This document shows, in pieces, positions 1 through 64,000 of a stretch of DNA of 64,000 nucleotides. The position numbers and the translations under genes are program-made. A model generated the notes under the pieces. The model worked only from the letters and a program-made list of their open reading frames with translations. It was not told where the DNA came from and did not search any database. The stretch covers positions 2,684-66,683 of the forward strand of contig CAYIOP010000002.1 in NCBI GenBank assembly GCA_964365185.1, in the 5' to 3' direction. Numbering within the stretch: the stretch's first letter is position 1; each line of letters opens with the position of its first letter. The stretch comes from an uncultured Candidatus Saccharibacteria bacterium (GTDB lineage Bacteria > Patescibacteriota > Minisyncoccia > UBA6257 > 2-01-FULL-56-20).

Positions 1-963
1 ATCGTTGATTTTTTTTGAATCCTCAGTGGTCGGCGTAAAAATGAGTCCTGGAAAATTTAAAATATCATCTCCTCCTCGAATCAAATCCGTTGTTCCTTGA
101 TTAAAATATTTTTTGTATTTCCGATAAACTTCAGTGAGTTTAATCGCAAGCGGACTATCAATATAAACCGGCACCTTGGGTATCCGACCTCGCTCCACTA
201 ATTCATTCAATTCAAAAAGTAGTTGTTGGGTTCTCTCCATCGCAAAAGCCGGAATCACCAAAACGCCTTTTGATTTAATAGTGTCTTCAATCGCGTCTTC
301 CAACATCTCTCTCCGAGCTGAAACATCTTCGTGCACTCTATCTCCATAAGCTGATTCAATCAAGCAATAGTCCGCTGCTGGCAACTCTTCGGTTGGATTG
401 ATAATTGGCGCTGGCGAATTTCCCAAGTCACCGGAAAAAACTATCGACTTACCCTCGGCCTCAATTTTAATAAACGCTGACCCTAAAATATGCCCTGCGT
501 CAAAAAATTCAATTTTAAAAACATCTAAATTAAAAATCTGGTGATACTCCACTCCCTGCCAAATCTTCATCACCTCTCCCACTTCCACTTCAGTATAGAG
601 CGGCGGCTTTTTTTCTCTCTCGGCTTCTTGGCCTAAAATATGCTCAGAATCCAAAAGTAAAAACTCCGCAAAATCCCGCGTGGCTGGAGTCGAAAAAATT
701 TTCCCCCGAAATCCATCTCGATAAAGTTTTGGGATGAGTCCAATGTGATCAATGTGCGAGTGAGTCACAAAAACCGCCTGAATCTCTTTCGGGTTAAAAG
801 GAAAAGGATCAAAATTTTGCCGCTCGGCAAAATTGCTGCCTTGATGTAATCCGCAGTCAATTAAAATCTTGGTCTTACCTTGATTAGCTTCTAATAAATA
901 ACTCGCGCCTGTCACCGTCCCTGCTCCGCCGTAAAAAGTAATCCTCATAAAATAAGTGCTCAT
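1..963 (-). CDS. MBL-fold beta-CASP-type metallo-hydrolase (RNase J-like). Partial: the 3' end runs off the window start.
   Basis: Minus-strand translation from the ATG at 961-963 gives MSTYFMRITFYGGAGTVTGASYLL...VFVTHSHIDHIG (HxHxDH motif)...SGDLG. It is open to position 1. Confidence 0.7.
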   Translation of the reverse strand, partial: MSTYFMRITFYGGAGTVTGASYLLEANQGKTKILIDCGLHQGSNFAERQNFDPFPFNPKEIQAVFVTHSHIDHIGLIPKLYRDGFRGKIFSTPATRDFAEFLLLDSEHILGQEAEREKKPPLYTEVEVGEVMKIWQGVEYHQIFNLDVFKIEFFDAGHILGSAFIKIEAEGKSIVFSGDLGNSPAPIINPTEELPAADYCLIESAYGDRVHEDVSARREMLEDAIEDTIKSKGVLVIPAFAMERTQQLLFELNELVERGRIPKVPVYIDSPLAIKLTEVYRKYKKYFNQGTTDLIRGGDDILNFPGLIFTPTTEDSKKIND

Positions 964-1108
964 ATTCTAGCACTCCGCCCCAAACATTCCAAACGTCCCT
1001 TTAATAACCCCGAGCGAATATTTTTCTTTTAGAGAGACTATCAGAATCCCAGACGGGCTGGGTTATCCCTTTCTTTATAATTTTACTCTGAACGAGTTTT
1101 TGCTTTAA

Positions 1109-1183
1109 GAGAAGCTTTCGGACTGAGCCGTAGCTTGGTCCCGAGGCCTTAGCCGAGGGTACGGCGAAGAAGAAGCAGGGGGA
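1109..1183 (+). ncRNA. candidate structured RNA motif (copy 1): GAAGCTTTCGGA-[hairpin]-GAAGAAGCAGGGGG
   Basis: Shares conserved flanks with 5958-6028. The internal hairpin stem GCCGTA/TACGGC differs from that copy in a compensatory way. Confidence 0.25.
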
Positions 1184-1317
1184 TTTAATTCGCTGGAAAT
1201 TAAATAACCCCGTTTCTCTTAAGGCAAAAGCGAGCGACCCCTTGACAGAACCAAAAAATAAGAATATAATATATTTTCACTTTGAAACTTGAAAACTAAT
1301 TTATAGAAAGGATTGAA

Positions 1318-1515
1318 ATGAAAAATCGGCTTTATTTCTTGATGGCGATTACTGGACTAATTTGGATGGCTATGACTGCCTGGCACTTTGGCCAGCCCGA
1401 AGTGATACGGGTCCACGCCTATCCAGTAGCCGCAATGACTCCCTGGATTCTCCCGGGCGCTATTATCGCAATTATCGGATTAGGGATGTTTCGTAAATCC
1501 CAACCCGAAAAATAA
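1318..1515 (+). CDS. small hydrophobic membrane protein (hypothetical)
   Basis: 65-aa ORF with two hydrophobic segments and no recognisable family. Confidence 0.3.
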   Translation: MKNRLYFLMAITGLIWMAMTAWHFGQPEVIRVHAYPVAAMTPWILPGAIIAIIGLGMFRKSQPEK

Positions 1516-1545
1516 GAAACCTACATCACTAGAAAGAGGTGAGAA

Positions 1546-1926
1546 ATGTCTGATGAGTTATTCAAATTAGTGGATGAAAACTACCCGATCAAACCCAATC
1601 ACATCAACACAAAACAACATCTATACAACGCCTTCGGTAAATCCGAAGTTGAAACTTCCGCAGGTTACATAGTCAGGCTATGTCAACGAAAAGGCAACTG
1701 GATTCCCTTCTCTCAAGAAGAGATCCAAAAATTCTACGAAGAAGCTAGGGGAAAGAAAGAGGATTTTTGGTTTAACGGGCTCGATACCGGAGGTGTTGAA
1801 GGGTACAATCTTCCCTTCGTTCCAAAAGGAGAAGATGGGTTATACCGTATAACCCATGGCTTCGTAGCTAAATGTTTTGTCCATTCCCCTTGTCTTGAAT
1901 TAAAACCTCAAGAGCAAGCTGAATAA
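1546..1926 (+). CDS. hypothetical protein
   Basis: 126-aa ORF in the same orientation as the neighbouring gene. No motif recognised. Confidence 0.45.
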   Translation: MSDELFKLVDENYPIKPNHINTKQHLYNAFGKSEVETSAGYIVRLCQRKGNWIPFSQEEIQKFYEEARGKKEDFWFNGLDTGGVEGYNLPFVPKGEDGLYRITHGFVAKCFVHSPCLELKPQEQAE

Positions 1927-2056
1927 CCGAACAGGGTAGTCCCTAATTCTGGACATCCATTCCATAAGTCGTCTATGCATCACTAGGCGGCTTTTTTATT
2001 TTTGAATTTCCTCCACCTGAACAAGTCCCGCCTAAGCGGGACGATCGAACACTCGA

Positions 2057-3325
2057 TCATTCGATCATTTTCAACACCTCCCCCACCGCCCCTCTCTCAC
2101 TCCACGGCAATTTCTTACCATTTTCAATATGAATAAATTCCTCACTCCCTTTGCCGGTTATAACCACCATGTCTCCTTCTTTCGCCAATCCAATCGCTTT
2201 TCTAATCGCCTCTTTCCTGTCCAAAATTTCTAAAACTTCTCGCGATTTGCTATTTGCTATTTGCAAAACCCCTTCCTTTAATTCATCTAAAATGTTTTGG
2301 GGTTTCTCATTGTACGGATCCTCATTCGTCAAAATTATCTCATCACAAAACTCCGCCGCAATTTTACCCATCACCGGCCGTTTCCACTTGTCTCTCCCGC
2401 CACCCGCCGCGCCCAATACACAAATCAATCTTCCTCTTTGCTCTTTGCCATTTGCGTTTTGCAAATTATCATAGACCCTACGCAAACTCTCCGGCGTATG
2501 CGCATAATCAATCACCACTTTAAACGGCTTCTCCTTTATAATTTCCATTCTTCCCGCCACTCCTTTAAATTCCAAAACCGCCTCCTTAATCACTTCGTCT
2601 TTTACTCCCACTAACTTTGCTAAACTTATGGCTGCGGATAAATTTTCCTGATTAAAATTACTAGAAAATAAATAAAGGTTATTGTCAATAGTAAGAAAAT
2701 ACTTCTTTAAATCCCTTTTAGAATAAAAATTAATTTTTTCTCTATTAAATTGATTTTTAAAAAAATCCGCGCTTTGATCATCCTGATTAAAAAATAATTT
2801 TCCGCCTTGCTTAAAAACTTTTTTAAAAAAATTTAATTTTGCTTGCCGATATTTTTCAAACGAGCCGTGCGCCTCAATATGCTCTGGCGCCAAATTTGTT
2901 AAAAGTCCGGCTTGCCACCGAATAAATCGGTGTCGCGACAAAACCACTCCTTCTGAAGTCACCTCGATTACTGCGTAGCGACATCCGGAGTTAACCGCTC
3001 TATTTAAAAATCGCTGAATAAACATTCTGCCCGGCATAGTGTTCTCGGTTAAATTTTTCTCCTGATCATTCCCGATTTTTACATAAAGCGAAGATAAAAA
3101 AGCTGTTTTTTCTTGCGCCTTATCTAAAATGCTTTTTAAAATTTCCATCACCGTAGTCTTGCCTTTAGTGCCGGTCACCCCAATCACCAAGATTTTCCGG
3201 CTGGGAAAAAAATAAATTAAAGCGCTAAAAAACGCCCATAAAAAATGGTAGGTTCTAACCAAAAATTTCAATTTATAAATTAACCGGAAAAATCCGGTTT
3301 GTTTTAAAAATCCCAAAGTATTCAT
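2057..3325 (-). CDS. Mur ligase family protein, MurE-like (UDP-MurNAc-tripeptide synthetase), with an N-terminal membrane segment
   Basis: Mur ligase P-loop VIGVTGTKGKTTV; DYAHTPESL motif typical of MurE/MurC-type ligases; LTNLAPEHIEAHG central motif. Confidence 0.65.
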   Translation of the reverse strand: MNTLGFLKQTGFFRLIYKLKFLVRTYHFLWAFFSALIYFFPSRKILVIGVTGTKGKTTVMEILKSILDKAQEKTAFLSSLYVKIGNDQEKNLTENTMPGRMFIQRFLNRAVNSGCRYAVIEVTSEGVVLSRHRFIRWQAGLLTNLAPEHIEAHGSFEKYRQAKLNFFKKVFKQGGKLFFNQDDQSADFFKNQFNREKINFYSKRDLKKYFLTIDNNLYLFSSNFNQENLSAAISLAKLVGVKDEVIKEAVLEFKGVAGRMEIIKEKPFKVVIDYAHTPESLRRVYDNLQNANGKEQRGRLICVLGAAGGGRDKWKRPVMGKIAAEFCDEIILTNEDPYNEKPQNILDELKEGVLQIANSKSREVLEILDRKEAIRKAIGLAKEGDMVVITGKGSEEFIHIENGKKLPWSERGAVGEVLKMIE

Positions 3326-3455
3326 ACCCCGTAGGAAATTGCCGGAAAAGCGTTTTTGTAAATATAAGAATATGTTTTCATTAAAAACTAAGTTTTACAA
3401 AGGATTTCTAATTACTGCATCTTTGACGGCAAACGCTTTATTTCCTACGGGGCAT
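3323..3455. repeat. 133-bp element with ~16-bp terminal inverted repeats (CATACCCCGTAGGAAAT ... ATTTCCTACGGGGCAT), copy 1
   Basis: TIRs at 3323-3339 and 3440-3455. A second copy of identical length lies at 16832-16964. The left end overlaps the start codon of the murE-like gene. Confidence 0.55.
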
Positions 3456-3467
3456 AAATAAATTAAG

Positions 3468-4049
3468 CTACTTACCCCGGCCGGATAAATTCTTCAAAGC
3501 CATTTTTAATTTATTCTCCAATGTGTCTTTTGAATCAAGTTTTGAAACTATATTTCTAACCTCATTTCTCTTATACCCCAAATCCACCAATACCTCAATC
3601 AAATCATTATTCGATTCTATTTTTGAAATCATATCTCCAGAACTAATGGTGCCAATTTTATTTCTTAATTCCAAAATAATTCTCTGGGCCAATTTTTCGC
3701 CTATCCCTCCGGCCTTAACCAAAAGGTCTCCTCTACCTTCCTTAATAGCTACTAAAACATCTTCCAAATGAGACGCCTCCATCACTGATCGAGCTGACTT
3801 CGGGCCAACTCCGCTAATAGAAATCAACAATTTAAAAAATTCCAGCTCTTTATCGCTGGAAAAACCATATAGTTCAATCCCACCTTCTTTGATATAAAGA
3901 TAGCAAAATATCGTAATTAAATCGCCTATCTTTACAGAGACCAGGAAATTTTTAAGGCAAAAGACCTGGAAACCGATTCCACCTACATCAACCACCAAAG
4001 AATTATCTCTGACTAAAACCGCTTTTCCGAATAAACTATAAATCACCAT
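3468..4049 (-). CDS. ruvA: Holliday junction DNA helicase RuvA
   Basis: N-terminal OB fold (VVDVGGIGFQV...LYGF) and HhH region LISISGVGPKSARSVM; ~190 aa, typical RuvA. Confidence 0.85.
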   Translation of the reverse strand: MVIYSLFGKAVLVRDNSLVVDVGGIGFQVFCLKNFLVSVKIGDLITIFCYLYIKEGGIELYGFSSDKELEFFKLLISISGVGPKSARSVMEASHLEDVLVAIKEGRGDLLVKAGGIGEKLAQRIILELRNKIGTISSGDMISKIESNNDLIEVLVDLGYKRNEVRNIVSKLDSKDTLENKLKMALKNLSGRGK

Positions 4050-4084
4050 CTTATTATAGCTAAATCAACAAATTAACCAAATTT

Positions 4085-4354
4085 AATGTTTAGCGCTAAA
4101 CATTCACTTTTCTTTTATCAGCCGATAAGTCGATAAAACCTACGTTTTTTGAAAAAACACTCAAAACAATGTTTAGCGCTAAACATCGATAATTAATCCA
4201 TAAACCGATAAGCCCGTAGAATCTAGATTTTTGCGAATTTTACTGAAAACAATGTTTAGCGCTAAACAATTTCTATCGTAGTAATCCGGCAAAATATACT
4301 ACTATATATAGTATTGCCGCATTTCCGTATATTAAGATGTTTAGCGCTAAACAT
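4085..4354. promoter_or_regulatory. array of four near-identical 18-20-bp perfect palindromes (A)ATGTTTAGCGCTAAACAT(T) with ~84-bp period, in the ruvA/yraN divergent intergenic region
   Basis: Copies at 4085-4104, 4169-4186, 4252-4268 (one mismatch) and 4337-4354. The sequence between copies is also partly repeated (ccgataag..aaaacaatg). Candidate operator array. Confidence 0.45.
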
Positions 4355-4387
4355 TAAACATTTCAAAAAATCTGCTAAAATTTAAAG

Positions 4388-4822
4388 GTGAATACAAAAA
4401 CAAGAGCTGAACATTTAACCATTGGAAAAATCGGCGAAAGCATTGCTCAAGAATACTTGCGTCACAAAGGGTATAGAATTATCGCCAAAAATTACCGTAA
4501 GCCCTGGGGAGAAATTGACTTAATCGCGAAATCCAAAGACCAAACTCTTGTTTTCTTCGAAATCAAAACCCTTAGGGATCGCGAATTAAGCCATCCATCA
4601 ATCATCCCAGAAGATAATCTCACTAATTCTAAACTTAAAAAACTCAAAAAAATTTGCGAAAGTTTTGCCAATTCAAATCCCCAGATCATAAACGAGAAAA
4701 GGGGATGGCAAATTGATCTTCTAACTCTGCTTTTAAAAAATCCTGAAAATCTAAATCAACCTAAGCTTTCGTTGACAGAAATAGAGAAATATTGTGAAAT
4801 AAAACATTATGAAAATATTTAG
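4388..4822 (+). CDS. yraN: YraN/UPF0102 family endonuclease-like protein
   Basis: GESIAQEYLRHKGYRIIAKNYRKPWGEIDLIA...LVFFEIKT matches the UPF0102 (PD-(D/E)xK) core. Confidence 0.7.
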   Translation: MNTKTRAEHLTIGKIGESIAQEYLRHKGYRIIAKNYRKPWGEIDLIAKSKDQTLVFFEIKTLRDRELSHPSIIPEDNLTNSKLKKLKKICESFANSNPQIINEKRGWQIDLLTLLLKNPENLNQPKLSLTEIEKYCEIKHYENI

Positions 4823-4869
4823 TTTTCTTTCCTCTTTATTCTTAATTCTCTATTCTATATTCTGTTAAC

Positions 4870-5412
4870 ATGTCTGGCCACAGTAAATGGTCCCAAATTA
4901 AACATCAAAAAGAAATTACCGACAAAAAGCGCGGCGCAACTTTTTCCAAACTTCTTAAAGCCATCTCCATCGCCGCCAAAGAAGACCCCAATCTCCAGTT
5001 TAATTTTCGCCTAAGAGCCGCTGTCCAAAAAGCCAAAGATTTAAATGTCCCGAACGACAATATTGAACGAGCTATAAAACGTGCCGCTGACCAAAGCGCC
5101 ACTCTTGAAGAATTAATTTTAGAGGCCTATGGCGAAGGTGGAGTAGCAATCTTAATCGAAGTCATCACCGACAATCGCAACCGAACCATTGCTGAAATCA
5201 AAAATATTTTAAAAAAAACCGACGGCAAGTGGGCTGAAACCGGCAGTGTGCGTTGGGCTTTCGAAGAAAATAAAAGCAGCGATAATGTATGGCCGACCAA
5301 ATTTAAAAAAAATCTTGACACTGAAAATATTACCAAACTTAAAAATCTTGTCTCCGCCCTCGAGGATCACGACGACGTCCAAAATGTTTTTACCAACACA
5401 GAATCAAATTAA
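4870..5412 (+). CDS. yebC: YebC/PmpR family probable transcriptional regulator (reduced length)
   Basis: N-terminus MSGHSKWSQIKHQKEITDKKRG and C-terminus LEDHDDVQNVF are canonical YebC. At 180 aa it is shorter than usual. Confidence 0.8.
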   Translation: MSGHSKWSQIKHQKEITDKKRGATFSKLLKAISIAAKEDPNLQFNFRLRAAVQKAKDLNVPNDNIERAIKRAADQSATLEELILEAYGEGGVAILIEVITDNRNRTIAEIKNILKKTDGKWAETGSVRWAFEENKSSDNVWPTKFKKNLDTENITKLKNLVSALEDHDDVQNVFTNTESN

Positions 5413-5418
5413 TTATCC

Positions 5419-5889
5419 ATGATAATTTTAGGCATTGATCCAGGCTATCGCCGCATCGGCTATGGTCTTATAAAAAAACATTCCGACTCACTGGAACTTA
5501 TAGCCGCTGATTTAGTTAAAATCAGCCAAACCGAAAACACCCGAGCTATTATTGAAACGCGTGATCAAATTCGCTTCTTAATTAAGCGCTACAATCCAAA
5601 AATTTTAGCGATTGAAAAACTTTTTTTCTCAAAAAACCAAAAAACCGCGCTTCTGGTCGCCGAAACTAAAGGCGTCATTCTATCTTGCGCCACAGAAAAG
5701 GGGATTACCATTCAAGAATATTCACCTAATGAAGTAAAGCTCGCTATCACCGGCTATGGCTTTGCCGATAAACAGTCCGTAGCTAAAATGATTCGCTTAA
5801 TTTTAAAAAGACCCGACCTAAAAGTGATTGATGACGTGAGCGACGCCATTGCTCTGGCTATTACCGCCATCAATCGCAAACTTAGCTAA
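5419..5889 (+). CDS. ruvC: crossover junction endodeoxyribonuclease RuvC
   Basis: MIILGIDPGYRRIGYGLI catalytic Asp region; 156 aa; sits next to yebC as in many bacteria. Confidence 0.85.
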   Translation: MIILGIDPGYRRIGYGLIKKHSDSLELIAADLVKISQTENTRAIIETRDQIRFLIKRYNPKILAIEKLFFSKNQKTALLVAETKGVILSCATEKGITIQEYSPNEVKLAITGYGFADKQSVAKMIRLILKRPDLKVIDDVSDAIALAITAINRKLS

Positions 5890-5957
5890 TCAAAAATAAA
5901 ACAACCGCTGGTCCTCAAAAGAAAAACATCCCCTATGAGTGAATATTTTCTTTTTCA

Positions 5958-6028
5958 GGAAGCTTTCGGAATCCCGCCGATACTTTGGTATAAAAACTTA
6001 TCAATCCGGCGGGATGAGAAGCAGCGGG
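5958..6028 (+). ncRNA. candidate structured RNA motif (copy 2): GAAGCTTTCGGA-[hairpin CCCGCCG/CGGCGGG]-GAGAAGCAGCGGG
   Basis: Same flank architecture and length (~70 nt) as 1109-1183. Intergenic, upstream of the PBP gene. Confidence 0.25.
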
Positions 6029-6322
6029 CGTTCACAGCTCTAGGTGAACGAACCGCGATTCCTTAAAAGAAAAATAGGAGTGAAAAGTTATGCACAAATC
6101 TCATATTTGACAATCAAAGAAATCAAAATATACTAAAGCCAAAATTATTTAAAAAGGTCGGGAAAACTAGCGGCTTATGGAAAAAAGTTTAAATAATAAC
6201 GCCGACGAAGAAAACGAATTTCTCGAAGGGGGTCTAGATGAAAGCGAACTGGAAAATGATTTCGCCAAACTCGACGAGGAGGAAGAATTTTAACGTTCGT
6301 AGGTTTTAATAGAACCTCTTTT

Positions 6323-8740
6323 TTGTTTTATAAATCCCAAGTGGGCATAATCAAGATTATGCAATTAGTTAAAAAAATTCTTTTTTATCTAGCTGTCGCC
6401 TTTATTATCCTCGGCCTTATTGGAGTTTTTTTATTTTTCTATTTTTCAAAAGATCTACCATCTTTAAACGAAATCACTAACCGTCAAATTCCAGAATCAA
6501 CTAAAATTTACGATCGCACCGGCAAAATTCTTCTTTATGAAATCTCCAATGGCCAGAAAAGAACCGCCGTTCCCATTGACCAAATCCCGCAATCACTAAA
6601 AGACGCAACCGTCGCTATTGAAGATGCCAACTTCTACACTCAACCCGGATTTAGTATTAAAGGCACAATCCGCGCTTTTCTAGTTAATTTAACGAGAGGG
6701 AAAATCGTCCAAGGCGGCTCCACTATCACTCAACAACTCGCCCGCAACGCTTTTCTCTCCGCCGACAAAACCATTGCCCGGAAAATTAAAGAATTTATTT
6801 TAGCCGTGGAACTTAACCGCCACTACTCCAAAGACCAGATTTTAGAATTATATCTAAACGAAATTCCGTACGGACCAACTTTCTATGGCGTCGAATCCGC
6901 CAGCTTGGCCTATTTTAGCAAATCCACGAAAGATCTCACCCTATCTGAAAGCGCTATCTTAACCGCTATTCCTAAAGCCCCCAGCTATTATCAACCGTGG
7001 GGCAATCACCAAAAAGAATTATTGGAAAGGAAAAATTTGGTTTTAAAAAGGATGTTTGAATTAAAAAAAATCACTTCCCAAGAATATGAAAAGGCGCTTA
7101 AAGAAAAAATTGTCTTCTCTCCGCAGGATACTCTGGGTATTAAAGCCCCTCACTTTATTATGTTTATTCAAGATTACCTGGTTCAAAAATACGGCGAAGA
7201 TATGGTTCGAGCTGGCGGCCTTAAGGTCATCACCACTCTCGATTGGACACTTCAAGAATTAGCCGAAAAAGTAATTACCGAAGGCGCCAAGAAAAATGAA
7301 GAGCTTTATCAAGGTAAAAATGCGGCCCTAGTGACCGAAGACCCTAAAACAGGCCAAATTTTAGCTATGGTTGGCTCTAGGGATTATTTTGATGCCGAAA
7401 ATGATGGAAGCTTCAACGTTGCCACTCAAGGCCTGCGTCAACCCGGTAGCGCACTAAAACCCTTTGTCTATCTCGCAGCTTTCAAAAAGGGCTACACTCC
7501 CGATACAGTTCTTTTTGATGTTCCCACTGAATTTGACACCACGAGTCGGCCGGATAAAAGTTATCGGCCTGAAAATTTCGACGGCGTTTTCCGCGGACCG
7601 GTCAATCTCCGTCGAGCCTTATCTCAATCCATCAACATCCCGGCGGTTAAAACTCTTTATCTAGTTGGCCTTTCAAGCGCGCTTGAAACTCTTAAAAATT
7701 TTGGCATCACCACTCTTTCTGATCCTCGACGCTACGGCCTCTCTTTGGTTTTGGGCGGCGGCGAAGTGAAATTAATCGAAATGGTCCAGGCCTACTCCGC
7801 CCTAGCGGCTGACGGAAATCTTCATCCCACTACCGCCATTTTAGAAATTAAAAACAAACAAAACTCGATCTTAGAATCTTACAAAGAAACCGGCAGAGAA
7901 ATATTTGACGCTCAATCGGTTCGAGTTATAAATGACGTCCTCTCTGATGTTGACGCACGATCAGGACTATATAGCGGCAGTTTAAATCTCACGCTTGTTC
8001 CCGGTCACGACATTGCTCTTAAAACCGGTACCTCAAACGACTACCGCGATGCTTGGGTTTTCGGCTACACGCCAACCTTAATTACTGGCATTTGGGCAGG
8101 CAACAACAACAACACTCCCATGCAACGCCACGGTTCAAGTATTTTAGCCGCTCTCCCTATCTGGCACGCCTTTATGAGTGAAGCTCTAAAAGACAAAGAG
8201 GTTGAAGCTTTCTCTCGACCAGAACAAAGCACGCCGACCAAACCTATTCTCGCCGGAGATTATTTAGCCAGCAACCAAATCCACACCATCCTTTATTATG
8301 TCGATCGCAATGATCCCGCTGGTCCTTACCCTCTAAATCCCGAAGCTGATTCTCAATTTAGCAACTGGGAATCTCCAGTTCTTGATTGGGCTAAAAAAAA
8401 TCTGCCTAATTTCAATGCTTTAAATCAGCCCGATGGTCTACCAACTCAAAATTTAACTCCGACCGGCAACATCAAAATCAATATCGAAAAACCCAAACCA
8501 GGGGAGTTTGTAGATAACTTTATTGAAATCAAGGCCTCGCTCAAAAGCTCTTCCGACATCACCGAAATTAATCTTTATTTAAATCATCTTTTGGTTCAAA
8601 AATTCACCCAAAATTTCGGCACCAACTATGGATTCAGTTGGCAATTTTCTCCATCCAATCTCGAACCTCAAAGTATTTTAGAGATCGAAGCTAAAACCCA
8701 AAATCAACAAAATAAAACCAGCGTAATTATCTATCACTAA
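6323..8740 (+). CDS. class A penicillin-binding protein (bifunctional transglycosylase/transpeptidase, PBP1A family)
   Basis: GT51 motif QGGSTITQQLARN; transpeptidase SALKPF (SxxK) and KTGTSND (KTG). N-terminal TM anchor. TTG start at 6323; an alternative ATG lies at 6359. Confidence 0.85.
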   Translation: MFYKSQVGIIKIMQLVKKILFYLAVAFIILGLIGVFLFFYFSKDLPSLNEITNRQIPESTKIYDRTGKILLYEISNGQKRTAVPIDQIPQSLKDATVAIEDANFYTQPGFSIKGTIRAFLVNLTRGKIVQGGSTITQQLARNAFLSADKTIARKIKEFILAVELNRHYSKDQILELYLNEIPYGPTFYGVESASLAYFSKSTKDLTLSESAILTAIPKAPSYYQPWGNHQKELLERKNLVLKRMFELKKITSQEYEKALKEKIVFSPQDTLGIKAPHFIMFIQDYLVQKYGEDMVRAGGLKVITTLDWTLQELAEKVITEGAKKNEELYQGKNAALVTEDPKTGQILAMVGSRDYFDAENDGSFNVATQGLRQPGSALKPFVYLAAFKKGYTPDTVLFDVPTEFDTTSRPDKSYRPENFDGVFRGPVNLRRALSQSINIPAVKTLYLVGLSSALETLKNFGITTLSDPRRYGLSLVLGGGEVKLIEMVQAYSALAADGNLHPTTAILEIKNKQNSILESYKETGREIFDAQSVRVINDVLSDVDARSGLYSGSLNLTLVPGHDIALKTGTSNDYRDAWVFGYTPTLITGIWAGNNNNTPMQRHGSSILAALPIWHAFMSEALKDKEVEAFSRPEQSTPTKPILAGDYLASNQIHTILYYVDRNDPAGPYPLNPEADSQFSNWESPVLDWAKKNLPNFNALNQPDGLPTQNLTPTGNIKINIEKPKPGEFVDNFIEIKASLKSSSDITEINLYLNHLLVQKFTQNFGTNYGFSWQFSPSNLEPQSILEIEAKTQNQQNKTSVIIYH

Positions 8741-8816
8741 ACCATCCTACTTGGGACTTATTGATAATTGCGAATTGATAATTGGTAATTGGAATTTTAT
8801 TACCCTCATTCCTATT

Positions 8817-8845
8817 CACCTGCAACCTAACACCCATCACCTCAC
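8817..8845. repeat. CACCTAA/CACCTNA heptamer-tract repeat (family also at 20485, 26775, 27040, 27491, 27752, 28576, 34755, 40443)
   Basis: cacctgcaacctaacacccatcacctcac lies between the convergent PBP and dnaN genes. Preceded by the ttgataattg tandem at 8761-8792. Confidence 0.45.
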
Positions 8846-9961
8846 TTACGCCTTTAGTATCGGCATCAAAATATAAAAATAAGAGGCCTCATTAAGCGAT
8901 TTGATAAGCGAGGGCTTATTGTCTTGCTCGTTAACTCCCAAAAAAATTTCTTCACCTCCCAAAACTTTAAGTCCTTCCAGTAAATATCGCCAATTAAATC
9001 CCACCTCACCAAAATTTTTCTGAATTTTAGCTGGCAAAAAATACCGATTCTCGCCCACCTCACGATTAGCTGAAAAAATCTCAATCGCCTTTCCTCCTTC
9101 CGCTGATTTAAATCTAATTTCATTGGTCTGCCCGCTAAAAATTCCGGCCAGTTTTAAAGCATTTATTAATCCTTCTTTTTCCACTGTTATTTCCGCGTCA
9201 AATTTTTTCGGCAAAATACCAGAATAATCAGGAAAATTGCCGTCGGTTAGCCGAGAAATAAATTCCCAATTGCCGGTCTTAAATAAAACTTGGTTTTGAT
9301 CGTGATAAATAGAAAGTTTGTCCTGATCCTTTAAAATTCTTGCCAATTCTTGGGCCGCACGAAGTGGTATTAAAAAATTAAAATTTTGAGAATGATTAGA
9401 TTTGAATTGGTTAGATCCAATTGTCTTTTCCGCCAACCGGAAACTGTCCGTGCCGACTATTTTTAAATTATTTAAAGAAAAATTGAAAATAATATTGTTT
9501 AATTCGGTTCTCAAGTCCGAAAATTGAGTGGCTGCCAAAACCTGAGTCAGGGCTTCTTTAAAAATCCCGGCCTCAAGCTCTAAAAAGTCTTCCTCGTTTT
9601 TTATTTTAGGGATAATTGGAAAATCTTCCGCCGGAAAAACTTGAGTTAAGGCCTCGTAATTGTCGGTTTTGACCTCAAATTGACTGCCTTTTTTTTCTAA
9701 ATTCAATCTTTCGCTCTGAAGATTATTAATCAGATTTAAAAAAGTGCTTAGTGGAATATTTATTTTTCCTTTCTCAATTATTTTTCCAGAAAGATAATAG
9801 CTAATCGCCAACTCTAAATTAGTTGTAATTAATTTTATTTTATCAGCTTGAGCTTCAATTTGGACACATTTTAAAATCGGCAGATTTAAATTTTCTCCGC
9901 TAGCCCTTCCGACAATATCTAACCCTTCTTTTAAATTAGTTCGCATTGTTATCAACTTCAT
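8846..9961 (-). CDS. dnaN: DNA polymerase III beta subunit (sliding clamp)
   Basis: 371 aa starting MKLITMRTNLKEGLDIVGRA...ILKCVQIEAQADKIKLITTNLELAI; immediately downstream of dnaA. Confidence 0.85.
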   Translation of the reverse strand: MKLITMRTNLKEGLDIVGRASGENLNLPILKCVQIEAQADKIKLITTNLELAISYYLSGKIIEKGKINIPLSTFLNLINNLQSERLNLEKKGSQFEVKTDNYEALTQVFPAEDFPIIPKIKNEEDFLELEAGIFKEALTQVLAATQFSDLRTELNNIIFNFSLNNLKIVGTDSFRLAEKTIGSNQFKSNHSQNFNFLIPLRAAQELARILKDQDKLSIYHDQNQVLFKTGNWEFISRLTDGNFPDYSGILPKKFDAEITVEKEGLINALKLAGIFSGQTNEIRFKSAEGGKAIEIFSANREVGENRYFLPAKIQKNFGEVGFNWRYLLEGLKVLGGEEIFLGVNEQDNKPSLIKSLNEASYFYILMPILKA

Positions 9962-10122
9962 AATTATAATAATTAATTAATTAAATTACTGATGTTATTA
10001 ATTGCACAATTCTGGGGAAAACTAAAAATTATTTTTTAAAACTTAATTAATCAAATGTTTTTCCCGCCGCCAATTTATTTTTTTCTCGCGTCGCCAGTTT
10101 AATAGCTGTGGGTAAGGTGGGG

Positions 10123-11490
10123 CTACTTATTATTAAGGAGCGACTCCTTAATCATGATAATTTTTTGATTAAACGGAGAATTCTTATTAATTTCCTGGTT
10201 TATTTTCTCAAAAGAGTGAATTACGGTTGTGTGGTCTCTTTTTAACTTTTCCCCAATGTATGGGTAGGACATCCTCAGGATTTCCCGAAGTAAGTACATT
10301 GCCACTTGTCTTGGCTCAACCATTTCCTTTTTTCGCGACCTACTGACCAAATCCGGCAATTGAATGGCATAAAAATCTGCCACCGCTTTTAAAATTTGAT
10401 CATCAGTAATTCGGCCAAAGAAATTTTGAGTTGTTTTTTCTATAATTTCTTCCACTACTTTCTTGTCGATCTCTCCACCCTTACTGTCTTGATAAAACAC
10501 AAGCTTATTTACCACCCCCTCTAATTCTCTAATATTTCTCTGGATAGAATGAGCCACTAAATCAATTACTCCCTCCGGCAATTGCCGATTTGCGGCTTGC
10601 AAACGATTTTTTATAATTGCCACCCTCATCTCGTAATCAGGATAACTAATATCCACCGTTAGCCCTCCGTCAAACCTCGACCTTAGCCGTTCTTCAAGGG
10701 TTGGGATTGATTGCGGCGGCCGGTCTGAAGAAATAATGATTTGTTTGTTGTTTTCGTAGAGCGCGTTAAAAGTATGAAAAAATTCTTCCTCGGTTTTTTC
10801 TTTGCCTCCGATAAATTGAATATCGTCGATAATGAGCACGTCGCAATCTCGGTATTTTTTCTTGATATCCTCCATTCTTTTATTGCGTATCGCCCACACC
10901 ACATCGCTGGTAAATTTCTCCGAAGAAACATATCTCGACCTAAGTTTGCCGCCATATTTAAATTTGATTTCATTGCCCAGCGCCTGAAGCAAATGGGTCT
11001 TACCCAGGCCCACTCCGCCATAAATAAAAAAAGGATTATATTTTGAACCCACCTCTTGGATAATCGCCAAGGCGGCCGCATGAGCCAATTCATTTGAGGA
11101 TCCCACCACAAAAGAATCTAAAGTATAACGAGGATTAAGATTTGTCTCGGGATCTACTCTTACTAAATCCAAACCCGCCTGGCTTTCTAGCCGGCCCATA
11201 TCCACGCTAATTTCCAAAGAAGATTTTTTGTTTAGCTTGGGTTCGTGATTAGTAACAATAAATTCCAGTTTTTTGGCTGAGCTATCAAAATTTCTTAAGA
11301 TTCCTAAGATATTTTTTTCGTATTTATTCTCCACCCATTCCTTAGCAAAGTTATTAGGTAGGGCAATATAAAAAATTCCCTCCTTCTGATCCACTAGTTG
11401 GCTATTCTTGAGCCAAGTCACAAAGTTAGCTCTTGAAAGCTGGATCTCCATCTCACTTAAAGTTTGTTGCCAAAGTTGATTTAGATCCAT
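10123..11490 (-). CDS. dnaA: chromosomal replication initiator protein DnaA
   Basis: AAA+ Walker A GGVGLGKTHLLQA, Walker B LIIDDIQF; sensor motifs; domain IV QVAMYLLRE...HTTV. Confidence 0.9.
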   Translation of the reverse strand: MDLNQLWQQTLSEMEIQLSRANFVTWLKNSQLVDQKEGIFYIALPNNFAKEWVENKYEKNILGILRNFDSSAKKLEFIVTNHEPKLNKKSSLEISVDMGRLESQAGLDLVRVDPETNLNPRYTLDSFVVGSSNELAHAAALAIIQEVGSKYNPFFIYGGVGLGKTHLLQALGNEIKFKYGGKLRSRYVSSEKFTSDVVWAIRNKRMEDIKKKYRDCDVLIIDDIQFIGGKEKTEEEFFHTFNALYENNKQIIISSDRPPQSIPTLEERLRSRFDGGLTVDISYPDYEMRVAIIKNRLQAANRQLPEGVIDLVAHSIQRNIRELEGVVNKLVFYQDSKGGEIDKKVVEEIIEKTTQNFFGRITDDQILKAVADFYAIQLPDLVSRSRKKEMVEPRQVAMYLLREILRMSYPYIGEKLKRDHTTVIHSFEKINQEINKNSPFNQKIIMIKESLLNNK

Positions 11491-11639
11491 CTAGCTTATT
11501 CTAGTTATAAAAACTTTTAAGTCAAAAGACCCATTTCCGGATAATTGGGGACTATCTGTTGAAAACTCATTTTTTATCTTGGTGGACGAAAATAAAATTT
11601 GCCACTCCTGCTTTTCTATGCTAAAATTTTCACAATCTT
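11491..11639. promoter_or_regulatory. candidate oriC / dnaA-rpmH divergent control region
   Basis: AT-rich intergenic region between divergent dnaA and rpmH. Only weak DnaA-box-like 9-mers (TTATCCGGA, TTATCAACC). The dnaA-dnaN spacer 9962-10122 carries TGTGGGTAA, an 8/9 match to the DnaA box. Confidence 0.3.
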
Positions 11640-11780
11640 ATGTCGCGAACTTATCAACCTAAAAAAAGGAAAAGAGCGAAAGCTCATGGATTTAGATCTC
11701 GGCAAAAAAGCGCTGGCGGTCGCCGAGTCCTAAGCCGCCGAAGAGCAAAAAGCCGTCGGAAACTTACCGTTTCTAAGTAA
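11640..11780 (+). CDS. rpmH: 50S ribosomal protein L34
   Basis: Not in the ORF track (46 aa). Translation: [46 protein letters not shown]. Confidence 0.85.
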
Positions 11781-11795
11781 AAAGTCATATTTTCT

Positions 11796-12128
11796 ATGAT
11801 TCCTAAGAAGCTTCGCCTTCCCAAGGACCAGTTTTTCAAAAAAAATAACGGCGTTACCACTCCTATCTGTGTTATTAAATTCAAAGCCAATTCTTTGGGC
11901 CACAATCGCTTTGCGGTGGTGGTTTCCTCCAAAGTCGAAGCGAAGTCCACTCTTCGCCACCTCATCAAGCGCCGCTTCTTTGCTGTTTTAAAAAGCTGGC
12001 CTAATCTGGGTCTAGACCTTATAATTATAGCCCTGCCCGAAGTTAAAAATTTTTCTTTCGCCGACATTAAAATTAAAATTCTTGAATCAATTCCCAAAAT
12101 AAAAATAAAAAATGGGCCATCTTTTTAA
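11796..12128 (+). CDS. rnpA: ribonuclease P protein component
   Basis: 110 aa; RFAVVVSSKV..RHLIKRRF motif region; canonical position after rpmH. Confidence 0.75.
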   Translation: MIPKKLRLPKDQFFKKNNGVTTPICVIKFKANSLGHNRFAVVVSSKVEAKSTLRHLIKRRFFAVLKSWPNLGLDLIIIALPEVKNFSFADIKIKILESIPKIKIKNGPSF

Positions 12129-12870
12129 TTTAATTCTTGTTGAGCCGCTGCTTAATATCCTCGTCTTTCTTTATAAAACCATTGCTTTGGGGGATTTTGG
12201 GCTGGCGATCATTTACCTCACCATCCTAATTCGACTGCTCCTTTTCCCTGTTTTTAGTAAAAGCGCGATTCATCAGCGCGAGATGCAAAAAATCCAGCCC
12301 AAGCTAAAGAAAGTTCAGGAACAGCACAAAAATGATCGCGCCAAGCAGGCCGAAGCCATGATGGCGCTATATAAAGAGCACAAAGTAAACCCTCTTTCTA
12401 GTTTTTTCTGGTTGCTTATTCAAATTCCGGTTTTTATTGCTCTCTACCAGGTTTTTTCAAAAAGCTTAACCCTCGATTCTCTAAGCGGTCTTTATTCTTT
12501 TATCACTCCCCCCGCCTCCCTTGATTATTCGTTCTTGGGCTTGATTAATCTTACAAAAAGTAATATTTTAATAATTGGCTTAGCCGCCATAGCTCAATAT
12601 TTTCAAGGCCGGTTGTCTCTCCCTAAGGTTGATCCCAGCCAAACCTTGTCGTCCGCCGAAAAAATGAGCCGAAGTATGGTTTTTTTAGGCCCCGCCCTAA
12701 CCATCTTTGTTTTATTTAATTTCCCCTCTGCCCTAGGCCTTTTCTGGCTTACCACCTCGCTTTTTTCAATCGGCCAGCAATTCGTTATTAATCATCGCGA
12801 CCATGGAAAATTGGACCAACTTCGTACAAATAACCCTCCAAAAGATGGGGTTCAAGGACTTCCGAGTTGA
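12112..12870 (+). CDS. yidC: membrane protein insertase YidC (short form)
   Basis: Multi-TM protein; LLFPVFSKSAIHQREMQKIQPKLKKVQEQHKND...MMALYKEHKVNP matches the YidC/Oxa1 core. Confidence 0.8.
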   Translation: MGHLFNLILVEPLLNILVFLYKTIALGDFGLAIIYLTILIRLLLFPVFSKSAIHQREMQKIQPKLKKVQEQHKNDRAKQAEAMMALYKEHKVNPLSSFFWLLIQIPVFIALYQVFSKSLTLDSLSGLYSFITPPASLDYSFLGLINLTKSNILIIGLAAIAQYFQGRLSLPKVDPSQTLSSAEKMSRSMVFLGPALTIFVLFNFPSALGLFWLTTSLFSIGQQFVINHRDHGKLDQLRTNNPPKDGVQGLPS

Positions 12871-13240
12871 TATAGATCCCGATCGCAATCGCGGCCTGGT
12901 TTTTATTTACGACAATCCTATCTTAGTTAAAGAAAATTTGCCGGTCATCGTTGAAAGTGTCAACCACCTAATTCAGATGGTTTCCAAAAAAGAAGGTTCC
13001 TCTTCCATCTTTTTTGATTTTAATAATTACCACCAAGAACGGGAAAATTTAATAGGCGAGCTTGCCAAAGCCGCCGCTAAAAAGGTTTTAGTCACCGGCG
13101 AAGACATTTCTCTCCCCGCCATGAATTCCTATGAACGCCGGCTGGTTCACTTAGCGCTCGCCATTCATCCTGATGTAAAAACTGAAAGCGCCGGCGAAGC
13201 TCGCGACCGTCACGTTATCATCAAAAAAATCGCAGAGTAA
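12803..13240 (+). CDS. jag: Jag/KhpB-like R3H domain RNA-binding protein
   Basis: C-terminal R3H motif SYERRLVHLALA..GEARDRHVII. Overlaps the end of yidC. The likely real start is the ATG at 12845. Confidence 0.7.
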   Translation: MENWTNFVQITLQKMGFKDFRVDIDPDRNRGLVFIYDNPILVKENLPVIVESVNHLIQMVSKKEGSSSIFFDFNNYHQERENLIGELAKAAAKKVLVTGEDISLPAMNSYERRLVHLALAIHPDVKTESAGEARDRHVIIKKIAE

Positions 13241-13267
13241 TAAAATTTCTGGGCAAATGCGATCGTT

Positions 13268-14410
13268 TTATTTCAAACCAAAAGAATAGAGTTTGTTGTC
13301 GTAGCGATTAATAAAGAAAATTTCACTTTCCGTTTTTTGGGGATTGATCATATCTAAGCCCTCGCCATCAAAAATTTTTTTAATTTCTCCGTCGCTCAAC
13401 TTAATTTTATAAAAAGCGTCATTCGAAAAGAAATTCTTTTTTAAATAATCATCCGGTAATCTAAATTGGGAGAAAGCTGTTTGGTCGCGATGGATGGCGC
13501 AATTTAAAAATTCAATCGCCACTTTTTTAGTACTGGTTTCGCTGCCGGTCTCCGCGCTAAAAAAACATTTTGAAGGCAAAGTGCTCCAAGCCAGTTTTTT
13601 AGCCCAATTCGCTTTTTGGTCCATTACTTCCAAGCGCCCCTCTTCCAATTTTAAAAATTTATTTCCCTTGTCGTCAAAAATCAACTCTAATCCTTTTTTA
13701 TTTCTCATCCAGAGTGTCAGGTTTCGGCTGGTTAAATTAAATTTCCAAATAGAACTCTCAAGCTCCGCGCTACTCGGCTCAATTAACAATAATTCGTCGG
13801 TCTTAACCCAATTTAAATCTATATCTTGAAGCTGGATCTTTAAAATTTCTCGAGGCGTTGATCTAGCGCTCGCTAAGTCCAGCGTCCCCAGAGATCCTCC
13901 GTTTTTCTCGGAAAAATAAGCGATGCGGTTGTCCAAGGGTGACCAATCCGCGGCTTTGATTCCTACGTCAAGTGGCCGCCAGGTTTTTTTCTCGGTGTCA
14001 AAAACGCTCCACTGAATTTTCTCCCACCCCTTCCCGAATTTAACCAACACCTTTTTCCCGTCCCAAGAAAATTTGGCTAAGGCCAAATCTTGAACTACGA
14101 CCGAGCTTAATGTTTGCTCTTCGTCTTTTAAAATTTTGGAAATCTGTCCATCCGGATGAACCACAATTATCGTCCCGTCTTTTTGGATAAAATAATTTAA
14201 GACCAAATCTTGGCTGATTAATTTAGTATTCTTGGTTAATTCTCCCAAACCCCCTCCGCCATTAACTTCTTCTTCGTTTGGCAAAATTAGCTCTTCTCCA
14301 TTGCCGCTTCCTTCTTGGTTGGGTTGTTTTTGTCGAATTAAATATCCAGCGACAAGCAAGATAGCTGCCGCAACCACCACCGAACCAATAATTAAATAAC
14401 GCTTCATCAT
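13268..14410 (-). CDS. membrane-anchored hypothetical protein with beta-propeller (TolB/PD40-like) repeats
   Basis: N-terminal TM; repeated W/F-x-(S/P)-DG-K/N patterns (FSWDGKKVLV, WSPLDNRIAYFS). First gene (3'-most) of the minus-strand T4SS-like cluster. Confidence 0.35.
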   Translation of the reverse strand: MMKRYLIIGSVVVAAAILLVAGYLIRQKQPNQEGSGNGEELILPNEEEVNGGGGLGELTKNTKLISQDLVLNYFIQKDGTIIVVHPDGQISKILKDEEQTLSSVVVQDLALAKFSWDGKKVLVKFGKGWEKIQWSVFDTEKKTWRPLDVGIKAADWSPLDNRIAYFSEKNGGSLGTLDLASARSTPREILKIQLQDIDLNWVKTDELLLIEPSSAELESSIWKFNLTSRNLTLWMRNKKGLELIFDDKGNKFLKLEEGRLEVMDQKANWAKKLAWSTLPSKCFFSAETGSETSTKKVAIEFLNCAIHRDQTAFSQFRLPDDYLKKNFFSNDAFYKIKLSDGEIKKIFDGEGLDMINPQKTESEIFFINRYDNKLYSFGLK

Positions 14411-14420
14411 TAATGAGTTA

Positions 14421-15317
14421 TTAATTTTTGCAATTAGTTATATCGCTTGGCAACAGGGGCAAACAAACACTGCTACTACAGGTATCAATTATATCGCTAC
14501 AACTATTTGAATTACTGCAAAGCAATTTGTACCCGGTCGGCTGACTTGAATCGTTTTGAGTGCAGCCAAATTTAGTTGCTCCGCCGCCTCCGCCAGTGGG
14601 GCCGCCCAAGCTGTAGCAACTGCCACCATTGCAATAGCCGCCCCCGTTATTTTCCATCGATTCATTGCATGATTGAGGGTTTAACCCAGCCGGACAATTG
14701 CCGTCTGGTATTATGCAATTTCCAGCCGAACAAACTTGTCCTAGTCCGCTGCAATTAGCCGACTCAAAACAACTTCCCGGCTCAACGCAGATATTATTAG
14801 GCGCGCAAATCAACCCTTCGTTGCAAGGGATAGCGGGCGTGCTGGTGCTCTGGATGCATATTCCTCCGACCGTGCCCGGCGGAATGCCCGGCAAAATTAC
14901 ATTTTTCCCCGTAATTTTTTTTAGTGTCGGAAGTTTTAGCTGGGTTAATTTTGGATTAATCGTGTTTAATACAACAAACGCGCCCGCCAAAAGCAAAAGT
15001 CCCAAAAGCGCCTGCTTGATTCGGTCTTTAGCATCTCCCTTGCGCGAAGGATTATCTGCCGAGAGCGTGTATTCAATACCTCCCCAAATCACCACCACAA
15101 AAGCCAGTAGCCCGCCCATCAGCAAGGCGTATTGATAAAGATTGCTGATGAGCCCAGCTGGGTCAGGATTTTTTTGGCTGGCTGGAATTGAGCCGGGAAT
15201 ATTGGGATTAATTTGCGCCGGATCAATCGTTGTTTCATCTGCCTGCGCCAAAGAAATCATCATCCCTCCTACTAATATTATCCCCGCCAATATCAAAAAA
15301 AATTTATAGTGCCTCAT
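14421..15317 (-). CDS. candidate T4SS pilin (TrbC/VirB2-like topology) with a long Cys/Gly-rich C-terminal extension
   Basis: Signal peptide, then two hydrophobic helices separated by a short charged loop (LLMGGLLAFVVVIWGGIEYTLSADNPSRKGDAKDRIKQALLGLLLLAGAFVVL). This is followed by ~150 aa rich in Cys, Gly and Ser. Confidence 0.35.
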   Translation of the reverse strand: MRHYKFFLILAGIILVGGMMISLAQADETTIDPAQINPNIPGSIPASQKNPDPAGLISNLYQYALLMGGLLAFVVVIWGGIEYTLSADNPSRKGDAKDRIKQALLGLLLLAGAFVVLNTINPKLTQLKLPTLKKITGKNVILPGIPPGTVGGICIQSTSTPAIPCNEGLICAPNNICVEPGSCFESANCSGLGQVCSAGNCIIPDGNCPAGLNPQSCNESMENNGGGYCNGGSCYSLGGPTGGGGGATKFGCTQNDSSQPTGYKLLCSNSNSCSDIIDTCSSSVCLPLLPSDITNCKN

Positions 15318-15322
15318 TAATT

Positions 15323-16033
15323 TTATTTTACAAAAGTTAATTTAATTTCCCGCGACGCCCGTTCGGTAAATTTTCTGGGATTTGAGACATTTAAAGTTGT
15401 TTTTAATTCAAAATTCGGCGCCACCTCTTGGTTTAAAACAACACTTAATTGATTTGATTTTTCGTTTTTTGCCGCTGGTCGGTCGTTAACTTTCCAAGAA
15501 AATTCAAGCTCCCCTTCGTTCTGAACGTTAAAAAAATACGGCTTAGCTAAAATTTGAATTCCTCGGTTTGAAAATTTATTTTCAAAAAACGGAGCAATTA
15601 GCGTCACCTCTGGCCTCACCGAGGGAATTAAAATGTTTTTAATAAGCATCCGCCCCTTATAATCTAGAATTTTAATTCTTAATTCCTGTTCTCCTGTCCC
15701 CACTACTCTAAAAGATGTCTTTTGGATGCCCACTCCGGTTTTAATCAAATCATCATTTAAATACCAGTAAATTTCGTTTTTAGAAAGGTTAACCAATCTT
15801 CCCGCATCAATTATTTCAAAGGCCGCTGAAATCAGCGAAGAATCAGTCGGCAAAATCTTGCCGGTAAATTCCGCTGGCGCGTAAGTATTAGCTCTCCAGG
15901 TGATTAAAAAATCTGGCTCCTTGGTCTGCGCCCGGGCTGTCAGGCCAAAAATTATTGCCAGCACCATTCCTAAAAACAGAATTATTACCCCGAATTTTAT
16001 CAGTTGTGGCCTATTGAATCCTATAAAAATCAT
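15323..16033 (-). CDS. hypothetical membrane-anchored protein (T4SS-like cluster)
   Basis: 236 aa, single N-terminal TM, beta-rich periplasmic part. Confidence 0.4.
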   Translation of the reverse strand: MIFIGFNRPQLIKFGVIILFLGMVLAIIFGLTARAQTKEPDFLITWRANTYAPAEFTGKILPTDSSLISAAFEIIDAGRLVNLSKNEIYWYLNDDLIKTGVGIQKTSFRVVGTGEQELRIKILDYKGRMLIKNILIPSVRPEVTLIAPFFENKFSNRGIQILAKPYFFNVQNEGELEFSWKVNDRPAAKNEKSNQLSVVLNQEVAPNFELKTTLNVSNPRKFTERASREIKLTFVK

Positions 16034-16219
16034 TTTAACTTTTTAATTATACCAGCTTTCTTCTTTGTTTCTAAACTGATAATTATCCACCATACTCCCT
16101 TCTGTTTTTGAAAATTGGGCATTGCTTACCCGCCGAAATCTTGATGAAGGCGGGATAATTGAAAATTTCTATCGTTTCTCCGTTGTATTACCACTGTATT
16201 TCTATGGCCTCTCTATTTT

Positions 16220-16834
16220 CTACGCCGTCATCCTGTAATCATTTTCTTCTTCGTCATCTTCGGGTTTTGCCTGCGGCTCCGGCAATTTTCGGGTAATATC
16301 CATCACTTTTTCTATTGGCTCTTTTTCTATACCAAAGGCCTCTTCTGAAACCTTAGGGGTTCCTGTTTCTTTTAACCCTCCTTCAGTTTTTGAAACAGCT
16401 TGGCCCGCTTCAGAACCACGAGCTGAACCCTTTGCTAATCCCTCGCTCGGAGCGCCTCCTCTTGGAGTTTGAACGCTTTTTTTAGGCATTCCCTTTTTGC
16501 CCCCAGCGCTTTGGCTAATTTGTACGGCTTTTGCCGCCGCGGATTCTGGATGTCTGTCGGCGTATACTGTCATCCAAAAACCAATTGTGAGGAGTGGCAG
16601 ATCTCCCACCCAAGGGATAAGTTCTGTCAGCCAAGACACTCCCATTCGGCCAAATCCTAAGCCCCTAAACCACAAATATATAACTATTATCGACGCCAGG
16701 ATGTCTCCTAGCCAGAAGTCATCTAAACCAAAAAAAATCAAAATAAGTTCAATCCCGTCAATTAAAATTAAATATATCGAAATCAGAACAATCTCTACTG
16801 TCTTAAGCTTTGGCTTCGGTTTCTCTTCATCCAT
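16220..16834 (-). CDS. hypothetical polytopic membrane protein with acidic C-terminus (T4SS-like cluster)
   Basis: 204 aa, 3 predicted TM segments. Its start codon is embedded in the left TIR of repeat copy 2. Confidence 0.4.
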   Translation of the reverse strand: MDEEKPKPKLKTVEIVLISIYLILIDGIELILIFFGLDDFWLGDILASIIVIYLWFRGLGFGRMGVSWLTELIPWVGDLPLLTIGFWMTVYADRHPESAAAKAVQISQSAGGKKGMPKKSVQTPRGGAPSEGLAKGSARGSEAGQAVSKTEGGLKETGTPKVSEEAFGIEKEPIEKVMDITRKLPEPQAKPEDDEEENDYRMTA

Positions 16835-16964
16835 GCTCCGTAGGAAATTAAATATTTTTTGTTAATTTGTAAACGACGTTTTCATATTATCTTACTTTGT
16901 CATAATTCTGCTAAATTATATTAGCTCAAAAATATTTTATTTTTCGTTATTTCCTACGGGGCAT
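16832..16964. repeat. 133-bp TIR element, copy 2 (CATGCTCCGTAGGAAAT ... ATTTCCTACGGGGCAT)
   Basis: Same length and ends as 3323-3455. The internal sequence is AT-rich with shared blocks (ttttgtaaa, gttttcat). Confidence 0.55.
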
Positions 16965-16978
16965 ATTTTATCTATAAT

Positions 16979-18736
16979 CTACGATTTTCCCTCTAAAATC
17001 TGTTGTGGATTCGTGGTGATAATTTTATCCTCAAAATAGGAAGCGATAATTTGAATCGAAACGTGTCTTCGGCCGGCAAAAAATAATCCTGTTCCCACTT
17101 CGGCTGTTAAAAGTAAACTTTTTTCCGCTTCAGTTAAACCAAAAGCCTTAGCCACGATATCAATGGTAGCCGGCGATTGTTTTAAAAGAATCTGAATTGA
17201 GGAGTTGGTGATAATCGGCCGGCCGTAAGGCGAGCGCAAAAAGTCCTCCACGTCTTGAGTAATAGTCGAGACCCCTAAGTAATATTTTCGAGCCCGTTTC
17301 ACCAGTCCAAAAAGGAAAATGGCGCTGTCTTCATATTTCATCATCCACCACGCCTCGTCGATAATTAAAAGCCGTTTTTTGAGTTGAGCGCGGGTTAAAT
17401 TCCAAATAAAATTTAAAATTATATACATCGCAATTGGCCGGAGCTCTTCTTCTAGATCGCGAATCGAAAAAACAATCAATCGGTTATTAACATTAATGTT
17501 GGTCGGCTGGTTAACAAATCCCGAAAAGCTACCTTTAGTGTATTTATAAAGTCGCTCCGCAATTCCTTTGCCCCCTTCCAAATTCCGTAAAACCGTCTCT
17601 AAATCTTCAAGCAGCGGTGCCTTCGCTCCGGTAAAATCCTCCCCAGCCACAATTTCGCGCGAAGCATAGGTTTCGGTAATTGCTCTATCCAAAAGCGCGT
17701 CTTCCACCGCCGTCACTTTGCCAAGCATTAGTTTAACCAGTCCTGCCATATTCACGATGTGAGACCGCAGAACATCCGATGCCGTCTCTCCGTCCGGAAT
17801 AGTTGGCACGTCAAACGGGTTAATGTGTTCGTCCGACGAGAGCGAGATATTAAAGAAACTTCCTCCAAAGGCCTCACATAACCTCTGGTATTCGTTTTCT
17901 GGGTCAATCACAATTACATCCACTCCGGTCATTAAGTAGCGGATAATCTCCAGTTTGGTAGTGTAGGATTTGCCTGAACCGGACTTGGCAAAAACTACCT
18001 GATTGGCGTTTTCAAGCGAAAACCGGTCAAAAATAATCAAATTATTATTGTGCCGGTTGATGCCGTACATAATGCCCTGGCTGGAGTTTAAGTCCTCAGA
18101 AACAAACGGAAAAAAAGAAGATACTGGCCCAGAATTCATTGGTGATTTCACATCGATTTTATCTTCTACGAGCGGGAAAATGGATTGCAACCCTTCAAGT
18201 TGTTGGAAAAGAGCGGGCTTAATATAAATCAGTTTCGCGTCCAAGATATTTACAACATGGCTTTCTAGTTTTGAGAGTTCCTCTAGGGTGTCTCCATAGA
18301 TGGCAATATAAACTCCCAAATCAAATAATTTTTCCTGGGCTTGTTGCAGAGAATCTCTTAAGGATTCCACGTCTTGAAGAGCGGTCTCTAGCATCGGGTC
18401 TCTCACTAAGCCCTTTTCTTGTTGGTCATTGATTTGGGATTCTATTTGAGCTGATTTTTTTCTTAAATTTTTAAGGGCAATGCCGGTGTCGATTGGATTT
18501 ATAAAAAGTGAGACGTCAAAAATGTTAGGCAAATTAATAAAGGGCTCAAACCAGCCGGTCGAGAGATAGCGTGGATAAGAAAAAACAAAAAACGTCTTGA
18601 CGAATTTGTCGCCGATTTTAAGGTAATTTGAATTCACCTGAACGCCGGCCGGCGAAATTATTTTTTTTGTTTCTTTAAAATTATTTTCCATATCTTTACA
18701 CTTCCTTTCCCGGAATATTTTGAAGTTCTTTTTCAA
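16979..18736 (-). CDS. VirB4/TrbE-family conjugal transfer ATPase, C-terminal ATPase portion
   Basis: Walker A FAKSGSGKSYTTK, Walker B LLIIDEAWWMM; TrbE/VirB4 C-terminal domain organisation. Confidence 0.75.
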   Translation of the reverse strand: MKKNFKIFRERKCKDMENNFKETKKIISPAGVQVNSNYLKIGDKFVKTFFVFSYPRYLSTGWFEPFINLPNIFDVSLFINPIDTGIALKNLRKKSAQIESQINDQQEKGLVRDPMLETALQDVESLRDSLQQAQEKLFDLGVYIAIYGDTLEELSKLESHVVNILDAKLIYIKPALFQQLEGLQSIFPLVEDKIDVKSPMNSGPVSSFFPFVSEDLNSSQGIMYGINRHNNNLIIFDRFSLENANQVVFAKSGSGKSYTTKLEIIRYLMTGVDVIVIDPENEYQRLCEAFGGSFFNISLSSDEHINPFDVPTIPDGETASDVLRSHIVNMAGLVKLMLGKVTAVEDALLDRAITETYASREIVAGEDFTGAKAPLLEDLETVLRNLEGGKGIAERLYKYTKGSFSGFVNQPTNINVNNRLIVFSIRDLEEELRPIAMYIILNFIWNLTRAQLKKRLLIIDEAWWMMKYEDSAIFLFGLVKRARKYYLGVSTITQDVEDFLRSPYGRPIITNSSIQILLKQSPATIDIVAKAFGLTEAEKSLLLTAEVGTGLFFAGRRHVSIQIIASYFEDKIITTNPQQILEGKS

Positions 18737-19376
18737 TCGTTTCCGGATTATAGAAATTATAAAAAAGCTCCACTAAGGCCTGGTCGTCTAAAAGAATCGC
18801 TTCTAGTCCGATTACGCTTAAGCCCTCAATAATTTGGTTTGATCGCTGGTTAATCTTGCTGACGTTTTCTTTAAACTCCAATTCTTTATTTTGTTCTTCT
18901 TGTTTTGGTTCCGGCGCTTGCTTTTTAAAAAACGGAATAAATTTAGTGATTCCCGCCACACTTTCTTTGCTTGGCAGATTAATTAAATTTAATGGCACCA
19001 CCACCAAAAATGTCTTCTCCATAATAGCGTTTTCATGAACAAACCCGCTGATAAATTGTTGGTATTCTCCAATTTGATTTCGGAGAAGGGGCGACGGTTC
19101 ATCGGCTTTTCTCGCTTCCAAGTTATTTAAATATCTTTCGATATTCACTTTTCTCGAATGAATGATGATTTGAATCGGAAAATCCAAGCTGTTTAAAAAA
19201 TTTTGATAACCCGACGAGATAATATCCATTTCACTCTCCGACATTAAAGCCGTATTTAACCCCGCCACCATCACTACCTGTCGCAGTCCTCCGTCTTTTA
19301 ATAGCACGACACTCTCTTTAATCTCCTCAATCTCCACCAAATCCTGAGTATTGGCTAGTTGTTGTTTTAGGGCCAT
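18696..19376 (-). CDS. probable N-terminal portion of VirB4 (separate frame, 41-nt overlap with the ATPase ORF)
   Basis: 226 aa. The two ORFs together total ~811 aa, the size of a full VirB4. They share strand, are adjacent and differ in frame by 1 nt. Confidence 0.4.
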   Translation of the reverse strand: MALKQQLANTQDLVEIEEIKESVVLLKDGGLRQVVMVAGLNTALMSESEMDIISSGYQNFLNSLDFPIQIIIHSRKVNIERYLNNLEARKADEPSPLLRNQIGEYQQFISGFVHENAIMEKTFLVVVPLNLINLPSKESVAGITKFIPFFKKQAPEPKQEEQNKELEFKENVSKINQRSNQIIEGLSVIGLEAILLDDQALVELFYNFYNPETIEKELQNIPGKEV

Positions 19377-19447
19377 AAAAATAAGTTCAATATATATTCT
19401 TCCTTCAATTATACTTTTACTTTGTCATTGAGTGAAGCCCTGACATA

Positions 19448-19924
19448 AGAGCTAAAAACGAAAAACTAAAAACGCAAAGTAAAGAATTAAGGGTTACCCT
19501 TTCTCTTTTTAAGGGTTAAGATGCTGGAGCCAAGAATATTAGCGATTTCAGTTGTTTCTTGTATCAATAATTCAACCTCTTCTAGGTTAGCTTTCTTAGC
19601 ATCTCTAAGTAAATACAGCCAAAACTTGCTCTCGTTGGCGGATTTTAAAGCATAACTAAAAAAATTAGTGAAGTCCTTTCTCGTGCTTCCAGCTTGAGCT
19701 TCAATAATATTCGCGCCTATACTAGTAGCGCTTCTCAGTAATTGCTTCGCGATTATTTGAACCGCTAAATCTTTTTTATCGAGGTTATCAATAAATTTTA
19801 TAATCTTCAAAGCCAATGAATAAGATTTCTTTTTTGAATCCATTCTTATTTTATATCTTTACACTTTTCGTTTTTAGCTTCTAATTAAATTCTACTTTAC
19901 GTTTTTCGCTTTTCGTTTTTAGCT
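19448..19924. mobile_element. IVS-like cassette: four-helix-bundle gene bracketed by ~30-bp imperfect inverted repeats
   Basis: Left IR agctaaaaacgaaaaactaaaaacgcaaagtaaag (19451-19484). Right IR ctttacgtttttcgcttttcgtttttagct (19896-19924). An extra direct copy cttttcgtttttagct lies at 19864-19880. Confidence 0.4.
19487..19843 (-). CDS. four-helix-bundle protein (23S rRNA intervening-sequence protein family)
   Basis: LAVQIIAKQLLRSATSIGANIIEAQAGSTRKDFTNFFSYALKSANESKFWL is the characteristic family core. Confidence 0.8.
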   Translation of the reverse strand: MDSKKKSYSLALKIIKFIDNLDKKDLAVQIIAKQLLRSATSIGANIIEAQAGSTRKDFTNFFSYALKSANESKFWLYLLRDAKKANLEEVELLIQETTEIANILGSSILTLKKRKGNP

Positions 19925-20449
19925 TTAACGGTAGTCCACCCTCCTCGCCGCTTTCCTCTCTCCGGTGATTTTCTCCAAAATTTGGTATTTTTCTTTAACC
20001 TTTTCCGAAAATTGTTTGGCGCTGGTTAAGCTTTCTTTGGTGCCGGTTTGAAGTTTTTGCCATTTTCCTTTTAAAGAAAGGCCCATCACGATATTTTCGA
20101 TCGACAATCCCGGCCGAGCCATTTTTTTAATTTCCTCGTCTTTTTTCACCTCTGATTTATCTAGAGTTGGTTTATCGGACTTCCAAACATAGGTTTGTGG
20201 TTGCCAGTAAAATTTTAAAGCTGAAAGCATTATCGTGGTAAAAGGCCGGCCGTTAATTTTAATAAAAGCCATCGAGCCGCCTACCGCCACCATTAGCAAG
20301 GTTAAAATCAGCCATAGCCAGGTTTTGACCATAAAAAATAGCAGAAAACTTAACCCCACCATCGCTCCGATATAAAAGAATTGTCTTAAGGTTAGGGGTC
20401 CAACTATTTTGTCTTCGGTTTCAATAAATTGAGGAACTTGAAATTGCAT
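19925..20449 (-). CDS. small two-TM membrane protein, VirB3/PrgI-like candidate
   Basis: 174 aa; two adjacent TM helices near the N-terminus; sits immediately upstream of the VirB4 ORFs, as VirB3 does in canonical T4SS. Confidence 0.35.
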   Translation of the reverse strand: MQFQVPQFIETEDKIVGPLTLRQFFYIGAMVGLSFLLFFMVKTWLWLILTLLMVAVGGSMAFIKINGRPFTTIMLSALKFYWQPQTYVWKSDKPTLDKSEVKKDEEIKKMARPGLSIENIVMGLSLKGKWQKLQTGTKESLTSAKQFSEKVKEKYQILEKITGERKAARRVDYR

Positions 20450-20484
20450 AAGTACATTTGATCTACAATATCTCTATTATCTCT

Positions 20485-20520
20485 CTATCACCTTTCGTCT
20501 ACAACCTAACACCTAATTTA
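20485..20520. repeat. heptamer-tract repeat (tctatcacctttcgtctacaacctaacacctaattt)
   Basis: Intergenic, upstream of the VirB3-like gene. Confidence 0.4.
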
Positions 20521-20524
20521 ATTA

Positions 20525-22138
20525 CTAAACTTTCTTAAGTGTTTCCAAGTCAATCTTTCCATTCTCCGGATTTAAATTCTTCGAATCCAAAGATATATTC
20601 TGCGGTTTTATGTCCGCGGTTTTAGGAGCTCCCTCTTGAAAAAATTTACCATCTTGTTTACTCGAGAAGAAATCATTTGTCTTAACACTTCCTTTGTTTA
20701 ATTCATCCGGTCTTTGAGGCAAGGGGGTGGGGGGCATTTTTATCTCCGGAGTCAATTTCTTATTTCCTCCGAAAAGCGATTTAAACCAATTTTTCTTCTG
20801 TGGCTCGGCTTCATAAGCCGGCAGTGAGCTTATCTGGTCTGCTCCATAATTAATTTTAGCCACTGGTTTTGGGATTGTTGGCTGCGGCATTTTATTGATC
20901 GGTGTTTCGGTTAGGGGTTTATTTAAATCAACCTTGTTGAATCGATTTAAATCCACCACCGGTTTTCCGGTTAAATCCATCGCCGGTTTTTGAAAGGCGG
21001 GTTTATTGATTGCTTCATTCGGTAAATTAGCTGGTCTCTCAAGCGGCGTCTGAAAAGAACTGTAGTGAACCACTTTTGGCGGCTTAATCACCTCTGATTT
21101 GGAAAATTCTTCACTGCTTTTTTTATCTTGTCTGCCAATTTCGATTCTAACAGGCCCCCTATCCTCGCCAGGCCTAATCATCTCGAACGTCGGGGACGGA
21201 GCTTCGATTTTAAAAGCCGCCTCTCTTTTCATCGGCGCCGAATTTAGCTCTTGATGAAGAATTAAAGGTTTCTCTGTTTCAATAGGGCGAACATTCGTTT
21301 TTGCTTCGAAGCTAGAAATTTTTGGAGTCGCCGTGATTTCAGTTGCCCCAACTTCTTGTTCTTCGTGTTTTTTAAGCACCCCGATTAATTCCGCGCCTGA
21401 CCGCTCTAATTTTTTAATTTCTTCCACAATCCCTAAAACATCGTTTTTTTGTTCCCAAGATAAGGCCGCTGGTTTTGGCGGCTCAATTGGTTTTTGAGCT
21501 GGCTGGATTTTTGGCGCTGGCGGCTGAGGAATCGGTATTTCTCTGGCTTGTGTCATGCTGCCGCTTAAATTCACCGGCATTATCGTTTCTATCTCGTCTA
21601 ACATCTTTGGCGCCACCTTTGGTTGCGCCTGAATTGGTTGAGGCTTTAAAGCCGGCTTAATTTCACCTTCCTTTTCTTTGGCCACTGTCCTTTCTATATT
21701 TTCCATCATGACCGGCGGCCTTTGGGTTTGAGTTATTGGTTGCTTTCTTTCTTCGGTTGTTTTAAAAGCCGCTTTTTCAAGTTCCAAATCCATTCCTACT
21801 CGCGATTCCTTGGTTACGGGAGCGTAAAGTTTCTCAAGCTGACTGCGATAAGGCGCAAAGAGCCGATTACCCAATGTTTTGGAAACATTCTCCGCGATTT
21901 TAATGTCGATTTTAAGAGCTTCCTGAAGTTCGCGCGCCACTTCCTCTGGGTGTAAAAATCCCATTATCACATAACCGGCGATTCTGGAAATTATTGGAAT
22001 TCTATCAACTGGAATATGTTCGGTCTCCGCAATTCGGTCTAAAATTTCCACGCTGTGTTCCGATACCAAAACCTCCCGCAGATTTTCTGGCAGAGTATCC
22101 CATCGCTGTAGAGCTTGTGATTTTGGAACAATAGTCAT
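20525..22138 (-). CDS. proline-rich hypothetical protein (T4SS-like cluster)
   Basis: 537 aa; central P/Q/K-rich low-complexity region (PIPQPPAPKIQPAQKPIEPPKPA). No catalytic motif. Confidence 0.45.
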   Translation of the reverse strand: MTIVPKSQALQRWDTLPENLREVLVSEHSVEILDRIAETEHIPVDRIPIISRIAGYVIMGFLHPEEVARELQEALKIDIKIAENVSKTLGNRLFAPYRSQLEKLYAPVTKESRVGMDLELEKAAFKTTEERKQPITQTQRPPVMMENIERTVAKEKEGEIKPALKPQPIQAQPKVAPKMLDEIETIMPVNLSGSMTQAREIPIPQPPAPKIQPAQKPIEPPKPAALSWEQKNDVLGIVEEIKKLERSGAELIGVLKKHEEQEVGATEITATPKISSFEAKTNVRPIETEKPLILHQELNSAPMKREAAFKIEAPSPTFEMIRPGEDRGPVRIEIGRQDKKSSEEFSKSEVIKPPKVVHYSSFQTPLERPANLPNEAINKPAFQKPAMDLTGKPVVDLNRFNKVDLNKPLTETPINKMPQPTIPKPVAKINYGADQISSLPAYEAEPQKKNWFKSLFGGNKKLTPEIKMPPTPLPQRPDELNKGSVKTNDFFSSKQDGKFFQEGAPKTADIKPQNISLDSKNLNPENGKIDLETLKKV

Positions 22139-22156
22139 TTAATTTAAAAATTAAAT

Positions 22157-24307
22157 TTATTCTTTTTCTCCTCCGCCTCCTCCATAGCTAAAGCCGCCTA
22201 AACCAACGGAGTTTCTCACCATAGAATTTTTAAAGTTTTCTACATTTTGTCTCATTTTTTCATCTAGTCTTGTTATTCTTTGAATTTGCGCTTCAGTTTC
22301 CAGAGAAGAAGGAAGGCCGGCTAGTCGGCTCATTTCTATTTTATAGCCAGCCAGCTCTTGTTCCATGGCGCCCTGATAAGATGGGGCGAAATTTTCTAAA
22401 GTCGAGGCCCTGGATTTTGAAATAACATTTGGCACTAACGAAGGCATGCTCGCTGTCATTCCATGGGCTACACTCCAACCTAGTTCCTTTAGAGTATTTT
22501 CGTCTAATCCCATTTTAGCTTTACCACTAAACATATCATTGATGTGCATAAGCGCCACATCTTTTTTCTCAAAAGTTTTATAAAATTCTCTCGCCGCCTC
22601 ATCAATTTTATCTCTTGAAGCCCCCCCTCTTTTTAAATTCATCATCTCTACATTTACCGTGCTCGCCTTTTCTAGTTTTTCGAAAGCTTTTTTCTGGTCA
22701 TATTGTTCATAAAGTTTTTTATTTCTATCATTAATAGTTGAATGAATATTTAAATCACCCAATTCTCCACGTTTCATTAATTCCTGTTCAATGGCTATTT
22801 TTTCTTCATTTGTAGCTGAAAGATGTTTGGTCTTTAGAACGCTATCAGAAAGTCCTTTTATTCTTTCTGCCGCCGCCTTCACTAAGTTTTCTCCCCCAGC
22901 CACCCTAAGTTGTGTTAACCCCGTTGCTCCCGCTCCCAGTCCTTTAGCCGCAAGGCCAGCGCCAAAGAATCTGGCTAATTTTGACCTATCTCTAAGCCCC
23001 TGAAGTCCCGAGGTAGCGGCTTTTAATCCCTTCTCAGCCCTAACAACCCCAGCCACTTTTCCAGCCGCCCTAATTCCTTTCCCTTTTGCCCACCCGCCCA
23101 TCTTGCCGGCAAATCCTTTCATCGCCGCCATCCCCGCCGCGGCTCCGTGAATGCTTAAACTATTGGCCGCGAAAAGTCCGCCGATCGCAAGCCCCACCAT
23201 CAAAACCGCCTGGAGCGCGAACTCTATAATTGGCGAAAAAAGCCCGGTAAAAAATCCGGTCTCAAGCGCCTTAAATGTCGAACTGTGAGTTGAACCAAAC
23301 GAACCCGAAGCCCCCTGGCCTTCAGACATTGCGCTGTTAACCAGAACCACTAAATAAAGGAAGAAAACTACAATCGGCGCGAAAAATACTTGTTTTAAAA
23401 AAGTGTGCCACCACTTATCCCAGTTGCTTTTAAGTCCTGGGAATATCCACATTAACCACGCAAACGGCATCAATATCAGAAGAATGCCAATCGAAACATA
23501 CCGATAAAGCAACATCACCACCAATATTCCTAAAGTAATATTAATTGCCGCCAAGGTGAGTATGGTCACAAACAAAGAAGCAATTGGCAGGAGTAATTTA
23601 CCCATTGATTGTCCTATAATCGAGTTGGTACCCGAATTTTGGTCAACATCTTCTGTGGTTAACTCATTCGCGCCTGCTTCAAATAAAACCCCTTTCTGCG
23701 GATTAAAAGCTCCAGATAAAGCGGTGGCAAAATTATTAAAAGAATTCCCCTCTCCAGCCGGATTCACTTGTTCCAAAAAATAAATCGTCAGTTGGTCCGC
23801 AAAGTTTAAAATCGCGCCGGCAAAAACCAAACTAAAATTAACCAGCAAAGCCGCCACAATCAATTTCCACAAAATCTCTTTAATGCCATAGCCAGAGATG
23901 CGCAAGATAGTGGCAATGGCAATCACGATAATCGCCGCGGTAAATCCTAAATTAGCGATTGAAAGGGATACCGGAAACCCGAATTTAACCGCCGGCGAAT
24001 TCACAATCTGAGTGTTCAGGTTCAAAATCACTTCAATTATCCAGGTCTGAATAGCAATTCCTATGGCCGCGATCGTGCTTATAAGCCACGAAAATCCAAA
24101 CATGACTTTTCCGATTACCGTATAAGCAATGTCGCCAAAAAAATCCGCGTGCGTCTGTTGCGGCGCAAACAAAATTACAAATACCAATGGCGCCGCGAGC
24201 CCCAGCCCCCAAACAATCACCCGTCGTTTTCCCCAAAACCAATTTTTTATTTTAATCAGTTGACGCATTTTCATCTTTTTAATTTTAACCAGTTGCCGCC
24301 GGTTCAT
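22157..24307 (-). CDS. VirB6/TrbL-like polytopic membrane protein with Ala/Gly-rich C-terminal domain
   Basis: 716 aa; signal/TM, then >8 TM helices, then a hydrophilic A/G/K-rich tail. Position and topology match VirB6-like channel proteins. Confidence 0.45.
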   Translation of the reverse strand: MNRRQLVKIKKMKMRQLIKIKNWFWGKRRVIVWGLGLAAPLVFVILFAPQQTHADFFGDIAYTVIGKVMFGFSWLISTIAAIGIAIQTWIIEVILNLNTQIVNSPAVKFGFPVSLSIANLGFTAAIIVIAIATILRISGYGIKEILWKLIVAALLVNFSLVFAGAILNFADQLTIYFLEQVNPAGEGNSFNNFATALSGAFNPQKGVLFEAGANELTTEDVDQNSGTNSIIGQSMGKLLLPIASLFVTILTLAAINITLGILVVMLLYRYVSIGILLILMPFAWLMWIFPGLKSNWDKWWHTFLKQVFFAPIVVFFLYLVVLVNSAMSEGQGASGSFGSTHSSTFKALETGFFTGLFSPIIEFALQAVLMVGLAIGGLFAANSLSIHGAAAGMAAMKGFAGKMGGWAKGKGIRAAGKVAGVVRAEKGLKAATSGLQGLRDRSKLARFFGAGLAAKGLGAGATGLTQLRVAGGENLVKAAAERIKGLSDSVLKTKHLSATNEEKIAIEQELMKRGELGDLNIHSTINDRNKKLYEQYDQKKAFEKLEKASTVNVEMMNLKRGGASRDKIDEAAREFYKTFEKKDVALMHINDMFSGKAKMGLDENTLKELGWSVAHGMTASMPSLVPNVISKSRASTLENFAPSYQGAMEQELAGYKIEMSRLAGLPSSLETEAQIQRITRLDEKMRQNVENFKNSMVRNSVGLGGFSYGGGGGEKE

Positions 24308-26714
24308 CTCCGTCGCAATAAAACTTAGACGTTGGCTCTAAATATGAACTGTTTATATCAGCCCTCCATTTCTTTATACCCTCCAATCTCTCGTTGGCAT
24401 CTGATAAAGATAAACTAAGCATTTCAAAATCAAACCTAGTTTCTAACGATTGATTTAATTCTCGTACTTGCGAAGTGCTGGTGGTATTTTGAGCTTCATT
24501 GATAAAGTTATTGAGCCATGTGATCGAAGAACTCGCTTTATTAATTTCTTGTTGGAGTATAACTGGCTCTCTTGTTTCATAGTTCTTAATAGCAATTACC
24601 ATATTCGATAATCTAATAGGATCCCTATTGTCAGGTGGTCCATAATCATCCGCGCATAATACAAGCGATCTTTTCAGCACGTCAATGGTTAAAGGTATTT
24701 CCGGTAAATAAGAGCTATATTGGGCAAGAGTCAGGACTAGAATTTCTCGATAACCCTCTGCCAATTTTATCAAAGTGCTGGTCGGCTGAACTGAATTAAT
24801 CTCATTAATTTCTTGCGCGTCGCGAACGCAATCCCGATATTCCTGCGACTCCAAATTATAAGTGGCGCAAGTGGTTGTATAATCTTCTACTTCGTTTCGT
24901 CTATTTGAAACCAAAGCTAACCCTTCCGCTCCTTTTTGAAACATTTTATTAATTAAAGAATCCACAAAAGCGGTCGCAATCGCTATTAAATCATTGGAAT
25001 TAACAATCCAATCCAGATGTGCTCCAAGCGCTCTGTCGAGTGTCTCTGCCACTGCTTTGCCTGGTGTGGTATCTTCCCAGCCGTCTTGCGGGCAAACGTT
25101 AAACCATTTTAGTCCATCTGAATCCTGCTCTATCGGACCGATGTAATCTACTCCTGTCATTTTAGCTACTGCTTTTGCATCTTCCTCATCATTACCACTT
25201 AACGAACCTAATCTGGCCTCAACTTCTATAAAATCAATTGTTTTTCTCTTCTTACAAACTCGAGTTGTTAAAAATCCTTGGCTTGAACCGACTTTAAGCT
25301 GTTCTGCTTCTGCTTGCTTGGCGGATTTAGCCAGCGCCAAGTCGCTTAATTCAATCACCACTCCAAAATAATTATTCTGGGGTTTTAATACTTTGATATA
25401 ACTCTCAATTCCTCCAGCCCTAAAGTCATCATAAAAATCTTTTATATTTTCCGTCGCTTCATTCAGAGTGCATTTGAATTGTTTTTGAGTTCTTCTTTCT
25501 TCATTGCCCCGGGGAATTTCAAAACTTTTTATTATTAATCCCCTAAACCGTGAACAAAGCACTCCGGGCACAGTGATATTTGCCACCGCGCTTGAGAAGG
25601 TATTCACCGCGGCGTCTTTTAGAAAACCCGGGAAGTCCTGAACAAATTTTGGTTTACCGCCGCCCTGAATCCAATTGGTCGTTTGCTTCACAATCATATC
25701 TATTAGTTTCTTTTTAAGTTTTTCAGTTATTACTTGTTTAATCACTTTCCAAACATCACGCGCAAATATCTGAATATCGAAAACTATATCCCCAAACCCC
25801 AAAAATGCGTGAGCTTTCTTAATTGAAAAAATATTTACTAGAAATGAAATTGCTCCGTTCTGATTTTCTCCGCTCGAAAATTTATTTAATGCTTCGGCTT
25901 TTTTAAATTCATCTTCAAATTTACCAATCGCCTGATTGTAATTTTCTTCCTGCAGTCCAAAAACCAAACCGGTTTTAACCGGGTCAATTTGATCTTGAGC
26001 CAAAGTCAAAAAGTTTTTCTGATACAAAATAAGCTCCAAAAAACTTTTATGGAAATTAGCGAGCGGCTCCGGCACCTTAAGTGTTTTGGTTTTAATTATT
26101 GTTTGATCCAAAGCCAGCTCCACCGAACCCATAACTGTCTCTGGCGACGACTCGCTCAAAAAATTTGATAACCCGGTTTTAACAAAATTTTGTTCAATGA
26201 TTTCATTAAAGTTAGCAATATATTGAGCAACATCTTCCTGACTGGAATTTTTAATTATTTTAAAATCATTACTTTCTTTTTCTAATTCCCCCCTAACTTT
26301 ATTAATTTCCTCTCCAATTGCTTGAGGATTAGATATTGCCGCGGCCGAAGCGATTACATCTTGAGTTACGACATTCACCTTGTCAGAGATTAAACCCCCT
26401 TCTTCGGGATTTAGCGTTGCCATCTTTTCAGTCAATTTTCGCGCCAGATTTTCTGTTAGATTAGAGGGGTCTTCAGCCGGAGGCAACTCAACTTCACTAT
26501 TTTGAACCAGCGCCTCTGGTTGTTGAATTAGTGTTTCAATAAAAGCGCTTTTATTATTTTGACCATTTTCGGCTTTTGTCCCGGCTTCTATTTCAAAATC
26601 ACTATTTATGGTTGGTTTTTTTGAGTCCAATAAGCCGCCTAAAACAAAAGTCAACGAGCCAGCCATCAGCGCAAGTAGCAAAAAACTGGTGATGAGTTTT
26701 TTCGGATCAGCCAT
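24285..26714 (-). CDS. large secreted/surface hypothetical protein (T4SS-like cluster)
   Basis: 809 aa, N-terminal signal/TM, no recognisable catalytic motif. First gene of the minus-strand cluster. Confidence 0.4.
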   Translation of the reverse strand: MADPKKLITSFLLLALMAGSLTFVLGGLLDSKKPTINSDFEIEAGTKAENGQNNKSAFIETLIQQPEALVQNSEVELPPAEDPSNLTENLARKLTEKMATLNPEEGGLISDKVNVVTQDVIASAAAISNPQAIGEEINKVRGELEKESNDFKIIKNSSQEDVAQYIANFNEIIEQNFVKTGLSNFLSESSPETVMGSVELALDQTIIKTKTLKVPEPLANFHKSFLELILYQKNFLTLAQDQIDPVKTGLVFGLQEENYNQAIGKFEDEFKKAEALNKFSSGENQNGAISFLVNIFSIKKAHAFLGFGDIVFDIQIFARDVWKVIKQVITEKLKKKLIDMIVKQTTNWIQGGGKPKFVQDFPGFLKDAAVNTFSSAVANITVPGVLCSRFRGLIIKSFEIPRGNEERRTQKQFKCTLNEATENIKDFYDDFRAGGIESYIKVLKPQNNYFGVVIELSDLALAKSAKQAEAEQLKVGSSQGFLTTRVCKKRKTIDFIEVEARLGSLSGNDEEDAKAVAKMTGVDYIGPIEQDSDGLKWFNVCPQDGWEDTTPGKAVAETLDRALGAHLDWIVNSNDLIAIATAFVDSLINKMFQKGAEGLALVSNRRNEVEDYTTTCATYNLESQEYRDCVRDAQEINEINSVQPTSTLIKLAEGYREILVLTLAQYSSYLPEIPLTIDVLKRSLVLCADDYGPPDNRDPIRLSNMVIAIKNYETREPVILQQEINKASSSITWLNNFINEAQNTTSTSQVRELNQSLETRFDFEMLSLSLSDANERLEGIKKWRADINSSYLEPTSKFYCDGDEPAATG

Positions 26715-26774
26715 TCCTATCTATTATAGCGTTATTATTCACTTCTTATACAGAAGATATCCACAATTTCTGTA

Positions 26775-26850
26775 ATCTATCACCTACTGCGTCCGTCCGA
26801 AGCTTTAAGCGAAGGCGGATAACCTATCATCTAAAACCTCTCACCTAACT
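26775..26850. repeat. intergenic copy of a ~36-bp core repeat (ctactgcgtccgtccgaagctttaagcgaaggcgga) flanked by heptamer tracts
   Basis: The core at 26784-26819 is almost identical to the core at 27051-27086 inside ksgA. Confidence 0.5.
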
Positions 26851-27682
26851 CTTTCGTAATTTTAATGATTTCTTCAACCCCTAAATCTTGAGGCCTAAGA
26901 TTAAAAGCTAATCCCAATTTCTCCAAACCCTCTTTAATTTTTGATCGATCAAGTTTTAACCCTTGTTTTAAGTTGTTTTCAATCGTTTTTCTTGGTTGCT
27001 GAAACAGAATTCGCACCATCTCATAATAATTTTTTCTCCCTACCTTTAACCTACTGCGTCCGTCCGAAGCTTTAAGCGAAGGAGGATCGCCTATCACCTT
27101 TAACCTAATCACGGCCGACTCCACCCCCGGCTCCGGCTTAAAAACCGATCTGGGCAAAGTTAAAATTATTTCGGGAATTGCCCAAAACTGGATTGAAGCC
27201 GCCAACCTATTCATTTTAGGTGGCTGGGCGATGATTCTCTCCGCCACCTCCTTTTGAATTGTCAAAACGCAAACCTCCGGTTTATTTTTAAGTTCTCCAA
27301 TTTGCCTCAAAAGATATCCAGTCAAATAATATGGAATGTTACCTACTAATTTATAAACTTTACATTTTTCGCTTATAGCTTTAAGTTCTTTTCTTACGTC
27401 TCCTTCAATAATTTCTATATTTTTATTTTCCTCGAATTTTTTTTTTAGTATTTGCACTAATTGTTCATCCCTTTCAATCGCAATAATCTTAACACCTAAC
27501 ACCTGCCTGCCCGCCACAGCTTTAGCGACGGAGGGACACCTAACACCTAATTCCTCCGTCAACTCTCCATGCCCCGCTCCTATTTCAATCACTGTTTCTC
27601 CGGTCTTTAACTCCAAAGCCGCCACAATTTTTTTAATGGCCTCATTGCTTTTTAAAAAATATTGTCCCAATTTTTTCCCCAT
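26831..27682 (-). CDS. rsmA: 16S rRNA (adenine1518/1519-N6)-dimethyltransferase KsgA/RsmA, carrying two in-frame repeat-element insertions
   Basis: KKLGQYFLKSNEAIKKIV, EIGAGHGELT and VGNIPYYLTGYLL align to KsgA. The extra 19-aa segments GVRCPSVAKAVAGRQVLGV and IGDPPSLKASDGRSRLKVG are absent from E. coli KsgA and are encoded by the dispersed repeat cores. Confidence 0.8.
   Translation of the reverse strand: MGKKLGQYFLKSNEAIKKIVAALELKTGETVIEIGAGHGELTEELGVRCPSVAKAVAGRQVLGVKIIAIERDEQLVQILKKKFEENKNIEIIEGDVRKELKAISEKCKVYKLVGNIPYYLTGYLLRQIGELKNKPEVCVLTIQKEVAERIIAQPPKMNRLAASIQFWAIPEIILTLPRSVFKPEPGVESAVIRLKVIGDPPSLKASDGRSRLKVGRKNYYEMVRILFQQPRKTIENNLKQGLKLDRSKIKEGLEKLGLAFNLRPQDLGVEEIIKITKELGERF
27040..27112. 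repeat. in-frame repeat insertion 2 in ksgA (core 27051-27086, flanked by direct repeats AGGTTAAAGGT on the coding strand)
   Basis: Near-identical to the intergenic core at 26784-26819. Confidence 0.5.
27491..27550. repeat. in-frame repeat insertion 1 in ksgA (core ctgcctgcccgccacagctttagcgacggaggga, flanked by 13-bp AGGTGTTAGGTGT direct repeats)
   Basis: Divergent relative of the 36-bp core with the same flank architecture. Confidence 0.5.
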
Positions 27683-27751
27683 TGATTAGATTTTCTAAAT
27701 TCTATTTTTAGTTTTTATCTCCACCGTATCTCAAATGTATTTCTATTGCAT

Positions 27752-27780
27752 CTCTATAACCTATAACCTAACACCTAATC
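27752..27780. repeat. heptamer-tract repeat (tctataacctataacctaacacctaatcc) in the ksgA-uvrD intergenic region
   Basis: Same CACCTAA-type heptamers. Confidence 0.4.
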
Positions 27781-29682
27781 CAAAGTAATGTATCTCTCCT
27801 CATCTCTCAAGTTTGAAGCCACTTCGAATTTCATCGCTTCTTCTGATAGCTCGCTTAAAAATCTCGACGGGATATCGTAAAAAGATAAAAACAATTTTTT
27901 TCGCGCTCGGGTCATTGCCACATATAAAAGCCGCCTCTCTTCTTCGATGGCATTTTGAGTTTGAAATGAACGGTGGTGGGGGAGTACGCCTTCATTTATG
28001 CCCGCGACAAAAACATTATCAAACTCTAGTCCCTTCGCCAGATGAATCGTCATCAAATTCACCGTCGCCTTGCTCTTTGCTATTTGCCTGTCCCGAGTAA
28101 TGCCGAAGGGCGATTTGCTATTTGTGACATTGTCCGTCGCTTGCAATAAACTCGCTCGTTCCAAAAAATCTTCCACACTCTTAAAATTTTCGGCAAAATT
28201 TAAAAGTTCCAATATGTTTTCTTTCCGATCTTCGGGATTTTCAAAATTCTTGTCGAGATAACCAAAATAATCCATTTTATCGATAAATTTCTTGATTATT
28301 GCTGCTGGCTCTGCCTCTTTAAAATCGCCAATTTCGCGAACGAACCTTGAAAAACCTGCCTTTTTCAGGAATTTCGACAATCGCTCCCGGCTTAGCTCAT
28401 CATCTCTATTAGAAATGTATCTTAAAGCCGCGAGCACATCTTTTACCTCTCGGCGTTCGTAGAATTTGAGTCCGCCGAAAATTTGATAAGGCAGATTACT
28501 TTCTATGAGCGCTTGCTCAATCGGCCGCGACTGCGCGTTGGTCCGATAAAGAACCGCAGTTGATTCATTTTTATCTTTAACCTTTAATCTATCACCTATC
28601 ACCTGTTCCACAATCCACTCCGCTTCATCAATTTCTCCGCCGGTTTCTTTAAGGATTATTTTCTCTCCTTTTGAATTGTTGGTCCAAAGAGTTTTATCTT
28701 CCAATCCTTTTGGTTTCTGAAAATTATTTTTAATTAATGATGAAGCCGCCTGAATTATATTTTGAGTGGAGCGATAATTTTCACCCAAAAAAACCGTCTG
28801 GCTTCTTGACCAGTCCTGAGCGAAATTTAAAAAAATATCTATTTTAGATCCTCGCCAGCTGTAGATTGTTTGGTTGTGATCGCCCACCACGCTTAAATTT
28901 TGATTTTGGGTTGAGAGCAATTTAACCATTTCATTTTGCGCACCGTTGATATCTTGATATTCATCAACCAAAAAATGAGAAAATCTTTTTTGATATCTCT
29001 TAAGTACCTCCGGTTTTTGTTTAAACACTAAAACCACCTTTTGAATTAAATCATCAAAATCAAAAGCATTATTTTTTTTAAGCTCAATCTCATATTCGCT
29101 TAAAGCTTTTTCTATAATTTCATTTTGAAAGTTTGATTTTTTGTCTTGTAGCGAGATTTCATTTTTAATCATCGATACTTCGCTCATCAAATCTCCCGGC
29201 TTCATTTTTATTTTATCTTCTGAGCGCTTAGCTATTTTTTTAAATAATTGAAAAGAATCATTGTCATCGAAAATCGCGAAATTTGGTTTGCGGTCGCAAA
29301 AAATGGCAACTTCTCGCAAAATTCTGGCGCCGAGCGAATGAAACGTTCCTATAAATGGCGCCTGGCGATTTGCGCTTTGCGATAAGCTTTTTGTTACTCG
29401 CGCTAGCATTTCTTCGGCGGCTTTGTTGGTGAAAGTTAAGGCGCAGATTTTTGAAGGCGGTACGCCGTTTTTCATCAGATAAACAATTCTAGCCATTAAG
29501 GTTTTAGTTTTGCCGGTTCCTGCCCCAGCCACAATTAAAAGGGGATATCCCGGAGCTGTGGCCGCTTTAAGCTGTTCTGGGTTTAATCCTAAATTTTTTA
29601 TCCCACTATCCTGATCTGCCATAAGGTTTGATTTTTTAACTCCCCACCCCTTTATAAAAGAGCGAAGGTTGATTTTTAGCAT
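27775..29682 (-). CDS. UvrD/PcrA/Rep-family ATP-dependent DNA helicase
   Basis: Walker A IVAGAGTGKTKTL; motif II DEYQDINGAQ; LYRTNAQSRPIEQAL; C-terminal YVAMTRARKKL. Confidence 0.85.
   Translation of the reverse strand: MLKINLRSFIKGWGVKKSNLMADQDSGIKNLGLNPEQLKAATAPGYPLLIVAGAGTGKTKTLMARIVYLMKNGVPPSKICALTFTNKAAEEMLARVTKSLSQSANRQAPFIGTFHSLGARILREVAIFCDRKPNFAIFDDNDSFQLFKKIAKRSEDKIKMKPGDLMSEVSMIKNEISLQDKKSNFQNEIIEKALSEYEIELKKNNAFDFDDLIQKVVLVFKQKPEVLKRYQKRFSHFLVDEYQDINGAQNEMVKLLSTQNQNLSVVGDHNQTIYSWRGSKIDIFLNFAQDWSRSQTVFLGENYRSTQNIIQAASSLIKNNFQKPKGLEDKTLWTNNSKGEKIILKETGGEIDEAEWIVEQVIGDRLKVKDKNESTAVLYRTNAQSRPIEQALIESNLPYQIFGGLKFYERREVKDVLAALRYISNRDDELSRERLSKFLKKAGFSRFVREIGDFKEAEPAAIIKKFIDKMDYFGYLDKNFENPEDRKENILELLNFAENFKSVEDFLERASLLQATDNVTNSKSPFGITRDRQIAKSKATVNLMTIHLAKGLEFDNVFVAGINEGVLPHHRSFQTQNAIEEERRLLYVAMTRARKKLFLSFYDIPSRFLSELSEEAMKFEVASNLRDEERYITLD
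28576..28606. repeat. heptamer-tract sequence inside the helicase gene, encoding IGDRLKVKDKNES (ctttaacctttaatctatcacctatcacctg)
   Basis: Resembles an 'empty-site' version of the ksgA insertion flank (GGTGATAG-ATTAAAGGTTAAAG). Confidence 0.3.
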
Positions 29683-29725
29683 TTTAACCGAATCTTGATT
29701 ATAAAGTAAACTGTTTTATAGAGAA

Positions 29726-29754
29726 TTGACCTAAGTCGATCTTAATTCTAAAAT
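29726..29754 (+). promoter_or_regulatory. sigma70-like promoter candidate (TTGACC-N17-TAAAAT)
   Basis: Upstream of the plus-strand gene that starts at 29888. Confidence 0.3.
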
Positions 29755-29887
29755 ATAGCGTCTTTACCAGCTCTTTGATAATTTACAAAATCATTTCCCT
29801 TTGGCTCCTTGAAAACTAAAAAGAGTAGCTCGCCCACGCGCCTTTCTTTGGCGCGGGGCAATTAAAGGTCGTTCTAAACTGATAATT

Positions 29888-31525
29888 ATGAAAAAAACCT
29901 TTATTCTGGCCCTCTCGTTGTTCTTAGTAATCCTATCTTTCAAAGCAGTAATGGCTGAAGACGAAATTCTGATTGTTGAACCCGCTACCCAAGATATGCC
30001 ATTTAGCGCCCCTACTCTTTTAGCTCTTCAAAATGAATCCCTGCCTCCAGAGATCTTACCAGAAAGCCCTACCTCTCCTGATTTAGGGTTATCTCTGATT
30101 GATGCTCTAAATAATGGCGAAGTTCAAAGCGATCAAGAAATTATTGAGGTTGCGTCATTCATTTCTAATTCCAACCCTGAGATTATAGATATTGATGACC
30201 TGCCTGATTTAGAAGTTGATTCGGGTCAAGAAAACCTGCTTCCTGTGATTGAAGCTCCGGCTTTTGTTTCGAGTACTGTTGGTTCAATGTTTGAATTTTC
30301 AGTTGTGATTAGCGATCCTGACGGAGATTTTATTTCAATTAAAACTAATCTGCCCGAAGGAGCTGTTTATTCCACCACCACTAACCTTGTCAGTTGGCTT
30401 CCGGTTTACCCGGGTAATTTTATCGCTTCCTTTTCCGCTTCGGATAGCTTTTCCACTAGTTCGTTGGATATCGGGATAGAAATTATCGAACCCGAAAACA
30501 AAGCCGCTTACAATCTTTGCGCTGATTTGAATCGAGATGGTGTTCTCGATCGCAATGATCCTAAGGTTTTAATGGATTATATTTTTAATGGCGGTCGTCT
30601 TGAATCAAATATCGATTATGATTTGGATGATAGTGGGGTAGTTGATATCAGCGATGTTGTCGCGCTTCTTTTCTATATTTACCGCCCAGAAGCAAGCTAT
30701 CTGCCGAGCTGTCCTATTCCCCCTGATAATAACAATCCTCCTCCAGTAAATCCTCCTCCCCCCGGCGGCGGCGCCCTGATTTTGGTTCCCGGTCGGTCGA
30801 ATCCAGCCGAACCCTCAACTTCTTCAACAGCTGGAATTGCTAATCTTCCGCCGGAGTTTCTGAATTTCTATCCAGCCACTTCAACTCCAGCCGATTGGCT
30901 TTATATCTATGATGCTGAGGCCTTCGATCCTGATGGCGATCGCTTAACTTATAGCTTAAGCAATGCCCCCTCGGGTATGAAGATAGTAAGTTCCACTGGA
31001 TTCATTTTCTGGATTCCCGGTCTAGTCCAAATCAGTCCCGATCCTTACGAAGTTGTTGTTAATCTCTCAGACGGGATAAATCTAGTCAGTCAAAATTTTT
31101 CTTTATTAGTTACCGCTTCACTTTGGAATGTCGCTGCTCCAGTTGTTGCTAACACCCCTCCCGAACCAGTCGAAGAAATTTCGCCTTCTATGCCAGAACC
31201 ACTAGTTGAATCCGTGGAAACCAAAATCCAAACCCCAACCACTTCCATTACTTTAGGACCTAACGATAATTTAAACAGAGGTCTTCTGGCCGCATTGATT
31301 GATGTTTTCGGAAATTTAGGCGATTGGCTGCTTAAGCGCCCAGTTTTTCTATTTTTGATTTTATTGATGGTTATTCTTTATTTTGTTCTCGCGGCCATCC
31401 GAAAAGAAAAACCAAAACTAATCCCCGAAAACTCCCCCCCAACTCCACTGATGATTTCTCCTGATTTGCCAGGTGACAATTCGTCATCTCCTACCCCGGC
31501 TGAACCATCTACCTATTATTACTAG
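29888..31525 (+). CDS. secreted, C-terminally membrane-anchored protein with a dockerin-like repeat pair and a Pro-rich linker
   Basis: Signal peptide; DLNRDGVLDRNDPKVLMDYIF and DLDDSGVVDISDVVALLFYI resemble dockerin type-I Ca-binding repeats; PPVNPPPPGGG linker; C-terminal TM VFLFLILLMVILYFVLAAI. Confidence 0.45.
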   Translation: MKKTFILALSLFLVILSFKAVMAEDEILIVEPATQDMPFSAPTLLALQNESLPPEILPESPTSPDLGLSLIDALNNGEVQSDQEIIEVASFISNSNPEIIDIDDLPDLEVDSGQENLLPVIEAPAFVSSTVGSMFEFSVVISDPDGDFISIKTNLPEGAVYSTTTNLVSWLPVYPGNFIASFSASDSFSTSSLDIGIEIIEPENKAAYNLCADLNRDGVLDRNDPKVLMDYIFNGGRLESNIDYDLDDSGVVDISDVVALLFYIYRPEASYLPSCPIPPDNNNPPPVNPPPPGGGALILVPGRSNPAEPSTSSTAGIANLPPEFLNFYPATSTPADWLYIYDAEAFDPDGDRLTYSLSNAPSGMKIVSSTGFIFWIPGLVQISPDPYEVVVNLSDGINLVSQNFSLLVTASLWNVAAPVVANTPPEPVEEISPSMPEPLVESVETKIQTPTTSITLGPNDNLNRGLLAALIDVFGNLGDWLLKRPVFLFLILLMVILYFVLAAIRKEKPKLIPENSPPTPLMISPDLPGDNSSSPTPAEPSTYYY

Positions 31526-31550
31526 TAATATGGAAGAGCCAGTTATAATC

Positions 31551-31585
31551 AAAAACCACCTACTAAAGCGGTGGTTTTTGATCTT
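31551..31585 (+). terminator. rho-independent terminator candidate
   Basis: aaaaaccacc-tactaaagc-ggtggttttt: 10-bp stem, T-run. Confidence 0.5.
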
Positions 31586-31623
31586 TAAGCATTCCCAAAT
31601 TAAAATTTGTTATTATAAGAAAA

Positions 31624-32127
31624 ATGAGATTACTAAAAGAGAAAATAATTTCCTATCCGTTTGTAAGAAATTGGTTAAACGAAATTAAATCCCAAGGTTT
31701 TGATTGTCTCGCCACCAGGAAATTGCTGCTCCTCGCAGGCGTATTTATTCTACTCATCCTTTTTATAATCGGCGTCGCCACCAATAGAGTCAGCAATAAC
31801 GTTGCTTTTTTAGTTGAACTAGGCAAGGTATCTTTTTCTCCCCGTACTTTTAAAAGTAATTTGCCGCCTATTTTTCAGGTTATTGCCGCCTGTGAGTCCG
31901 GTGGACGTCAGTTTGATGAGTCCGGCCGAGTTATTCGCGGTCGGATAAATCGCTATGATGTCGGTCTCTATCAAATCAACGAAGTTATTCACCGCAATGC
32001 CATTCAAAACACTGGTCTTGATATTTACACTGAAGAAGGCAACACCGCTTTTGCCTCCTATCTTTATCAACAATCCGGTCTTGAGCCCTGGCGTTTTTCT
32101 AGAAGCTGTTGGCGCGACGCGCTCTAG
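31624..32127 (+). CDS. transglycosylase-like (Rpf/lysozyme-like) domain protein with N-terminal TM
   Basis: IAACESGGRQFDESG...YDVGLYQINE resembles the CESGG...GLxQI core of Rpf/lytic-transglycosylase-like domains. Confidence 0.45.
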   Translation: MRLLKEKIISYPFVRNWLNEIKSQGFDCLATRKLLLLAGVFILLILFIIGVATNRVSNNVAFLVELGKVSFSPRTFKSNLPPIFQVIAACESGGRQFDESGRVIRGRINRYDVGLYQINEVIHRNAIQNTGLDIYTEEGNTAFASYLYQQSGLEPWRFSRSCWRDAL

Positions 32128-32197
32128 AAAACTCTTTACTTTTATGCCTTTACGGTGTTAATTTAAAATCAGTACAATTCAATCAAGGAGAACTTAA

Positions 32198-32596
32198 ATG
32201 TTTAATTGTCCGTCCTGTGGCCAACTGACAATTCACCTCAAAGCTGGCAGTTGCGGTGGTCTCGGTAGCTTAGATGGCTGCGAATTTTGTGATCAAGTGT
32301 ATATACAAACTTCAGGTGGCGTCGTCGACGATGGCCGCCACAGTTATGAACTCCTCGGCACCACACTCACAAAGTGGCGTAAGCTCAAAGCCGACGAGGA
32401 AAAAAGAGAGGCGGAGCTTGAGAAAAAAAGAGAGACCGGCGAAATCATCAAATGTCCCGGCTGTAATCTTGAGCTCTCCGCCTCTGATCTGCCAGCTCAG
32501 ATTAAACACATGGAAGATGAACATTCCGAAATCATCGCCGAGCGTCTCTATAATTCTGGTGAGAAAATTAAAGCCGCTACCTTCGTCAAGACTTAA
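32198..32596 (+). CDS. zinc-ribbon hypothetical protein
   Basis: CPSCG...CEFCD and CPGCN Cys pairs; charged coiled middle. Confidence 0.4.
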   Translation: MFNCPSCGQLTIHLKAGSCGGLGSLDGCEFCDQVYIQTSGGVVDDGRHSYELLGTTLTKWRKLKADEEKREAELEKKRETGEIIKCPGCNLELSASDLPAQIKHMEDEHSEIIAERLYNSGEKIKAATFVKT

Positions 32597-32616
32597 AAGC
32601 ACAAAACCAGTCTCCT

Positions 32617-32650
32617 CGCCGCCGAAATTAATTTCGGCGGCCTTTTCTAT
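32617..32650 (+). terminator. rho-independent terminator
   Basis: Perfect 24-bp palindrome gccgccgaaatt|aatttcggcggc followed by cttttctatt. Confidence 0.6.
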
Positions 32651-32719
32651 TAATTGAATTAGAATAAATTTAAATCAAAAAATTTGTCGCCAGTCATAAG
32701 TTATCAGTCATGAGTCAAT

Positions 32720-34246
32720 TCACACTTCCTCCCTCAGCCGATAACTAAATGCCTCCGCCAAATGATTCTCTGAAACTTTTTCCTCTCCGCTTAAATCCGC
32801 GATGGTTCTGGCTACTTTTAACAACCGGAAATATCCTCGAGGCGAAAGCCGCGTTTCATCCAAGCTTTTTAAAAACTTTTCCGCGCCGGTCTCAAAATTT
32901 ATCATCTCTTCGGTTTGTTTAGCGCTCATCTCGCCGTTGTTCTTAATTTTAAGTTTTTGAAATCTTTCTTTTTGAATCTCTCTCGCATTCTGGATTTTGG
33001 TTTTGATTTCCGGGCTTGTTGGTTTTAAATTTCTCTTCTCTCGTAATTCCAGAATTTTTATTCTTGGCACTTTAATTTGTAAATCAATCCGGTCGAGTAG
33101 CGGCCCAGAAATCTTTTTTTGATAACGAATCACTTCGTAAGCTGTGCACCGACATTCTTTTTCTTCATCGCCGTAAAATCCGCAAGGACAAGGGTTCATC
33201 GCGGCCACGAGAGAAAACTTAGCCGGGAATTCCAAACTGTTTTTGGCGCGAGAAATTTGCACTCGGCCCGACTCCATTGGTCCGCGCAACGCCTCCAAGA
33301 TATTTTTCGGAAACTCCGGCAGCTCGTCTAAAAAAAGCACGCCTCGATGAGCCAAGCTTATTTCTCCTGGCCTAGGATAGGTTCCGCCGCCAACCACCGC
33401 GATGAGTGATGCGGTCTGATGAGGCGTTCGAAAGGGGCGGGCCTTAATTAACCCTCCGGGATTAAGTCCCGCCGCGCTGTAAATTTTTGTCACCTCAATG
33501 GCTTCCTCATGGGTTAACTCTGGTAAAATACCCACCATCGCTTGAGCCAGCAAGCTCTTGCCCACGCCCGGCGGCCCAATCATCAGCAAGTTATGCCCAC
33601 CAGCTGCCGCCAACGTAATGGCTCGCTTCGCGTTTTCTTGGGATTTAATTTCCGAAAAATCAGTTCCTAAATACTCGGTTTTTGCCTCTGGATTAAAAAT
33701 TGCCGGCTCGATCTTTCTTTTTTCTTCTAAAAATTCAATTGCCTCTGATAAATTATTGAGCGGAATAATTTTTATTCCTGAAACCACCGCCGCTTCGTTG
33801 GCGTTTTCTGCTGGCAAAAAAACATAGTGGCATTTTTTTTCCTTAGCCATCTGAGCAATATTAAGAGCTCCGGCTATTGGCCGCAGCCGGCCGTCGAGCG
33901 CTAATTCACCCAAGAAAATTTTATCTTTTGTTTCAAATCCTTTCATTTGTCCGGTTGAGAGCAGATATCCGAGCGCAATCGCTAAATCATACTGGGAGCC
34001 GGCTTTCTTCACGTCCGCCGGCGCCAAATTCACCGTGATTTTCCTATTTTCTCTGTTTGGCGGCTTAACCCCCGTGTTTTTTAGAGCTGAATTAACTCGC
34101 TCCTTAGCTTCATTTAAGGCCTTGTCTGCTAAGCCCACTATATTAAAAGCATGAAGGCCGACATTTAAGTCGACCTCAATTTCAATCAATCTTGCGTTAA
34201 TGCCTTCTAATTCAGCTGAATAAATCCTCGCTAGATTTTTAAGCAT
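32720..34246 (-). CDS. comM: YifB/ComM family Mg-chelatase-like AAA+ ATPase
   Basis: N-terminal Lon-like domain (GLHAFNIVGLADKALNEAKERV), Walker A MIGPPGVGKSLLA, ChlI-type C-terminal region. Confidence 0.85.
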   Translation of the reverse strand: MLKNLARIYSAELEGINARLIEIEVDLNVGLHAFNIVGLADKALNEAKERVNSALKNTGVKPPNRENRKITVNLAPADVKKAGSQYDLAIALGYLLSTGQMKGFETKDKIFLGELALDGRLRPIAGALNIAQMAKEKKCHYVFLPAENANEAAVVSGIKIIPLNNLSEAIEFLEEKRKIEPAIFNPEAKTEYLGTDFSEIKSQENAKRAITLAAAGGHNLLMIGPPGVGKSLLAQAMVGILPELTHEEAIEVTKIYSAAGLNPGGLIKARPFRTPHQTASLIAVVGGGTYPRPGEISLAHRGVLFLDELPEFPKNILEALRGPMESGRVQISRAKNSLEFPAKFSLVAAMNPCPCGFYGDEEKECRCTAYEVIRYQKKISGPLLDRIDLQIKVPRIKILELREKRNLKPTSPEIKTKIQNAREIQKERFQKLKIKNNGEMSAKQTEEMINFETGAEKFLKSLDETRLSPRGYFRLLKVARTIADLSGEEKVSENHLAEAFSYRLREEV

Positions 34247-34257
34247 TTCCTCCTCTC

Positions 34258-34596
34258 TTATTTACTTGTTTTAAGTTTACACTCTTGGCAAAGCTCTGAT
34301 TCCGGAATTAAATCTAAGATATTTTCCGAAATTTCTCCCTCGCAATTAAGACACTTCCCATAACTTCCACTTTTTATTCGCTTCAGTGCCCCCTCAATTT
34401 CTTGTAGCCGTTTTTTAAGTTCATTGGCTACCGCTATCCTGTTTCCTCTTTCTTCAACTTCATCCGATTCTTCATCTCCGCCTTCTATGTCGCTGCCAAA
34501 ATCAACTCCTTTTTCATCCTCGGCTATTTCTTTCTCTAGTTTTTCTTTCTCCTGCTCCAAAATTATTCTATATTTTTCTGTATTGGTGTTTTTCAT
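34258..34596 (-). CDS. DksA/TraR-family C4-type zinc-finger protein
   Basis: C-terminal CLNCEGEI...CQECK four-Cys finger after a coiled-coil, 112 aa. Confidence 0.65.
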   Translation of the reverse strand: MKNTNTEKYRIILEQEKEKLEKEIAEDEKGVDFGSDIEGGDEESDEVEERGNRIAVANELKKRLQEIEGALKRIKSGSYGKCLNCEGEISENILDLIPESELCQECKLKTSK

Positions 34597-34639
34597 CAGT
34601 TTAAATCTATCCTACCTCTAGTTTTTTTTCAACCTTTTT

Positions 34640-34740
34640 TGACGCTGTTAGAAACCCAATTCTCTATAAGGGTTTTGTAAGTAATTTTATGACTTAGGCC
34701 TTTTGGCTAGGAAGAAAATTACTTACAAAACCTGTAATTG
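34640..34740. repeat. conserved hairpin element (18-bp perfect stem ggttttgtaagtaatttt / aaaattacttacaaaacc; loop contains TTGGCTAGGA), copy A
   Basis: The loop and surrounding sequence are shared with 43743-43879. Confidence 0.4.
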
Positions 34741-34754
34741 TTTTATTTTCCGAT

Positions 34755-34774
34755 CTCTATCACCTGACACCTAT
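34755..34774. repeat. heptamer-tract repeat (tctatcacctgacacctatt)
   Basis: Adjacent to hairpin element copy A. Confidence 0.35.
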
Positions 34775-34777
34775 TAT

Positions 34778-36436
34778 TTATTTCAAAACTCGAACGGTTT
34801 TTAGGTACCAGTCCTTTACTCCCAAGAAGCGATCAGCTGGTTCTTCAATCGCGTTGCTTAAAACTCCTTTCAGCTCATTTTGAGAGATATAGATATAATC
34901 TTGGGAAAAAAGAAAAATAGCCGGGTAATCTTCTTTAATTAAAGTCGCTACCTCTCTTAAATCCCCCTTCCGTTTTTCCTGATCTGATTCTTCCTGAAGA
35001 TTTTCTATTAGAGAATCCACCTTTGCGTTTTGATACAAAGCTAAGTTTATTCCCGGATCGAATTTTTGCGAAGAATGCCAGAAATAAAATAAATCCCAAT
35101 CTTTGTTTAGCTCATTCCCATAAAGCAACATTTCGTAATCTCTATTTTTGGTAATTTCTTTGCTTAATAAATCTATTGGTTTGCTCATGAGTTCAATTTT
35201 AAATCCTTCTTTCTCCCAAGCCGTTTTTAAAATCTCGGCGGCTTTCGTTAAAAACGGAATCTCCGGCACGGTTAAACTGATAACGAGAGGTCGCCTTTCT
35301 TTACCAAAAGTTTTATATCTCACCTCCGATTGAAGATTTTCATCTTCTTTTGGAAAAAACCAGCCAGCCTGTTCTAAGATATCGCTGGCTTTTGACTCAC
35401 CGACGGATTCCAAAATTGGAGTCTTGAAGTTATTAAAATTATAAGGCAGGGGACTCACGCGAATCTCGCCTCTGCCAGCCAATATCTCGGTTAATATTTT
35501 TTGTTTTGGAGTCGATACTTCCAAAGATTTTCTAATCGCTTTTTCTCCCAAGGTTTCGTTGCGGCTTTGATTTATAAAAACTGCGTAATAACCGGGGGAT
35601 TTAAATTTAATCTCTTGATTGGGACGTTTAATCTCGGCGAGCTCCTCCGGTTCTAGGCCGCCAAAGCCGTCAATCACTCCTCGATTAAAGGCCTGAATTA
35701 ATCCTTCTCGATCTCGAAAAAATTTAAAAGTAAAATTTTCAATTAGAGCTTCACTGTTGTAATTTTCATTGATTCCCAGCTGGTAATCGCTGATAAAACC
35801 ATCTCGGCCCTTTTTAAAGTTAATCAATTTAAAAACTCCACTTCCGATCGGGCTTAAATTATAATCCGAGATTCTCCAGTTTAAAGTCGGCACGTCTCCG
35901 AAGATATGCTTCGGCAAGATATAAAGATCTTCTAAGTTTTTAAAAAAAGTCGTTGCGGCTTGCCCCGACTTTATCTGAATCTCCAATTCACTTAACCGTT
36001 TTATGAGAACGTCCTGAAATTTATAATAAAGCGGCGAACGAGCATCTTGGTCTTGGATTCTTTGAATAGTAAAAATAATATCATCGCTCGTAAGTTTTTC
36101 GCCATCCGACCATTTTACCCCCTCTTTTATTCTCACCTTCCAATCCTCGTTTTCCAATCTCTCAATTTTATCGGCCACATCTCCCAAGCGGCTGAAAATC
36201 AATCGCACCAAACTCTTGTCAATTTCACTAGTTGCGAGAATAGGATTTATTAAAGTTGGCTGCCCCACAGCCCCTTCAATGTATTCTCCGCCGGCCACTG
36301 GCATCGCCCACGTCGATTTTTTAACCAGCATAATTCCCAGTCCTAAAATTGTCACTAAAGCCGTCACGCCCGCTCCGATCAGTATTTTTTTCTCTCTTTG
36401 GGTTAAAGAAGAATATATTTGTTTAAACTTTTGCAT
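34778..36436 (-). CDS. extracellular solute-binding protein, family 5 (oligopeptide/nickel-type ABC substrate-binding protein)
   Basis: 552 aa, N-terminal TM anchor; overall SBP-5 architecture. No cognate permease/ATPase genes are adjacent. Confidence 0.5.
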   Translation of the reverse strand: MQKFKQIYSSLTQREKKILIGAGVTALVTILGLGIMLVKKSTWAMPVAGGEYIEGAVGQPTLINPILATSEIDKSLVRLIFSRLGDVADKIERLENEDWKVRIKEGVKWSDGEKLTSDDIIFTIQRIQDQDARSPLYYKFQDVLIKRLSELEIQIKSGQAATTFFKNLEDLYILPKHIFGDVPTLNWRISDYNLSPIGSGVFKLINFKKGRDGFISDYQLGINENYNSEALIENFTFKFFRDREGLIQAFNRGVIDGFGGLEPEELAEIKRPNQEIKFKSPGYYAVFINQSRNETLGEKAIRKSLEVSTPKQKILTEILAGRGEIRVSPLPYNFNNFKTPILESVGESKASDILEQAGWFFPKEDENLQSEVRYKTFGKERRPLVISLTVPEIPFLTKAAEILKTAWEKEGFKIELMSKPIDLLSKEITKNRDYEMLLYGNELNKDWDLFYFWHSSQKFDPGINLALYQNAKVDSLIENLQEESDQEKRKGDLREVATLIKEDYPAIFLFSQDYIYISQNELKGVLSNAIEEPADRFLGVKDWYLKTVRVLK

Positions 36437-36504
36437 GTTTAATTTATATAAACTAAATATCGCTCATGTCATTTTTAAGCGAGCTGACCAATTCTAACTT
36501 TAAC

Positions 36505-36717
36505 TTAATTCAAAAATTGAAAAATCGCTAACCCAACAAAAACAACCGCTAAGAAAATTGTGCCTCGAAAAATAGTTTTCTCAAGCCCCCTTCGCGCGTG
36601 GTAATAACCTCCTTCTCCGCCGCCAAAAATGCCAGAAAGGCCAGCCGAACGTTCCTGGAGTAAAATTAAAACTACCAACACGACCGCGACTACGATTTGA
36701 ATAATTGAAATTATCAC
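36505..36717 (-). CDS. secG: preprotein translocase subunit SecG
   Basis: 70 aa, two TMs, LLQERSAGLSGIFGGGEGG glycine-rich loop. Confidence 0.65.
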   Translation of the reverse strand: MIISIIQIVVAVVLVVLILLQERSAGLSGIFGGGEGGYYHARRGLEKTIFRGTIFLAVVFVGLAIFQFLN

Positions 36718-37073
36718 GTTCTTTTTTTGAAAAATAAATGAATTAAGAAATTGGCAATTCCCAAAATAATAGCGGCGTAAAAGATAGTGAGAACCCCATC
36801 AATATTAAGGTTATTTGCTAAGCTGTCAAGAATATAAAGGAGTAGCATATTCACTAAAATTAAACCTAAACCCAGAGTCAAAATAATAAGTGGTCCTAAA
36901 ATCAACTTAAAAATCGGCTTCAAAATAAAGTTAAGCAAGGTAAAAACTAAAGCTACTAAAACCGTTTTCTCGAATCCGCCCGACAAGCTGAATTTCGGCA
37001 AGTATTGGGACATTAAGGTAAATACCCCAGCATTCACTAAGGTCGCAACGATTATTTTTATCAGCCAATGCAT
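36714..37073 (-). CDS. DUF360/holin-4-like small membrane protein
   Basis: 119 aa, 4 TM; overlaps secG by ATGA. Confidence 0.4.
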   Translation of the reverse strand: MHWLIKIIVATLVNAGVFTLMSQYLPKFSLSGGFEKTVLVALVFTLLNFILKPIFKLILGPLIILTLGLGLILVNMLLLYILDSLANNLNIDGVLTIFYAAIILGIANFLIHLFFKKRT

Positions 37074-37092
37074 CTTTATAATATTCTACTAT

Positions 37093-38622
37093 TTAAATTA
37101 TTTCTCTCAAAAGGCTTCTGCCGGTCATCTCATCCGGCTTATTAACACCCATTAATTCCAAAATTGTCGGTGCCACATCCGAGAGCACTCCGATTGTCTC
37201 CGAATTAAAGCTTTGCCAATTAATAAACCTTTTATTTTTAAATTCTTTAGCCACTAAATAAAAAGGCACCGGGTTGGGGTCATGTTGGGTCTCTGCTTCG
37301 CCCGTCAAAGGGTTCATCATTTGTTCCACATTGCCATGGTCTGAAGTAATAATAATTGTTGACTCTGTTTGAATCCCGGTTTTAATCACTCTCCCAATTT
37401 GAGTGTCGATAATTTTTACCGCTTCCAAAGCCGCTTGGTAATTACCAGTATGGCCAATAGTGTCTGGGTTAGCATAGTTGGCTAAAATAAAATCAAAACC
37501 TCTGGCTTCAAGCGATTGAATTATGCGGTCAGTGATTTCTCCAGCCCTTAACTCTGGGTGTTCATCAACGTGCGGCACTTTAATTGAAGGAATAAAAACC
37601 CGGTATTCTTTTGGAAAAGGTTGTTCTATGTAGCCGTTAAAAAAATAAGTTACGTGAGCGTACTTGTAACTCTCGGAAATTCGAAGTTGGGTTTTGTCTG
37701 CCTCGCTCAAAATTCTACCTAAGGGATATTTAATGTCTTCCGGTGGAAACGCCACCGGCACATCAAATTGGTCTTCATATTTAGTCATGGTGGCGATATA
37801 AAAATTCTGGAATTTTTGAGTCGGGAATTTATCAAAATCTTTTAAAATAAACGATTCGCTTATCTGCCGAATGCTATCTTCTCTAAAGTTGAAGAAAATT
37901 ATTGATTCTCCGTCTTTAATTTGGCCATCTTTTTTGAGCGCTAAAGGCGGCAGAAATTCTTCATTTAATTTTTTTTGATAGGTTTCCTGAATAATCGGAC
38001 TCACCTCTTCTGTGATTTCTCGAGCGGGCGAGACCATCGTTTCATAAGCCCTCTCGGTGAGTTTCCAGTTTTTTTCCCTATCCATTGCGTAATAACGGCC
38101 CACTAAAGTCGATAATTTTTCTTTTGGAATTTTATCCAGCGCTTTTTCCAGCCGGAAAGGAGTGGCATCTTTGCCGTCCGAAAAAAGATGGAGCTTAACT
38201 TCCACTCCTTCCTGTTCTCCCATCCGAATTAAAGCCAAGAGGTGATCTAGGGATGAGTGCACTGTCCCTTCGGTTAAAAGTCCAATCAAGTTAACTGCTG
38301 ATTGGTTTTTTTTGGCAAAATCAAAAGCTCCTTTTAAAGCCGGGTTTTTAAAAAAACCTTCATCTTTAATAGAGATAGAAATTCTCGGAAAATATTGATA
38401 AATTACCTTACCAGACCCAATCGTCAAATGTCCCACCTCGCTATTGCCGATTTCTCCCCAAGGTAAACCGACGCTGATTCCCGAGGCCTGCAAACTGGTA
38501 ACCGGAAAGTTTTCCTCGAGCCACCTAAAGGTTTCTGGTTTAACCACGTGAATAGGATTGGATTGGTTTTTCTGCCCTAAGCCCCAACCATCAAGAATGA
38601 TGAGCAAAACAGTTTTTTTCAT
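37093..38622 (-). CDS. gpmI: 2,3-bisphosphoglycerate-independent phosphoglycerate mutase
   Basis: ILDGWG N-terminal motif, GHLTIGSG..., 509 aa, typical iPGM. Confidence 0.9.
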   Translation of the reverse strand: MKKTVLLIILDGWGLGQKNQSNPIHVVKPETFRWLEENFPVTSLQASGISVGLPWGEIGNSEVGHLTIGSGKVIYQYFPRISISIKDEGFFKNPALKGAFDFAKKNQSAVNLIGLLTEGTVHSSLDHLLALIRMGEQEGVEVKLHLFSDGKDATPFRLEKALDKIPKEKLSTLVGRYYAMDREKNWKLTERAYETMVSPAREITEEVSPIIQETYQKKLNEEFLPPLALKKDGQIKDGESIIFFNFREDSIRQISESFILKDFDKFPTQKFQNFYIATMTKYEDQFDVPVAFPPEDIKYPLGRILSEADKTQLRISESYKYAHVTYFFNGYIEQPFPKEYRVFIPSIKVPHVDEHPELRAGEITDRIIQSLEARGFDFILANYANPDTIGHTGNYQAALEAVKIIDTQIGRVIKTGIQTESTIIITSDHGNVEQMMNPLTGEAETQHDPNPVPFYLVAKEFKNKRFINWQSFNSETIGVLSDVAPTILELMGVNKPDEMTGRSLLREII

Positions 38623-38908
38623 GTATTTTGTGAGTAACTCTAATTTTAAAAGATTTTTGGCCGGTTGACTAACTTTAAAATCAGCCCTATACTTTATAGG
38701 TTCCTTTTAAGCGATTTTAATTTCCAGATTGAAGAATGACGGTTAATTCTAGCTTTATTAAATTCTTGAAAAAGCAATAATTCCCTCTTTATTATCAGGG
38801 CGCTTTTTACGTTTAAAAGGTGACACTAACTAAAAAGTCACAAATTTTTTATTCCTAAAAAATTCAAACACTTATCTAAGTTAATGAAGAATTTAGGGAA
38901 TTTATTAC

Positions 38909-40435
38909 ATGTCCGAATTCTTACCCCTTCTTATCGGGGGCGCCTTGGTTCTAGGAGGAGCGGCGGGTTATTTTATTCGCCACATCTTTTTTGCTCGTAA
39001 ATCAAGTTCTATCGAGCATAAAATTATCTCTAAACTTGGAGAAGCCGAAGAGCGGTCAAAAAAAATTATTTTAGAAGCCGAAAGTAAGGCCGTCGATCTT
39101 TTAGGCGACGTTCGGCGTGAAGGTCGCGAACAAAAAACTAAACTTGATAGTTTAGAAGAAAGGATTTTGCACCGAGAGGAAATTTTAGACAAAAAATTAG
39201 TTGCCCTAAGCAACGACGAAAATTCTTTAAAAGCTCAAAAAGAAGAAATCAAGAAAAAAGAATTAGAAATTGAGAATGTCAAAAACGATTTGGAAAGTCA
39301 ACTTGAGAAAACTAGCGGCCTAACTCGAGATGAAGCCCTTAAGCTTTTAACTGGAGAAATTAAAGAAAAATATAGCCGTGATTTAGCCGATTCCATTCAA
39401 AAACTAGAAAAAGAACGAAAAGAAGAAATCGAAAAGAAATCCAGCGAGATTATCGCTTCGAGCTTGGAACGCTATGCCCGATCTCAGGTGGCCGAACTCA
39501 CCACCACCTCTTTTTCTTTGGCGGACGAAGAATTAAAAGGAAAAATTATTGGTCGGGAAGGCAGAAATATCCGAGCGCTCGAAAGAGCCACCGGCGTTGA
39601 ATTTGTAATTGATGAAACTCCAGATAGTGTGGTGATTTCTTCTTTCGATCCCATTCGAAGAGAGGTTGCTCGCATGGCTCTTGAAAAACTAATCAAAGAT
39701 GGCCGCATTCAACCCGCTAAAATTGAAGAAAAAGTTGAAGAAGCCAAACAAGAACTTAATAAACGCATTATGGAAATTGGCGAATCCGCCACTCAGGAAG
39801 TTGGTATCTATGATTTACCCAAAGAAATTATCCAGCTTTTAGGTCGCCTGCATTTTAGAACTAGTTATGGCCAAAACGTCCTCCTCCATTCTATAGAAAT
39901 GTCTTATCTAGCCGGCATGATGGCCTCTGAACTGGGTTTAAATGTAGAAGTCGCTAAAAAAGGCGCCCTGCTTCACGATATAGGCAAAGCTATTGACCAC
40001 GAAGTTGAGGGCACTCACATTGAACTTGGCCGTAAAATTTTGAAAAAATACGGCGTTAACGACTTAGTGATTCAAGCTATGCAATCGCATCATGAAGATT
40101 ATCCCTACGCGATTCCCGAAGCGTACTTAGTCACCACTGCTGATGTTTTGTCGGGCGCGAGGCCTGGCGCCAGGCGTGATTCTCTTGAACATTATATTAA
40201 ACGTCTCGGTGACTTGGAAAAAATTGCCTCTGAATTTCCGGGTGTCAAAACCTCTTACGCTGTTTCCGCTGGTCGGGAACTTAGGGTTTTTGTTGTTCCG
40301 GAAAAAATAGATGACTTTCGGGCGTTGGAGATGGCTCGAGAAATTGCCAATAAGATTCAATCTGAGTTAAAATATCCTGGTGAGATTAAAGTCGTGGTGA
40401 TTCGCGAAATGAGAGCGGTTGAGTATGCCAAGTAA
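38909..40435 (+). CDS. rny: ribonuclease Y
   Basis: N-terminal TM, coiled-coil, KH domain (GKIIGREGRNIRALE), HD domain (LLHDIGKAIDHE...H). Confidence 0.9.
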   Translation: MSEFLPLLIGGALVLGGAAGYFIRHIFFARKSSSIEHKIISKLGEAEERSKKIILEAESKAVDLLGDVRREGREQKTKLDSLEERILHREEILDKKLVALSNDENSLKAQKEEIKKKELEIENVKNDLESQLEKTSGLTRDEALKLLTGEIKEKYSRDLADSIQKLEKERKEEIEKKSSEIIASSLERYARSQVAELTTTSFSLADEELKGKIIGREGRNIRALERATGVEFVIDETPDSVVISSFDPIRREVARMALEKLIKDGRIQPAKIEEKVEEAKQELNKRIMEIGESATQEVGIYDLPKEIIQLLGRLHFRTSYGQNVLLHSIEMSYLAGMMASELGLNVEVAKKGALLHDIGKAIDHEVEGTHIELGRKILKKYGVNDLVIQAMQSHHEDYPYAIPEAYLVTTADVLSGARPGARRDSLEHYIKRLGDLEKIASEFPGVKTSYAVSAGRELRVFVVPEKIDDFRALEMAREIANKIQSELKYPGEIKVVVIREMRAVEYAK

Positions 40436-40442
40436 TTAGATT

Positions 40443-40529
40443 ATAGGTGATAGGTTTTAGAATTTTGGCGCTAAAAAGCAAAATAGTGGAATTTTTCTAA
40501 CACCTAACATCTAACACCTAACCTCTATG
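40443..40529. repeat. heptamer-tract repeat pair in inverted orientation (ataggtgatagg ... ctaacacctaacatctaacacctaacc) immediately upstream of the 40527 start codon
   Basis: Same CACCTAA family as the other heptamer tracts. Confidence 0.4.
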
Positions 40530-41930
40530 TTCCTAAAACTCTCCAAATTTTTTATTTATCTTTCTGTTTTTAGCGTCGTTATTGTTTTGACCTCGACTTT
40601 CTTTCCGTTTATCGGTGGCAAGTATTATTTTTTCCGCGTTTGCGTTGAATTAGCTCTTATTTTCTTTTTACTGTTTTGGGCTTTTGAGGCTCAAGGAAGA
40701 GAAATTCTAGACCGGTTCCGTAAGATTTCTCGAGAGCCACTTTTTATCGCCACCTCCCTTTTTGTTTTGTTTTATCTCTTAGCTTCAATTTTTGCCTATA
40801 ATTCTCACGCTGCTTTCTGGTCCAATTATGAGCGAGGCGAAGGAGGGTTTCAAATGTTCCATTATTACATTTTTTTTGTTTTATTACTTTTGATTCTTAA
40901 AGAACCAAAAGAATGGAAAAATCTTTTTATTTCTTCGGTCGTGGCAGCCGTTTCAATGATCGGCTACGGCCTCTTAGCCAATCTTGGTCTTGTTTCCCAG
41001 TTTATTGATCCATTCATGGGGGAACCTCCTTCCGGGTTTTTAAAACGACTCATTCAGCCCCGATTTCAAGGTTCTTTGGGCAATCCCGCTTATGTCGCCC
41101 CTTATTTAATGTTTGCTATGTTCTATGGCGCCTATCTTTGGATAAGCTCTAAGTGGCGAAAAAATTGGCGACGACATTTATTTTTTGGGGCTCTTATTCT
41201 TTTTTTCTTATCCTTTCTTATACTGTCTCAAACCCGAGGAGCTTTTTTAGGATTAGCCATCGCTATTTTGATTGGGCTAATTTATCTTATCATTAGTTTT
41301 CCGGCCATTAGGAAAAAAACTCTTATAATTCTAGCTGTTTTAATTTTTATTGGAGGCCTTTTAATTGGTTCTCGCCATAATTCTTTTGTTAAAAATCTTC
41401 CTGGCGGGCGATTTTTTGAAATCTTTGATCTCGGTGTTAAAACTGATACGGTTCAAACCCGTTTTTGGACTTGGGGCTCGGCTTGGGCCAGTTTTAAGGA
41501 ACGCCCAATTTTGGGTTGGGGTCCTGAAAATTTTAGTGCGGCTTTTGATAAGTATTTTGATATCCGCCATTATTCTCCAGGCAAAAATTCCGAAACGTGG
41601 TTCGACCGAGCTCACAGCGTTATCTTTGATTACTTAGCTGAAACCGGACTTTTAGGATTTTTAAGCTACCTGAGCATTTTTGTAATTTTCTACTGGAGAG
41701 TTTTTTCTCGCCCCAAAAATAAATCTGAAATGAGAGCTAACTCTCTAGAGCCATCAGGCGATTTAAATTTTAGAAATAATTTTCTTCTTCAAACTCTTTT
41801 CGTTATCCTTCCGATTGGTTATTTGGTTCAAGGCCTAGTTCTTTTCGATGTCTTACCAATTTATGTAAACCTTTTTATCTTTTTAGCGTTCAGCGTTTAC
41901 TTATTTACTTTCTATGAATCAAAATCTTAA
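40527..41930 (+). CDS. O-antigen ligase/polymerase-like polytopic membrane protein
   Basis: ~12 TM; TRGAFLGLAIAILIGL and a large periplasmic loop typical of the Wzy_C/O-antigen-ligase family. Confidence 0.45.
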   Translation: MFLKLSKFFIYLSVFSVVIVLTSTFFPFIGGKYYFFRVCVELALIFFLLFWAFEAQGREILDRFRKISREPLFIATSLFVLFYLLASIFAYNSHAAFWSNYERGEGGFQMFHYYIFFVLLLLILKEPKEWKNLFISSVVAAVSMIGYGLLANLGLVSQFIDPFMGEPPSGFLKRLIQPRFQGSLGNPAYVAPYLMFAMFYGAYLWISSKWRKNWRRHLFFGALILFFLSFLILSQTRGAFLGLAIAILIGLIYLIISFPAIRKKTLIILAVLIFIGGLLIGSRHNSFVKNLPGGRFFEIFDLGVKTDTVQTRFWTWGSAWASFKERPILGWGPENFSAAFDKYFDIRHYSPGKNSETWFDRAHSVIFDYLAETGLLGFLSYLSIFVIFYWRVFSRPKNKSEMRANSLEPSGDLNFRNNFLLQTLFVILPIGYLVQGLVLFDVLPIYVNLFIFLAFSVYLFTFYESKS

Positions 41931-42543
41931 AAAAATCATCGCTATTGTTGCCGGCCTTATTCTTGTTTTTGTCGCTTATTTTGGCAGTTACTTGCCGCTT
42001 CAGAAATCTCATCTTTTTATTAAAACCATGAGAAACCTAAGCCAAATAAATTCTCTTCAAGAGTTTGAAGAAGCAATGTCAACTGTTCTTGAATTTAATT
42101 CGCCGATTGGGCAAGAAGAACTGCTACGTCAGTTTGCCAGCACGATTATCGATGTTATCAATCAACCCAACACCCCCCCCGAAGTTGTAAAAGAACTTAT
42201 TACCTATCTTAATAAATATTATGAACCTATTATTCAAAGTGGCAGTGGCATGAGTTTTAATCAAAATCTTTATGTTTTAGGTACTCTAAATGAGATCGCT
42301 GCCTTAAAAACCCAGAATCCAGAATTTTTATCTGCTGCCAAAACCTATTATCTTAAAAGTTATGAGATTGGCCCAAAACGTCCCCAAGCTTTGTTTGGTC
42401 TTTTTGATATCTATCGGATTGAAGGAAATGTTGAAGAGGTAAAGAAAATCCACGAACAAATTCTTACTCAGTGGCCAGGCGAGAAAAAAACCAAGCAGGC
42501 CTTTGAAGAATTTCTTAGTAAAGTTTCATCTAGTAATCAATAA
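41914..42543 (+). CDS. hypothetical membrane-anchored protein
   Basis: 209 aa, N-terminal TM. Confidence 0.4.
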   Translation: MNQNLKKIIAIVAGLILVFVAYFGSYLPLQKSHLFIKTMRNLSQINSLQEFEEAMSTVLEFNSPIGQEELLRQFASTIIDVINQPNTPPEVVKELITYLNKYYEPIIQSGSGMSFNQNLYVLGTLNEIAALKTQNPEFLSAAKTYYLKSYEIGPKRPQALFGLFDIYRIEGNVEEVKKIHEQILTQWPGEKKTKQAFEEFLSKVSSSNQ

Positions 42544-42676
42544 AAAAAATATTAGGTTTGGCGAAAATGTATCTTTTATCCTCTCGTTTTTTATTGTGTC
42601 ATTTTGCTATCGCATCGAATTTTATGGCAGCGCGTTTTGCCTTGACTTTAAAGCGGTATAGTGATAAAAATTTACC

Positions 42677-43699
42677 ATGCCAAAAGCGATTATAACCGGC
42701 ATCACTGGTCAAGACGGCTCTTACTTAGCCGAGCTTTTACTCTCTAAGGGCTACGAGGTTCATGGTATTATTCGCCGGGCTTCTTCATTTAACACCGGGC
42801 GGATCGATCACATCTATCAAGACCCCCACGAAAAAAATCGCCGGCTCTTTCTTCACTATGGCGATCTTTCTGATGCCAACACAATTCGTCGCCTAATTTA
42901 TAAAGTGGAGCCAGATGAAATCTATAACCTCGGTGCTCAATCTCATGTTCGGGTCAGCTTCGATGTTGCTGAATACACAGTCAATATTGTTGGCGTTGGC
43001 ACACTCCGATTGCTTGAAGCTATTAAAGATTATGAAGAACACGCCGGCAAAAAGGTAAAATTTTATCAGGCCTCATCTTCCGAAATGTTTGGCTCGACCC
43101 CTCCTCCTCAAAATGAAACTACTCCGTTTTATCCGCGAAGCCCGTATGCTTGCGCCAAGGTCTTCGCCTATCACACTACCCGTAATTATCGCGAAGCTCA
43201 TAGCATTTTTGCAGTTAACGGTATTCTCTTTAATCACGAATCAGAACGCCGAGGAGAGACATTTGTAACTAGAAAAATTACCCGTGGTATCGCGAGAATT
43301 TTGGCCGGACTCGACAAAAAACTTTATCTTGGAAATCTTGATGCGCGTCGCGACTGGGGCTACGCTCCTGAATATGTCGAAGCTATGTGGCTGATGCTTC
43401 AACAGCCGACCCCAGAAGATTACGTGATCGGTACTGGCGAAAGTCATAGCGTCAAAGAATTTGCTGAGACCTCTTTTAATTTAGCGGGTCTAAATTGGCA
43501 AGACTACATCGAAATTGATCCTAAATACTACCGTCCGACCGAAGTTGAAAATTTAGTAGCTGATACCACTAAAGCCAAAACCAAACTTGGTTGGGAAGTT
43601 AAAACACATTTTGATAACTTGGTTAAAATAATGTTAAGGCATGATCTTTTGTATCACGGCCTCAAAGAGGCTGCCGATAAAATTAATCTTGAGAGCTAG
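42677..43699 (+). CDS. gmd: GDP-mannose 4,6-dehydratase
   Basis: [37 protein letters not shown]...HYGDLSD; YACAKVFAY. Confidence 0.9.
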
Positions 43700-43742
43700 A
43701 AGAGCTTACAGCTTTTCTGTCGAGTAAAAAATCAATCCGGAA

Positions 43743-43879
43743 TAGCGCTGTTCGGAAATCATATTATACTTAATTTTTTTCTACCGGTTCTCGGAGAGAT
43801 TTTCTGATTTAGACCCTTTGGCTAGGAGGAAAATTTCTTCAAGAACCTACGGTTATTGGGACTTTTCGAACAGCACTAT
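43743..43879. repeat. conserved hairpin element copy B (loop gatttagaccctttggctaggagg) nested in the outer inverted repeat gctgttcggaaa / tttcgaacagc
   Basis: Shares the loop TTGGCTAGGA(G/A)GAAAAT and surrounding sequence with 34640-34740. Confidence 0.4.
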
Positions 43880-43960
43880 CCAGAATTGACAAATAATTTT
43901 AATTATTTATAATAGATTTAGTTGTAAATTTTGTAATTTTAAACATAGAGAGGTGTAGCG

Positions 43961-44749
43961 TTGGAAAAAGAGAAATGCGTTATTGCGACTCAAACTCTCT
44001 ACCGGTCACCCGGTGAAGCTCGAGCCGAACTAGCGATTCAAATGTTTAGGGCTGCCAGCGAACACGGTTTTCATGTGGTTTGCTCTGATGGTGGATCTTA
44101 TGAAGATTTTCGAGACGACACCCGAGATTTAGGAGTTGAATTGTTGGATGAATCAGAATCAGGAATGGGTCCAGGACGACGCCAGGCCATTAAGCGCGCT
44201 ATGGAAGTTGTTGGTCCGGGCGGCGCAGTTTGTTTCATTGAACCAGAAAAAGGGCCTTTAGTGAAACATTTGAATTCTTGCTTTGAACTAATTTCAAAAG
44301 GAGCTGATATCGTTGTGCCTCGTCGATCGCGCCAAAGCTGGAAAACATACCCACGTTTACAACGGCTTAGCGAACCCTTCGGTAATTATTCGTTGGAAAT
44401 GGCAGTTGGTCGGAAAGATCTCGACATTTTCTTTGGGGCGCGGGTGTTTAATGTTCAGGCCGGGGGACTTTTCCTAGAGCGGCGGCCGGATATTCCTGGA
44501 GAAAATTCCTGGGGTACGACTCTCTATCCTGTCATCGATGCTATCCACCGCGGTTTGAAAGTAGTCAGCGTAATCGTAGATTACCTTCACCCCCCCGAGC
44601 AAGCCGCGACCGAAAACAATCTATCTTTCTATACAAGACGACTGGCTCAAATCACTGAGCTTGCAACTGGCACTTTTATTTATGCGATGAAACTTGGTCT
44701 CATTCAAAAAGAATCGGTTTTGATTGATCATTGCCAAAAATCAGTTTGA
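43961..44749 (+). CDS. hypothetical protein (GC-rich; glycan locus)
   Basis: 262 aa; noticeably higher GC than its flanks; no motif recognised. Confidence 0.4.
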   Translation: MEKEKCVIATQTLYRSPGEARAELAIQMFRAASEHGFHVVCSDGGSYEDFRDDTRDLGVELLDESESGMGPGRRQAIKRAMEVVGPGGAVCFIEPEKGPLVKHLNSCFELISKGADIVVPRRSRQSWKTYPRLQRLSEPFGNYSLEMAVGRKDLDIFFGARVFNVQAGGLFLERRPDIPGENSWGTTLYPVIDAIHRGLKVVSVIVDYLHPPEQAATENNLSFYTRRLAQITELATGTFIYAMKLGLIQKESVLIDHCQKSV

Positions 44750-44855
44750 TTCTTCAATCAATGCCCAAACTAATGGACGGACGCCTAAGGAGTTCGTCCA
44801 TTTTTATTCTTGCTTAGGTTAGATGATGATGGTAATCTGAAAACACCTAAAAATT

Positions 44856-45791
44856 ATGGATCTAAAGAAAAAAAAGATTTTAATTACTGGCGCTCACGGT
44901 TTTTTAGGCGGCTTTGTAATTCAAAAACTGCTTGAATTAGGAGTGCCTGACACTAATCTTTATACCCCGACTTTTAAAAAATATGATTTGCGCGAGTGGG
45001 GAAATTGTGAGAGGGTTGTAAAAAATCAGGATCTTGTTATTCATCTCGCGGCTAAAGTCGGCGGGATTGGGTTTAATAAAGAGAACGGCGCCGAACTTTT
45101 TTACGACAACATCATGATGGGCGTTCAGATGATTGAGGCGGCGCGGCTCTCTGGCGCAGAAAAATTTGTGGCTCTTGGTACAGTTTGCGCCTATCCTAAA
45201 TTCACCCCCGTGCCATTTAAAGAAGAAAATCTTTGGAATGGTTACCCAGAAGAGACCAATGCGCCTTACGGAATCGCGAAGAAATCACTACTGGTTCAAC
45301 TTCAATCCTATCGCGATCAATACGGCTTTAACGGTATATTTTTGCTGCCGATAAATTTGTACGGGCCCGGCGATACTTTTGATCCATCCCGTTCTCATGT
45401 TGTGCCCGCTCTTATCAAAAAAGTTTGTGATGCCAAGAAAGAGGGCCACGATCACATTGAGCTTTGGGGAACTGGGAAGGCGACCAGAGGATTTCTATAT
45501 GTTGAGGATGCGGCCGAGGGGATTGTGCTTGCGGCTCAAAAATATGATAAACCCGATCCAGTGAATCTCGGATCATCCCTTGAAATATCAATTAAAGATT
45601 TAGCCGAAATGATCTGCCGCTTAGCAGATTTTAAAGGGGAGATTCGTTGGGATCATTCAAAACCCGATGGCCAGCCAAGGCGATGCCTTGACGTGTCCCG
45701 CGCCGAGAAAGAATTTGGCTTCAAGGCCAATACATCTTTTGAGGATGGTTTGAAGAGGACTATTGATTGGTATGAAAAACATAATGTCTGA
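44856..45791 (+). CDS. fcl: GDP-L-fucose synthase (GDP-4-keto-6-deoxymannose 3,5-epimerase/4-reductase)
   Basis: [12 protein letters not shown] Rossmann; [23 protein letters not shown] matches the canonical NLYGPHDNF...SHV(I/V)PAL. Confidence 0.85.
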
Positions 45792-45841
45792 AGAGTTTGT
45801 AAATATCATAACCACCAGATAAACTCTTAACTTATAATGTA

Positions 45842-46807
45842 ATGCATAAAAATTCTAAACTGACCCTTTCTCTATACCGGAAATTGCTGCTTGTTAGACT
45901 GGCGGAGGAAAAAATCAGAGAGGAGTATCCTTATGATGCCATTAAAACTCCAGTTCACTTGGCCAACGGCAGTGAGGCCATTTCAGTTGGTGTTTCGAGC
46001 GTCTTGCCGCCCGACTCCAAAGTTTTTGGAACTTACCGTAATCACGGTCTTTATCTGTCTTTGACTGACGACACCGACAGTTTTTTTGCGGAGCTATACG
46101 GTAAAGCCGTGGGTTGTGCCAAGGGCAAGGCGGGTTCAATGCATCTTTCTTATCCCGAAAAGGATTTTATAGCAACTTCAGCAATAGTTGGAACCACTAT
46201 CCCGCTTGCCGTGGGAGCCGCCTTAGCAAACAACTATCGTAACTCGAATGATATTGCGGTCGCTTTTTTTGGTGACGGTGCCCTCGAGGAGGGCGTTTTC
46301 TGGGAAAGTCTAAACTTCGCCTGTCTTAAAAAACTCAAAACACTTTTTGTTTGCGAAGATAACGGCTTGGCGATTCACGCACAGGCTCGCGAGCGTCGCG
46401 GGTTTAAATCAATACCTGATGCTATTCGCGGTTTTGATTGTCACGTAGCGAGCGGCGATGGAACAGATCTAAGTTCCGTCAGCGAGCTAACTCAAAGCGC
46501 GTTGAAGTTAATAGCCGAGGATCCTAAGCCGGCATTTCTTCATCTTGCATATTTCCGATTTCTGGAGCATGTGGGTGTAGAAGAGGATTTCTCGGCCGGT
46601 TATCGCGCGAGGCCCTCGGAAGAAGAAATAAAACGATTAGATCCGATCATCCGTTACGAAAGATATCTTCTTGATTCAGGCATAGGCCAGACGGAGCTTG
46701 AGAATATTAAGTCAGAACTTATAAAAAAGATTGATAAGAGTGTCGAGGCCGCTAAGGCGGCGCCCCTTCCATCAAAGGACGAACTATTGACTGACGTTTT
46801 TGTATAA
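45842..46807 (+). CDS. thiamine-diphosphate-dependent dehydrogenase E1 component, alpha subunit
   Basis: E1 alpha TPP-binding region (GTYRNHG..., GDGALEEG). Confidence 0.7.
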   Translation: MHKNSKLTLSLYRKLLLVRLAEEKIREEYPYDAIKTPVHLANGSEAISVGVSSVLPPDSKVFGTYRNHGLYLSLTDDTDSFFAELYGKAVGCAKGKAGSMHLSYPEKDFIATSAIVGTTIPLAVGAALANNYRNSNDIAVAFFGDGALEEGVFWESLNFACLKKLKTLFVCEDNGLAIHAQARERRGFKSIPDAIRGFDCHVASGDGTDLSSVSELTQSALKLIAEDPKPAFLHLAYFRFLEHVGVEEDFSAGYRARPSEEEIKRLDPIIRYERYLLDSGIGQTELENIKSELIKKIDKSVEAAKAAPLPSKDELLTDVFV

Positions 46808-47843
46808 AATGATTTTAACTTTTAGAAACGCCTTAAATTTTGCTATGAAGAAAGAAATGGAATCAGATCGAGATGTTTTTGTGTTTGGATTGGATGTGCC
46901 CGATCATAAACGAATTTTTGGAAGTACAGCGGGACTGGTAGAACAATTCGGTCCGGAGAGGTGTTTCGGAACGCCTTTATCAGAAGAAGCTATGACAGGT
47001 GTGGCTTTGGGGGCTGCCATATCTGGCCTTAGGCCCATACATGTTCATATCAGAGCGGATTTTATGTTTTTAGCAGCTAATCAGATTGTTAATATGGTGT
47101 CAAATATTCGTTATATGAGTGGCGGGAAATTAAAGGTACCCTTAGTCATAAGAGCTGTTATTGGCAGGGGATGGGGTCAGTCGGCGCAGCATAGCAAATC
47201 GCCACACAGCACTTTCGCTCATTTTCCGGGCCTCAAGGTTATTTTACCAACGAATCCGCAGGACGCTTACAGCCTTTTGAGGGCATCGATACGTGACGAC
47301 AATCCAGTTATTTTTTTGGAACATCGCTGGCTTTATGATATAGAGGGCGAGGTTGATGACAGCTTGAATATTTCTTTAGGGAAGGCGGCGGTAAGACGGA
47401 AGGGAGACAAGGTAACAATTATCGCCATCTCTTGGATGAATGTTGAGGCGATGGAGGCGGCCCAAATTTTAGCGAAGCAGGGTGTAGAAGTTGAAGTCAT
47501 TGATATACGATCAATCTCGCCATTAGACGAAGAAACAATTATCGAGTCCGTCAAAAAAACCGGCCGCTGTGTTGTAGTCGATCACGACTGGCGATTCTTG
47601 GGCGCAAGCGCGGAGATAGCCGCCATTATTCAAGAGAAATGCTTTGGACTTTTGAAAAATCCGGTCGCGCGAATCGGTTTTCCTGAGTCGCCTTGCCCCA
47701 CCACGCGACCCCTCGAGGACGCTTTTTACCCGTCGGCAATAAATATTATTAGGATCGTCGAGAAGATGCTTGAACTTCCCGAATCGGATTTGAATAATGA
47801 GAGATTTTACAATTACGAAAATAAATTTAAAGGACCTTTCTGA
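46800..47843 (+). CDS. TPP-dependent dehydrogenase E1 component, beta subunit (transketolase-like C-terminal)
   Basis: Typical E1 beta/transketolase pyrimidine-binding fold (FGTPLSEEAMTGVALGAA...); overlaps the alpha gene by 8 nt. Confidence 0.7.
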   Translation: MYKMILTFRNALNFAMKKEMESDRDVFVFGLDVPDHKRIFGSTAGLVEQFGPERCFGTPLSEEAMTGVALGAAISGLRPIHVHIRADFMFLAANQIVNMVSNIRYMSGGKLKVPLVIRAVIGRGWGQSAQHSKSPHSTFAHFPGLKVILPTNPQDAYSLLRASIRDDNPVIFLEHRWLYDIEGEVDDSLNISLGKAAVRRKGDKVTIIAISWMNVEAMEAAQILAKQGVEVEVIDIRSISPLDEETIIESVKKTGRCVVVDHDWRFLGASAEIAAIIQEKCFGLLKNPVARIGFPESPCPTTRPLEDAFYPSAINIIRIVEKMLELPESDLNNERFYNYENKFKGPF

Positions 47844-47854
47844 TATATATATCA

Positions 47855-48913
47855 ATGCCCAGAAATTCTTTCATTGATGACATTATTCAAGATGATTGCT
47901 TGGATATTTTAGAGAGAATCGATTTGCGACCATTTAGGAATAAAAAAGTACTTTTAACCGGGGCCAATGGTTTGCTAGGTTCTTATCTCACAACTCTTAT
48001 TTTTATAGCCAATCAAAAAAAGAATTTGAACTGTCAGCTAACCTGCGTAAGTCTTCATGGGCCTAATAAAATCGTGAAGAACCTACTTAGAGATAAAAAA
48101 ATAAAATTCTCCAAAATCGATTTGGCAAAAGATTTTGATTTGGGACAGTCAAAATTCAACTTTATATTCCACGCCGCTGGTTATGGTCAACCGGCTAAAT
48201 TTGTAAAGGATCCTTTCTCAACCATAAACATTAATGTTCACGCGACTTCGAAACTTTTGGAAGTTACGAAACGTTCGAGAGGACGGTTTATATTTTTTAG
48301 TTCAGCCGAAATTTATGGTAATATCCCTAAAGAATTGGGGGCGGTTAAAGAGGAGTTCGAGGGGAGTATTTCTATCTCGAATCCCCGGAGCGTCTACGGC
48401 GAGTCGAAGAGGATGGGCGAGGTTTTAACTCTCGCTTTTAGGAGAGAGTATGGAGTTGATGCTAAAATTGTGAGAATTTCTCATGTTTACGGTCCAGGCG
48501 GCTCCACTAACGATAGCAGAGTTTTGTTTGAATTTATAAAAAAAGGATTAACTAAAGACAAGATTGCTTTACTTGATAGGGGCGAGGCGGTGAAAACCTA
48601 TGGTTATATCTCGGACGTTATAAGTATGATTGTGTACGTTGCTCTAAATAGTAAAGATACGGTGTATAACATAGGTGGGCGTGATTCTTTGAGCATTCTT
48701 GAATTGGCAAGGGTGATCGGTAATGTATGTCAAGTGCCGGTTTTAGTTCCTAAAAGGTCAGTGCGTCTAGCGTATATCAGCAAAGACTCAAGATATGTCA
48801 AACTCGATCTAACGAGGATTCTGAAAGAAATGAAAAGATTTAAATTCACGTCATTCGAGAAAGGACTTGCAAGAACAATCGATTGGTTTCGTTTCATAAG
48901 TAAGATGCAGTAA
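47855..48913 (+). CDS. NAD-dependent epimerase/dehydratase (SDR family)
   Basis: KKVLLTGANGLLGSYL glycine-rich motif; YxxxK context. Confidence 0.7.
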   Translation: MPRNSFIDDIIQDDCLDILERIDLRPFRNKKVLLTGANGLLGSYLTTLIFIANQKKNLNCQLTCVSLHGPNKIVKNLLRDKKIKFSKIDLAKDFDLGQSKFNFIFHAAGYGQPAKFVKDPFSTININVHATSKLLEVTKRSRGRFIFFSSAEIYGNIPKELGAVKEEFEGSISISNPRSVYGESKRMGEVLTLAFRREYGVDAKIVRISHVYGPGGSTNDSRVLFEFIKKGLTKDKIALLDRGEAVKTYGYISDVISMIVYVALNSKDTVYNIGGRDSLSILELARVIGNVCQVPVLVPKRSVRLAYISKDSRYVKLDLTRILKEMKRFKFTSFEKGLARTIDWFRFISKMQ

Positions 48914-48934
48914 ATAAATTAACCAACACCATTA

Positions 48935-50098
48935 ATGTTTTGGAAATTACAAGAAAACGTTTTTGAGAAAAGCGACATAAACTTGTTGGTTGATTTTATT
49001 AAGTCAACTGGTCGCTTCACGCAGTTTAAAAAGGTGAGAGAATTTGAGGAGGCCTGGTCTAATTGGCAGGGGACAAAGTACAGCGTTTTTGTTAATTCCG
49101 GCAGTTCAGCTAATTTAGTCATTGTGAGCGTTTTAAAGCAGATCTATGGCTGGAAAGATGGCGATGAAATAATCGTCCCGGCAGTAACTTGGCCAACTAA
49201 TATTAACCCAGCCATTCAACTTGGATTAAAACCGGTCTTTGTTGATATTAATCTAAGCGACCTCTCATTTGATTACGAGGACTTAGTTTCAAAGATAACT
49301 TCGAAAACCCGAGCTATTTTTGTAACCCATCTCATAGGTTTTCCAGCCGATATTAGAAGGATCGAAAAAATTATTGTTGGCAGGGATATTAAAATATTCG
49401 AGGATTGTTGCGAATCGCATGGGGCAAGAATAGGAGAAACTAAAGTTGGAAATTTAGGTTTGGTGAGTTCCTTTAGTTTTTATTGGGGTCATCACATCAC
49501 TACAGTTGAAGGAGGAGTTATTTGCACGAACGACAAAGATATTTATAAAAATGCCATTCTTAAGAGATCGCATGGCCTCGCCCGTGAGTTGCCGATAGAG
49601 TATCATGCGGATTACGCCGCGGCGCACAAGGATATAGATTTTAATTTCTTATTTCTGACAGACGGTTTTAATTTCCGAAACACAGAATTCAACGCGGTTT
49701 TAGGACTTTCTCAAATTAAAAAACTAGATTCTTACATAAAAATTAGAAACGATAATTATCAAAAATTCTTAGAAATCCTCAAGCCCTACCAAAACCATCT
49801 CCACCTCCCTTATAAAGATGGTTTATCATCTTTCTCGTTGCCGTTTTTATTTAAAGACGCTGATAAGCGTAAAAAATTTCAATCAATTCTCCGCGAGAGC
49901 GAAATAGAATCTCGTCCGGTAATCAGCGGCAACCTCCTGCGCCAGCCGTTTCTTTCTTCTTATGGTGACCCTAAAGATTTTGAGAACGCTGAATTCATTC
50001 ACAATAATGGTTTCTATATCGGCAACAACCAGTTCGTGAATGATGAGCGACTCGGCCGACTCGCTGAGCTTGTAGAAGATTTTTTTAAGACCAGGTAG
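48935..50098 (+). CDS. DegT/DnrJ/EryC1/StrS-family PLP enzyme, RfbH/DdhC-like (sugar dehydrase/aminotransferase)
   Basis: FVNSGSSANLVIV...; fold-type I AAT-like; 387 aa. Confidence 0.7.
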   Translation: MFWKLQENVFEKSDINLLVDFIKSTGRFTQFKKVREFEEAWSNWQGTKYSVFVNSGSSANLVIVSVLKQIYGWKDGDEIIVPAVTWPTNINPAIQLGLKPVFVDINLSDLSFDYEDLVSKITSKTRAIFVTHLIGFPADIRRIEKIIVGRDIKIFEDCCESHGARIGETKVGNLGLVSSFSFYWGHHITTVEGGVICTNDKDIYKNAILKRSHGLARELPIEYHADYAAAHKDIDFNFLFLTDGFNFRNTEFNAVLGLSQIKKLDSYIKIRNDNYQKFLEILKPYQNHLHLPYKDGLSSFSLPFLFKDADKRKKFQSILRESEIESRPVISGNLLRQPFLSSYGDPKDFENAEFIHNNGFYIGNNQFVNDERLGRLAELVEDFFKTR

Positions 50099-50175
50099 TT
50101 TCTTCCGATAAATACACAGAACTTATCCCCACCTCACCGATTGACGTGGGAGTTTAATTATATATAATTAAAAAC

Positions 50176-50979
50176 ATGACAAACAACGAAGCCGATAAAA
50201 ATATCCAAGGGCTTAAGCCAAGCGAAGAGGAGTTTGGCGCGGACCGGACGCAAAGGTGCATCGACCTCATGCGACCCGAGGTTAAGGAGCTTTTAAATCT
50301 CCCGCTTAAAGACAAAATAGAAAAGACGGAGGAGATAATCAAAGAGACCATTAAAAAATACAAAAACCCCGGAATAGGTTTCAGCGGCGGCGGTGACAGC
50401 GAAGCCATGCTTCATATTGCCATGAAAATAAAACACGACTGGCCAATACTTCTCGTTGACACCAGATACGAGTTTCCCGAGACCTTAGATTTCGTGGAGC
50501 AACTAAGAAAGGATTGGAACTTCGAGAGTTTTACCGTGGTTAGGGCCGGCACTGATAGAGCCGATGAATTTAAGGAAAAATATGGAGCTGGAACAACCGA
50601 GTTTACTCTTGAGTTTAATAAATGGCACAAGATAGACCCGTTAATCCGCGGCATAAAACAGTTAGGACTCGATGCGTTTCTTGGTGGCATCAGGGGAGTC
50701 GAGCACGAAGAAAGAGCGAAGGAGCAATTCTTTTCTCCCAGAACCGATCCGCCGCATGTGAGGGTCCATCCGATACTTTTCTGGACTAGGGACGATGTGC
50801 AGACATACCTGAAAGACAACGGGCTCCCTCATAATCCTGTCTATGATAAGGGCTATACCTCTCTGGGTTCAACCCTCGATACTACTCCCAATCAAAATCC
50901 CAACATGCACGAAAGAGCTGGCCGAGGGGTTGAGAGAGAAAGGATAATGAAACAACTCCGAAGCTTGGGTTATAACTAA
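50176..50979 (+). CDS. PAPS reductase/FAD synthetase-family (ATP-pyrophosphatase-fold) protein
   Basis: GIGFSGGGDSEAMLHIA PP-loop (SGGxDS) and LLVDTRYEFPETLDFV. Confidence 0.7.
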   Translation: MTNNEADKNIQGLKPSEEEFGADRTQRCIDLMRPEVKELLNLPLKDKIEKTEEIIKETIKKYKNPGIGFSGGGDSEAMLHIAMKIKHDWPILLVDTRYEFPETLDFVEQLRKDWNFESFTVVRAGTDRADEFKEKYGAGTTEFTLEFNKWHKIDPLIRGIKQLGLDAFLGGIRGVEHEERAKEQFFSPRTDPPHVRVHPILFWTRDDVQTYLKDNGLPHNPVYDKGYTSLGSTLDTTPNQNPNMHERAGRGVERERIMKQLRSLGYN

Positions 50980-50999
50980 AACGAAAGTTTTACTAGAAC

Positions 51000-51200
51000 C
51001 TACTTAATATATCCGAGGGCCCTTAAATGTTCGCGTATCTTTTCCCTATCCGGAAGTTGAGAAGGTTCGGTTTTATTGACTAATAACTCGCGGAGAACAT
51101 AGATCACAAACGCCGATGCGGAAACAAACCCGGTGTTTTTGATCAATTTTTTAATTTTTTTATTTAATGGTTCTGGGATAGAAACCGTGGTGTATTTCAT
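51000..51200 (-). CDS. small hypothetical protein, possibly ribbon-helix-helix
   Basis: 66 aa; overlaps the next gene by ATGA; weak RHH-like N-terminus. Confidence 0.3.
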   Translation of the reverse strand: MKYTTVSIPEPLNKKIKKLIKNTGFVSASAFVIYVLRELLVNKTEPSQLPDREKIREHLRALGYIK

Positions 51201-51493
51201 CTTTGCTTTTTCTCTAAGGCGACCTTGAATCGGCCTTTCTTAAAAACTTTATAGTATTCGTAAAGCGCGAATGAAAGCACGACCAGAGCCAGCGTATATT
51301 TCACCTGAAGGGGTCTTTGGACAATCAGCGTGGCATAGCCAAAGGCGACAATATTGGCGACGAACGAAATTCCAAGCAAAAGAAAACTTAAGCCCTCAAT
51401 CGTGCCGGTCTTCCTCGTTTTTATTATTTGGGGGATATAGCAAGCCGTAAAGAGAGTTGTTGCCGTCCATCCCAGCCATTGCGCGAATTCCAT
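51197..51493 (-). CDS. PQ-loop / SemiSWEET-like 3-TM membrane protein
   Basis: 98 aa, three TM helices, CYIPQIIKTRKTG PQ motif in the TM1 loop. Confidence 0.5.
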   Translation of the reverse strand: MEFAQWLGWTATTLFTACYIPQIIKTRKTGTIEGLSFLLLGISFVANIVAFGYATLIVQRPLQVKYTLALVVLSFALYEYYKVFKKGRFKVALEKKQR

Positions 51494-51597
51494 AGATTAA
51501 TTAGAATAATTATATATAATTATATTATCTGTTAGGCAAGTTTCTGTCAAATGGGAATATTTTGACTTTTAGGATTTGAGTTTTAAGATTTATCAAC

Positions 51598-52971
51598 ATG
51601 ACTTCCGAAAAAAAACCCAATATTGTTCTAATTACTTTTGACTGTACCCGGGCCGATCGGATGGGAATTGCGGGTTATAAAAAAAACATCACTCCTTTTT
51701 TGGACTCTTTAGCTAAGAAAGGTGCTTATTTTAAGCGTGCCTACTCAACTGGCCCTGGTTCCCCGCATTCGTTTGTTGCTATCCTTACTTCAACCCTTCC
51801 TTTTGACTACGGTGGCTTTGGATATATAGACAGACCTAGAATGTTGGTTAGTGAGACACTAAAATCAGCCGGCTATACTACAATCGGAGTGCACTCCGCA
51901 GCTTATATGTCTGCTTATTTTGGTTATGACAGAGGGTGGGATCAGCTTGTTTACTTAAGTAATTTTAAAGACGGTGATGTTATTCCCGGCATTCGGCGCG
52001 ATACTTGGCAGGCGCGACTTCTTAAAAAACTTAACGCGGCCCATAAATTTGTAAAACGTAAATCTCCTTGGATAGATAAATGGGTATTTTTTGTGATTGA
52101 AAGAGCCGCTTTTATCTGCCGCAAAATTTTTGTTGATATCTTTAGATTTCGCCCCGCCTTTATCATTGCTGAAGAAATTAATCAGAAAGTTAAAGAAATA
52201 CTTCCGCGTGCCCCGCGTGCCCCGCGCGAACCGCTCTTTCTCTGGGTGCATTATATGGACCCGCACGCTCCCTACACACTTTTTCGGAAGATCAAAGGAA
52301 CTTTTATCCAAAAAATAAGATATTTTTTGTGCGACATCCTACCTTATTTCGTTGGACAAGGAAGTTGGGCCACGCGCCTTTTTAAATCTTTTTTTATCAA
52401 CACCTATGATATTTCTATTCAGTATACCGACCAAAACATCAAAAATCTTTTTGAGTATCTTAATTCGATCGAAGTTATTAATGACGACAGCCTAGTTATT
52501 CTTTGTTCCGACCATGGCGAAGAATTTTTTGAGCACGGCAATGTCGGCCATTTAGCCACTCTCTATAACGTCAATCTTAATGTCCCACTAATTTTTTATG
52601 GTTCCAAACATTTATCTTTCAATGGGATAATTGACCGACCAGTCAGTTTAATGGATATCTCGCCGACGATTTTAGACGTTGCCGGAGTTGAAAAACCAAA
52701 AGTTTTTAAAGGACAAAACATTTTTAATACCGAGCCAAGACCGATTATCGGTCAAGTGCCCGATACCGAAGATGATCTCTCTAATCAGACGTTTCGAGGA
52801 GTCAGTTTAATTTATGATGGCTATAAATTCATTAAAATGATTGATCAAAAAATGCTCTTTTCGCTTGACGATGCCAATGAGCAAAATAACCTCTATGATA
52901 AAAAACCAGAACTTGCAAGAAGAATGGAGGAATTAATAAAGCCCTATGAATTTATACATCCTGCCAATTAG
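51598..52971 (+). CDS. sulfatase-family protein (alkaline-phosphatase superfamily)
   Basis: NIVLITFDCTRADRMGIAGY (sulfatase N-terminal metal/FGly region), HYMDPHAPY, CSDHGEEFFEHGNVGH. Confidence 0.75.
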   Translation: MTSEKKPNIVLITFDCTRADRMGIAGYKKNITPFLDSLAKKGAYFKRAYSTGPGSPHSFVAILTSTLPFDYGGFGYIDRPRMLVSETLKSAGYTTIGVHSAAYMSAYFGYDRGWDQLVYLSNFKDGDVIPGIRRDTWQARLLKKLNAAHKFVKRKSPWIDKWVFFVIERAAFICRKIFVDIFRFRPAFIIAEEINQKVKEILPRAPRAPREPLFLWVHYMDPHAPYTLFRKIKGTFIQKIRYFLCDILPYFVGQGSWATRLFKSFFINTYDISIQYTDQNIKNLFEYLNSIEVINDDSLVILCSDHGEEFFEHGNVGHLATLYNVNLNVPLIFYGSKHLSFNGIIDRPVSLMDISPTILDVAGVEKPKVFKGQNIFNTEPRPIIGQVPDTEDDLSNQTFRGVSLIYDGYKFIKMIDQKMLFSLDDANEQNNLYDKKPELARRMEELIKPYEFIHPAN

Positions 52972-53995
52972 CACTGACCAGTTAAAGGATAATTTTTTTG
53001 ACCCCGCTCCGATTCCAAGCGGTGGCCAGCCCAATGTTGATTTCTGGAATGAATTTAGCAGCGGCCTAAAAAAAGCCGGCGTTGAAGCTCATACCACTGA
53101 TTACTGGAGTAAAGATAAAAGCCAACCCGACGATATCTTGATGGTCATAAATCACCCCGGCGAAACTTTCCTTTGGAGCTCATTCTATTTTCTGAAACAC
53201 TTCAAAAAGCGCGGCGGCTTTATTCTCGAACGCCGCCGATTTTTGTACAAAAACTACCGCTATTTCAAAAAACGTATCCTCTATCAAGGAGAACTGCCGG
53301 TAGCCATGCCTTATGTCTATAATAATTTACCAGCACTTAATAAAAAAGGTATTTACACTAAAATCTTGCTAATCTGCAAAGGTTTTGGCAATTACGATTA
53401 CTTTAACCACTATCTTGATATTAATAAGGATATCACCAGTCAGTACTTTGATAATCCTAAAAATAAATTTTTAGTAATGATTAATTCCAATATTCGGCCC
53501 CACTCTCTTAAAAATGAGTATTATAGTGAGCGTTTAAAGCTCATTAAATATTTCAGCCGCATTCCTGGATTTGATCTTTACGGCTATTTTTGGGATAAGA
53601 GACCACGCCACCCATTCTTTTTTCACTACGGTAAATATGTCCGCCATAGCTGGCGGGGCACGACACCCGATAAAGTTAAAACCCTAAGCGAGTATAAATT
53701 TTCCCTTTGTTTAGAAAATTGTATTTACCCCGGTTTTGTAAGCGAGAAAATTTTTGATTCTCTGGCCGCTGGTTGCATTCCGATTTATCTCGGCCCCAAT
53801 GATACCGAAGAAATTGTTCCTAAGTCCTGCTTTGTTAATTTCCGGCGATTCAATAATTATGATAAGCTTTATCATTATATTTCTGCTCTTACTGAAAAGG
53901 ATTTAAATCGATATCGCGATTCAATAAAAAATTTCCTTAAAAGTCGAACGCCCGACAAAGGAATAGATGTTTTTGTCCATAAACTTATTCATTAA
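52946..53995 (+). CDS. GT10-family alpha-1,3-fucosyltransferase
   Basis: FSLCLENCIYPGFVSEKIFDSLAAGCIPIYLG matches the FxLxFENSxxxxYxTEK...IPIYxG signature of bacterial FutA-type enzymes. Confidence 0.7.
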   Translation: MNLYILPISTDQLKDNFFDPAPIPSGGQPNVDFWNEFSSGLKKAGVEAHTTDYWSKDKSQPDDILMVINHPGETFLWSSFYFLKHFKKRGGFILERRRFLYKNYRYFKKRILYQGELPVAMPYVYNNLPALNKKGIYTKILLICKGFGNYDYFNHYLDINKDITSQYFDNPKNKFLVMINSNIRPHSLKNEYYSERLKLIKYFSRIPGFDLYGYFWDKRPRHPFFFHYGKYVRHSWRGTTPDKVKTLSEYKFSLCLENCIYPGFVSEKIFDSLAAGCIPIYLGPNDTEEIVPKSCFVNFRRFNNYDKLYHYISALTEKDLNRYRDSIKNFLKSRTPDKGIDVFVHKLIH

Positions 53996-54029
53996 TTATT
54001 CTGTTGACCGCTAAAGCCCACTGCGAATT

Positions 54030-54884
54030 ATGAATTTTCAAGAAGAACTTGTTAGTATCGGCTTACCCACCTACAATGGTTTGCCATACCTAAAAAAAGC
54101 AGTTGAATCAGCCCTTAACCAGACATATTCAAATATCGAACTTATTATTACCGACAATCCTTCAACAGATGGAACACAAATGTTCTGTGAAGAATACGCA
54201 AAGAAAGATAGGCGTGTAAAATATATTCGTCATCAAAAGGATATTGGAGCTTTTAAAAACTATAATTCCGCTTTTAAGAACGCTCAAGGAAAATATTATT
54301 GCTGGCTTTCATTTGATGACTATTTAGATAAGTATTTCATTGAAAAATGCGTAACAAAATTAAGAGAAGATAAAAAAGCTATTATGGCGATCAGTAATTT
54401 TGTTTTTGTGAATATTTCTGGAGAAATTGTGTTTAAACCCAATCCCAAAGATTATTTCCCAATCGAAAAAGATCTCTATCTACGGCTTAAGGAATATATT
54501 TTACTATATTGGATACTCGGCAAAGCTACATTGTTTCATGGTCTTTGGCGGCGTGAGGCGATTGCTAATGAAATCATCAGAGACCTACCCGATAGTGATA
54601 TCGGTTTCATTTTCCGAGGACTTTCACGTGGGAACTTTCTCTTTGTAGACGAAGTTCTTTTTTATAAAGGCATCCTGCCCGGCCGCGAATCACGCGAACA
54701 TGAGAAATTAACTTTTAGACGAGTTATATCTTCTATATTTTTCCGGATTAAACTTATCCCACTATATTTTTTTAATATGAAATATACAACTAGAATTAAA
54801 AATCTTTCCTTTGTAAAAAGGCTTAAGCTTATTTTTTGGGAATGTATATCAATAATAAGAATGTTCGTAATGCGAAAATATTAA
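54030..54884 (+). CDS. family 2 glycosyltransferase
   Basis: VSIGLPTYNGLPYLKKAVESALNQTYSNIELIITDNPSTDGT (GT-A DxD region). Confidence 0.8.
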   Translation: MNFQEELVSIGLPTYNGLPYLKKAVESALNQTYSNIELIITDNPSTDGTQMFCEEYAKKDRRVKYIRHQKDIGAFKNYNSAFKNAQGKYYCWLSFDDYLDKYFIEKCVTKLREDKKAIMAISNFVFVNISGEIVFKPNPKDYFPIEKDLYLRLKEYILLYWILGKATLFHGLWRREAIANEIIRDLPDSDIGFIFRGLSRGNFLFVDEVLFYKGILPGRESREHEKLTFRRVISSIFFRIKLIPLYFFNMKYTTRIKNLSFVKRLKLIFWECISIIRMFVMRKY

Positions 54885-54969
54885 TTATTGATAACGATGG
54901 ACTAATTATAAGTTTTTTTTCTTAAGCCTAGAAGAAAATCGCGCAAATTTTAAAATTACGGGACGGTTA

Positions 54970-55641
54970 TTGCATAATTGTTTATGTTTGGATATAATAG
55001 AAGTCAAAAACATGAACGAAATTAAACTCAATATTGGATGCGGTGGACGTCCGTTGGGCGGCTATATTAATGTTGATATGGATAGCGCCGATGATCTCCG
55101 CCGACGCTATCCTAGTCGGAAGTTTGCCCCCGATCTAAAAATCTATGATTATGATATTTTTCATCTTCCATATCAAGATAGTACAGTAGATGAAGTTAGA
55201 GCCGATTCATTCCTTGAGCATCTTTCATTTAGTGAAGAACCAAAATTTTTTAAAGAAGTTAGTCGCGTACTTAAGTCCGGAGGGACTTTCAAGTTTTTAG
55301 TGCCGAATTTTGAAGAAGTTGTTAAAGCTTGGCTTAAAGCCAAGGATGATTGGAAAGAATTTTATAGAAATGACGACGAGGCCATTGCTAAACATCACTG
55401 GTTTGGGAATTATTCTTATGCGATTGATAACCGTTGGGGATACCTGACGGCGGCATTTTACGGCACGCAAAATGGCGATGGGCAATTTCACAGGAATTGT
55501 TATACCGAGGGCAAGATTCGAGCTATGTTAAAATATCTAAGATTTACGGATATTGAGATTCAACGCGAGGGAGTAGAAGACGATCATGATGTAATGTTTT
55601 GGGACGACGTCATGCTTAGGGTTCGTTGCCGAAAACTCTAA
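54970..55641 (+). CDS. class I SAM-dependent methyltransferase
   Basis: IGCGGRPLGGYINVD motif I; LKSGGTFKFLVPN; the probable true start is the ATG at 55013. Confidence 0.7.
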   Translation: MHNCLCLDIIEVKNMNEIKLNIGCGGRPLGGYINVDMDSADDLRRRYPSRKFAPDLKIYDYDIFHLPYQDSTVDEVRADSFLEHLSFSEEPKFFKEVSRVLKSGGTFKFLVPNFEEVVKAWLKAKDDWKEFYRNDDEAIAKHHWFGNYSYAIDNRWGYLTAAFYGTQNGDGQFHRNCYTEGKIRAMLKYLRFTDIEIQREGVEDDHDVMFWDDVMLRVRCRKL

Positions 55642-55660
55642 TTAGTTATTTTCGCAACTT

Positions 55661-55692
55661 AAAAATGCGGCCGCGGAGGCCGCATTTTTATT
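55661..55692. terminator. hairpin terminator (aaaatgcggcc-gcgga-ggccgcatttt)
   Basis: 11-bp perfect stem, flanked by A/T runs. Confidence 0.5.
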
Positions 55693-55734
55693 GACTAAAT
55701 TTAGAGTTAAAGATATTCTGATTGAGTAATTTAC

Positions 55735-56190
55735 ATGATAAACGGCGTCGTTATTAAAAAAATAGATGTTCACACAGATGAACGCGGATTTTTTGCTGAA
55801 TTAGTTAAATTTGGCGAAGAAACTTTTCACGAAATTAAGCAAACCAGTTATTCAGAAACTAAACCCGGAATTATTAAGGCGTTCCATATTCATGATTATT
55901 GGGAGGTCTGGTGTATTGTAAAAGGTGAAGCTCAAGTCGTATTGCATGATCTCCGACCCAATTCAGCGACCCAAGGCAAGACCGATATCATCTTAACTGG
56001 CGAGCAAAATTTGTTGGTGATCGCTATCCCCGGTGGCGTCGCGCATGGTTATAAAACGCTCGGCGCAAAACCCATGGGTATTATCTACCACTCAACCGAG
56101 GCCTATAATCCTGAGAATATCACCATCCGCACCATCCCCTACGATTCTCAGGAAATAAATTTCGATTGGAACAAAAACTATGGCCATTAA
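55735..56190 (+). CDS. cupin-fold dTDP-sugar 3,5-epimerase/isomerase-like protein (RmlC-like)
   Basis: DERGFFAEL...AFHIHD...GGVAHGY pattern. Confidence 0.65.
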   Translation: MINGVVIKKIDVHTDERGFFAELVKFGEETFHEIKQTSYSETKPGIIKAFHIHDYWEVWCIVKGEAQVVLHDLRPNSATQGKTDIILTGEQNLLVIAIPGGVAHGYKTLGAKPMGIIYHSTEAYNPENITIRTIPYDSQEINFDWNKNYGH

Positions 56191-56596
56191 AATCAAAGTT
56201 AAAAATTCCGGTCTTATAAAAATTTCAGTTCGTAAAGATAAGCGTGGTAATCTTTTCGCCGCCGAAGCTCTCCGCCAGATCCCTTTTCTGATTCGGCGGG
56301 TTTATTTTCTGACTGATTTCAAAAATTCTAACACTGCTCGCGGCCAGCATGCTCATAAAAAATTAAACCAAGTTATTTTCTGTCTTCGTGGTTCTTTTTA
56401 TTTAAGCTTGGATGATGGAAAACAGAAACAGAAAATCCGCTTGAGCAATCCCTCGCTCGGTATTCTATTAAGGCCGAAATTGTGGCACAGTATGAGCCGG
56501 TTCTCTAAAGATTGCGTTATTCTGGTAGTCGCGAGCGACTATTATAAGGAAACCGATTACATTCGGGATTATAGTGATTTTAAAAAATTAAAATGA
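56180..56596 (+). CDS. WxcM/FdtA-like sugar 3,4-ketoisomerase domain protein
   Basis: DKRGNLFAAE...IRRVYFLT...RGQHAHKKLNQVIFCLRG...LVVASDYYKETDYIRDY matches the FdtA/QdtA core. Confidence 0.65.
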   Translation: MAIKIKVKNSGLIKISVRKDKRGNLFAAEALRQIPFLIRRVYFLTDFKNSNTARGQHAHKKLNQVIFCLRGSFYLSLDDGKQKQKIRLSNPSLGILLRPKLWHSMSRFSKDCVILVVASDYYKETDYIRDYSDFKKLK

Positions 56597-57537
56597 ACTC
56601 CAAACCTAAAAAAACTATTCTTGTAACCGGCGCCTTAGGCCATATCGGCTCCAAGCTCATTCGTGAATTTTCTCCGGAGATTGTGGGCAAGGTGATTATC
56701 GTCGATAATCTTTTGACCCAGCGCTACGCTTCGCTTTTTAATCTTCCCGCATCAATTCAATACGAATTTCACGAAGACGATATTCACACCGCCGATTTTT
56801 CAAAATATCTAAAAAGCGTAGATGCGGTGATTCACTTGGCCGCCATCACCGACGCTCCGGCTTCAGTAGATAATTCCAAAGAAACCTTCGATGTGAATCT
56901 CGGCGGCACCAAGCGATTGGCTGACGCTTGTCTTGTCGCAAACGTACCTATGTTTTTTCCGTCAACCACCAGCGTCTATGGGTCCCAAGAAAATTTTGTG
57001 GGCGAAACCTGCGAAGAACTTAAACCCCAAAGCCCGTACGCTGAATCCAAACTTCAGGCCGAAGAATATCTTCGCGGCTTGAAATCCCAAGGACTTAAAT
57101 TTATCATCTGTCGCCTCGGCACAATCTTTGGTTATTCAGTTGGAATGCGATTTCACACCGCGGTCAATAAATTCACTTGGCAAGCGGTTCATGGTATTCC
57201 TCTTACTGTCTGGAAAACAGCTTGGCAGCAAAAACGTCCTTATCTTGATCTTGCCGATTGCGTTAAAGCCATTAATCTCATTTTGGAGCGCGATATTTTT
57301 GACGGAGAAACTTATAATATCCTTACCAATAATTTTACGGTTGAAGATATTGTAACAACTATTAAAAAATTTATTCCTAATCTTGAAATTAGTTATGTTG
57401 ATTCAGCGATTATGAACCAGCTTTCTTATGAAGTTAGCGATGCGAAGTTTAAATCCTTAGGATTCGTATTGACCGGCAATTTGGAAAAAGGGATTAAAGA
57501 AACAATAGATAGTTTGAATGGCCTCTTCTCAACTTAA
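56593..57537 (+). CDS. NAD-dependent epimerase/dehydratase (SDR)
   Basis: ILVTGALGHIGSKL; YAESKLQAE (YxxxK). Confidence 0.75.
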   Translation: MNSKPKKTILVTGALGHIGSKLIREFSPEIVGKVIIVDNLLTQRYASLFNLPASIQYEFHEDDIHTADFSKYLKSVDAVIHLAAITDAPASVDNSKETFDVNLGGTKRLADACLVANVPMFFPSTTSVYGSQENFVGETCEELKPQSPYAESKLQAEEYLRGLKSQGLKFIICRLGTIFGYSVGMRFHTAVNKFTWQAVHGIPLTVWKTAWQQKRPYLDLADCVKAINLILERDIFDGETYNILTNNFTVEDIVTTIKKFIPNLEISYVDSAIMNQLSYEVSDAKFKSLGFVLTGNLEKGIKETIDSLNGLFST

Positions 57538-57552
57538 AGCAGAGCTTCTCGA

Positions 57553-58251
57553 ATGAAAATAATTTTCTTGAATCTATGGGGCGCTAAGATTAAAAAAAAC
57601 CTCGCCGAATTTTTAAAGTCCCAATCCCATAATACCGATATTTTTTGCCTCCAAGAGGTTTATGGTGAAGCGAAGTCGCTTTTAATAGATTGCTTATCCG
57701 ATTTTAAAGAAGTGTCGGCAACTAAACCGATGGCTTTTGGTAATAATTTTTTCGCCCAAGCGACATACATAAAAGAGAATATACCAATTATAAGTTCAGA
57801 TACTTTATTGGAAAATGAAAATGAATCTGGACTCGGTCTTTCTGTGTATATTAGTTTTAAAGGAAAAGATCTACATATTTGCAACTTCCACGGCTTAACC
57901 TTTGCCGAAGACGACGACAAATTGGACACTTCAACTCGGCTCTTTCAGTCAGAATTAATAATTAAAAATTTTGAAAAGAAATCGGGTCTTAAAATCATTG
58001 GCGGTGACTTCAACATCCTACCTCAAGCCGAAAGTATAAAGATGTTCGAAAAGAAGGGTTACACCGATCTCATCAAAAAGTATCACATAACTACAACCAG
58101 AAGCCGCATTGCCTTAAAAAAATATCCCGGTCACGAAGAATATTTTTCCGATTATGTTTTTATAAGTCCTGATGTAAAACTTAAAAAGTTTTCCGTCCCC
58201 AGCCTAGAAATTTCCGATCACCTACCCCTGATTCTTGAAATCGACGTTTAG
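57553..58251 (+). CDS. endonuclease/exonuclease/phosphatase (EEP) family protein
   Basis: IFCLQEV N-terminal motif; C-terminal SDHLPLILE. Confidence 0.55.
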   Translation: MKIIFLNLWGAKIKKNLAEFLKSQSHNTDIFCLQEVYGEAKSLLIDCLSDFKEVSATKPMAFGNNFFAQATYIKENIPIISSDTLLENENESGLGLSVYISFKGKDLHICNFHGLTFAEDDDKLDTSTRLFQSELIIKNFEKKSGLKIIGGDFNILPQAESIKMFEKKGYTDLIKKYHITTTRSRIALKKYPGHEEYFSDYVFISPDVKLKKFSVPSLEISDHLPLILEIDV

Positions 58252-58283
58252 AAGAGAGGAACAAACGTACGTAGGTTATAAAT

Positions 58284-58311
58284 TTGACATTTTTTAGGGT
58301 TTGTGTATAAT
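58284..58311 (+). promoter_or_regulatory. near-consensus sigma70 promoter (TTGACA-N16-TATAAT)
   Basis: TTGACA at 58284-58289, TATAAT at 58306-58311, ~58 nt upstream of the 58369 start. Confidence 0.4.
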
Positions 58312-58368
58312 GGTGGCAGAAGCTTGAATTCCCGTTTTCCTAATCCATAAAAGAAAGGATGGCACTCT

Positions 58369-59103
58369 TTGGTTATTAAAAAACTTCCCTTCCCGCGTCT
58401 CGCCGAATTAGTGAGAAAGAGGTACGAGCAGAATCCGGACGCGAAGAGACACGGTTCTTTTGAAGAGCACGATCTTCTTGTTGGTAGCTTTGCTTCTATC
58501 ATCGCTCCCAATCCAAGAACAGGACGTCTTGGAATTGCTGCCGGATATTGTCACAGTATCGATCACCTCGTAGGAGGGCGTCTCGACAATTTTGATGTCG
58601 AAAACCCAGCGAATCTCCGTAAGACGGCCACCACTCCCGAAGAAGTGGAGCGTTACTTGCGTGAACTCCTCGCAGCTTCAAAGGAACTCTCCGAGGAAGA
58701 CCAAGAAGAAGTGGTGCAGGCGGTTCTTCATCACGAAGGAAACAATGAGCAGATCGACTTACTCCCGCATCACCTCTTGGCACAGACTTTAGTCGAAGCC
58801 GATCGCCTTGCCAACATGATCACCACGATTCCAATGCGGGGCGCAAGGTTTAGTTTGCACTTGCCCTTAGTCGACCCTCTTCATTTTGAGAATGATCCCG
58901 CTGCGAATTATCGCAATCCTAAATCTGTTCTCTGGGACGTAGCCAACTGCGCCAGTTGGGGAGATCGCGGGGGGCCCTATATACTCCGGCTTCCCAAAGC
59001 TCGAGAGCTAGGAGCCAAGTACGCAGCCCACCTCCGGCAGATAATCGCATGGATTCGCGAAGACTACATGGATACGAGAATCGTTTCTGAAAACTCGAAT
59101 TAA
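58369..59103 (+). CDS. hypothetical protein (GC-rich; possible HD-type metal-dependent hydrolase)
   Basis: CHSIDH ... HHEG ... EADRL spacing loosely resembles HD-domain metal ligands. Confidence 0.35.
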   Translation: MVIKKLPFPRLAELVRKRYEQNPDAKRHGSFEEHDLLVGSFASIIAPNPRTGRLGIAAGYCHSIDHLVGGRLDNFDVENPANLRKTATTPEEVERYLRELLAASKELSEEDQEEVVQAVLHHEGNNEQIDLLPHHLLAQTLVEADRLANMITTIPMRGARFSLHLPLVDPLHFENDPAANYRNPKSVLWDVANCASWGDRGGPYILRLPKARELGAKYAAHLRQIIAWIREDYMDTRIVSENSN

Positions 59104-59130
59104 TTTATTCGTTTTTCGTAGTCATGAACA

Positions 59131-59167
59131 AAAAGCGGCCTAGGAATAATCCCAGGCCGCTTTTCAT
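59131..59167. terminator. hairpin terminator (aaaagcggcctagg-aataat-cccaggccgctttt)
   Basis: GC stem flanked by an A-run and a T-run (bidirectional-type). Confidence 0.5.
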
Positions 59168-60397
59168 TTGAAATTAGTCCCCTCGAATGTTAGAATGAAG
59201 CCCATGAAAATCAAACTTAGTCCTATTATTGACTTCGGAAAAATGCCGATTGCCAACGCCTTTTTAACTGAAGATCAGTTTAAAGACGAGTATTTCTATA
59301 ATATGGTTTTGGGTTATGACCCCGAAACGCACGCTATCGGACTCGTAAACACCGTTCCGCCTAAGATGATGTTTCACGACCACTACGCTTTTTTCTCCGG
59401 AACTTCCAAGGCCATGCAAAAACACTTTCGAAATACGGCGGAAAAACTTCTGCCTCTGGCGGGAAAAGGTATGGTCGTTGAGGTTGGTTCAAATGATGGC
59501 ATCATGCTTGAGGCCTGGAAAGAATTTGGAGTCAAAGCCATCGGTGTTGAGCCATCCAGGAATGTGGCCGAGGTCTCCAAATCGCGCGGCCACGATGTTA
59601 TCATTAAATTTTTAACTCCCGAAGTTGTTGACGAAATTTTATCCCAAGGAAAAGTATCACTGGTCTATAGCGCCAACACCTCTTGCCACATCGAAGGGTT
59701 CGTCGAATATCTTGCAGGTATCACTAAATTAATTGGTCAGGGCGGCATTTTTGTTTTTGAAGACCCTTATTTTTTGGATATTATTGAGAAAACATCTTAC
59801 GACCAGATTTACGATGAACATGTCTGGTATTTTACTATTTCGTTTATAAATCAAATACTTAAGCCCTACGGTTTCCATGTTTTCGATTGTGAACACATCG
59901 AAGTGCACGGCGGCGAGCTCCGAATGTATGTTGGTCATAAAGACACTCATCCCGCAAAACCAATTGTTGCTGAGTGGCTCAAAAAAGAAGTTGATCTTCC
60001 AACCAAACTCGAAGTTTTAAAAGCCAATGTCCAAAAGTCAAAAGTTATGCTTCTTGAAATACTGAATCAGTTAAAAAAAGAAGGCAGGCGTTTAGCTGGA
60101 TTTGGCGCAACTTCTAAAGCCACCACCATTTTCAATTATTGCGGCATTGGGCCAGACCTTATACCTTTTGTGACCGACACCACTCCGTTGAAGCAAGGTA
60201 AATACTATCCCGGCGTTCACATTCCGGTTGTTCCTCAGGGGGTTTTTGAGGCCGGCAAGACCGACTCGTCAAAATTTATTGATTATGTTTTTTTAGGCGC
60301 CTGGAACCATTTTAAAGAAATTGATGAGTATCAATCATGGTTTAGGGTTGCGGGCGGGCATTGGATAACCCATGTGCCTCTGCCGAAAATTATTTAA
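59168..60397 (+). CDS. SAM-dependent C-methyltransferase-like protein (NDP-hexose C-methyltransferase family architecture)
   Basis: VVEVGSNDGIMLEAWKEFG (motif I), DVIIKFLTPE... and a long C-terminal domain, as in TylCIII/NovU-type enzymes. The start may be 59204. Confidence 0.55.
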   Translation: MKLVPSNVRMKPMKIKLSPIIDFGKMPIANAFLTEDQFKDEYFYNMVLGYDPETHAIGLVNTVPPKMMFHDHYAFFSGTSKAMQKHFRNTAEKLLPLAGKGMVVEVGSNDGIMLEAWKEFGVKAIGVEPSRNVAEVSKSRGHDVIIKFLTPEVVDEILSQGKVSLVYSANTSCHIEGFVEYLAGITKLIGQGGIFVFEDPYFLDIIEKTSYDQIYDEHVWYFTISFINQILKPYGFHVFDCEHIEVHGGELRMYVGHKDTHPAKPIVAEWLKKEVDLPTKLEVLKANVQKSKVMLLEILNQLKKEGRRLAGFGATSKATTIFNYCGIGPDLIPFVTDTTPLKQGKYYPGVHIPVVPQGVFEAGKTDSSKFIDYVFLGAWNHFKEIDEYQSWFRVAGGHWITHVPLPKII

Positions 60398-60517
60398 AAC
60401 GTAGCAGTTGCTACTCATAAATAATTTAGTATTTTTCATTAGGATTCCTTGAGGGGAAAAAATAGACATCGTTCCATCAATAAAGTATTATTGAAAAAAC
60501 AAAAATAATCAAAGAAC

Positions 60518-61330
60518 ATGGAGTGCGAGAAATGCAATTTTAAAAACCCAACCGCGACTGCGACGGCAGTAGTTATTAAAAATGGAGAAATTCTTCTCTT
60601 AAAAAGAAATGAAGATCCTCATAAAGGAGAATGGGATTTTATCGGAGGATTTCTAAATGAAGAAGAAACTCCTCTTATGGCTCTAAAACGAGAGATTAGA
60701 GAAGAACTAAGCGTGACAGAGTTCAACGTTGACTATATAAAATCATTCCCAGGCACGCATCTTTGGAAAGACAAAACCTACCCCATCCTTTCCCACGCTT
60801 TCTTAGTAAGCCTAGGGAGCGATCTCAAACTTAACGAGGAAAACAGCGAGTATAATTTTGTTCCACTCAAGGAAGTTGAGTCCGTCTGTTTTGATTCAAA
60901 TATGAAGATACTTCAGTATGTAAAGGAAAATTTTCTGTTTGACTTGCCGAGAGTCGAAGAGCTTATGCGGCAGCTTGATCCCCAGATGAAATTAAATGAG
61001 CAATATATTTACAAAGCCATTTTAGATGGCTTTGTTTCGAAAAAGTACGACGGCAATAAGTTGATCGGTTTGGGATGGATATTCCCTCGGCAAACTATGG
61101 TTCGAAGGCAGGCGGTCGTGGAAGATATGATTGTTGATAACGCCTACCGAGGGAAAGGTTTTGGCAGAGAAATTCTAAAAGATTTACTCCGGTGGGCCAA
61201 AGAAAACGATATGGATATGGTTGAGCTTACAACCAATCCTGCGCGAGTAGCTGCTAACGAACTTTATAAATCAGAGGGCTTTTGGTTGCACCCAACAAAT
61301 CATTATTTATACAACGTTAAGAAAAATTAA
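60518..61330 (+). CDS. NUDIX hydrolase - GNAT acetyltransferase fusion protein
   Basis: NUDIX box GGFLNEEETPLMALKREIREELS; C-terminal GNAT motif A RGKGFGREILKDLLRWAKEN. Confidence 0.6.
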   Translation: MECEKCNFKNPTATATAVVIKNGEILLLKRNEDPHKGEWDFIGGFLNEEETPLMALKREIREELSVTEFNVDYIKSFPGTHLWKDKTYPILSHAFLVSLGSDLKLNEENSEYNFVPLKEVESVCFDSNMKILQYVKENFLFDLPRVEELMRQLDPQMKLNEQYIYKAILDGFVSKKYDGNKLIGLGWIFPRQTMVRRQAVVEDMIVDNAYRGKGFGREILKDLLRWAKENDMDMVELTTNPARVAANELYKSEGFWLHPTNHYLYNVKKN

Positions 61331-62034
61331 TGCGGAGCATTACTAAAAATCCTAACCGGATAAACATAATACCGCCCCGTATAATTATCTGGGGAGGCAC
61401 CGGACAGGCGAAAGTTATTCGGCCCATTATTGAACATTACGGATCAAAAGTTGTTGCTGTTATTGATGATACTCCTGGCCTGCCGTCGCCCTTTCCTGAT
61501 GTAGAAATTTGGCGCGGGTATGAAGGATTTAAGCAATGGGCGGCGCAAGAGAAAAGCCGCAGTGAAATCGGTTTTTGTATTGCTATTGGTAATCCCCATG
61601 GACGCGCGCGTCTGCGGTTACACGACTTACTTATCAAAGAGGGTTTGTCGGCGATAAGCATTGCTCATCCCAGTGCTATTATTGCCGAGAACGCAATTAT
61701 CGGCGAAGGAGCGCAAATTCTTGCTGGTGCGATTATCCAACCAGAGGCAAAGATAGGAAAGGAATGTATTATAAATACCGGGGCAAGCGTGGACCATGAG
61801 GATATTCTCGAGGATGGAGTAGAGATAGCTCCTGGAGCAGTACTTGCTGGTTTAGTCCGCGTCGAAACATGTGCCTGGGTTGCCTCTGGAGCTATTATAC
61901 TCCCGCGCCTTACAATTGGCGCCGACTCAATTGTTGGTGCCGGAGCGGTTGTGATTGAAAACGTTCCACCTCGAACAGTCGTAGTTGGTATTCCAGCGCG
62001 CAAATTAAAATCAATAGACGATACGCGGAAATAA
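61330..62034 (+). CDS. NeuD/PglD-family hexapeptide-repeat sugar N-/O-acetyltransferase
   Basis: N-terminal Rossmann-like IIIWGGTGQAKVI; left-handed beta-helix repeats; C-terminal VVVGIPAR. Confidence 0.8.
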   Translation: MRSITKNPNRINIIPPRIIIWGGTGQAKVIRPIIEHYGSKVVAVIDDTPGLPSPFPDVEIWRGYEGFKQWAAQEKSRSEIGFCIAIGNPHGRARLRLHDLLIKEGLSAISIAHPSAIIAENAIIGEGAQILAGAIIQPEAKIGKECIINTGASVDHEDILEDGVEIAPGAVLAGLVRVETCAWVASGAIILPRLTIGADSIVGAGAVVIENVPPRTVVVGIPARKLKSIDDTRK

Positions 62035-62036
62035 AA

Positions 62037-63188
62037 ATGCCCAAAATAAACGCTAAAAAAATCAGTAAGATCCGTATGGCCGATCCCTGGATCACCCAGC
62101 ACGAAATTAACGTTGTAAACGAAGCCATGAAAACCGGCTGGAAAAGCTATCAATATGTGGAAAAATTTCAGCCCGCCTTCGCCCGCTATCACGGGCGGAA
62201 ATTTGGCATCATGACTCCTAATTGCACCAGTGCGTTGCACTTATTGCTTTTGTCTTTAGGCATCAAAAAAGGCGACGAAGTTATTTTGCCGGAATGTACT
62301 TGGACCGGCAGTTCGGCGCCGGTTACTTACGTCCAAGCCACTCCGATTCTTTGCGATATTGAGGAAAAAAATTGGTGTTTGGATCCTAAGTCCGTTGAGA
62401 AAAGAATCACTAAACGAACTAAAGCCATTATTGCCGTGGGTCTTTACGGCAATATGCCTAATATGGACGTCTTAACTAAAATCGCCAGAAAACATAAATT
62501 ATTTTTTATTGAAGATGCCGCTGAATCGCTCGGCTCAACCTATAAAGGCCAGAAATCCGGTTCTTTTGGCATCGCCTCTGTCTTTAGTTTTCATCGCACC
62601 AAAACTTTAACTACCGGCGAAGGCGGTATGTTGCTTTTAGACAATAAAAAAATCTATGATCGCGCTATGTTTCTGCGGGACCACGGCCGACACGCCACGA
62701 TTCCTTACTGGACCGTCGAGGCCGCGCCTAAATACATGCCTTTTAATATTCAAGCCGCTATCGGCTACGCTCAATTTCAAAGATTAGATGAATTAATTGC
62801 GCGTAAGCGGGAAATATTTTTTATGTATCGGAAACTTTTCGCCGATACTCCTGATGTTGAATTGAATGAAGAATCGAAAATTGTGAAAAACGGCGCTTGG
62901 GCGACTTCCTTAATTATCGGTCGTTCCTACTGCATGCCTAAACAGTTTATGATTGATGAATTAAAAAAGCGCGGCCTACCCGCCCGGCCATTTTTCTACC
63001 CACTCTCTTACTTGCCCGGCTATGCTCATTATAAAACTGGCAGTCGAAAATTAAATCCGGTTGCCTACGATGTTTCTTCTCGCGGCATCACTCTGCCCGC
63101 TTCTTTTGATTTAAATAAAGCTCAAATTGAATTTTATGTTCAAGCTGTTAAAGATATTCTTAAATCTCGCTCCAAGCAAAAAAAATGA
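62037..63188 (+). CDS. DegT/DnrJ/EryC1/StrS-family sugar aminotransferase
   Basis: PLP fold-type I; SFHRTKTLTTGEGG (Lys-containing active-site loop). Confidence 0.8.
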   Translation: MPKINAKKISKIRMADPWITQHEINVVNEAMKTGWKSYQYVEKFQPAFARYHGRKFGIMTPNCTSALHLLLLSLGIKKGDEVILPECTWTGSSAPVTYVQATPILCDIEEKNWCLDPKSVEKRITKRTKAIIAVGLYGNMPNMDVLTKIARKHKLFFIEDAAESLGSTYKGQKSGSFGIASVFSFHRTKTLTTGEGGMLLLDNKKIYDRAMFLRDHGRHATIPYWTVEAAPKYMPFNIQAAIGYAQFQRLDELIARKREIFFMYRKLFADTPDVELNEESKIVKNGAWATSLIIGRSYCMPKQFMIDELKKRGLPARPFFYPLSYLPGYAHYKTGSRKLNPVAYDVSSRGITLPASFDLNKAQIEFYVQAVKDILKSRSKQKK

Positions 63189-64000
63189 AGGTAAAATTCG
63201 TCGACCTATCCGAGCCCACTCAAGCTGTTAAAAAAGAATTTTTGAAACGCCTTGGCGCATTTCTGGATAAAGCCAATTTTATTCTCACGGATGAGGTCGC
63301 CGAGTTTGAAAAAGAGTGGGCCGTATATATAGGTACTGATTATGCGGTCGGCGTTTCAAATGGCGCCGACGCGCTTTGGCTCGCGTTGAAATCTTTGGGC
63401 ATTCAAGAAGGGGATGAGGTCATCACTCAAGGCAATGCTTATAACGCCTCCGCAACCGCTATTCTCCGCGCCGGAGCTGTTCCTCGTTACGCCGACATCA
63501 ATCCCAAAACTCTTCTTATCGACCCGTCTAAAATAGAACCCCTCATCAATTCTAAAACTAAAGCGATCATGTCCGTTCATCTCTATGGTCAGGCCTCAGA
63601 TATGAGCGCTATTTTGGCAATCGCTAAAAAGCATCAGCTTTTCGTTATCGAGGACTGCGCTCAAGCGCACGGCGCTACCTGGCAAGGCAAAAAAGTCGGG
63701 GCTTGGGGAGATGTCGCGGCCTGGAGTTTTTATCCCACTAAAAACCTCGGAGCTTTTGGCGATGCCGGCGCCATCACAACCTCAAACGCGCGGGTCAAAG
63801 AAGAAGTTCGAATCTTGCGCAATCTTGGCCAGACCTCAAAAAACAATCACACGCATTTGGGCTACAATATGCGTCTTGATCCCATCCAAGCCATCGCGCT
63901 TTCCCTTAAACTTTCTTATCTAGATGAAGCCATTAGAAAACGGCAGCTAGCCGCCTCTCTTTATAACGAACTTTTCGATCAAGCTAAACTTCCAGTTGAA
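63185..64000 (+). CDS. second DegT/DnrJ/EryC1/StrS-family sugar aminotransferase (partial; runs off the window end)
   Basis: ATG at 63185 overlaps the upstream stop. Translation: MKVKFVDLSEP...AWSFYPTKNLGAFGDAGAITT. Confidence 0.75.
   Translation, partial: MKVKFVDLSEPTQAVKKEFLKRLGAFLDKANFILTDEVAEFEKEWAVYIGTDYAVGVSNGADALWLALKSLGIQEGDEVITQGNAYNASATAILRAGAVPRYADINPKTLLIDPSKIEPLINSKTKAIMSVHLYGQASDMSAILAIAKKHQLFVIEDCAQAHGATWQGKKVGAWGDVAAWSFYPTKNLGAFGDAGAITTSNARVKEEVRILRNLGQTSKNNHTHLGYNMRLDPIQAIALSLKLSYLDEAIRKRQLAASLYNELFDQAKLPVE

What the first reader, a model, noticed from the sequence alone, without database searches (positions are those of the whole stretch)
14421..15317. Pilin-like protein with a ~150-aa Cys/Gly/Ser-rich C-terminal module and a local GC spike
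The N-terminal part has the signal-peptide plus two-helix hairpin topology of TrbC/VirB2 pilins. It is fused to a low-complexity tail with >25 Cys (CNEGLICAPNNICVEPGSCFESANCSGLGQVC...). The tail is encoded by a conspicuously GC-rich stretch (~14540-14900) in an otherwise AT-rich genome. A disulfide-knotted tip or adhesin domain on a conjugative-type pilin would be unusual. The compositional island suggests separate origin or strong codon constraint.
Basis: partly seen in the sequence, partly recalled or inferred. Interest (0 to 1): 0.55.

Follow-up and report, generated by a model that had tools for sequence, protein, structure and literature searches.

The report
Secretion-system pilin with disulfide-rich variable tail

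Summary
The ORF at 14421-15317 (minus strand, 298 aa) is real. Its N-terminal half passes Pfam's threshold for PF18895 (T4SS_pilin). It has a signal peptide and a confident two-helix hairpin.

It is the only such gene in a chromosomal type IV secretion cluster (PrgI/VirB3-like, split VirB4, VirB6-like) next to jag-yidC-dnaA-dnaN. This arrangement was described for Patescibacteria in 2025.

The tail holds 18 Cys, not more than 25, in three modules. It matches no Pfam, PDB-sequence or PDB-fold family. Every detected relative is another pilin fusion.

Orthologues at the same position in related groundwater genomes carry tails with 22, 24 or 32 Cys. Every Cys is kept between close relatives, while the other residues diverge much faster than in the pilin domain. 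The Cys count is even in 30 of 31 tails with six or more Cys. This points to an extracellular disulfide scaffold with variable loops.

The GC spike is real (0.53 against 0.40). Amino-acid composition with the genome's own codon usage predicts 0.51, so foreign origin is not needed.

Best reading: a pilin or membrane subunit that displays a hypervariable adhesin-like knob. Polymerisation and binding are untested. This is a new variant of a known kind, of moderate interest.

The parts
14421..15317 (-). Whole gene: 298-aa PF18895 pilin-family protein with a Cys-rich C-terminal extension (stop codon at 14421-14423).
   Evidence: ORF. PF18895 scores 37.1 bits against a cut-off of 26.6. A 100%-identical protein, P0001, lies on a groundwater metagenome contig with the same neighbours.
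15240..15317 (-). Signal peptide, residues 1-26 (MRHYK + hydrophobic core + A-Q-A, with predicted cleavage before D27).
   Evidence: Hydrophobic segment at residues 3-27 and helix 2-24. Homologues keep an equivalent leader (alignment A1). The cleavage site is read by eye with the -3/-1 rule; no predictor was run. An internal AGGAGGG before M19/M20 explains the shorter 279-aa public gene call.
15153..15239 (-). Mature N-terminal Pro-rich segment, residues 27-55, with the conserved INPNIPG motif.
   Evidence: I40, P41 and G42 are invariant in A1. pLDDT is below 50 for residues 27-41.
15063..15152 (-). Hydrophobic helix 1, residues 56-85.
   Evidence: Kyte-Doolittle segment 59-85. AlphaFold2 helix 53-85 at pLDDT of about 76-94. 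Lies inside the PF18895 match at residues 55-119.
15021..15062 (-). Short polar loop, residues 86-99 (SADNPSRKGDAKDR), holding most of the family's conserved DAKDRI motif; its last residue, I100, falls in helix 2.
   Evidence: A96, K97 and D98 are nearly invariant and I100 is invariant. The loop has 4 K/R and 3 D/E.
14958..15020 (-). Hydrophobic helix 2, residues 100-120.
   Evidence: Kyte-Doolittle segment 99-122. AlphaFold2 helix 90-120 at pLDDT of about 90. A103, G106, L109 and L117 are invariant.
14859..14957 (-). Lys/Pro-rich linker, residues 121-153 (NPKLTQLKLPTLKK...).
   Evidence: N121 and P122 are conserved. The linker has 5 K and no acidic residue. pLDDT is 59-73.
14715..14858 (-). 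Cys module A, residues 154-201: 8 Cys with spacing 10,5,5,5,5,6,4.
   Evidence: This is the only tail part modelled with moderate confidence: pLDDT is 70-80 across it in the full-length model, while the 73-84 reached in the tail-only model covers just its first 33 residues (154-186) and drops to 66-68 beyond them. Its opening motif GGxC...CxxGxxC...C is shared with orthologues.
14613..14696 (-). Cys module B, residues 208-235 (CPAGLNPQSCNESMENNGGGYCNGGSCY): 4 Cys.
   Evidence: The same motif occurs in P0002, P0007, P0010 and, twice, in P0036. It occurs in no other ORF of the window or of the fetched loci.
14571..14612 (-). Gly-rich spacer, residues 236-249.
   Evidence: Sequence. pLDDT is below 50.
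14424..14570 (-). Cys module C, residues 250-298: 6 Cys, the last one 3 residues from the C-terminus.
   Evidence: Aligns to the C-terminal end of P0036. A terminal Cys near the C-terminus is also seen in P0003, P0006 and P0008. pLDDT is below 50, so the fold is unknown.
13268..26714 (-). Surrounding type IV secretion cluster, with the same gene order in relatives (the three upstream genes were not compared in every locus): p809, VirB6-like p716, p537, PrgI/VirB3-like, a four-helix-bundle gene, VirB4 N-terminal (TraC-like) gene, VirB4 ATPase, p204, p236, the pilin and p380. It is bounded by jag/yidC/dnaA on one side and ksgA on the other.
   Evidence: Pfam and NCBIfam scans. The same gene order is found in loci L001, L002, L005 and L007.

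Best explanation
The gene encodes the single VirB2-like (PF18895) pilin-family subunit of the chromosomal, origin-proximal type IV secretion system of a Patescibacteria (CPR) bacterium.

Proposed route (inferred):
- After Sec export and probable leader cleavage, the two conserved hydrophobic helices sit as a hairpin in the membrane.
- The short DAKDRI loop faces the cytoplasm, or the lumen if the protein polymerises.
- Both termini face outside.
- The 145-aa C-terminal region therefore lies outside the cell. Its 18 Cys form about 9 disulfides that hold three small modules together.

Shown:
- Family membership.
- Hairpin architecture.
- Gene context.
- The conservation pattern of the tail: Cys invariant, loops diverging fast, and module number differing between orthologues.

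Inferred:
- The hairpin docks on, or polymerises from, the VirB3/VirB4/VirB6 machine as VirB2 pilins do, so the tail decorates the outside of the filament or stub.
- The tail acts as the contact or adhesin surface towards the host cell, with its variability tracking host or receptor differences.
For: Family and fold:
- PF18895 is above threshold at residues 55-119.
- The helix hairpin has pLDDT of about 88-94, and there are three hydrophobic segments.
- It is the only PF18895-like ORF in the 64 kb window.

Context:
- The gene lies in one co-oriented, tightly spaced gene run. It starts 5 bp after p236 and ends 10 bp before p380. The run also holds PrgI and a VirB4-like ATPase (NF045971, 390 bits).
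- Synteny is the same in three related species.
- Identity to those orthologues falls from VirB4 84-86% and DnaA 80-83% to pilin domain 52-58% and tail 28-37%, with the tail alignable only in part.

Tail as a disulfide scaffold:
- Between closer orthologues 32/32, 24/24 and 24/24 Cys align, while non-Cys identity is 0.41-0.66 against 0.68-0.85 in the pilin domain.
- The Cys number is even in 30 of 31 tails with six or more Cys, and in all 22 tails with at least two Cys among the ordinary pilins, 21 of them under 70 aa.
- The tail has no hydrophobic segment.

Literature:
- Patescibacteria type IV secretion clusters near dnaA carry VirB2-like pilins and usually no relaxase; no PrgB-like adhesin was found in that survey (PMC12102498).
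- The pilin array is essential in S. epibionticum (PMC10633639; PMC12857230).
- CPR genomes are enriched in MdbA-like oxidoreductase and VKOR, which could make extracytoplasmic disulfides (bioRxiv 10.1101/335083).
- From my own knowledge, not tested here: in solved F and T pili both pilin termini lie on the outer surface and the inter-helix loop lines the lumen.
Against: - No pilus has been seen for any Patescibacteria type IV secretion system (PMC12857230 calls it a 'potential').
- Homology to true VirB2/TrbC could not be shown. There is no PF04956 hit, no pilin among the PDB profile hits, and hhalign against eight bona fide VirB2 sequences gives probability 3.2%.
- A domain of 145-280 aa on every subunit may be hard to pack on a thin filament. 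This is my own estimate.
- The charge distribution gives no clear positive-inside signal: the loop is net +1 and the linker is +5.
- Only module A is modelled with any confidence. No ligand-binding fold was recognised.
- No disulfide-forming enzyme is encoded in this window.
Confidence: 0.55

Rival explanations
1. Membrane-anchored surface protein that does not polymerise. The pilin-like hairpin serves only as a two-helix anchor, or as a docking piece on the secretion machine. It holds a disulfide-rich ectodomain at the cell surface.
For: - The tail is large relative to ordinary family members, whose median tail is 11 aa.
- The same hairpin is fused in other proteins to unrelated C-terminal domains, for example a sub-threshold CHAP domain in P0028. 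This suggests it can act as a general carrier.
- No Patescibacteria type IV secretion pilus has been observed.
Against: - The hairpin is far better conserved than a plain anchor needs. Identity is 52-58% between species whose neighbouring surface proteins are only 23-46% identical. Loop and helix residues are invariant.
- It is the only pilin-family gene in the cluster.
- Both readings place the tail outside the cell, so they differ only in polymerisation.
Confidence: 0.3
2. The tail is a cargo. It would be a Cys-rich toxin-like or lectin-like peptide released from the pilin carrier by proteolysis and delivered to the host.
For: The weak, non-significant Foldseek neighbours of the tail model are small disulfide-rich toxins, hevein-type lectins and EGF or IGFBP domains (all E > 1).
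Against: - None of those matches is significant, and most of the model is low-confidence.
- No conserved cleavage motif lies between the hairpin and the tail.
- The conserved genes adjacent to the pilin are all 200 aa or longer, not small immunity-type genes; none was tested for an immunity role.
- Ordinary family members carry a single 4-Cys cap of only about 25 aa. That looks structural rather than a payload.
Confidence: 0.07
3. The Cys-rich tail is a recently acquired foreign segment (a compositional island), or a target of a diversity-generating retroelement.
For: - The local GC is 0.53 against 0.40.
- A four-helix-bundle (PF05635, Avd-like) gene lies in the same cluster.
- The tails are hypervariable.
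Against: - GC3 is equal in tail and head (0.46 and 0.47) and within the range of the neighbours.
- Composition plus host codon usage predicts GC 0.509 against 0.531 observed.
- Orthologous tails occupy the same position in related genomes.
- No direct repeat (template/variable pair) touches the gene.
- No reverse transcriptase was found among the ORFs of 100 aa or more that were taken as genes and scanned.
Confidence: 0.03

Closest known systems
Patescibacteria VirB2-like pilins (Pfam PF18895 T4SS_pilin), including the essential pilin array of Southlakia epibionticum ML1
   Same: - The domain is the same, above Pfam's threshold, with a leader plus two-helix hairpin.
- The gene is encoded beside PrgI and VirB4 in a relaxase-less chromosomal cluster near dnaA, as described in PMC12102498.
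   Different: - Ordinary members are 102-178 aa with a median tail of 11 aa. This one carries 178 residues after the hairpin, with 18 Cys.
- It is a single gene here, not an array.
- The papers I read do not mention long Cys-rich extensions.
Conjugative pilins VirB2 / TrbC / TraA of Gram-negative type IV secretion systems (PF04956 and relatives)
   Same: - Long leader, two hydrophobic helices joined by a short polar loop, and a gene in a VirB3/VirB4 cluster.
- A related pilin fusion, P0027, gives a sub-threshold PF04956 hit (E 9e-4).
- hhalign pairs the equivalent pre-helix-1 and helix-1 regions.
   Different: - There is no significant sequence link for this protein.
- True VirB2 genes lie directly between virB1 and virB3. 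This one lies two genes downstream of virB4.
- To my knowledge no VirB2 or TraA carries a large extra domain, and the host here is a monoderm.
Mycoplasma ICE pilin-like protein (NCBIfam NF045849, Mbov_0395 family)
   Same: A weak match over the second half of the hairpin (residues 69-120, E 8.9e-5). The neighbouring VirB4 also matches the Mycoplasma-type VirB4 model.
   Different: The score of 22.1 bits is well under the cut-off of 40, so it is not a member. Those proteins are about 80 aa long and have no tail.
Surface adhesins of Gram-positive conjugation systems (e.g. PrgB)
   Same: The proposed role is the same: target-cell contact for a monoderm type IV secretion system. This is a functional analogy only.
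   Different: - There is no sequence or domain similarity.
- PrgB-type adhesins were not found in Patescibacteria (PMC12102498).
- Here the candidate adhesin is fused to the pilin itself.
Small disulfide-rich modules (EGF-like, hevein/WGA, knottin toxins, IGFBP N-domain, granulin, antifreeze)
   Same: Short Cys-framed units of about 25-50 aa with Gly, Asn and Ser between the Cys. These appear as the top Foldseek neighbours, none of them significant.
   Different: - No Pfam hit even at E <= 10.
- No PDB sequence hit other than chance SOD matches.
- All fold matches have E > 1.
- A search of 1.84 billion representative proteins finds only the protein itself and one other pilin fusion.

Membership tests
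PF18895 T4SS_pilin (Patescibacteria VirB2-like pilins) | Score above Pfam's gathering threshold on the family HMM | tested here: met
   37.1 bits against 26.6, at residues 55-119 and model positions 7-70 of 71. The precomputed Pfam label on the identical protein P0001 agrees.
PF18895 T4SS_pilin (Patescibacteria VirB2-like pilins) | Leader peptide plus two hydrophobic helices joined by a short polar loop | tested here: met
   Kyte-Doolittle segments at 3-27, 59-85 and 99-122. AlphaFold2 helices 53-85 and 90-120 with pLDDT 88-94.
PF18895 T4SS_pilin (Patescibacteria VirB2-like pilins) | Encoded in a cluster with VirB4 and VirB3/PrgI | tested here: met
   VirB4-like ATPase at 16979-18736 and PrgI at 19925-20449. 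The order is the same in L001, L002, L005 and L007.
PF18895 T4SS_pilin (Patescibacteria VirB2-like pilins) | Small size (about 100-180 aa, little beyond the hairpin) | tested here: not met
   This protein is 298 aa, with 178 residues after helix 2. The 120 best profile hits are 102-178 aa, with a median tail of 11 aa and a maximum of 81. This makes it an extended variant; size is not a formal criterion for Pfam.
TrbC/VirB2 conjugative pilins (PF04956) | Detectable sequence homology to bona fide VirB2/TrbC | tested here: inconclusive
   There is no PF04956 hit at E <= 0.1. A profile of the domain finds no pilin in PDB sequences; the best hit is E 0.21, to unrelated membrane hairpins. hhalign against 8 annotated VirB2/TrbC sequences gives probability 3.2% and E 0.014 over 37 columns. 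The homologue P0027 has a sub-threshold PF04956 hit.
TrbC/VirB2 conjugative pilins (PF04956) | Polymerises into an extracellular pilus | not testable with these tools
   This needs microscopy or biochemistry. No multimer prediction was available.
Known Cys-rich domain families (knottin, granulin, antifreeze, EGF, hevein) | Significant sequence or fold match of the tail | tested here: not met
Sortase-anchored repetitive cell-wall proteins | C-terminal LPXTG motif followed by a hydrophobic stretch and a basic tail; repeat units | tested here: not met
   There is no LPx[TSA]G motif. The tail has no hydrophobic segment and no tandem repeats.
Diversity-generating retroelement target | Template/variable repeat pair and a nearby reverse transcriptase | tested here: not met
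   No repeat touches 14421-15317. No RT domain was found among the window ORFs scanned. Only this 64 kb window could be examined.

The most novel reading that the evidence does not exclude
Every subunit of a conjugative-type (VirB2-like) filament in these monoderm episymbionts carries its own disulfide-knotted, fast-evolving receptor-binding knob. The pilus would then be its own adhesin. The tail repertoire (18, 22, 24 or 32 Cys in co-occurring groundwater species) would set which host each Patescibacterium can attach to. This would supply the adhesin that surveys of Patescibacteria type IV secretion systems did not find.
Probability: 0.3. Interest if true: 0.7.

Novelty: new variant of a known kind. 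Interest (0 to 1): 0.42.

Why it matters
[quoted passage not shown] It lacks a relaxase, and its function is described as completely unknown (PMC11665869). Whether it makes a pilus and what contacts the host are open questions (PMC12857230). No adhesin was found in a survey of 3,035 genomes (PMC12102498).

A pilin-family subunit fused to a hypervariable, disulfide-scaffolded ectodomain is a concrete candidate for the host-contact surface. The pattern of conserved hairpin and variable tail gives a simple experiment: express the tail, map its disulfides and test binding to candidate hosts. It also gives a marker for host-range differences in metagenomes.

The result also shows that Cys 'caps' on the C-terminus are common in this family, from 4 Cys up to 32. 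This bears on which end of the pilin is exposed.

Tried and rejected
1. Pfam on the tail alone at E <= 10 gave nothing. Orthologue tails gave only sub-threshold DUF7107 and Dumpy hints.
2. PDB sequence search with the tail gave only chance SOD hits.
3. An exhaustive phmmer search of the tail against 1.84 billion representative proteins found itself and one other pilin fusion, P0036. A profile of ten tails against 5.8 billion proteins returned only three pilin fusions. I therefore found no evidence that the modules occur outside this pilin clade.
5. The link to true VirB2 was tested with a PDB profile search and with hhalign against eight annotated VirB2/TrbC proteins fetched from plasmids. It was not significant.
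6. Foreign origin of the tail was rejected on GC3 and codon usage.
7. A DGR or repeat-driven origin was rejected.
8. Rfam found no RNA family in the window.
9. A search for further pilin paralogues in the window found none.
10. A search for Dsb, MdbA or VKOR in the window found none.
11. The promoter and terminator scan was no better than shuffled sequence.
12. The positive-inside rule was not decisive.

Full report
**What is there.**
- The window holds an ATG-to-stop ORF of 298 aa at 14421-15317 on the minus strand.
- It has 18 cysteines, all between residues 154 and 296.
- The last 149 residues are dominated by Gly, Ser, Cys and Asn.
- Hydropathy shows three hydrophobic segments, at residues 3-27, 59-85 and 99-122, and none in the tail.
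- AlphaFold2, run with a 35-sequence alignment, gives helices 53-85 and 90-120 at pLDDT of about 88-94. The start of the tail scores 70-80 and residues from about 230 onward score below 50.
- The leader ends in A-Q-A before D27, which I read by eye as a signal-peptidase site.
- A public gene call for the identical protein (P0001, 279 aa) starts at M20, behind an internal AGGAGGG. Homologues keep an equivalent hydrophobic leader, so I take the 298-aa form as correct. The tail ends up outside the cell under either start.

**The GC spike.**
- GC of 14540-14900 is 0.532 against 0.404 for the window. Only 0.66% of 360-bp windows are as high.
- The excess lies at codon position 2: 0.58 in the tail, about 0.33 in other genes.
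- GC3 is 0.46 in the tail and 0.47 in the N-terminal half. Both fall within the 0.32-0.48 range of neighbouring genes.
- Feeding the amino-acid sequence through the window's own codon usage predicts 0.509 for residues 140-259, against 0.531 observed.
- The spike is therefore a by-product of a Gly/Cys/Ser/Pro/Ala-rich sequence. It is not a sign of foreign DNA.

**Family and context.**
- Residues 55-119 score 37.1 bits on Pfam PF18895 (T4SS_pilin), above the cut-off of 26.6.
- NCBIfam gives only a sub-threshold match to the Mycoplasma ICE pilin-like family.
- The gene lies in a co-oriented minus-strand run, 5 bp after the upstream gene and 10 bp before the next. The run also holds:
  - a VirB4-like ATPase (NF045971, 390 bits);
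  - a separate gene for the VirB4 N-terminal TraC-like part;
  - PrgI (VirB3-like);
  - a weak VirB6-like membrane protein;
  - several unannotated membrane or secreted proteins.
- The cluster is bounded by jag-yidC, dnaA, dnaN and a class A PBP on one side and by ksgA and uvrD on the other.
- No relaxase or coupling protein was found among the ORFs of 100 aa or more that were taken as genes and scanned.
- This is the origin-proximal, relaxase-less type IV secretion cluster reported for Patescibacteria, especially Paceibacteria, in 2025 (PMC12102498).
- The identical protein lies on a contig whose record name is 'Hain_H43_01um'. Relatives come from MAGs titled Patescibacteria, Liptonbacteria and Paceibacteria.
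- A local HMM of the pilin domain finds no second copy in the 64 kb window.

**Is it a true VirB2?** This could not be shown.
- There is no PF04956 hit.
- A profile of the domain finds no pilin among PDB sequences.
- Foldseek with the model finds only generic helical hairpins.
- I fetched eight annotated VirB2/TrbC proteins from plasmids. The profile-profile comparison gave probability 3.2%, although it pairs the equivalent pre-helix-1 and helix-1 regions.
- One related fusion protein, P0027, has a sub-threshold PF04956 hit.
- 'VirB2-like' therefore rests on Pfam's family, on topology and on gene context.

**The tail.**
- It divides into three modules:
  - module A, residues 154-201, 8 Cys;
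  - module B, residues 208-235, CPAGLNPQSCNESMENNGGGYCNGGSCY, 4 Cys;
  - a Gly-rich spacer;
  - module C, residues 250-298, 6 Cys.
- It has no Pfam match even at E <= 10.
- It has no meaningful PDB sequence match and no Foldseek match below E = 1.
- It has no LPXTG motif and no DNA repeats.
- An exhaustive search of 1.84 billion representative proteins finds only itself and P0036. P0036 is another pilin fusion; it carries module B twice and module C once.
- A profile of ten tails recovers only pilin fusions.
- Module B also occurs in P0002, P0007 and P0010, and in no other ORF of the window or of the fetched loci.

**Comparative evidence.**
- Three related species have the same gene order, with a pilin at the same place.
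- Identity to the window falls along the locus:
  - VirB4 84-86%;
  - DnaA 80-83%;
  - pilin domain 52-58%;
  - tail 28-37%, alignable only in part.
- Tail lengths in the three orthologues are 222-233 residues, with 22, 24 or 32 Cys.
- Between closer pairs every Cys aligns (32/32, 24/24, 24/24). Non-Cys identity in those tails is 0.41-0.66, against 0.68-0.85 in the pilin domain.
- The Cys number is even in 30 of 31 tails with at least six Cys. These proteins are related, so this is not a clean probability.
- This is the signature of a disulfide scaffold with fast-evolving loops, which fits an oxidising, extracellular location.
- CPR genomes are reported to be enriched in MdbA-like oxidoreductases and VKOR. 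None lies in this window.

**How unusual is it?**
- The 120 best hits to the pilin-domain profile are 102-178 aa, with a median tail of 11 aa.
- However, 22 of them end in a Cys-bearing tail (21 of 25-67 aa, one of 81 aa) with 2, 4, 6 or 12 Cys, always an even number. Examples are ICTTVCPSGQVCLVNESGVGTCQSL and NCSPACVSPKQCITTDGQHWGCQ.
- In a neighbour-joining tree of the domains, 8 of the 9 members of the query's clade have Cys-rich tails of 99-234 aa. Other long tails are scattered among short pilins.
- The gene is therefore the expanded end of a continuum, not a one-off.
- I found no mention of such extensions in the papers I read on these systems.

**Mechanism.**
- Shown: family, hairpin, context and conservation pattern.
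- Inferred: with a cleaved or uncleaved leader and two further membrane helices, the C-terminus is outside the cell.
- If the hairpin assembles as VirB2 or TraA pilins do, the tail would coat the filament. In those pilins, from my own knowledge and not tested here, the termini lie on the outer surface and the loop lines the lumen.
- A rough estimate from F-pilus dimensions suggests a 16-kDa knob per subunit fits only at a larger radius, which the 33-residue Pro/Lys linker could provide. This is a guess.
- The main rival is that the hairpin is only an anchor or docking element. The strong conservation of the hairpin argues for specific protein contacts but cannot prove polymerisation.
- The toxin-cargo, foreign-island and DGR-target readings have little or no support.

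**Verdict.** The pilin reading is right at the level of the Patescibacteria family. The 'separate origin' idea is not supported. The gene is a new variant of a known kind. Interest is moderate, because it offers a concrete candidate for the host-contact surface of an essential but unexplained secretion system.

Noticed in passing
window 19450-19924 (gene 19487-19843, minus strand): A 118-aa four-helix-bundle gene (PF05635 23S_rRNA_IVP, TIGR02436) sits between PrgI and the VirB4 N-terminal gene. It is bracketed by 32-nt inverted repeats that are 91% complementary (19450-19481 and 19893-19924). Orthologous loci carry 2, 0 or 1 copies at slightly different places (L002, L005, L007), so it looks like a small mobile cassette.
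   Followed up: partly
window 16979-19376 (minus strand); L001, L002, L005, L007: VirB4 is encoded as two genes: a 226-aa TraC-like N-terminal part (PF26593) and a 570-585-aa ATPase. The split is present in all four related loci, so it is a lineage feature and not a frameshift artefact.
   Followed up: partly
proteins P0028, P0020 and P0027 (homologues, not in the window): The same pilin hairpin is fused to other C-terminal domains. P0028 has a sub-threshold CHAP amidase hit (22.9 bits against 26). P0020 and P0027 show, by eye only, His/Asp motifs reminiscent of M15-type peptidases; Pfam did not confirm this. Pilin-carried wall hydrolases could stand in for the often-missing VirB1.
   Followed up: partly
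proteins P0038-P0136: 22 of the 120 best-scoring ordinary PF18895 pilins end in a short tail with 2, 4, 6 or 12 Cys, always an even number, often of the form C-x3-C-x5-C-x9-10-C. A disulfide 'cap' on the C-terminus seems to be a common and undescribed feature of the family.
   Followed up: partly
window 15261-15275: An internal Shine-Dalgarno-like AGGAGGG lies just before the codons for M19 and M20. This probably misled the public gene call (P0001, 279 aa, no leader). Upstream of the true ATG at 15317 there is only AT-rich sequence and no obvious Shine-Dalgarno motif.
   Followed up: partly
window 4070-4268: Three copies of a 33-nt unit spaced 83 nt apart, each ending in the palindrome TGTTTAGCGCTAAACA. 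They lie in the ruvA / UPF0102 intergenic region. This may be an array of operator or binding sites.
   Followed up: no
window 26777-26839 and 27044-27106: A 63-nt direct repeat (87% identity) with an internal GC-rich hairpin. One copy is at the 3' end of ksgA and the other lies inside the ksgA reading frame.
   Followed up: no
window 34660-34733 and 43775-43848: A 74-nt hairpin-forming intergenic repeat (73% identity) at two distant sites. No Rfam family matches it.
   Followed up: no
window 13268-14410, 15323-16033 and 16220-16834 (minus strand): Three genes for membrane or secreted proteins (380, 236 and 204 aa) flank the pilin. Their positions are conserved in relatives, they have no family match, and they diverge fast between species (23-46% identity). 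They are likely further surface parts of the secretion system.
   Followed up: partly

Follow-up and report, generated by a model that had tools for sequence, protein, structure and literature searches.

The window, the whole 64-kb stretch of DNA analysed here, belongs to a contig from 0.1-μm-filtered groundwater of the Hainich well H43 and derives from a CPR/Patescibacteria organism. On its minus strand, a VirB4/TraC-like ATPase gene precedes a gene for a 204-aa membrane protein, and the neighbouring T4SS genes carry PrgI, TraC-like, P-loop_TraG/DUF87 and T4SS_pilin matches (Table 1). In minus-strand order, the VirB4-like stop codon (TAG, 16979-16981) is followed by 13 nt, TATG, a 126-bp element that we call copy 2, and CATG. 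Copy 2 and its flanks make up the entire spacer between the two genes and form the immediate leader of the downstream gene; this agrees with the initial annotation, which had assigned the whole spacer to a repeated element. Its limits, given there as 16832-16964, take in the element and nearly all of both flanking duplications, but the exact end is 16965, and the element proper spans 16836-16961 with 4-bp duplications at 16832-16835 and 16962-16965. The gene-frame translation of copy 2 is interrupted by stops, and no ORF of at least 80 aa lies inside the element. The start of the 204-aa gene is soundly called, because its N-terminus MDEEKPKPK aligns with orthologues beginning MEEEKK and MNEEEKPQPK.

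Table 1. Positions of the features at the copy 2 locus and of copy 1 in the window
Feature	Position	Strand	Remark
Downstream gene, 204-aa membrane protein of the T4SS cluster	16220..16834	-	no Pfam match
Downstream duplication copy, CATG	16832..16835	-	provides the start codon, ATG 16834-16832, for the 204-aa gene
Downstream terminal inverted repeat, ATTTCCTACGGAG (gene strand)	16836..16848	-	one mismatch to consensus
Conserved right subterminal motif, ACAAAAAATATTTA (family consensus ACGGAAAATATTTA)	16849..16862	-	family comparison
Candidate outward promoter signals, TATAAT and TTAGCA-17 nt-GATAAT	16886..16920	-	sequence match; TATAAT 16920-16915, TTAGCA 16914-16909, GATAAT 16891-16886
Subterminal hairpin H1 of type A, AACGAAAAATAAAATATTTTTGAGCT	16923..16948	-	weak and degenerate here
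Upstream terminal inverted repeat, CCCCGTAGGAAAT (gene strand)	16949..16961	-	
Upstream target-site duplication copy, TATG (gene strand)	16962..16965	-	13 nt past the VirB4-like stop
Upstream gene, VirB4/TraC-like ATPase	16979..18691	-	P-loop_TraG, AAA_10, DUF87
Copy 1, type B element with duplications	3323..3456	-	terminal inverted repeats at 3327-3339 and 3440-3452

Copy 1 (element 3327-3452) lies between ruvA (3468-4049) and a Mur-ligase gene (2057-3325; ATG 3325-3323) and has a perfect TATG duplication (3323-3326 and 3453-3456). All genes flanking the two copies are on the minus strand. On the gene strand the two loci are arranged alike: stop codon, 11-13 nt, TATG, element, and (T/C)ATG, whose ATG is the earliest start codon of the ORF that follows. 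Both copies end in the 13-nt terminal inverted repeats CCCCGTAGGAAAT / ATTTCCTACGGGG, from which copy 2 departs by one mismatch (CTCC at 16836-16839 on the plus strand, giving GGAG on the gene strand), and the termini are exactly 100 nt apart in each, a spacing that a repeat finder also gave for both pairs. On the plus strand, 3323-3456 reads CATA, CCCCGTAGGAAAT, 100 nt, ATTTCCTACGGGG, CATA, and 16832-16965 reads CATG, CTCCGTAGGAAAT, 100 nt, ATTTCCTACGGGG, CATA. Nothing in the whole 64 kb except the four arms of the two copies matches the 13-mer with two mismatches or fewer. The common termini and spacing uphold the earlier description of copy 2 as the second copy of a terminal-inverted-repeat element first seen at 3323-3455. 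Within the window alone, at least four matches to the short core occurred in 10 of 100 shuffles, which is within chance, and the family-level data given below remove the doubt left by this test.

The same annotation had also noted sequence blocks common to the two interiors. These proved to be at chance level: 30 of 100 positions match in an ungapped comparison of the 100-nt interiors, and the global alignment score was equalled or exceeded in 114 of 500 shuffles, as for two AT-rich sequences. By sequence comparison with the family, copy 2 is assigned to a type A and copy 1 to a type B, and they have only the termini in common.

A family of short elements in Patescibacteria

We searched for further copies with the pattern CCGTAGGAAAT-N85-115-ATTTCCTACGG in one genome per species; both 11-nt cores had to match exactly, 85-115 nt apart, so that decayed copies are under-sampled. 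The results showed 28 loci in the genomes, for a chance expectation of about two by simple arithmetic, and 26 of these lie in 11 Patescibacteria (CPR) MAGs, with at most six loci per MAG. The MAGs with copies are labelled Parcubacteria, Liptonbacteria, "Saccharibacteria" and Patescibacteria group. Two matches, in Okeania (L028) and Ignavibacteriaceae (L031), were set aside as chance or unrelated, being without the outer CCCC/GGGG ends. In metagenome contigs this pattern matched 98 stretches, for the most part from groundwater and sediment and in many cases from Hainich, including well H43; viral contigs gave no match. Altogether 133 raw copies were collected, which gave 97 unique simple elements of 120-135 bp after removal of duplicate loci. 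Many more copies exist than the two in the window, whereas the initial annotation would have been refuted had these been the only ones and had their interiors differed throughout.

Among 93 copies that were oriented, 66 are of type A, including copy 2, and 27 of type B, including copy 1. In type A, a terminus is followed by the hairpin H1 (consensus GGCGAGAAAATAT-N-ATATTTTCGAGCC), a variable core, ACGGAAAATATTTA and the second terminus; in type B the order is terminus, AAAGCGTTTGCCGTCAAAG, variable core, AACGCTTTTCCGGCA, terminus. The subfamilies are alike in their termini only. All retrieved copies bear the 13-nt CCCCGTAGGAAAT and its complement at both ends, with the 11-nt core imposed by the pattern, and the termini therefore look invariant partly because exact cores were required. 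Rfam 15 at the gathering threshold gave no match in the whole window, blastn of both copies against plasmids gave AT-rich chance matches only, and literature searches on MITEs in CPR and on the terminus sequence returned nothing relevant.

The flanks of the copies carry the signature of insertion as DNA. A perfect 4-bp target-site duplication surrounds 57 of the 93 oriented copies, and three of four positions agree in 20 more. At least 16 kinds of duplication occur, including TATG (22), TATA (11), CAAA, CGAG, TTAG, CAAG, TACA and CAGG. Because these 4-bp flanks outside CCCC...GGGG are direct and not inverted repeats, they do not simply prolong the inverted repeat. The target consensus is about G|YAWR, most commonly TATG or TATA, and the reconstructed target logo is alike in both subfamilies (about G|T-A-T-G in type A, about G|T-A-(T/A)-A in type B).

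Recent copying is apparent from nearly identical elements at different sites. In one MAG, four loci with unrelated flanks have interiors 97-99% identical, and six Hainich loci with differing flanks have interiors 95-100% identical, while random type A pairs have a median identity of 65%. Nesting was also found: a type B element lies within the left end of a type A element with a CGAG duplication, and once the type B element and one CGAG are taken out, what is left agrees with intact type A ends at 96-98% identity. These nested composites, of 244-263 bp, retain perfect outer duplications. Empty sites complete the picture. In VirB4 orthologues with 85-90% protein identity, the junction to the next ATG is only 19-37 nt long with no trace of a terminus. 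We reconstructed the pre-insertion junctions as GATAAAATATGGATGAAGAG for 16832-16965 and TTAATTTATTTATGAATACTTTGG for 3323-3456, and the former aligns by eye with the empty site GGAAAATATTATGGAAGAAG; the closest empty site is that of a relative at 90% protein identity, not of the same population. Elsewhere, one locus (L085) has one element where two others (L050 and L082) have two, with flanks 96% identical.

The family shows every feature of a MITE, including a length below about 500 bp, save an identified parent element. Copy 2 very likely belongs to a non-coding MITE family found almost only in Patescibacteria (CPR), and the observations as a whole are very probably best explained by a non-autonomous DNA transposon (MITE) of about 120-135 bp without coding capacity. 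As far as the searchable literature shows, this CPR family is previously undescribed.

In the loci fetched from copy-rich CPR sequence, 929 kb in all, we found no autonomous or otherwise ORF-bearing element that ends in these termini, and no transposase gene lay between them in 251 viral loci. Terminus pairs 160-4000 bp apart in all loci were nested or composite MITEs and chance pairs only. Single-terminus scans of viral contigs gave 74-90 matches each with no credible partner terminus. The duplication is of fixed length and variable sequence, which suggests staggered cleavage by a DDE-type transposase; such an enzyme, acting in trans with 4-bp staggered cuts, would move the element. Copy 2 would have inserted at the (T/C)ATG that opens the 204-aa T4SS gene, where the duplication would have regenerated the ATG and left the ORF intact. 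The former 13-nt VirB4 junction would have been extended to about 145 nt, with the right terminus of copy 2 now serving, on this account, as the last 13 nt of the leader.

Start-codon placement and the type A interior

We found that type A copies lie at start codons far more often than type B copies do. The ATG of an ORF is within 4 nt of the right end in 35 of 66 type A copies, mostly as GGGG-T-ATG, and of the left end in none; for type B, 2 of 27 copies adjoin an ATG, and copy 1 is one of the two. Between co-directional gene pairs, the orientation of the element is 27 vs 2. Because type B, with the same termini and presumably the same enzyme, rarely adjoins an ATG, the start-codon habit appears to depend on the type A interior and not on target choice alone. 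One tentative explanation, which has a substantial though less than even chance of being right, is that type A in the orientation seen is retained since the downstream gene stays expressed, through a putative directional expression signal. In the mechanism proposed here, the type A interior would probably bear this signal as an outward promoter and/or the sense-strand hairpin H1.

The alternative that we weigh about as heavily is a purely selfish MITE with no adopted function, for which TATG is a preferred target and an ATG-regenerating insertion is among the few non-lethal sites in genomes with short spacers. The target logo of TATG and TATA, common to both subfamilies, and the nearly identical recent copies, which point to ongoing spread, fit this account. 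It would explain the single orientation by polar harm from the opposite orientation or by a replication-linked insertion bias; most genes here run with the replication direction inferred from GC skew, and such a bias could alternatively account for the orientation of the elements. What a selfish element alone explains poorly is the contrast of 2/27 with 35/66 between subfamilies that have the same termini, which argues that the interior matters, together with two observations on the interior itself, namely the maintained pairing of H1, with its excess of G.U over A.C on the sense strand, and the conservation of orthologous copies.

The initial annotation had suggested that the element may supply the promoter of the downstream gene. 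Consistent with this, the minus strand of copy 2 has a perfect TATAAT and TTAGCA-17 nt-GATAAT, both facing the 204-aa gene, but the region holds just as many promoter-like sites as shuffled sequence would. Across the 66 type A copies, -10-like hexamers are about as frequent on the wrong strand as on the other (71 vs 67 for the two strands), and this lack of strand excess fits the selfish reading; the perfect TATAAT alone is in excess, 14 vs 5. A promoter within type A is possible at the level of candidate signals. No intrinsic terminator was predicted at copy 2. A Shine-Dalgarno motif precedes one of about 48 long ORFs, the genome being almost devoid of them, and in several genes a TATAAT lies 5-9 nt ahead of the ATG, a spacing suggestive of leaderless or near-leaderless initiation.

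As a constrained structure, H1 is better supported than the promoter. Its mean predicted free energy is -7.8 kcal/mol in the family vs -2.4 kcal/mol in shuffles, with -1.6 kcal/mol in copy 2. The stems vary in sequence but stay paired through compensatory changes (CAGAGAG/CTCTCTG, CGGGCG/TGCCCG, GATACA/TGTATC, CAAGTG/CACTTG, and GCC..GGC vs GGC..GCC), often around a conserved tandem G.A, and the right subterminal motif ACAAAAAATATTTA is complementary to the 3' arm of H1. On the gene-sense strand, the mismatches in H1 are G.U in 21 cases vs A.C in 6, a count that ignores shared ancestry; this excess hints at a role at the RNA level, and template switching at quasi-palindromes could also maintain the pairing. 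RNAalifold on a MAFFT alignment, which is not structure-aware, recovered the invariant terminal stem only.

Orthologous copies allowed a further comparison. In one pair of loci (L009 and L026), the element interior is 85% identical and about 22 nt upstream, containing TGTATAAT, are common to both, whereas the adjacent protein is 65% identical and its synonymous positions are 33-66% identical. This conservation is suggestive and, as sequence evidence, compatible with constraint on the element. Identity still reaches 81% with a non-orthologous copy from that sublineage, and given this figure independent insertion may alternatively explain the likeness of the pair.

We also considered the RNA that would be produced if the element were co-transcribed with the upstream gene. 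The termini are predicted to form a 13-21-bp stem with both AUGs at the foot of this one helix, and the first AUG opens a 5-codon mini-ORF (MPRRK-stop). On the gene strand the terminal stem is predicted to fold well at both loci (copy 2, z = -5.5; copy 1, z = -6.6). In read-through RNA, the start codon of copy 1 is predicted to be buried (probability of being unpaired 0.13 vs 0.44); for copy 2 the difference is small, with a predicted accessibility of 0.42 in read-through RNA vs 0.47-0.52 in internally started RNA.

A more far-reaching proposal, which we regard as speculative and rather unlikely, is that type A elements are mobile expression cassettes for Shine-Dalgarno-poor genomes with leaderless or near-leaderless starts. 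Insertion on an ATG would duplicate it, so that H1 and the long terminal stem come to lie between the original ATG and the new one; expression of the gene would then depend on a promoter inside the element, or on re-initiation or shunting past the stem base. If this proposal is true, the elements would be transposon-borne, orientation-dependent 5' leaders that rewire operon junctions such as that between VirB4 and the next gene.

Three further explanations were weighed. The first, an improbable one, is a host cis-regulatory RNA module that is not mobile and whose terminal stem serves RNase III processing, attenuation or translational coupling. The good predicted folding of the terminal stem at both loci, the predicted sequestration of the copy 1 start codon and the covariation of H1 all agree with it, but variable direct repeats, nesting, empty sites and nearly identical copies before unrelated genes are signatures of DNA insertion, the terminal stem is invariant and so offers no covariation, and the Rfam search gave no match. 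A role in RNA can accompany mobility but not replace it, and the duplications and empty sites contradict an explanation by RNA alone. Still less probable is mobilization of a palindromic element by an HUH transposase that acts on single strands (REP/RAYT or an IS200/IS605-derived PATE). A conserved subterminal hairpin and an orientation bias relative to gene direction, both seen here, are typical of IS200/IS605 relatives; these, however, insert beside a fixed tetra- or pentanucleotide without duplication and have no long terminal inverted repeats, whereas the present elements have 4-bp direct repeats of many sequences and perfect 13-nt inverted termini. Finally, an invertible promoter, that is, a phase-variation switch flipped by a site-specific recombinase, would account for two loci at which identical short inverted repeats enclose AT-rich interiors that are unrelated and hold -10-like boxes, as in the Bacteroides promoters that share an invertase, but it is hardly credible and was rejected, since four independent assemblies of the copy 2 locus have one orientation throughout, no contigs with a flipped interior were found, all 35 ATG-adjoining type A copies face one way, target-site duplications and nesting are present, and the annotated neighbours, which cover part of the window, include no recombinase.

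Relation to known elements and significance

By analogy, the closest counterparts of the CPR family are the Correia elements, ERIC/YPAL and RUP, all of them short elements with inverted repeats that lie within transcription units. The Correia elements (CREE/NEMIS) of Neisseria are non-coding, about 100-155 bp long and bounded by terminal inverted repeats, and they occur in many copies in a small genome; they are typically intergenic near gene starts and are co-transcribed, so that their termini form a long RNA hairpin. To our knowledge, no cognate transposase of Correia elements has been described. The CPR family resembles them in its short non-coding build with terminal inverted repeats, its proximity to gene starts and the lack of a transposase in our searches. 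Correia elements have 26-bp termini and a TA duplication, whereas the CPR family has 13-nt termini, a 4-bp duplication, no sequence similarity to them and hosts in another phylum. We know of no report that strict ATG placement and a single orientation (35 vs 0 in CPR type A) are features of Correia elements.

ERIC/IRU and YPAL of enterobacteria and RUP of Streptococcus pneumoniae are imperfectly palindromic elements, about 107-127 bp long, that have inserted between the genes of operons in transcribed stretches, and their reported effects on neighbouring mRNA depend on orientation. The CPR family differs from them in its termini and target duplication, shares no similarity with them, and comprises two subfamilies that have only their 13-nt ends in common. 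The Rickettsia palindromic elements (RPE) are likewise MITE-like and occupy the reduced genome of a host-dependent bacterium, where they insert in frame and are translated. The likeness to RPE lies in a MITE-like family tolerated where reading frames stay intact; the CPR elements, by contrast, lie immediately beside the ORF, restore its ATG and have stops in the gene frame. As to possible parents, elements of IS1380, of IS701 and of the IS5 group duplicate 4 bp, as does the CPR family, and IS1380-type ends begin with CC; this likeness is a lead only.

CPR/Patescibacteria genomes are about 1 Mb, dense, and usually described as poor in mobile DNA. The MITE family found here is abundant and recently active in such genomes, and it lies within operons, among them, in the window, a T4SS cluster and a locus of cell-wall/recombination genes. 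As a kind of element it is ordinary; its host group, its abundance in streamlined genomes, its ATG placement in a single orientation and the contrast between types A and B make it noteworthy for specialists. The copies are likely break points for assembly and gene calling, are usable as strain-level markers, and may alter gene expression in these unculturable organisms. The association of type A with ATG, its one orientation and the contrast with type B together offer a natural test of leader requirements in bacteria poor in Shine-Dalgarno motifs.

Insertions at the VirB4 junction and within type A hairpins

In another Hainich H43 CPR genome, whose VirB4 is 86% identical, the same VirB4/next-gene junction was found to be occupied by an element other than the MITE, ~98 nt long and with the ends GCTACGGAATAC ... 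GTATTCTGTAGC, and the terminus of this element was absent from the window. Elements may thus have landed repeatedly at this junction.

Type B copies with differing interiors were inserted at the same CGAG in the 5' arm of the subterminal hairpin of type A, the MITE subfamily that shares only its 13-nt termini with type B. Either the type A hairpin would be an insertion hot spot, or A::B composites, whose outer duplications are intact, would transpose as units. Sister element families carried the terminus variant (T/C)CCCGTTAGAAAT.

One Logan contig of the window's MITE locus (L004:1-130) begins within the upstream terminus (TAGGAAAT...); because its coverage is only 3-5x, this start is probably a random break. 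MITE copies in general are likely to cause repeat-induced assembly breaks.

Coordinates of elements and genes (L-numbers, loci outside the window with positions counted within each locus)
Feature	Position	Remark
~98-nt element	L038:4714-4821; L039:4543-4650	VirB4/next-gene junction
Type B in type A hairpin	L025:2328-2586; L029:2343-2610; L057:3179-3441; L071:2463-2880; others	
226-bp elements, one sister family	L059:347-572; L062:530-755; L072:1887-2112	perfect 4-bp duplications (TTCA, TGAA)
Minimal 29-bp palindrome, another sister family	L071:2486-2514	two termini and CAT only; flanks CCCG/CCCG
286-311-bp elements	L008:5969-6279; L082:3679-3964	
PF05635 gene	window 19487-19843	within T4SS cluster
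PF05635 genes, two copies in one relative	L038:828-1199; L038:1841-2209	within T4SS cluster
dnaN	window 8846-9961	minus
dnaA	window 10123-11490	minus
rnpA/yidC	window 11796-12870	plus

Neighbourhood of the T4SS cluster

The T4SS cluster directly adjoins a classical origin neighbourhood composed of dnaN, dnaA and rnpA/yidC (window 8846-12870), whereas the cumulative GC-skew minimum and a switch in gene orientation lie at ~38.6-38.9 kb. CPR T4SS clusters, in the window and at locus L038 of a relative, contain genes with a PF05635 domain (23S_rRNA_IVP, Avd-like four-helix bundle).

Within the 340-bp region separating ruvA (minus) from a UPF0102 gene (plus), the perfect palindrome (A)ATGTTTAGCGCTAAACAT(T), 18-22 bp long, occurs in four copies spaced ~84 bp apart (window 4082-4358). 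The spacers between them showed no repetition, and TRF did not call a tandem array. The arrangement resembles an operator array that a dimeric regulator would bind.

Translation starts

Among all gene starts in the window (e.g. those of 3468-4049, 50176-50979 and 15323-16033), a Shine-Dalgarno-like motif preceded only ~1/48 long ORFs; in contrast, GAGG or GGAG was present in relatives' VirB4/next-gene spacers lacking the MITE. Since TATAAT lies 5-9 nt before the ATG in several window genes, the sequence suggests that leaderless or near-leaderless mRNAs are widespread in this genome.

Follow-up and report, generated by a model that had tools for sequence, protein, structure and literature searches.

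A PF05635 gene cassette with inverted heptamer arms between the PrgI-like and VirB4 genes of a Candidatus Saccharibacteria bacterium

The DNA analysed, referred to here as the window, is a stretch of 64,000 nt from an uncultured Candidatus Saccharibacteria bacterium (contig CAYIOP010000002.1). On its minus strand, a 475-nt unit encloses a gene of the PF05635/TIGR02436 family and lies in a type IV secretion system (T4SS)-like operon. The unit is flanked upstream by a gene of the PrgI family, which is VirB3-like, and downstream by the first of two genes that together encode a split VirB4 (Table 1). A prior interpretation based on the letters of the DNA, the sequence-only reading, had described an insertion between VirB3-like and VirB4 genes, and family matches confirmed both neighbours. 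We defined the outer limits of the unit, hereafter the cassette, as the ends of its inverted repeat. In related cassettes (L164, L058/L073 and L069/L068), the nucleotide identity that copies share extends exactly to the outer ends of the arms and no further.

Table 1. Coordinates of the cassette, its parts and the neighbouring features in the 64-kb window.
Feature	Position in window	Strand	Details
Whole cassette	19450..19924	-	475 nt: 5' arm, second arm copy, ORF, 3' arm
5' arm	19893..19924	-	directly 3' of the TAA stop of the PrgI-like gene
5' arm, gene sense			AGCTAAA AACGAAA AGCGAAA AACGTAA AGTA; ~4.5 imperfect heptamers; TRF period 7/14
Internal second copy of 5' arm	19858..19880	-	15 nt exact at 19865-19879
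Four-helix-bundle gene, 118 aa	19487..19843	-	PF05635 / TIGR02436; AF2 model; Foldseek
3' arm	19450..19481	-	29/32 reverse complement of 5' arm; starts 5 nt past ORF stop
PrgI family (VirB3-like), 174 aa	19925..20449	-	PF12666, E 3.5e-11; upstream gene, stop codon abuts arm
Promoter-like TTCACT-17-TATAAT	19408..19436	-	10/12 matches; host sequence outside cassette, before next gene
Split VirB4 N-terminal piece (TraC-like), 226 aa	18696..19376	-	PF26593; NCBIfam VirB4 profile positions 18-190
VirB4 ATPase piece, 570 aa from ATG at 18691	16979..18691	-	PF19044, E 5.7e-30; NF045971 VirB4-like, 388 bits
ORF-less element of the same kind	40436..40526	+	TAGGTGA-type heptamers and inverted complement

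The two 32-nt arms are 91% complementary, lie 411 nt apart and form the top-ranked inverted repeat of the whole window among those with arms up to 1500 nt apart. They are essentially the ~30-bp repeats that the sequence-only reading had drawn at 19451-19484 and 19896-19924, and the extra direct arm copy it had reported was found as well. The motif TTTTCGTTTTTAGCT occurs exactly at 19450-19464 (-), 19865-19879 (+) and 19910-19924 (+). At up to two mismatches, it has nine matches in the window as compared to 0.97 expected, a count reached in none of 100 shuffles. Weak arm matches at 27366 and 27706 were dismissed as chance. No second copy of the PF05635 gene or of the arms was found elsewhere in the window. 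When the minus-strand RNA was folded, as had been proposed for the flanks, the arms paired to close a stem of ~35 bp round the ORF in both the MFE and the centroid folds. The MFE was -126.3 kcal/mol (z -3.3), a value equalled by 0 of 100 shuffles. The internal copy of the 5' arm is an alternative pairing partner for the 3' arm. The ORF-less element elsewhere in the window fills the junction of two co-directional ORFs and has a predicted hairpin of -30.2 kcal/mol (z -2.7).

The 118-aa protein matched the PF05635 (23S_rRNA_IVP) profile over positions 6-105 of 106 (E 3.4e-22; 79.1 bits, cut-off 33.8) and TIGR02436 with 89.6 bits (cut-off 24). According to an AF2 monomer model (pLDDT 92.5), it comprises four helices, spanning residues 3-19, 26-51, 55-81 and 87-116. 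A Foldseek search with this model retrieved 2RLD (TM 0.80-0.90, 41% identity) and 2GSC (TM 0.80-0.86), as well as the DGR Avd structures 4DWL and 8UB7 (TM 0.75-0.84), to which the identity is 16%. The relationship to 2RLD was also detected by phmmer (E 2.6e-16). The motif GxxRxxxSxxxNxxE is conserved in the PF05635 family (PMC3936711). Its residues R37, S41, N45 and E48 are found in ...QLLRSATSIGANIIEAQ..., and the leading G is Q34 in this subfamily. S41, N45 and E48 are shared by all of 31 homologues, and R37 is conserved in at least 90% of them. Two solved homologues, 2RLD and 2GSC, are pentamers with five chains each. The 118-aa protein is probably a pentameric nucleic-acid binder. The dN/dS values of 0.07 and 0.16 indicate that the cassette ORF is under purifying selection. 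A role in defence was considered and dropped, as the PADLOC defence-system models contained no family matching the protein at E <= 0.01.

A family scan of the nine ORFs from 14421 to 24307 revealed no transposase, integrase or reverse transcriptase beside the cassette, and reverse transcriptase was also absent from the commonest neighbour families of the related loci. No long direct repeat was found near the PF05635 gene, and the window contained no tRNA and no Rfam family at gathering score. A motif search limited to the 64 kb of the window did not find the RNase III signature. Between the cassette and the VirB4 N-terminal gene lies the promoter-like -35/-10 sequence, and a TATAAT-like box is also seen in relatives with an empty junction. 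Due to this element, virB3 and virB4 may need no processing site for their separation.

To place the cassette among its relatives, we compared about 180 related loci, mostly from metagenome assemblies. At 94 of 111 PF05635 loci, the flanks had an inverted-repeat score above the 95th percentile of random window pairs, and at 75 the score exceeded the maximum of 150 such pairs. Inverted arrays of ~4-5 imperfect tandem heptamers flank 94 of the 111 homologous genes, in hosts that span CPR bacteria, Omnitrophota, Chloroflexota, Nitrospirota, cultured Nostoc and others. The view of the locus as a self-contained, IVS-like module holds: its terminal inverted repeats close a loop that contains the PF05635 ORF. 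A period of 7 is prominent in the arms (mean tract score 11.6, versus 3.7-5.3 for lags of 5-11), and the number of units per arm ranges from 2 to 8, with medians of 4.4 and 4.3. The arm sequence varies between subfamilies; within each cassette, the complementarity of the two arms is kept. The Nostoc cassettes are flanked by perfect (CAATTCG)4-5 and (GCGAATT)4 arrays, and other G+C-richer arm types include CCACTAG and GAAAGNG/CTCTCCG. One idea, that the heptamers provide a stop codon in each of the three frames, agrees with the TAGGTGN and A-rich arms; it was abandoned because (CAATTCG)n in Nostoc does not fit.

The pairing of the arms was further examined in an alignment of 20 sequences, in which the scored stem was picked by vote. 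In this alignment, 82% of cells pair, as compared to 36-55% with the partner slid, a control that somewhat flatters the voted stem since the stem was derived from those same sequences. Double changes were seen in 65 cells, versus 40 ± 5.7 in shuffles, and none of 500 shuffles reached 65. RNAalifold yielded no consensus structure from the 20 joined flanks. Within a subfamily, cognate arms had only a moderate pairing advantage over non-cognate ones (-38.7 versus -33.0 kcal/mol).

We then compared 66 related T4SS-like operons that have both flanking genes. In at least 24 of them the junction from PrgI to the VirB4 N-terminal gene is empty, with a spacer of 5-76 nt; the virB3-virB4 junction, which the sequence-only reading had singled out for inspection in relatives, is uninterrupted in these. 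Twelve of the 66 operons carry a PF05635 ORF at this junction, of various subfamilies and each with its own arms, the arm types including TAGGTGN, GAATTAT, CCACTAG, AACAACC and others. Decayed forms were also present: L120 and L121 are pseudogenised, and L123 and L099 are remnants or lack the ORF. Of three relatives whose ATPases are 85-86% identical, one has a gene of the same subfamily (L175), one has a gene of another subfamily (L085) and one has an empty junction (L102). The spacers of these nearest relatives are too diverged for a base-level alignment of empty and filled states. Cassettes occupy three different junctions of the T4SS-like operon, and the identity of the IVP is uncoupled from that of the ATPase. 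The T4SS loci contain 22 PF05635 ORFs, every one of which points in the direction of the operon.

Several pairs of copies delimit the cassette sharply. The L164 contig contains two 100%-identical copies of 449 bp at two junctions, with the identity stopping at the arm ends; this duplicate could in principle be an assembly artefact. The only stretch common to L058 and L073, which belong to different phyla, is 464 bp long (86% identity), and that common to L069 and L068 is 484 bp (92% identity). Nostoc plasmids have the cassette alone in common, with 85-88% identity. No target-site duplication was found at the boundaries of L164, L058/L073 or L069/L068.

The closest homologues of the gene (77-80% identity) are found at the carA-carB junction and downstream of secF, and the best 80 genomic homologues are mostly located between co-directional protein-coding ORFs. 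The neighbours span 164 Pfam families. In 72 of 76 loci, the gene upstream has the same direction as the cassette gene, versus a background of 81% (p 6e-4). The excess over background is modest. The same architecture occurs without this operon in Nostoc, Treponema, Planktothrix and others, Bacteroidota carriers were found too, and in Anabaena cylindrica a cassette lies between cas2 and cas1. Conserved 16S/23S rRNA motifs were found near the cassette in none of the 164 related loci checked. The sequence-only reading had regarded the module as having landed outside rRNA; with its best homologues mostly amid protein-coding ORFs, rRNA does not appear to be its home. Operon junctions are the norm for this PF05635 subfamily.

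Overall, the cassette is a sharp-ended unit that follows the stop codon of its upstream neighbour and precedes the start or promoter of its downstream neighbour, mostly co-directional with both. It is present, absent or replaced at orthologous junctions, its identical or near-identical copies lie in unrelated contexts, and it decays to ORF-less inverted-repeat remnants. The earlier suggestion that the unit might be mobile, for which an ordinary, vertically inherited gene had been named as the counter-case, survives on account of the empty junctions, swapped cassettes, identical copies and cassette-only sharing. These comparisons show gene junctions in many bacterial phyla gaining, losing and exchanging such cassettes and receiving copies of them. 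The occurrence of the same subfamily at the same junction in L175 implies that part of the distribution reflects vertical descent.

We consider it likely that positions 19450-19924 hold one copy of a widespread, discrete PF05635 cassette of ~450-480 bp with inverted heptamer arms that would be transcribed by read-through, may be cut at its arm duplex and would serve its own maintenance or spread. The cassette would have no promoter of its own and would be transcribed by read-through from the prgI-like gene. In this transcript, the A-rich 5' arm and the U-rich 3' arm would form a duplex of ~32 bp. Cleavage of the duplex by RNase III is plausible by analogy with the ORF-bearing intervening sequences (IVSs) of 23S rRNA; such a cut would release the small mRNA and shorten the prgI message at its 3' end. 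As for the protein, it would serve the spread or maintenance of the cassette rather than type IV secretion.

The most serious alternative is that the arms act mainly on DNA, as TIRs or iteron-like arrays bound by a trans recombinase or by the cassette's own pentamer, with the RNA duplex as a by-product. One heptamer per subunit would suit arrays that most often have 4-5 units and homologues solved as pentamers, although the units per arm are broadly spread. The arm mismatches resemble neutral divergence of two copies: in two independent alignments they are strand-symmetric, with G.U about as frequent as A.C (53 versus 49, and 94 versus 88), and transitions are about as common as transversions. 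This symmetry means that sense-RNA pairing is not singled out; duplex energies slightly favour the sense strand (p 0.004). Copy identity ends at the outer arm ends, as at transposon termini, but the L164 copies show no target-site duplication and no recombinase was identified in the scans described above. The heptamer type is specific to the protein subfamily, yet TAGGTGN and CCACTAG both occur inside one subfamily. In addition, rRNA-borne relatives are demonstrably processed as RNA (PMC4990558), and roles in DNA and RNA are compatible with each other. We therefore regard a mainly DNA-level function as possible but doubtful. A retro-mobile element, in which a reverse transcriptase from another locus makes cDNA of the read-through transcript while the Avd-like protein is bound to it, and this cDNA is integrated, is improbable. 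Such a route would accommodate the co-orientation with host transcription, the lack of both a target-site duplication and a DNA transposase, and a fold matching Avd, including the Avd subunits of the DGR reverse-transcriptase ribonucleoprotein (4DWL, 8UB7). The similarity to Avd is remote, however, no reverse transcriptase was found in the nine ORFs or the commonest neighbour families, and the copies retain both full arms, whereas RNA processed by RNase III would lose the outer half of each.

It is slightly less probable still that the gene is an ordinary, vertically inherited and immobile accessory of a CPR T4SS or DNA-uptake operon, with a stem that regulates or stabilises the mRNA. With 9 of 121 neighbours, PrgI is the most frequent neighbour family, 11 of the best 80 homologues lie in this operon type, L175 (ATPase 86% identical) shares subfamily and junction, and the ORF is under strong purifying selection; a functional link, rather than a preferred target, could underlie the clustering in the operon. 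By contrast, the empty and replaced junctions largely refute this explanation, and in one relative, whose ATPase is 86% identical, the PF05635 gene shows no relationship to the present gene by tblastn. The use of three junctions, the uncoupling of IVP and ATPase identity, the closest homologues in carAB and after secDF, the diversity of neighbour families and the carriers that lack the operon also argue against it. Finally, the repeat might be a chance feature of A/T-rich, low-complexity intergenic DNA, as the arms are A-rich and T-rich in a window of 40% G+C and non-cognate arms of the subfamily pair well too. The probability of this is negligible: the motif count and the rank of the repeat in the window, the 75 loci above all random pairs, the compensatory changes exceeding shuffles in 500 of 500 trials and the G+C-richer arm types refute it.

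The proposed mobile, self-maintaining cassette bears on two puzzles. The origin and spread of rRNA IVSs and the function of their conserved ORF have been in question since the early 1990s, and the tandem heptamer repeats of cyanobacteria and other phyla are still without an explained purpose. The locus and its relatives join the protein family, the inverted ends and the heptamer arrays into one discrete unit, which colonises operon junctions in uncultured CPR bacteria as well as in cultured Nostoc, Planktothrix, Treponema and Bacteroidota. Since the hosts include culturable ones, RNase III processing, protein binding and movement become testable. Cassettes also lie between gene pieces, as in the split VirB4 here and possibly a split cytosine methyltransferase in Nostoc, and those inside cas, RND-efflux and carAB operons may have been taken for components of these systems. 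More speculatively, PF05635 cassettes may constitute an unrecognised, cross-phyla class of transposase-free mobile elements, of which ORF-bearing rRNA IVSs would be a subset and intergenic heptamer arrays, including ORF-less inverted pairs, the ends or relics. The Avd-like pentamer would then read about five heptamers per arm and participate in a new mechanism that moves or maintains DNA.

A full-text literature search, with subscription journals mostly outside its scope, found no description of PF05635 genes outside rRNA with flanking inverted heptamer arrays; elements of the architecture recur in several known systems. PF05635 proteins share the four-helix-bundle fold of DGR Avd, and the homology has been noted previously (PMC10053308). 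By contrast with DGRs, no reverse transcriptase was matched among the nine ORFs round the cassette and no template/variable repeat pair adjoins it; flanking inverted repeats of heptamers are not described for Avd genes. Genes annotated 23S_rRNA_IVP have been reported wedged inside cas operons, for example between cmr3 and cmr2 (Zhang and Ye 2013, PMC3936711). The passages of that paper that concern them consider possible cas-associated functions and mention neither flanking repeats nor mobility. The cassettes share with MITEs their small size, terminal inverted repeats, presence in multiple copies and preference for intergenic sites, and both have ORF-less derivatives. They differ from MITEs in carrying a conserved non-transposase ORF, in inverted repeats that are internally periodic and lineage-variable, in a strong preference for stop|start junctions and in that no target-site duplication was found.

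Intergenic tandem heptamers are known as STRR in heterocystous cyanobacteria, as TAACTGA in Beggiatoaceae, cyanobacteria and Bacteroidetes, and as GGGAATC, with convergent pairs, in Xanthomonas. They often end 1 nt before a start codon, sometimes form convergent inverted pairs and are patchily distributed across phyla, which has suggested horizontal transfer (PMC4679880; PMC4692102). A term search of these two papers found no mention of PF05635 or four-helix-bundle genes, and in the cassette, unlike in STRR-type repeats, the arrays are the two ends of a gene unit.

A close parallel is provided by the ORF-bearing IVSs in the 23S rRNA of Leptospira, Coxiella burnetii, Xanthomonas and Brucella, together with CPR 16S/23S insertions that encode 23S_rRNA_IVP. 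These IVSs share the protein family, terminal inverted repeats that pair into a stem of ~28-32 bp enclosing the ORF and tandem heptamers 5' of the ORF, and they are regarded as selfish and horizontally spread (PMC4990558; bioRxiv 10.1101/2024.02.27.582315). The Coxiella IVS, at 428-444 nt close in size to the present cassette, has a 28-bp terminal stem cut by RNase III at mid-stem, and heptamer repeats (GACAGAT) 5' of S23p (PMC4990558). RNase III excision has been shown for rRNA IVSs and is predicted for the cassette from this likeness. The rRNA IVSs sit in an rRNA helix, whereas the window cassette sits between protein-coding genes. Finally, the Coxiella ORF is reported to be decaying and untranslated, whereas that of the cassette is maintained by purifying selection.

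The sequence-only reading had placed a four-helix-bundle gene of the rRNA intervening-sequence family, bracketed by inverted repeats, between the VirB3-like and VirB4 genes, and this arrangement was confirmed. The encoded 118-aa protein matches PF05635 (23S_rRNA_IVP; E 3.4e-22) and TIGR02436 ('four helix bundle protein') in profile searches, in each case far over the curated cut-off, and contains the R-S-N-E motif of these families. Its AlphaFold model is a four-helix bundle (pLDDT 92.5) whose best structural matches are BT_0352 (2RLD) and Xcc0516 (2GSC), with a more remote match to the DGR protein Avd (4DWL, 8UB7). HMM scores, fold and motif together assign the protein to PF05635/TIGR02436. 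The repeat around the ORF ranks strongest in the whole 64 kb among inverted repeats with arms ≤1.5 kb apart, and none of 100 shuffles yielded as many near-matches to the 15-nt arm core as the window does. Each arm comprises ∼4.5 imperfect heptamers (AGCTAAA AACGAAA AGCGAAA AACGTAA ...). When the sense transcript was folded, the arms closed a ∼35-bp stem around the gene (z −3.3). The 5′ arm begins one base past the TAA stop of the PrgI-family (VirB3-like) gene, and 73 nt lie between the end of the 3′ arm and the gene for the N-terminal piece of VirB4, which is encoded by two ORFs in the window. No rRNA, tRNA or second copy of the PF05635 gene was found in the window. The same arrangement recurs in assemblies of Hainich groundwater, on four independent contigs.

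Features of the window and of the comparison loci (L-numbers)
Location	Feature	Coordinates	Strand	Remarks
Window	PF05635 ORF	19487..19843	−	118 aa
Window	Inverted repeat around ORF	19450-19481 / 19893-19924		32 nt; 29/32 complementary
Window	Extra partial arm copy	19858-19880		15-nt core exact three times
Window	Promoter-like TTCACT-17-TATAAT			between 3′ arm and VirB4 N-terminal gene
Window	Split VirB4	16979-19376	−	226-aa N-terminal and 570-aa ATPase pieces, 4 nt apart
Window	ORF-less inverted pair of TAGGTGA-type heptamers	40436-40526	+	fills junction of ORFs 38909..40435 and 40527..41930
Window	TTAGGTG-type heptamer arrays	26821-26848, 27490-27550, 27754-27770, 28569-28604	gene-sense	
Window	33-nt tandem repeat	24243-24309		2 copies, 82% matches, TRF score 92; at overlap of ORFs 22157..24307 and 24285..26714
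Window	Perfect 22-nt inverted repeat (TTTAATGTTTAGCGCTAAACAT)	4082-4103 / 4337-4358		233 nt apart; each arm partly palindromic
L100	G+C-rich palindromic repeat	3011-3243		
L115	G+C-rich palindromic repeat	about 1750-1900		
L027	G+C-rich palindromic repeat	downstream flank		
L175	Cassettes flanking PrgI	1082-2451		two
L171, L172	Cassettes at DUF1156 / Swt1-family HEPN junction	about 1480-1990		
L170	Cassette between cas2 and cas1	1305-2066	opposite to both	
L181	Cassette and overlapping annotations	1801-2697		

The flanking repeats belong to the PF05635 gene family rather than to the window locus. Searches detected 6716 relatives of the 118-aa protein, the best 120 of which were 70–81% identical. 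We collected 80 loci encoding the closest relatives, from CPR/Patescibacteria, Omnitrophota, Zixibacteria, Dehalococcoidia, Nitrospirota, Planctomycetota and one archaeal MAG. Nearly all possess an A-rich heptamer array upstream and its reverse complement downstream, and these usually take up the interval between the neighbour's stop and the ORF on one side, and between the ORF's stop and the following start codon on the other. Other PF05635 subfamilies have quite different heptamers, each mirrored beyond its ORF: TAGGTGN, GAATTAT, CCACTAG, AACAACC and GAAGCTA in metagenomic loci, (CAATTCG)n and (AATTCGT)n in Nostoc, GAAAGNG/CTCTCCG in Treponema, TTTACGA/AATCCCC in Planktothrix and CAGTNNN in Chondrinema. 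Over all loci, the flank-to-flank inverted-repeat score exceeded the 95th percentile of 150 random window pairs for 94 of 111 PF05635 ORFs, and the control maximum for 75. Around these 111 ORFs, periodicity at lag 7 was ∼2–3 times stronger than at lags 5, 6 and 8–11, and the arrays on the two sides had medians of 4.4 and 4.3 units. When 20 joined flanks were aligned, a 41-pair stem was 82% paired, versus 36–55% with the partner slid by 1–3 columns. Double-change cells in this stem numbered 65, against 40 ± 5.7 after shuffling (0/500 shuffles reached 65).

The cassette is a discrete unit that comes and goes. Among 80 VirB4 ATPase relatives (57–86% identical), for which four genes were mapped, 66 loci contained both flanking genes. 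The PrgI–VirB4N junction was uninterrupted in at least 24 of the 66, with a spacer of just 5–76 nt, and held a PF05635 ORF in 12. Two of the latter ORFs (L120, L121) are pseudogenised with arms kept; elsewhere, both arms surround an N-terminal ORF fragment (L123) or stand alone without an ORF (L099). Three loci whose ATPases are 85–86% identical to the window's differ at this junction: L175 agrees with the window in subfamily and site (IVP 75% identical), L085 has TAGGTNN arms and a PF05635 gene that tblastn could not relate to the window's, and L102 is empty. Cassettes also occupy other sites in this operon, namely ahead of PrgI, downstream of the ATPase and in the gap between the VirB4 pieces. 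The identity of IVPs is uncoupled from that of ATPases (e.g. 59% and 80%, respectively, for L052 versus L056).

Cassettes of different subfamilies also cluster within a few kb, as in L175, with three in L006 and three in the 3.5-kb contig L071. A different, G+C-rich palindromic repeat (e.g. GTCATTGCGAGC...GCAATC) is found at some of these CPR intergenic junctions. In the window, the ORF-less heptamer pair has arms of the type seen in the L085, L087 and L093 cassettes, the 3′ arm continuing into the start codon; it resembles a cassette whose ORF has been lost or was never present. No inverted partners were found for the TTAGGTG-type arrays at 26821–28604. Two of these arrays lie at the 3′ ends of a KsgA-like gene and of the gene after it. 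Within the KsgA-like ORF, a ∼35-nt insert is flanked by two short in-frame direct copies, and one array is in frame within a UvrD-like ORF.

Several cassettes occur in more than one copy. L164 has two 449-bp copies, one before PrgI and the other between the VirB4 pieces, that are 100% identical; the identity starts and stops at the outer arm ends, and no target duplication is visible. A 464-bp cassette (86% identity) is the sole stretch common to a Nitrospirota and a Nitrospinota MAG, as is a 484-bp cassette (92%) for two Dehalococcoidia MAGs. Cultured Nostoc plasmids have the cassette in common at 85–88% identity, alone in two of three locus pairs compared, and solo or paired arrays of its heptamer occur nearby. 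The 121 ORFs adjoining cassettes represent 164 Pfam families; the window protein's nearest homologues (77–80% identical) occupy the carA–carB junction and a site downstream of secF. The cassette ORF is maintained, since dN/dS was 0.07 and 0.16 in the two MAG pairs that share only the cassette. The sequence-only reading of an IVS-like, possibly mobile module is largely borne out, but not as to rRNA: the usual home of this subfamily is operon junctions.

Cassettes of plasmids L171 (Gloeocapsa PCC 7428) and L172 (Ca. Chlorohelix), from a cyanobacterium and a member of the Chloroflexota, occupy the same junction, both with ATTTTAG/CTAAAAT-type heptamers. The cassette of L170 (Anabaena cylindrica pANACY.01) is among the few anti-oriented cases. 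In L181 (Nostoc sp. ATCC 53789 pNsp_c), an annotated 77-aa 'DNA cytosine methyltransferase' fragment extends into the 5′ array and a 93-aa 'hypothetical protein' begins within the 3′ array; insertion of the cassette may have broken up a methyltransferase gene.

The upstream neighbour was co-directional in 72 of 76 loci, versus 81% of other adjacent gene pairs of the same loci (p 6e-4), and both neighbours were in 63 of 78, versus 71% (p 0.03). In T4SS loci, all 22 PF05635 ORFs were co-oriented with the operon. The intergenic space on each side, typically about 15–60 nt, is essentially the arm. Placement and spacing fit a promoterless element relying on read-through; much the same pattern would result if disruptive insertions were selected against. 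As a host, the T4SS-like operon is over-represented (11 of the 80 closest homologues, PrgI being the commonest neighbour), which may reflect either a favoured target or a functional link. A required role in secretion is disfavoured because junctions are found empty and replaced. The VirB4 split is present in all fetched relatives with both pieces inside the contig, and might stem from an old cassette insertion, because PF05635 cassettes sit exactly within the split in L037, L117 and L164.

Because the cassette's architecture matches that of ORF-bearing 23S rRNA IVSs and RNase III would be expected to accept a 32-bp duplex in a bacterial transcript as substrate, this enzyme may process the cassette. 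It would be transcribed from the prgI side, the arms would pair in the transcript, and cleavage would free a small mRNA and trim the prgI 3′ end. In Coxiella, the ORF-bearing 23S IVS spans 428–444 nt; RNase III cleaves its 28-bp terminal stem in the middle, and heptamers are repeated in tandem immediately 5′ of the S23p ORF (PMC4990558). A processing site separating virB3 from virB4, as originally suggested, would not be needed, because a conserved promoter-like box follows the cassette. The transcript-pairing model is tempered by arm mismatches that are strand-symmetric (G·U 53 versus A·C 49, and 94 versus 88) and resemble neutral divergence of two copies of one sequence; duplex energies, the one measure to do so, slightly favour the sense strand. 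Instead or in addition, the arms could just as well function at the DNA level, serving as element ends or protein-binding arrays. The typical 4–5 units per arm and the pentameric homologues are consistent with the latter, making protein binding reasonable, but only an idea. A scan of neighbouring ORFs found no transposase, integrase or reverse transcriptase with the cassette.

Among known systems, a DGR was rejected, as no reverse transcriptase adjoins the cassette, and so was a defence system, as the 118-aa protein matches no defence model. PF05635 genes were known earlier inside cas operons (PMC3936711) and within CPR rRNA insertions (bioRxiv 10.1101/2024.02.27.582315). Intergenic heptamer repeats, including convergent pairs, were known from cyanobacteria, Beggiatoaceae, Bacteroidetes and Xanthomonas (PMC4679880, PMC4692102). 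Within incompletely covered full-text literature, where absence of evidence is all that a search can give, we found no paper uniting PF05635 genes and heptamer-array ends as a cassette outside rRNA. The cassette lies outside any rRNA gene and so lacks the defining feature of an IVS, but it shares IVS architecture and is proposed to work like one, in a general form that spans phyla and can be tested in cultured Nostoc.
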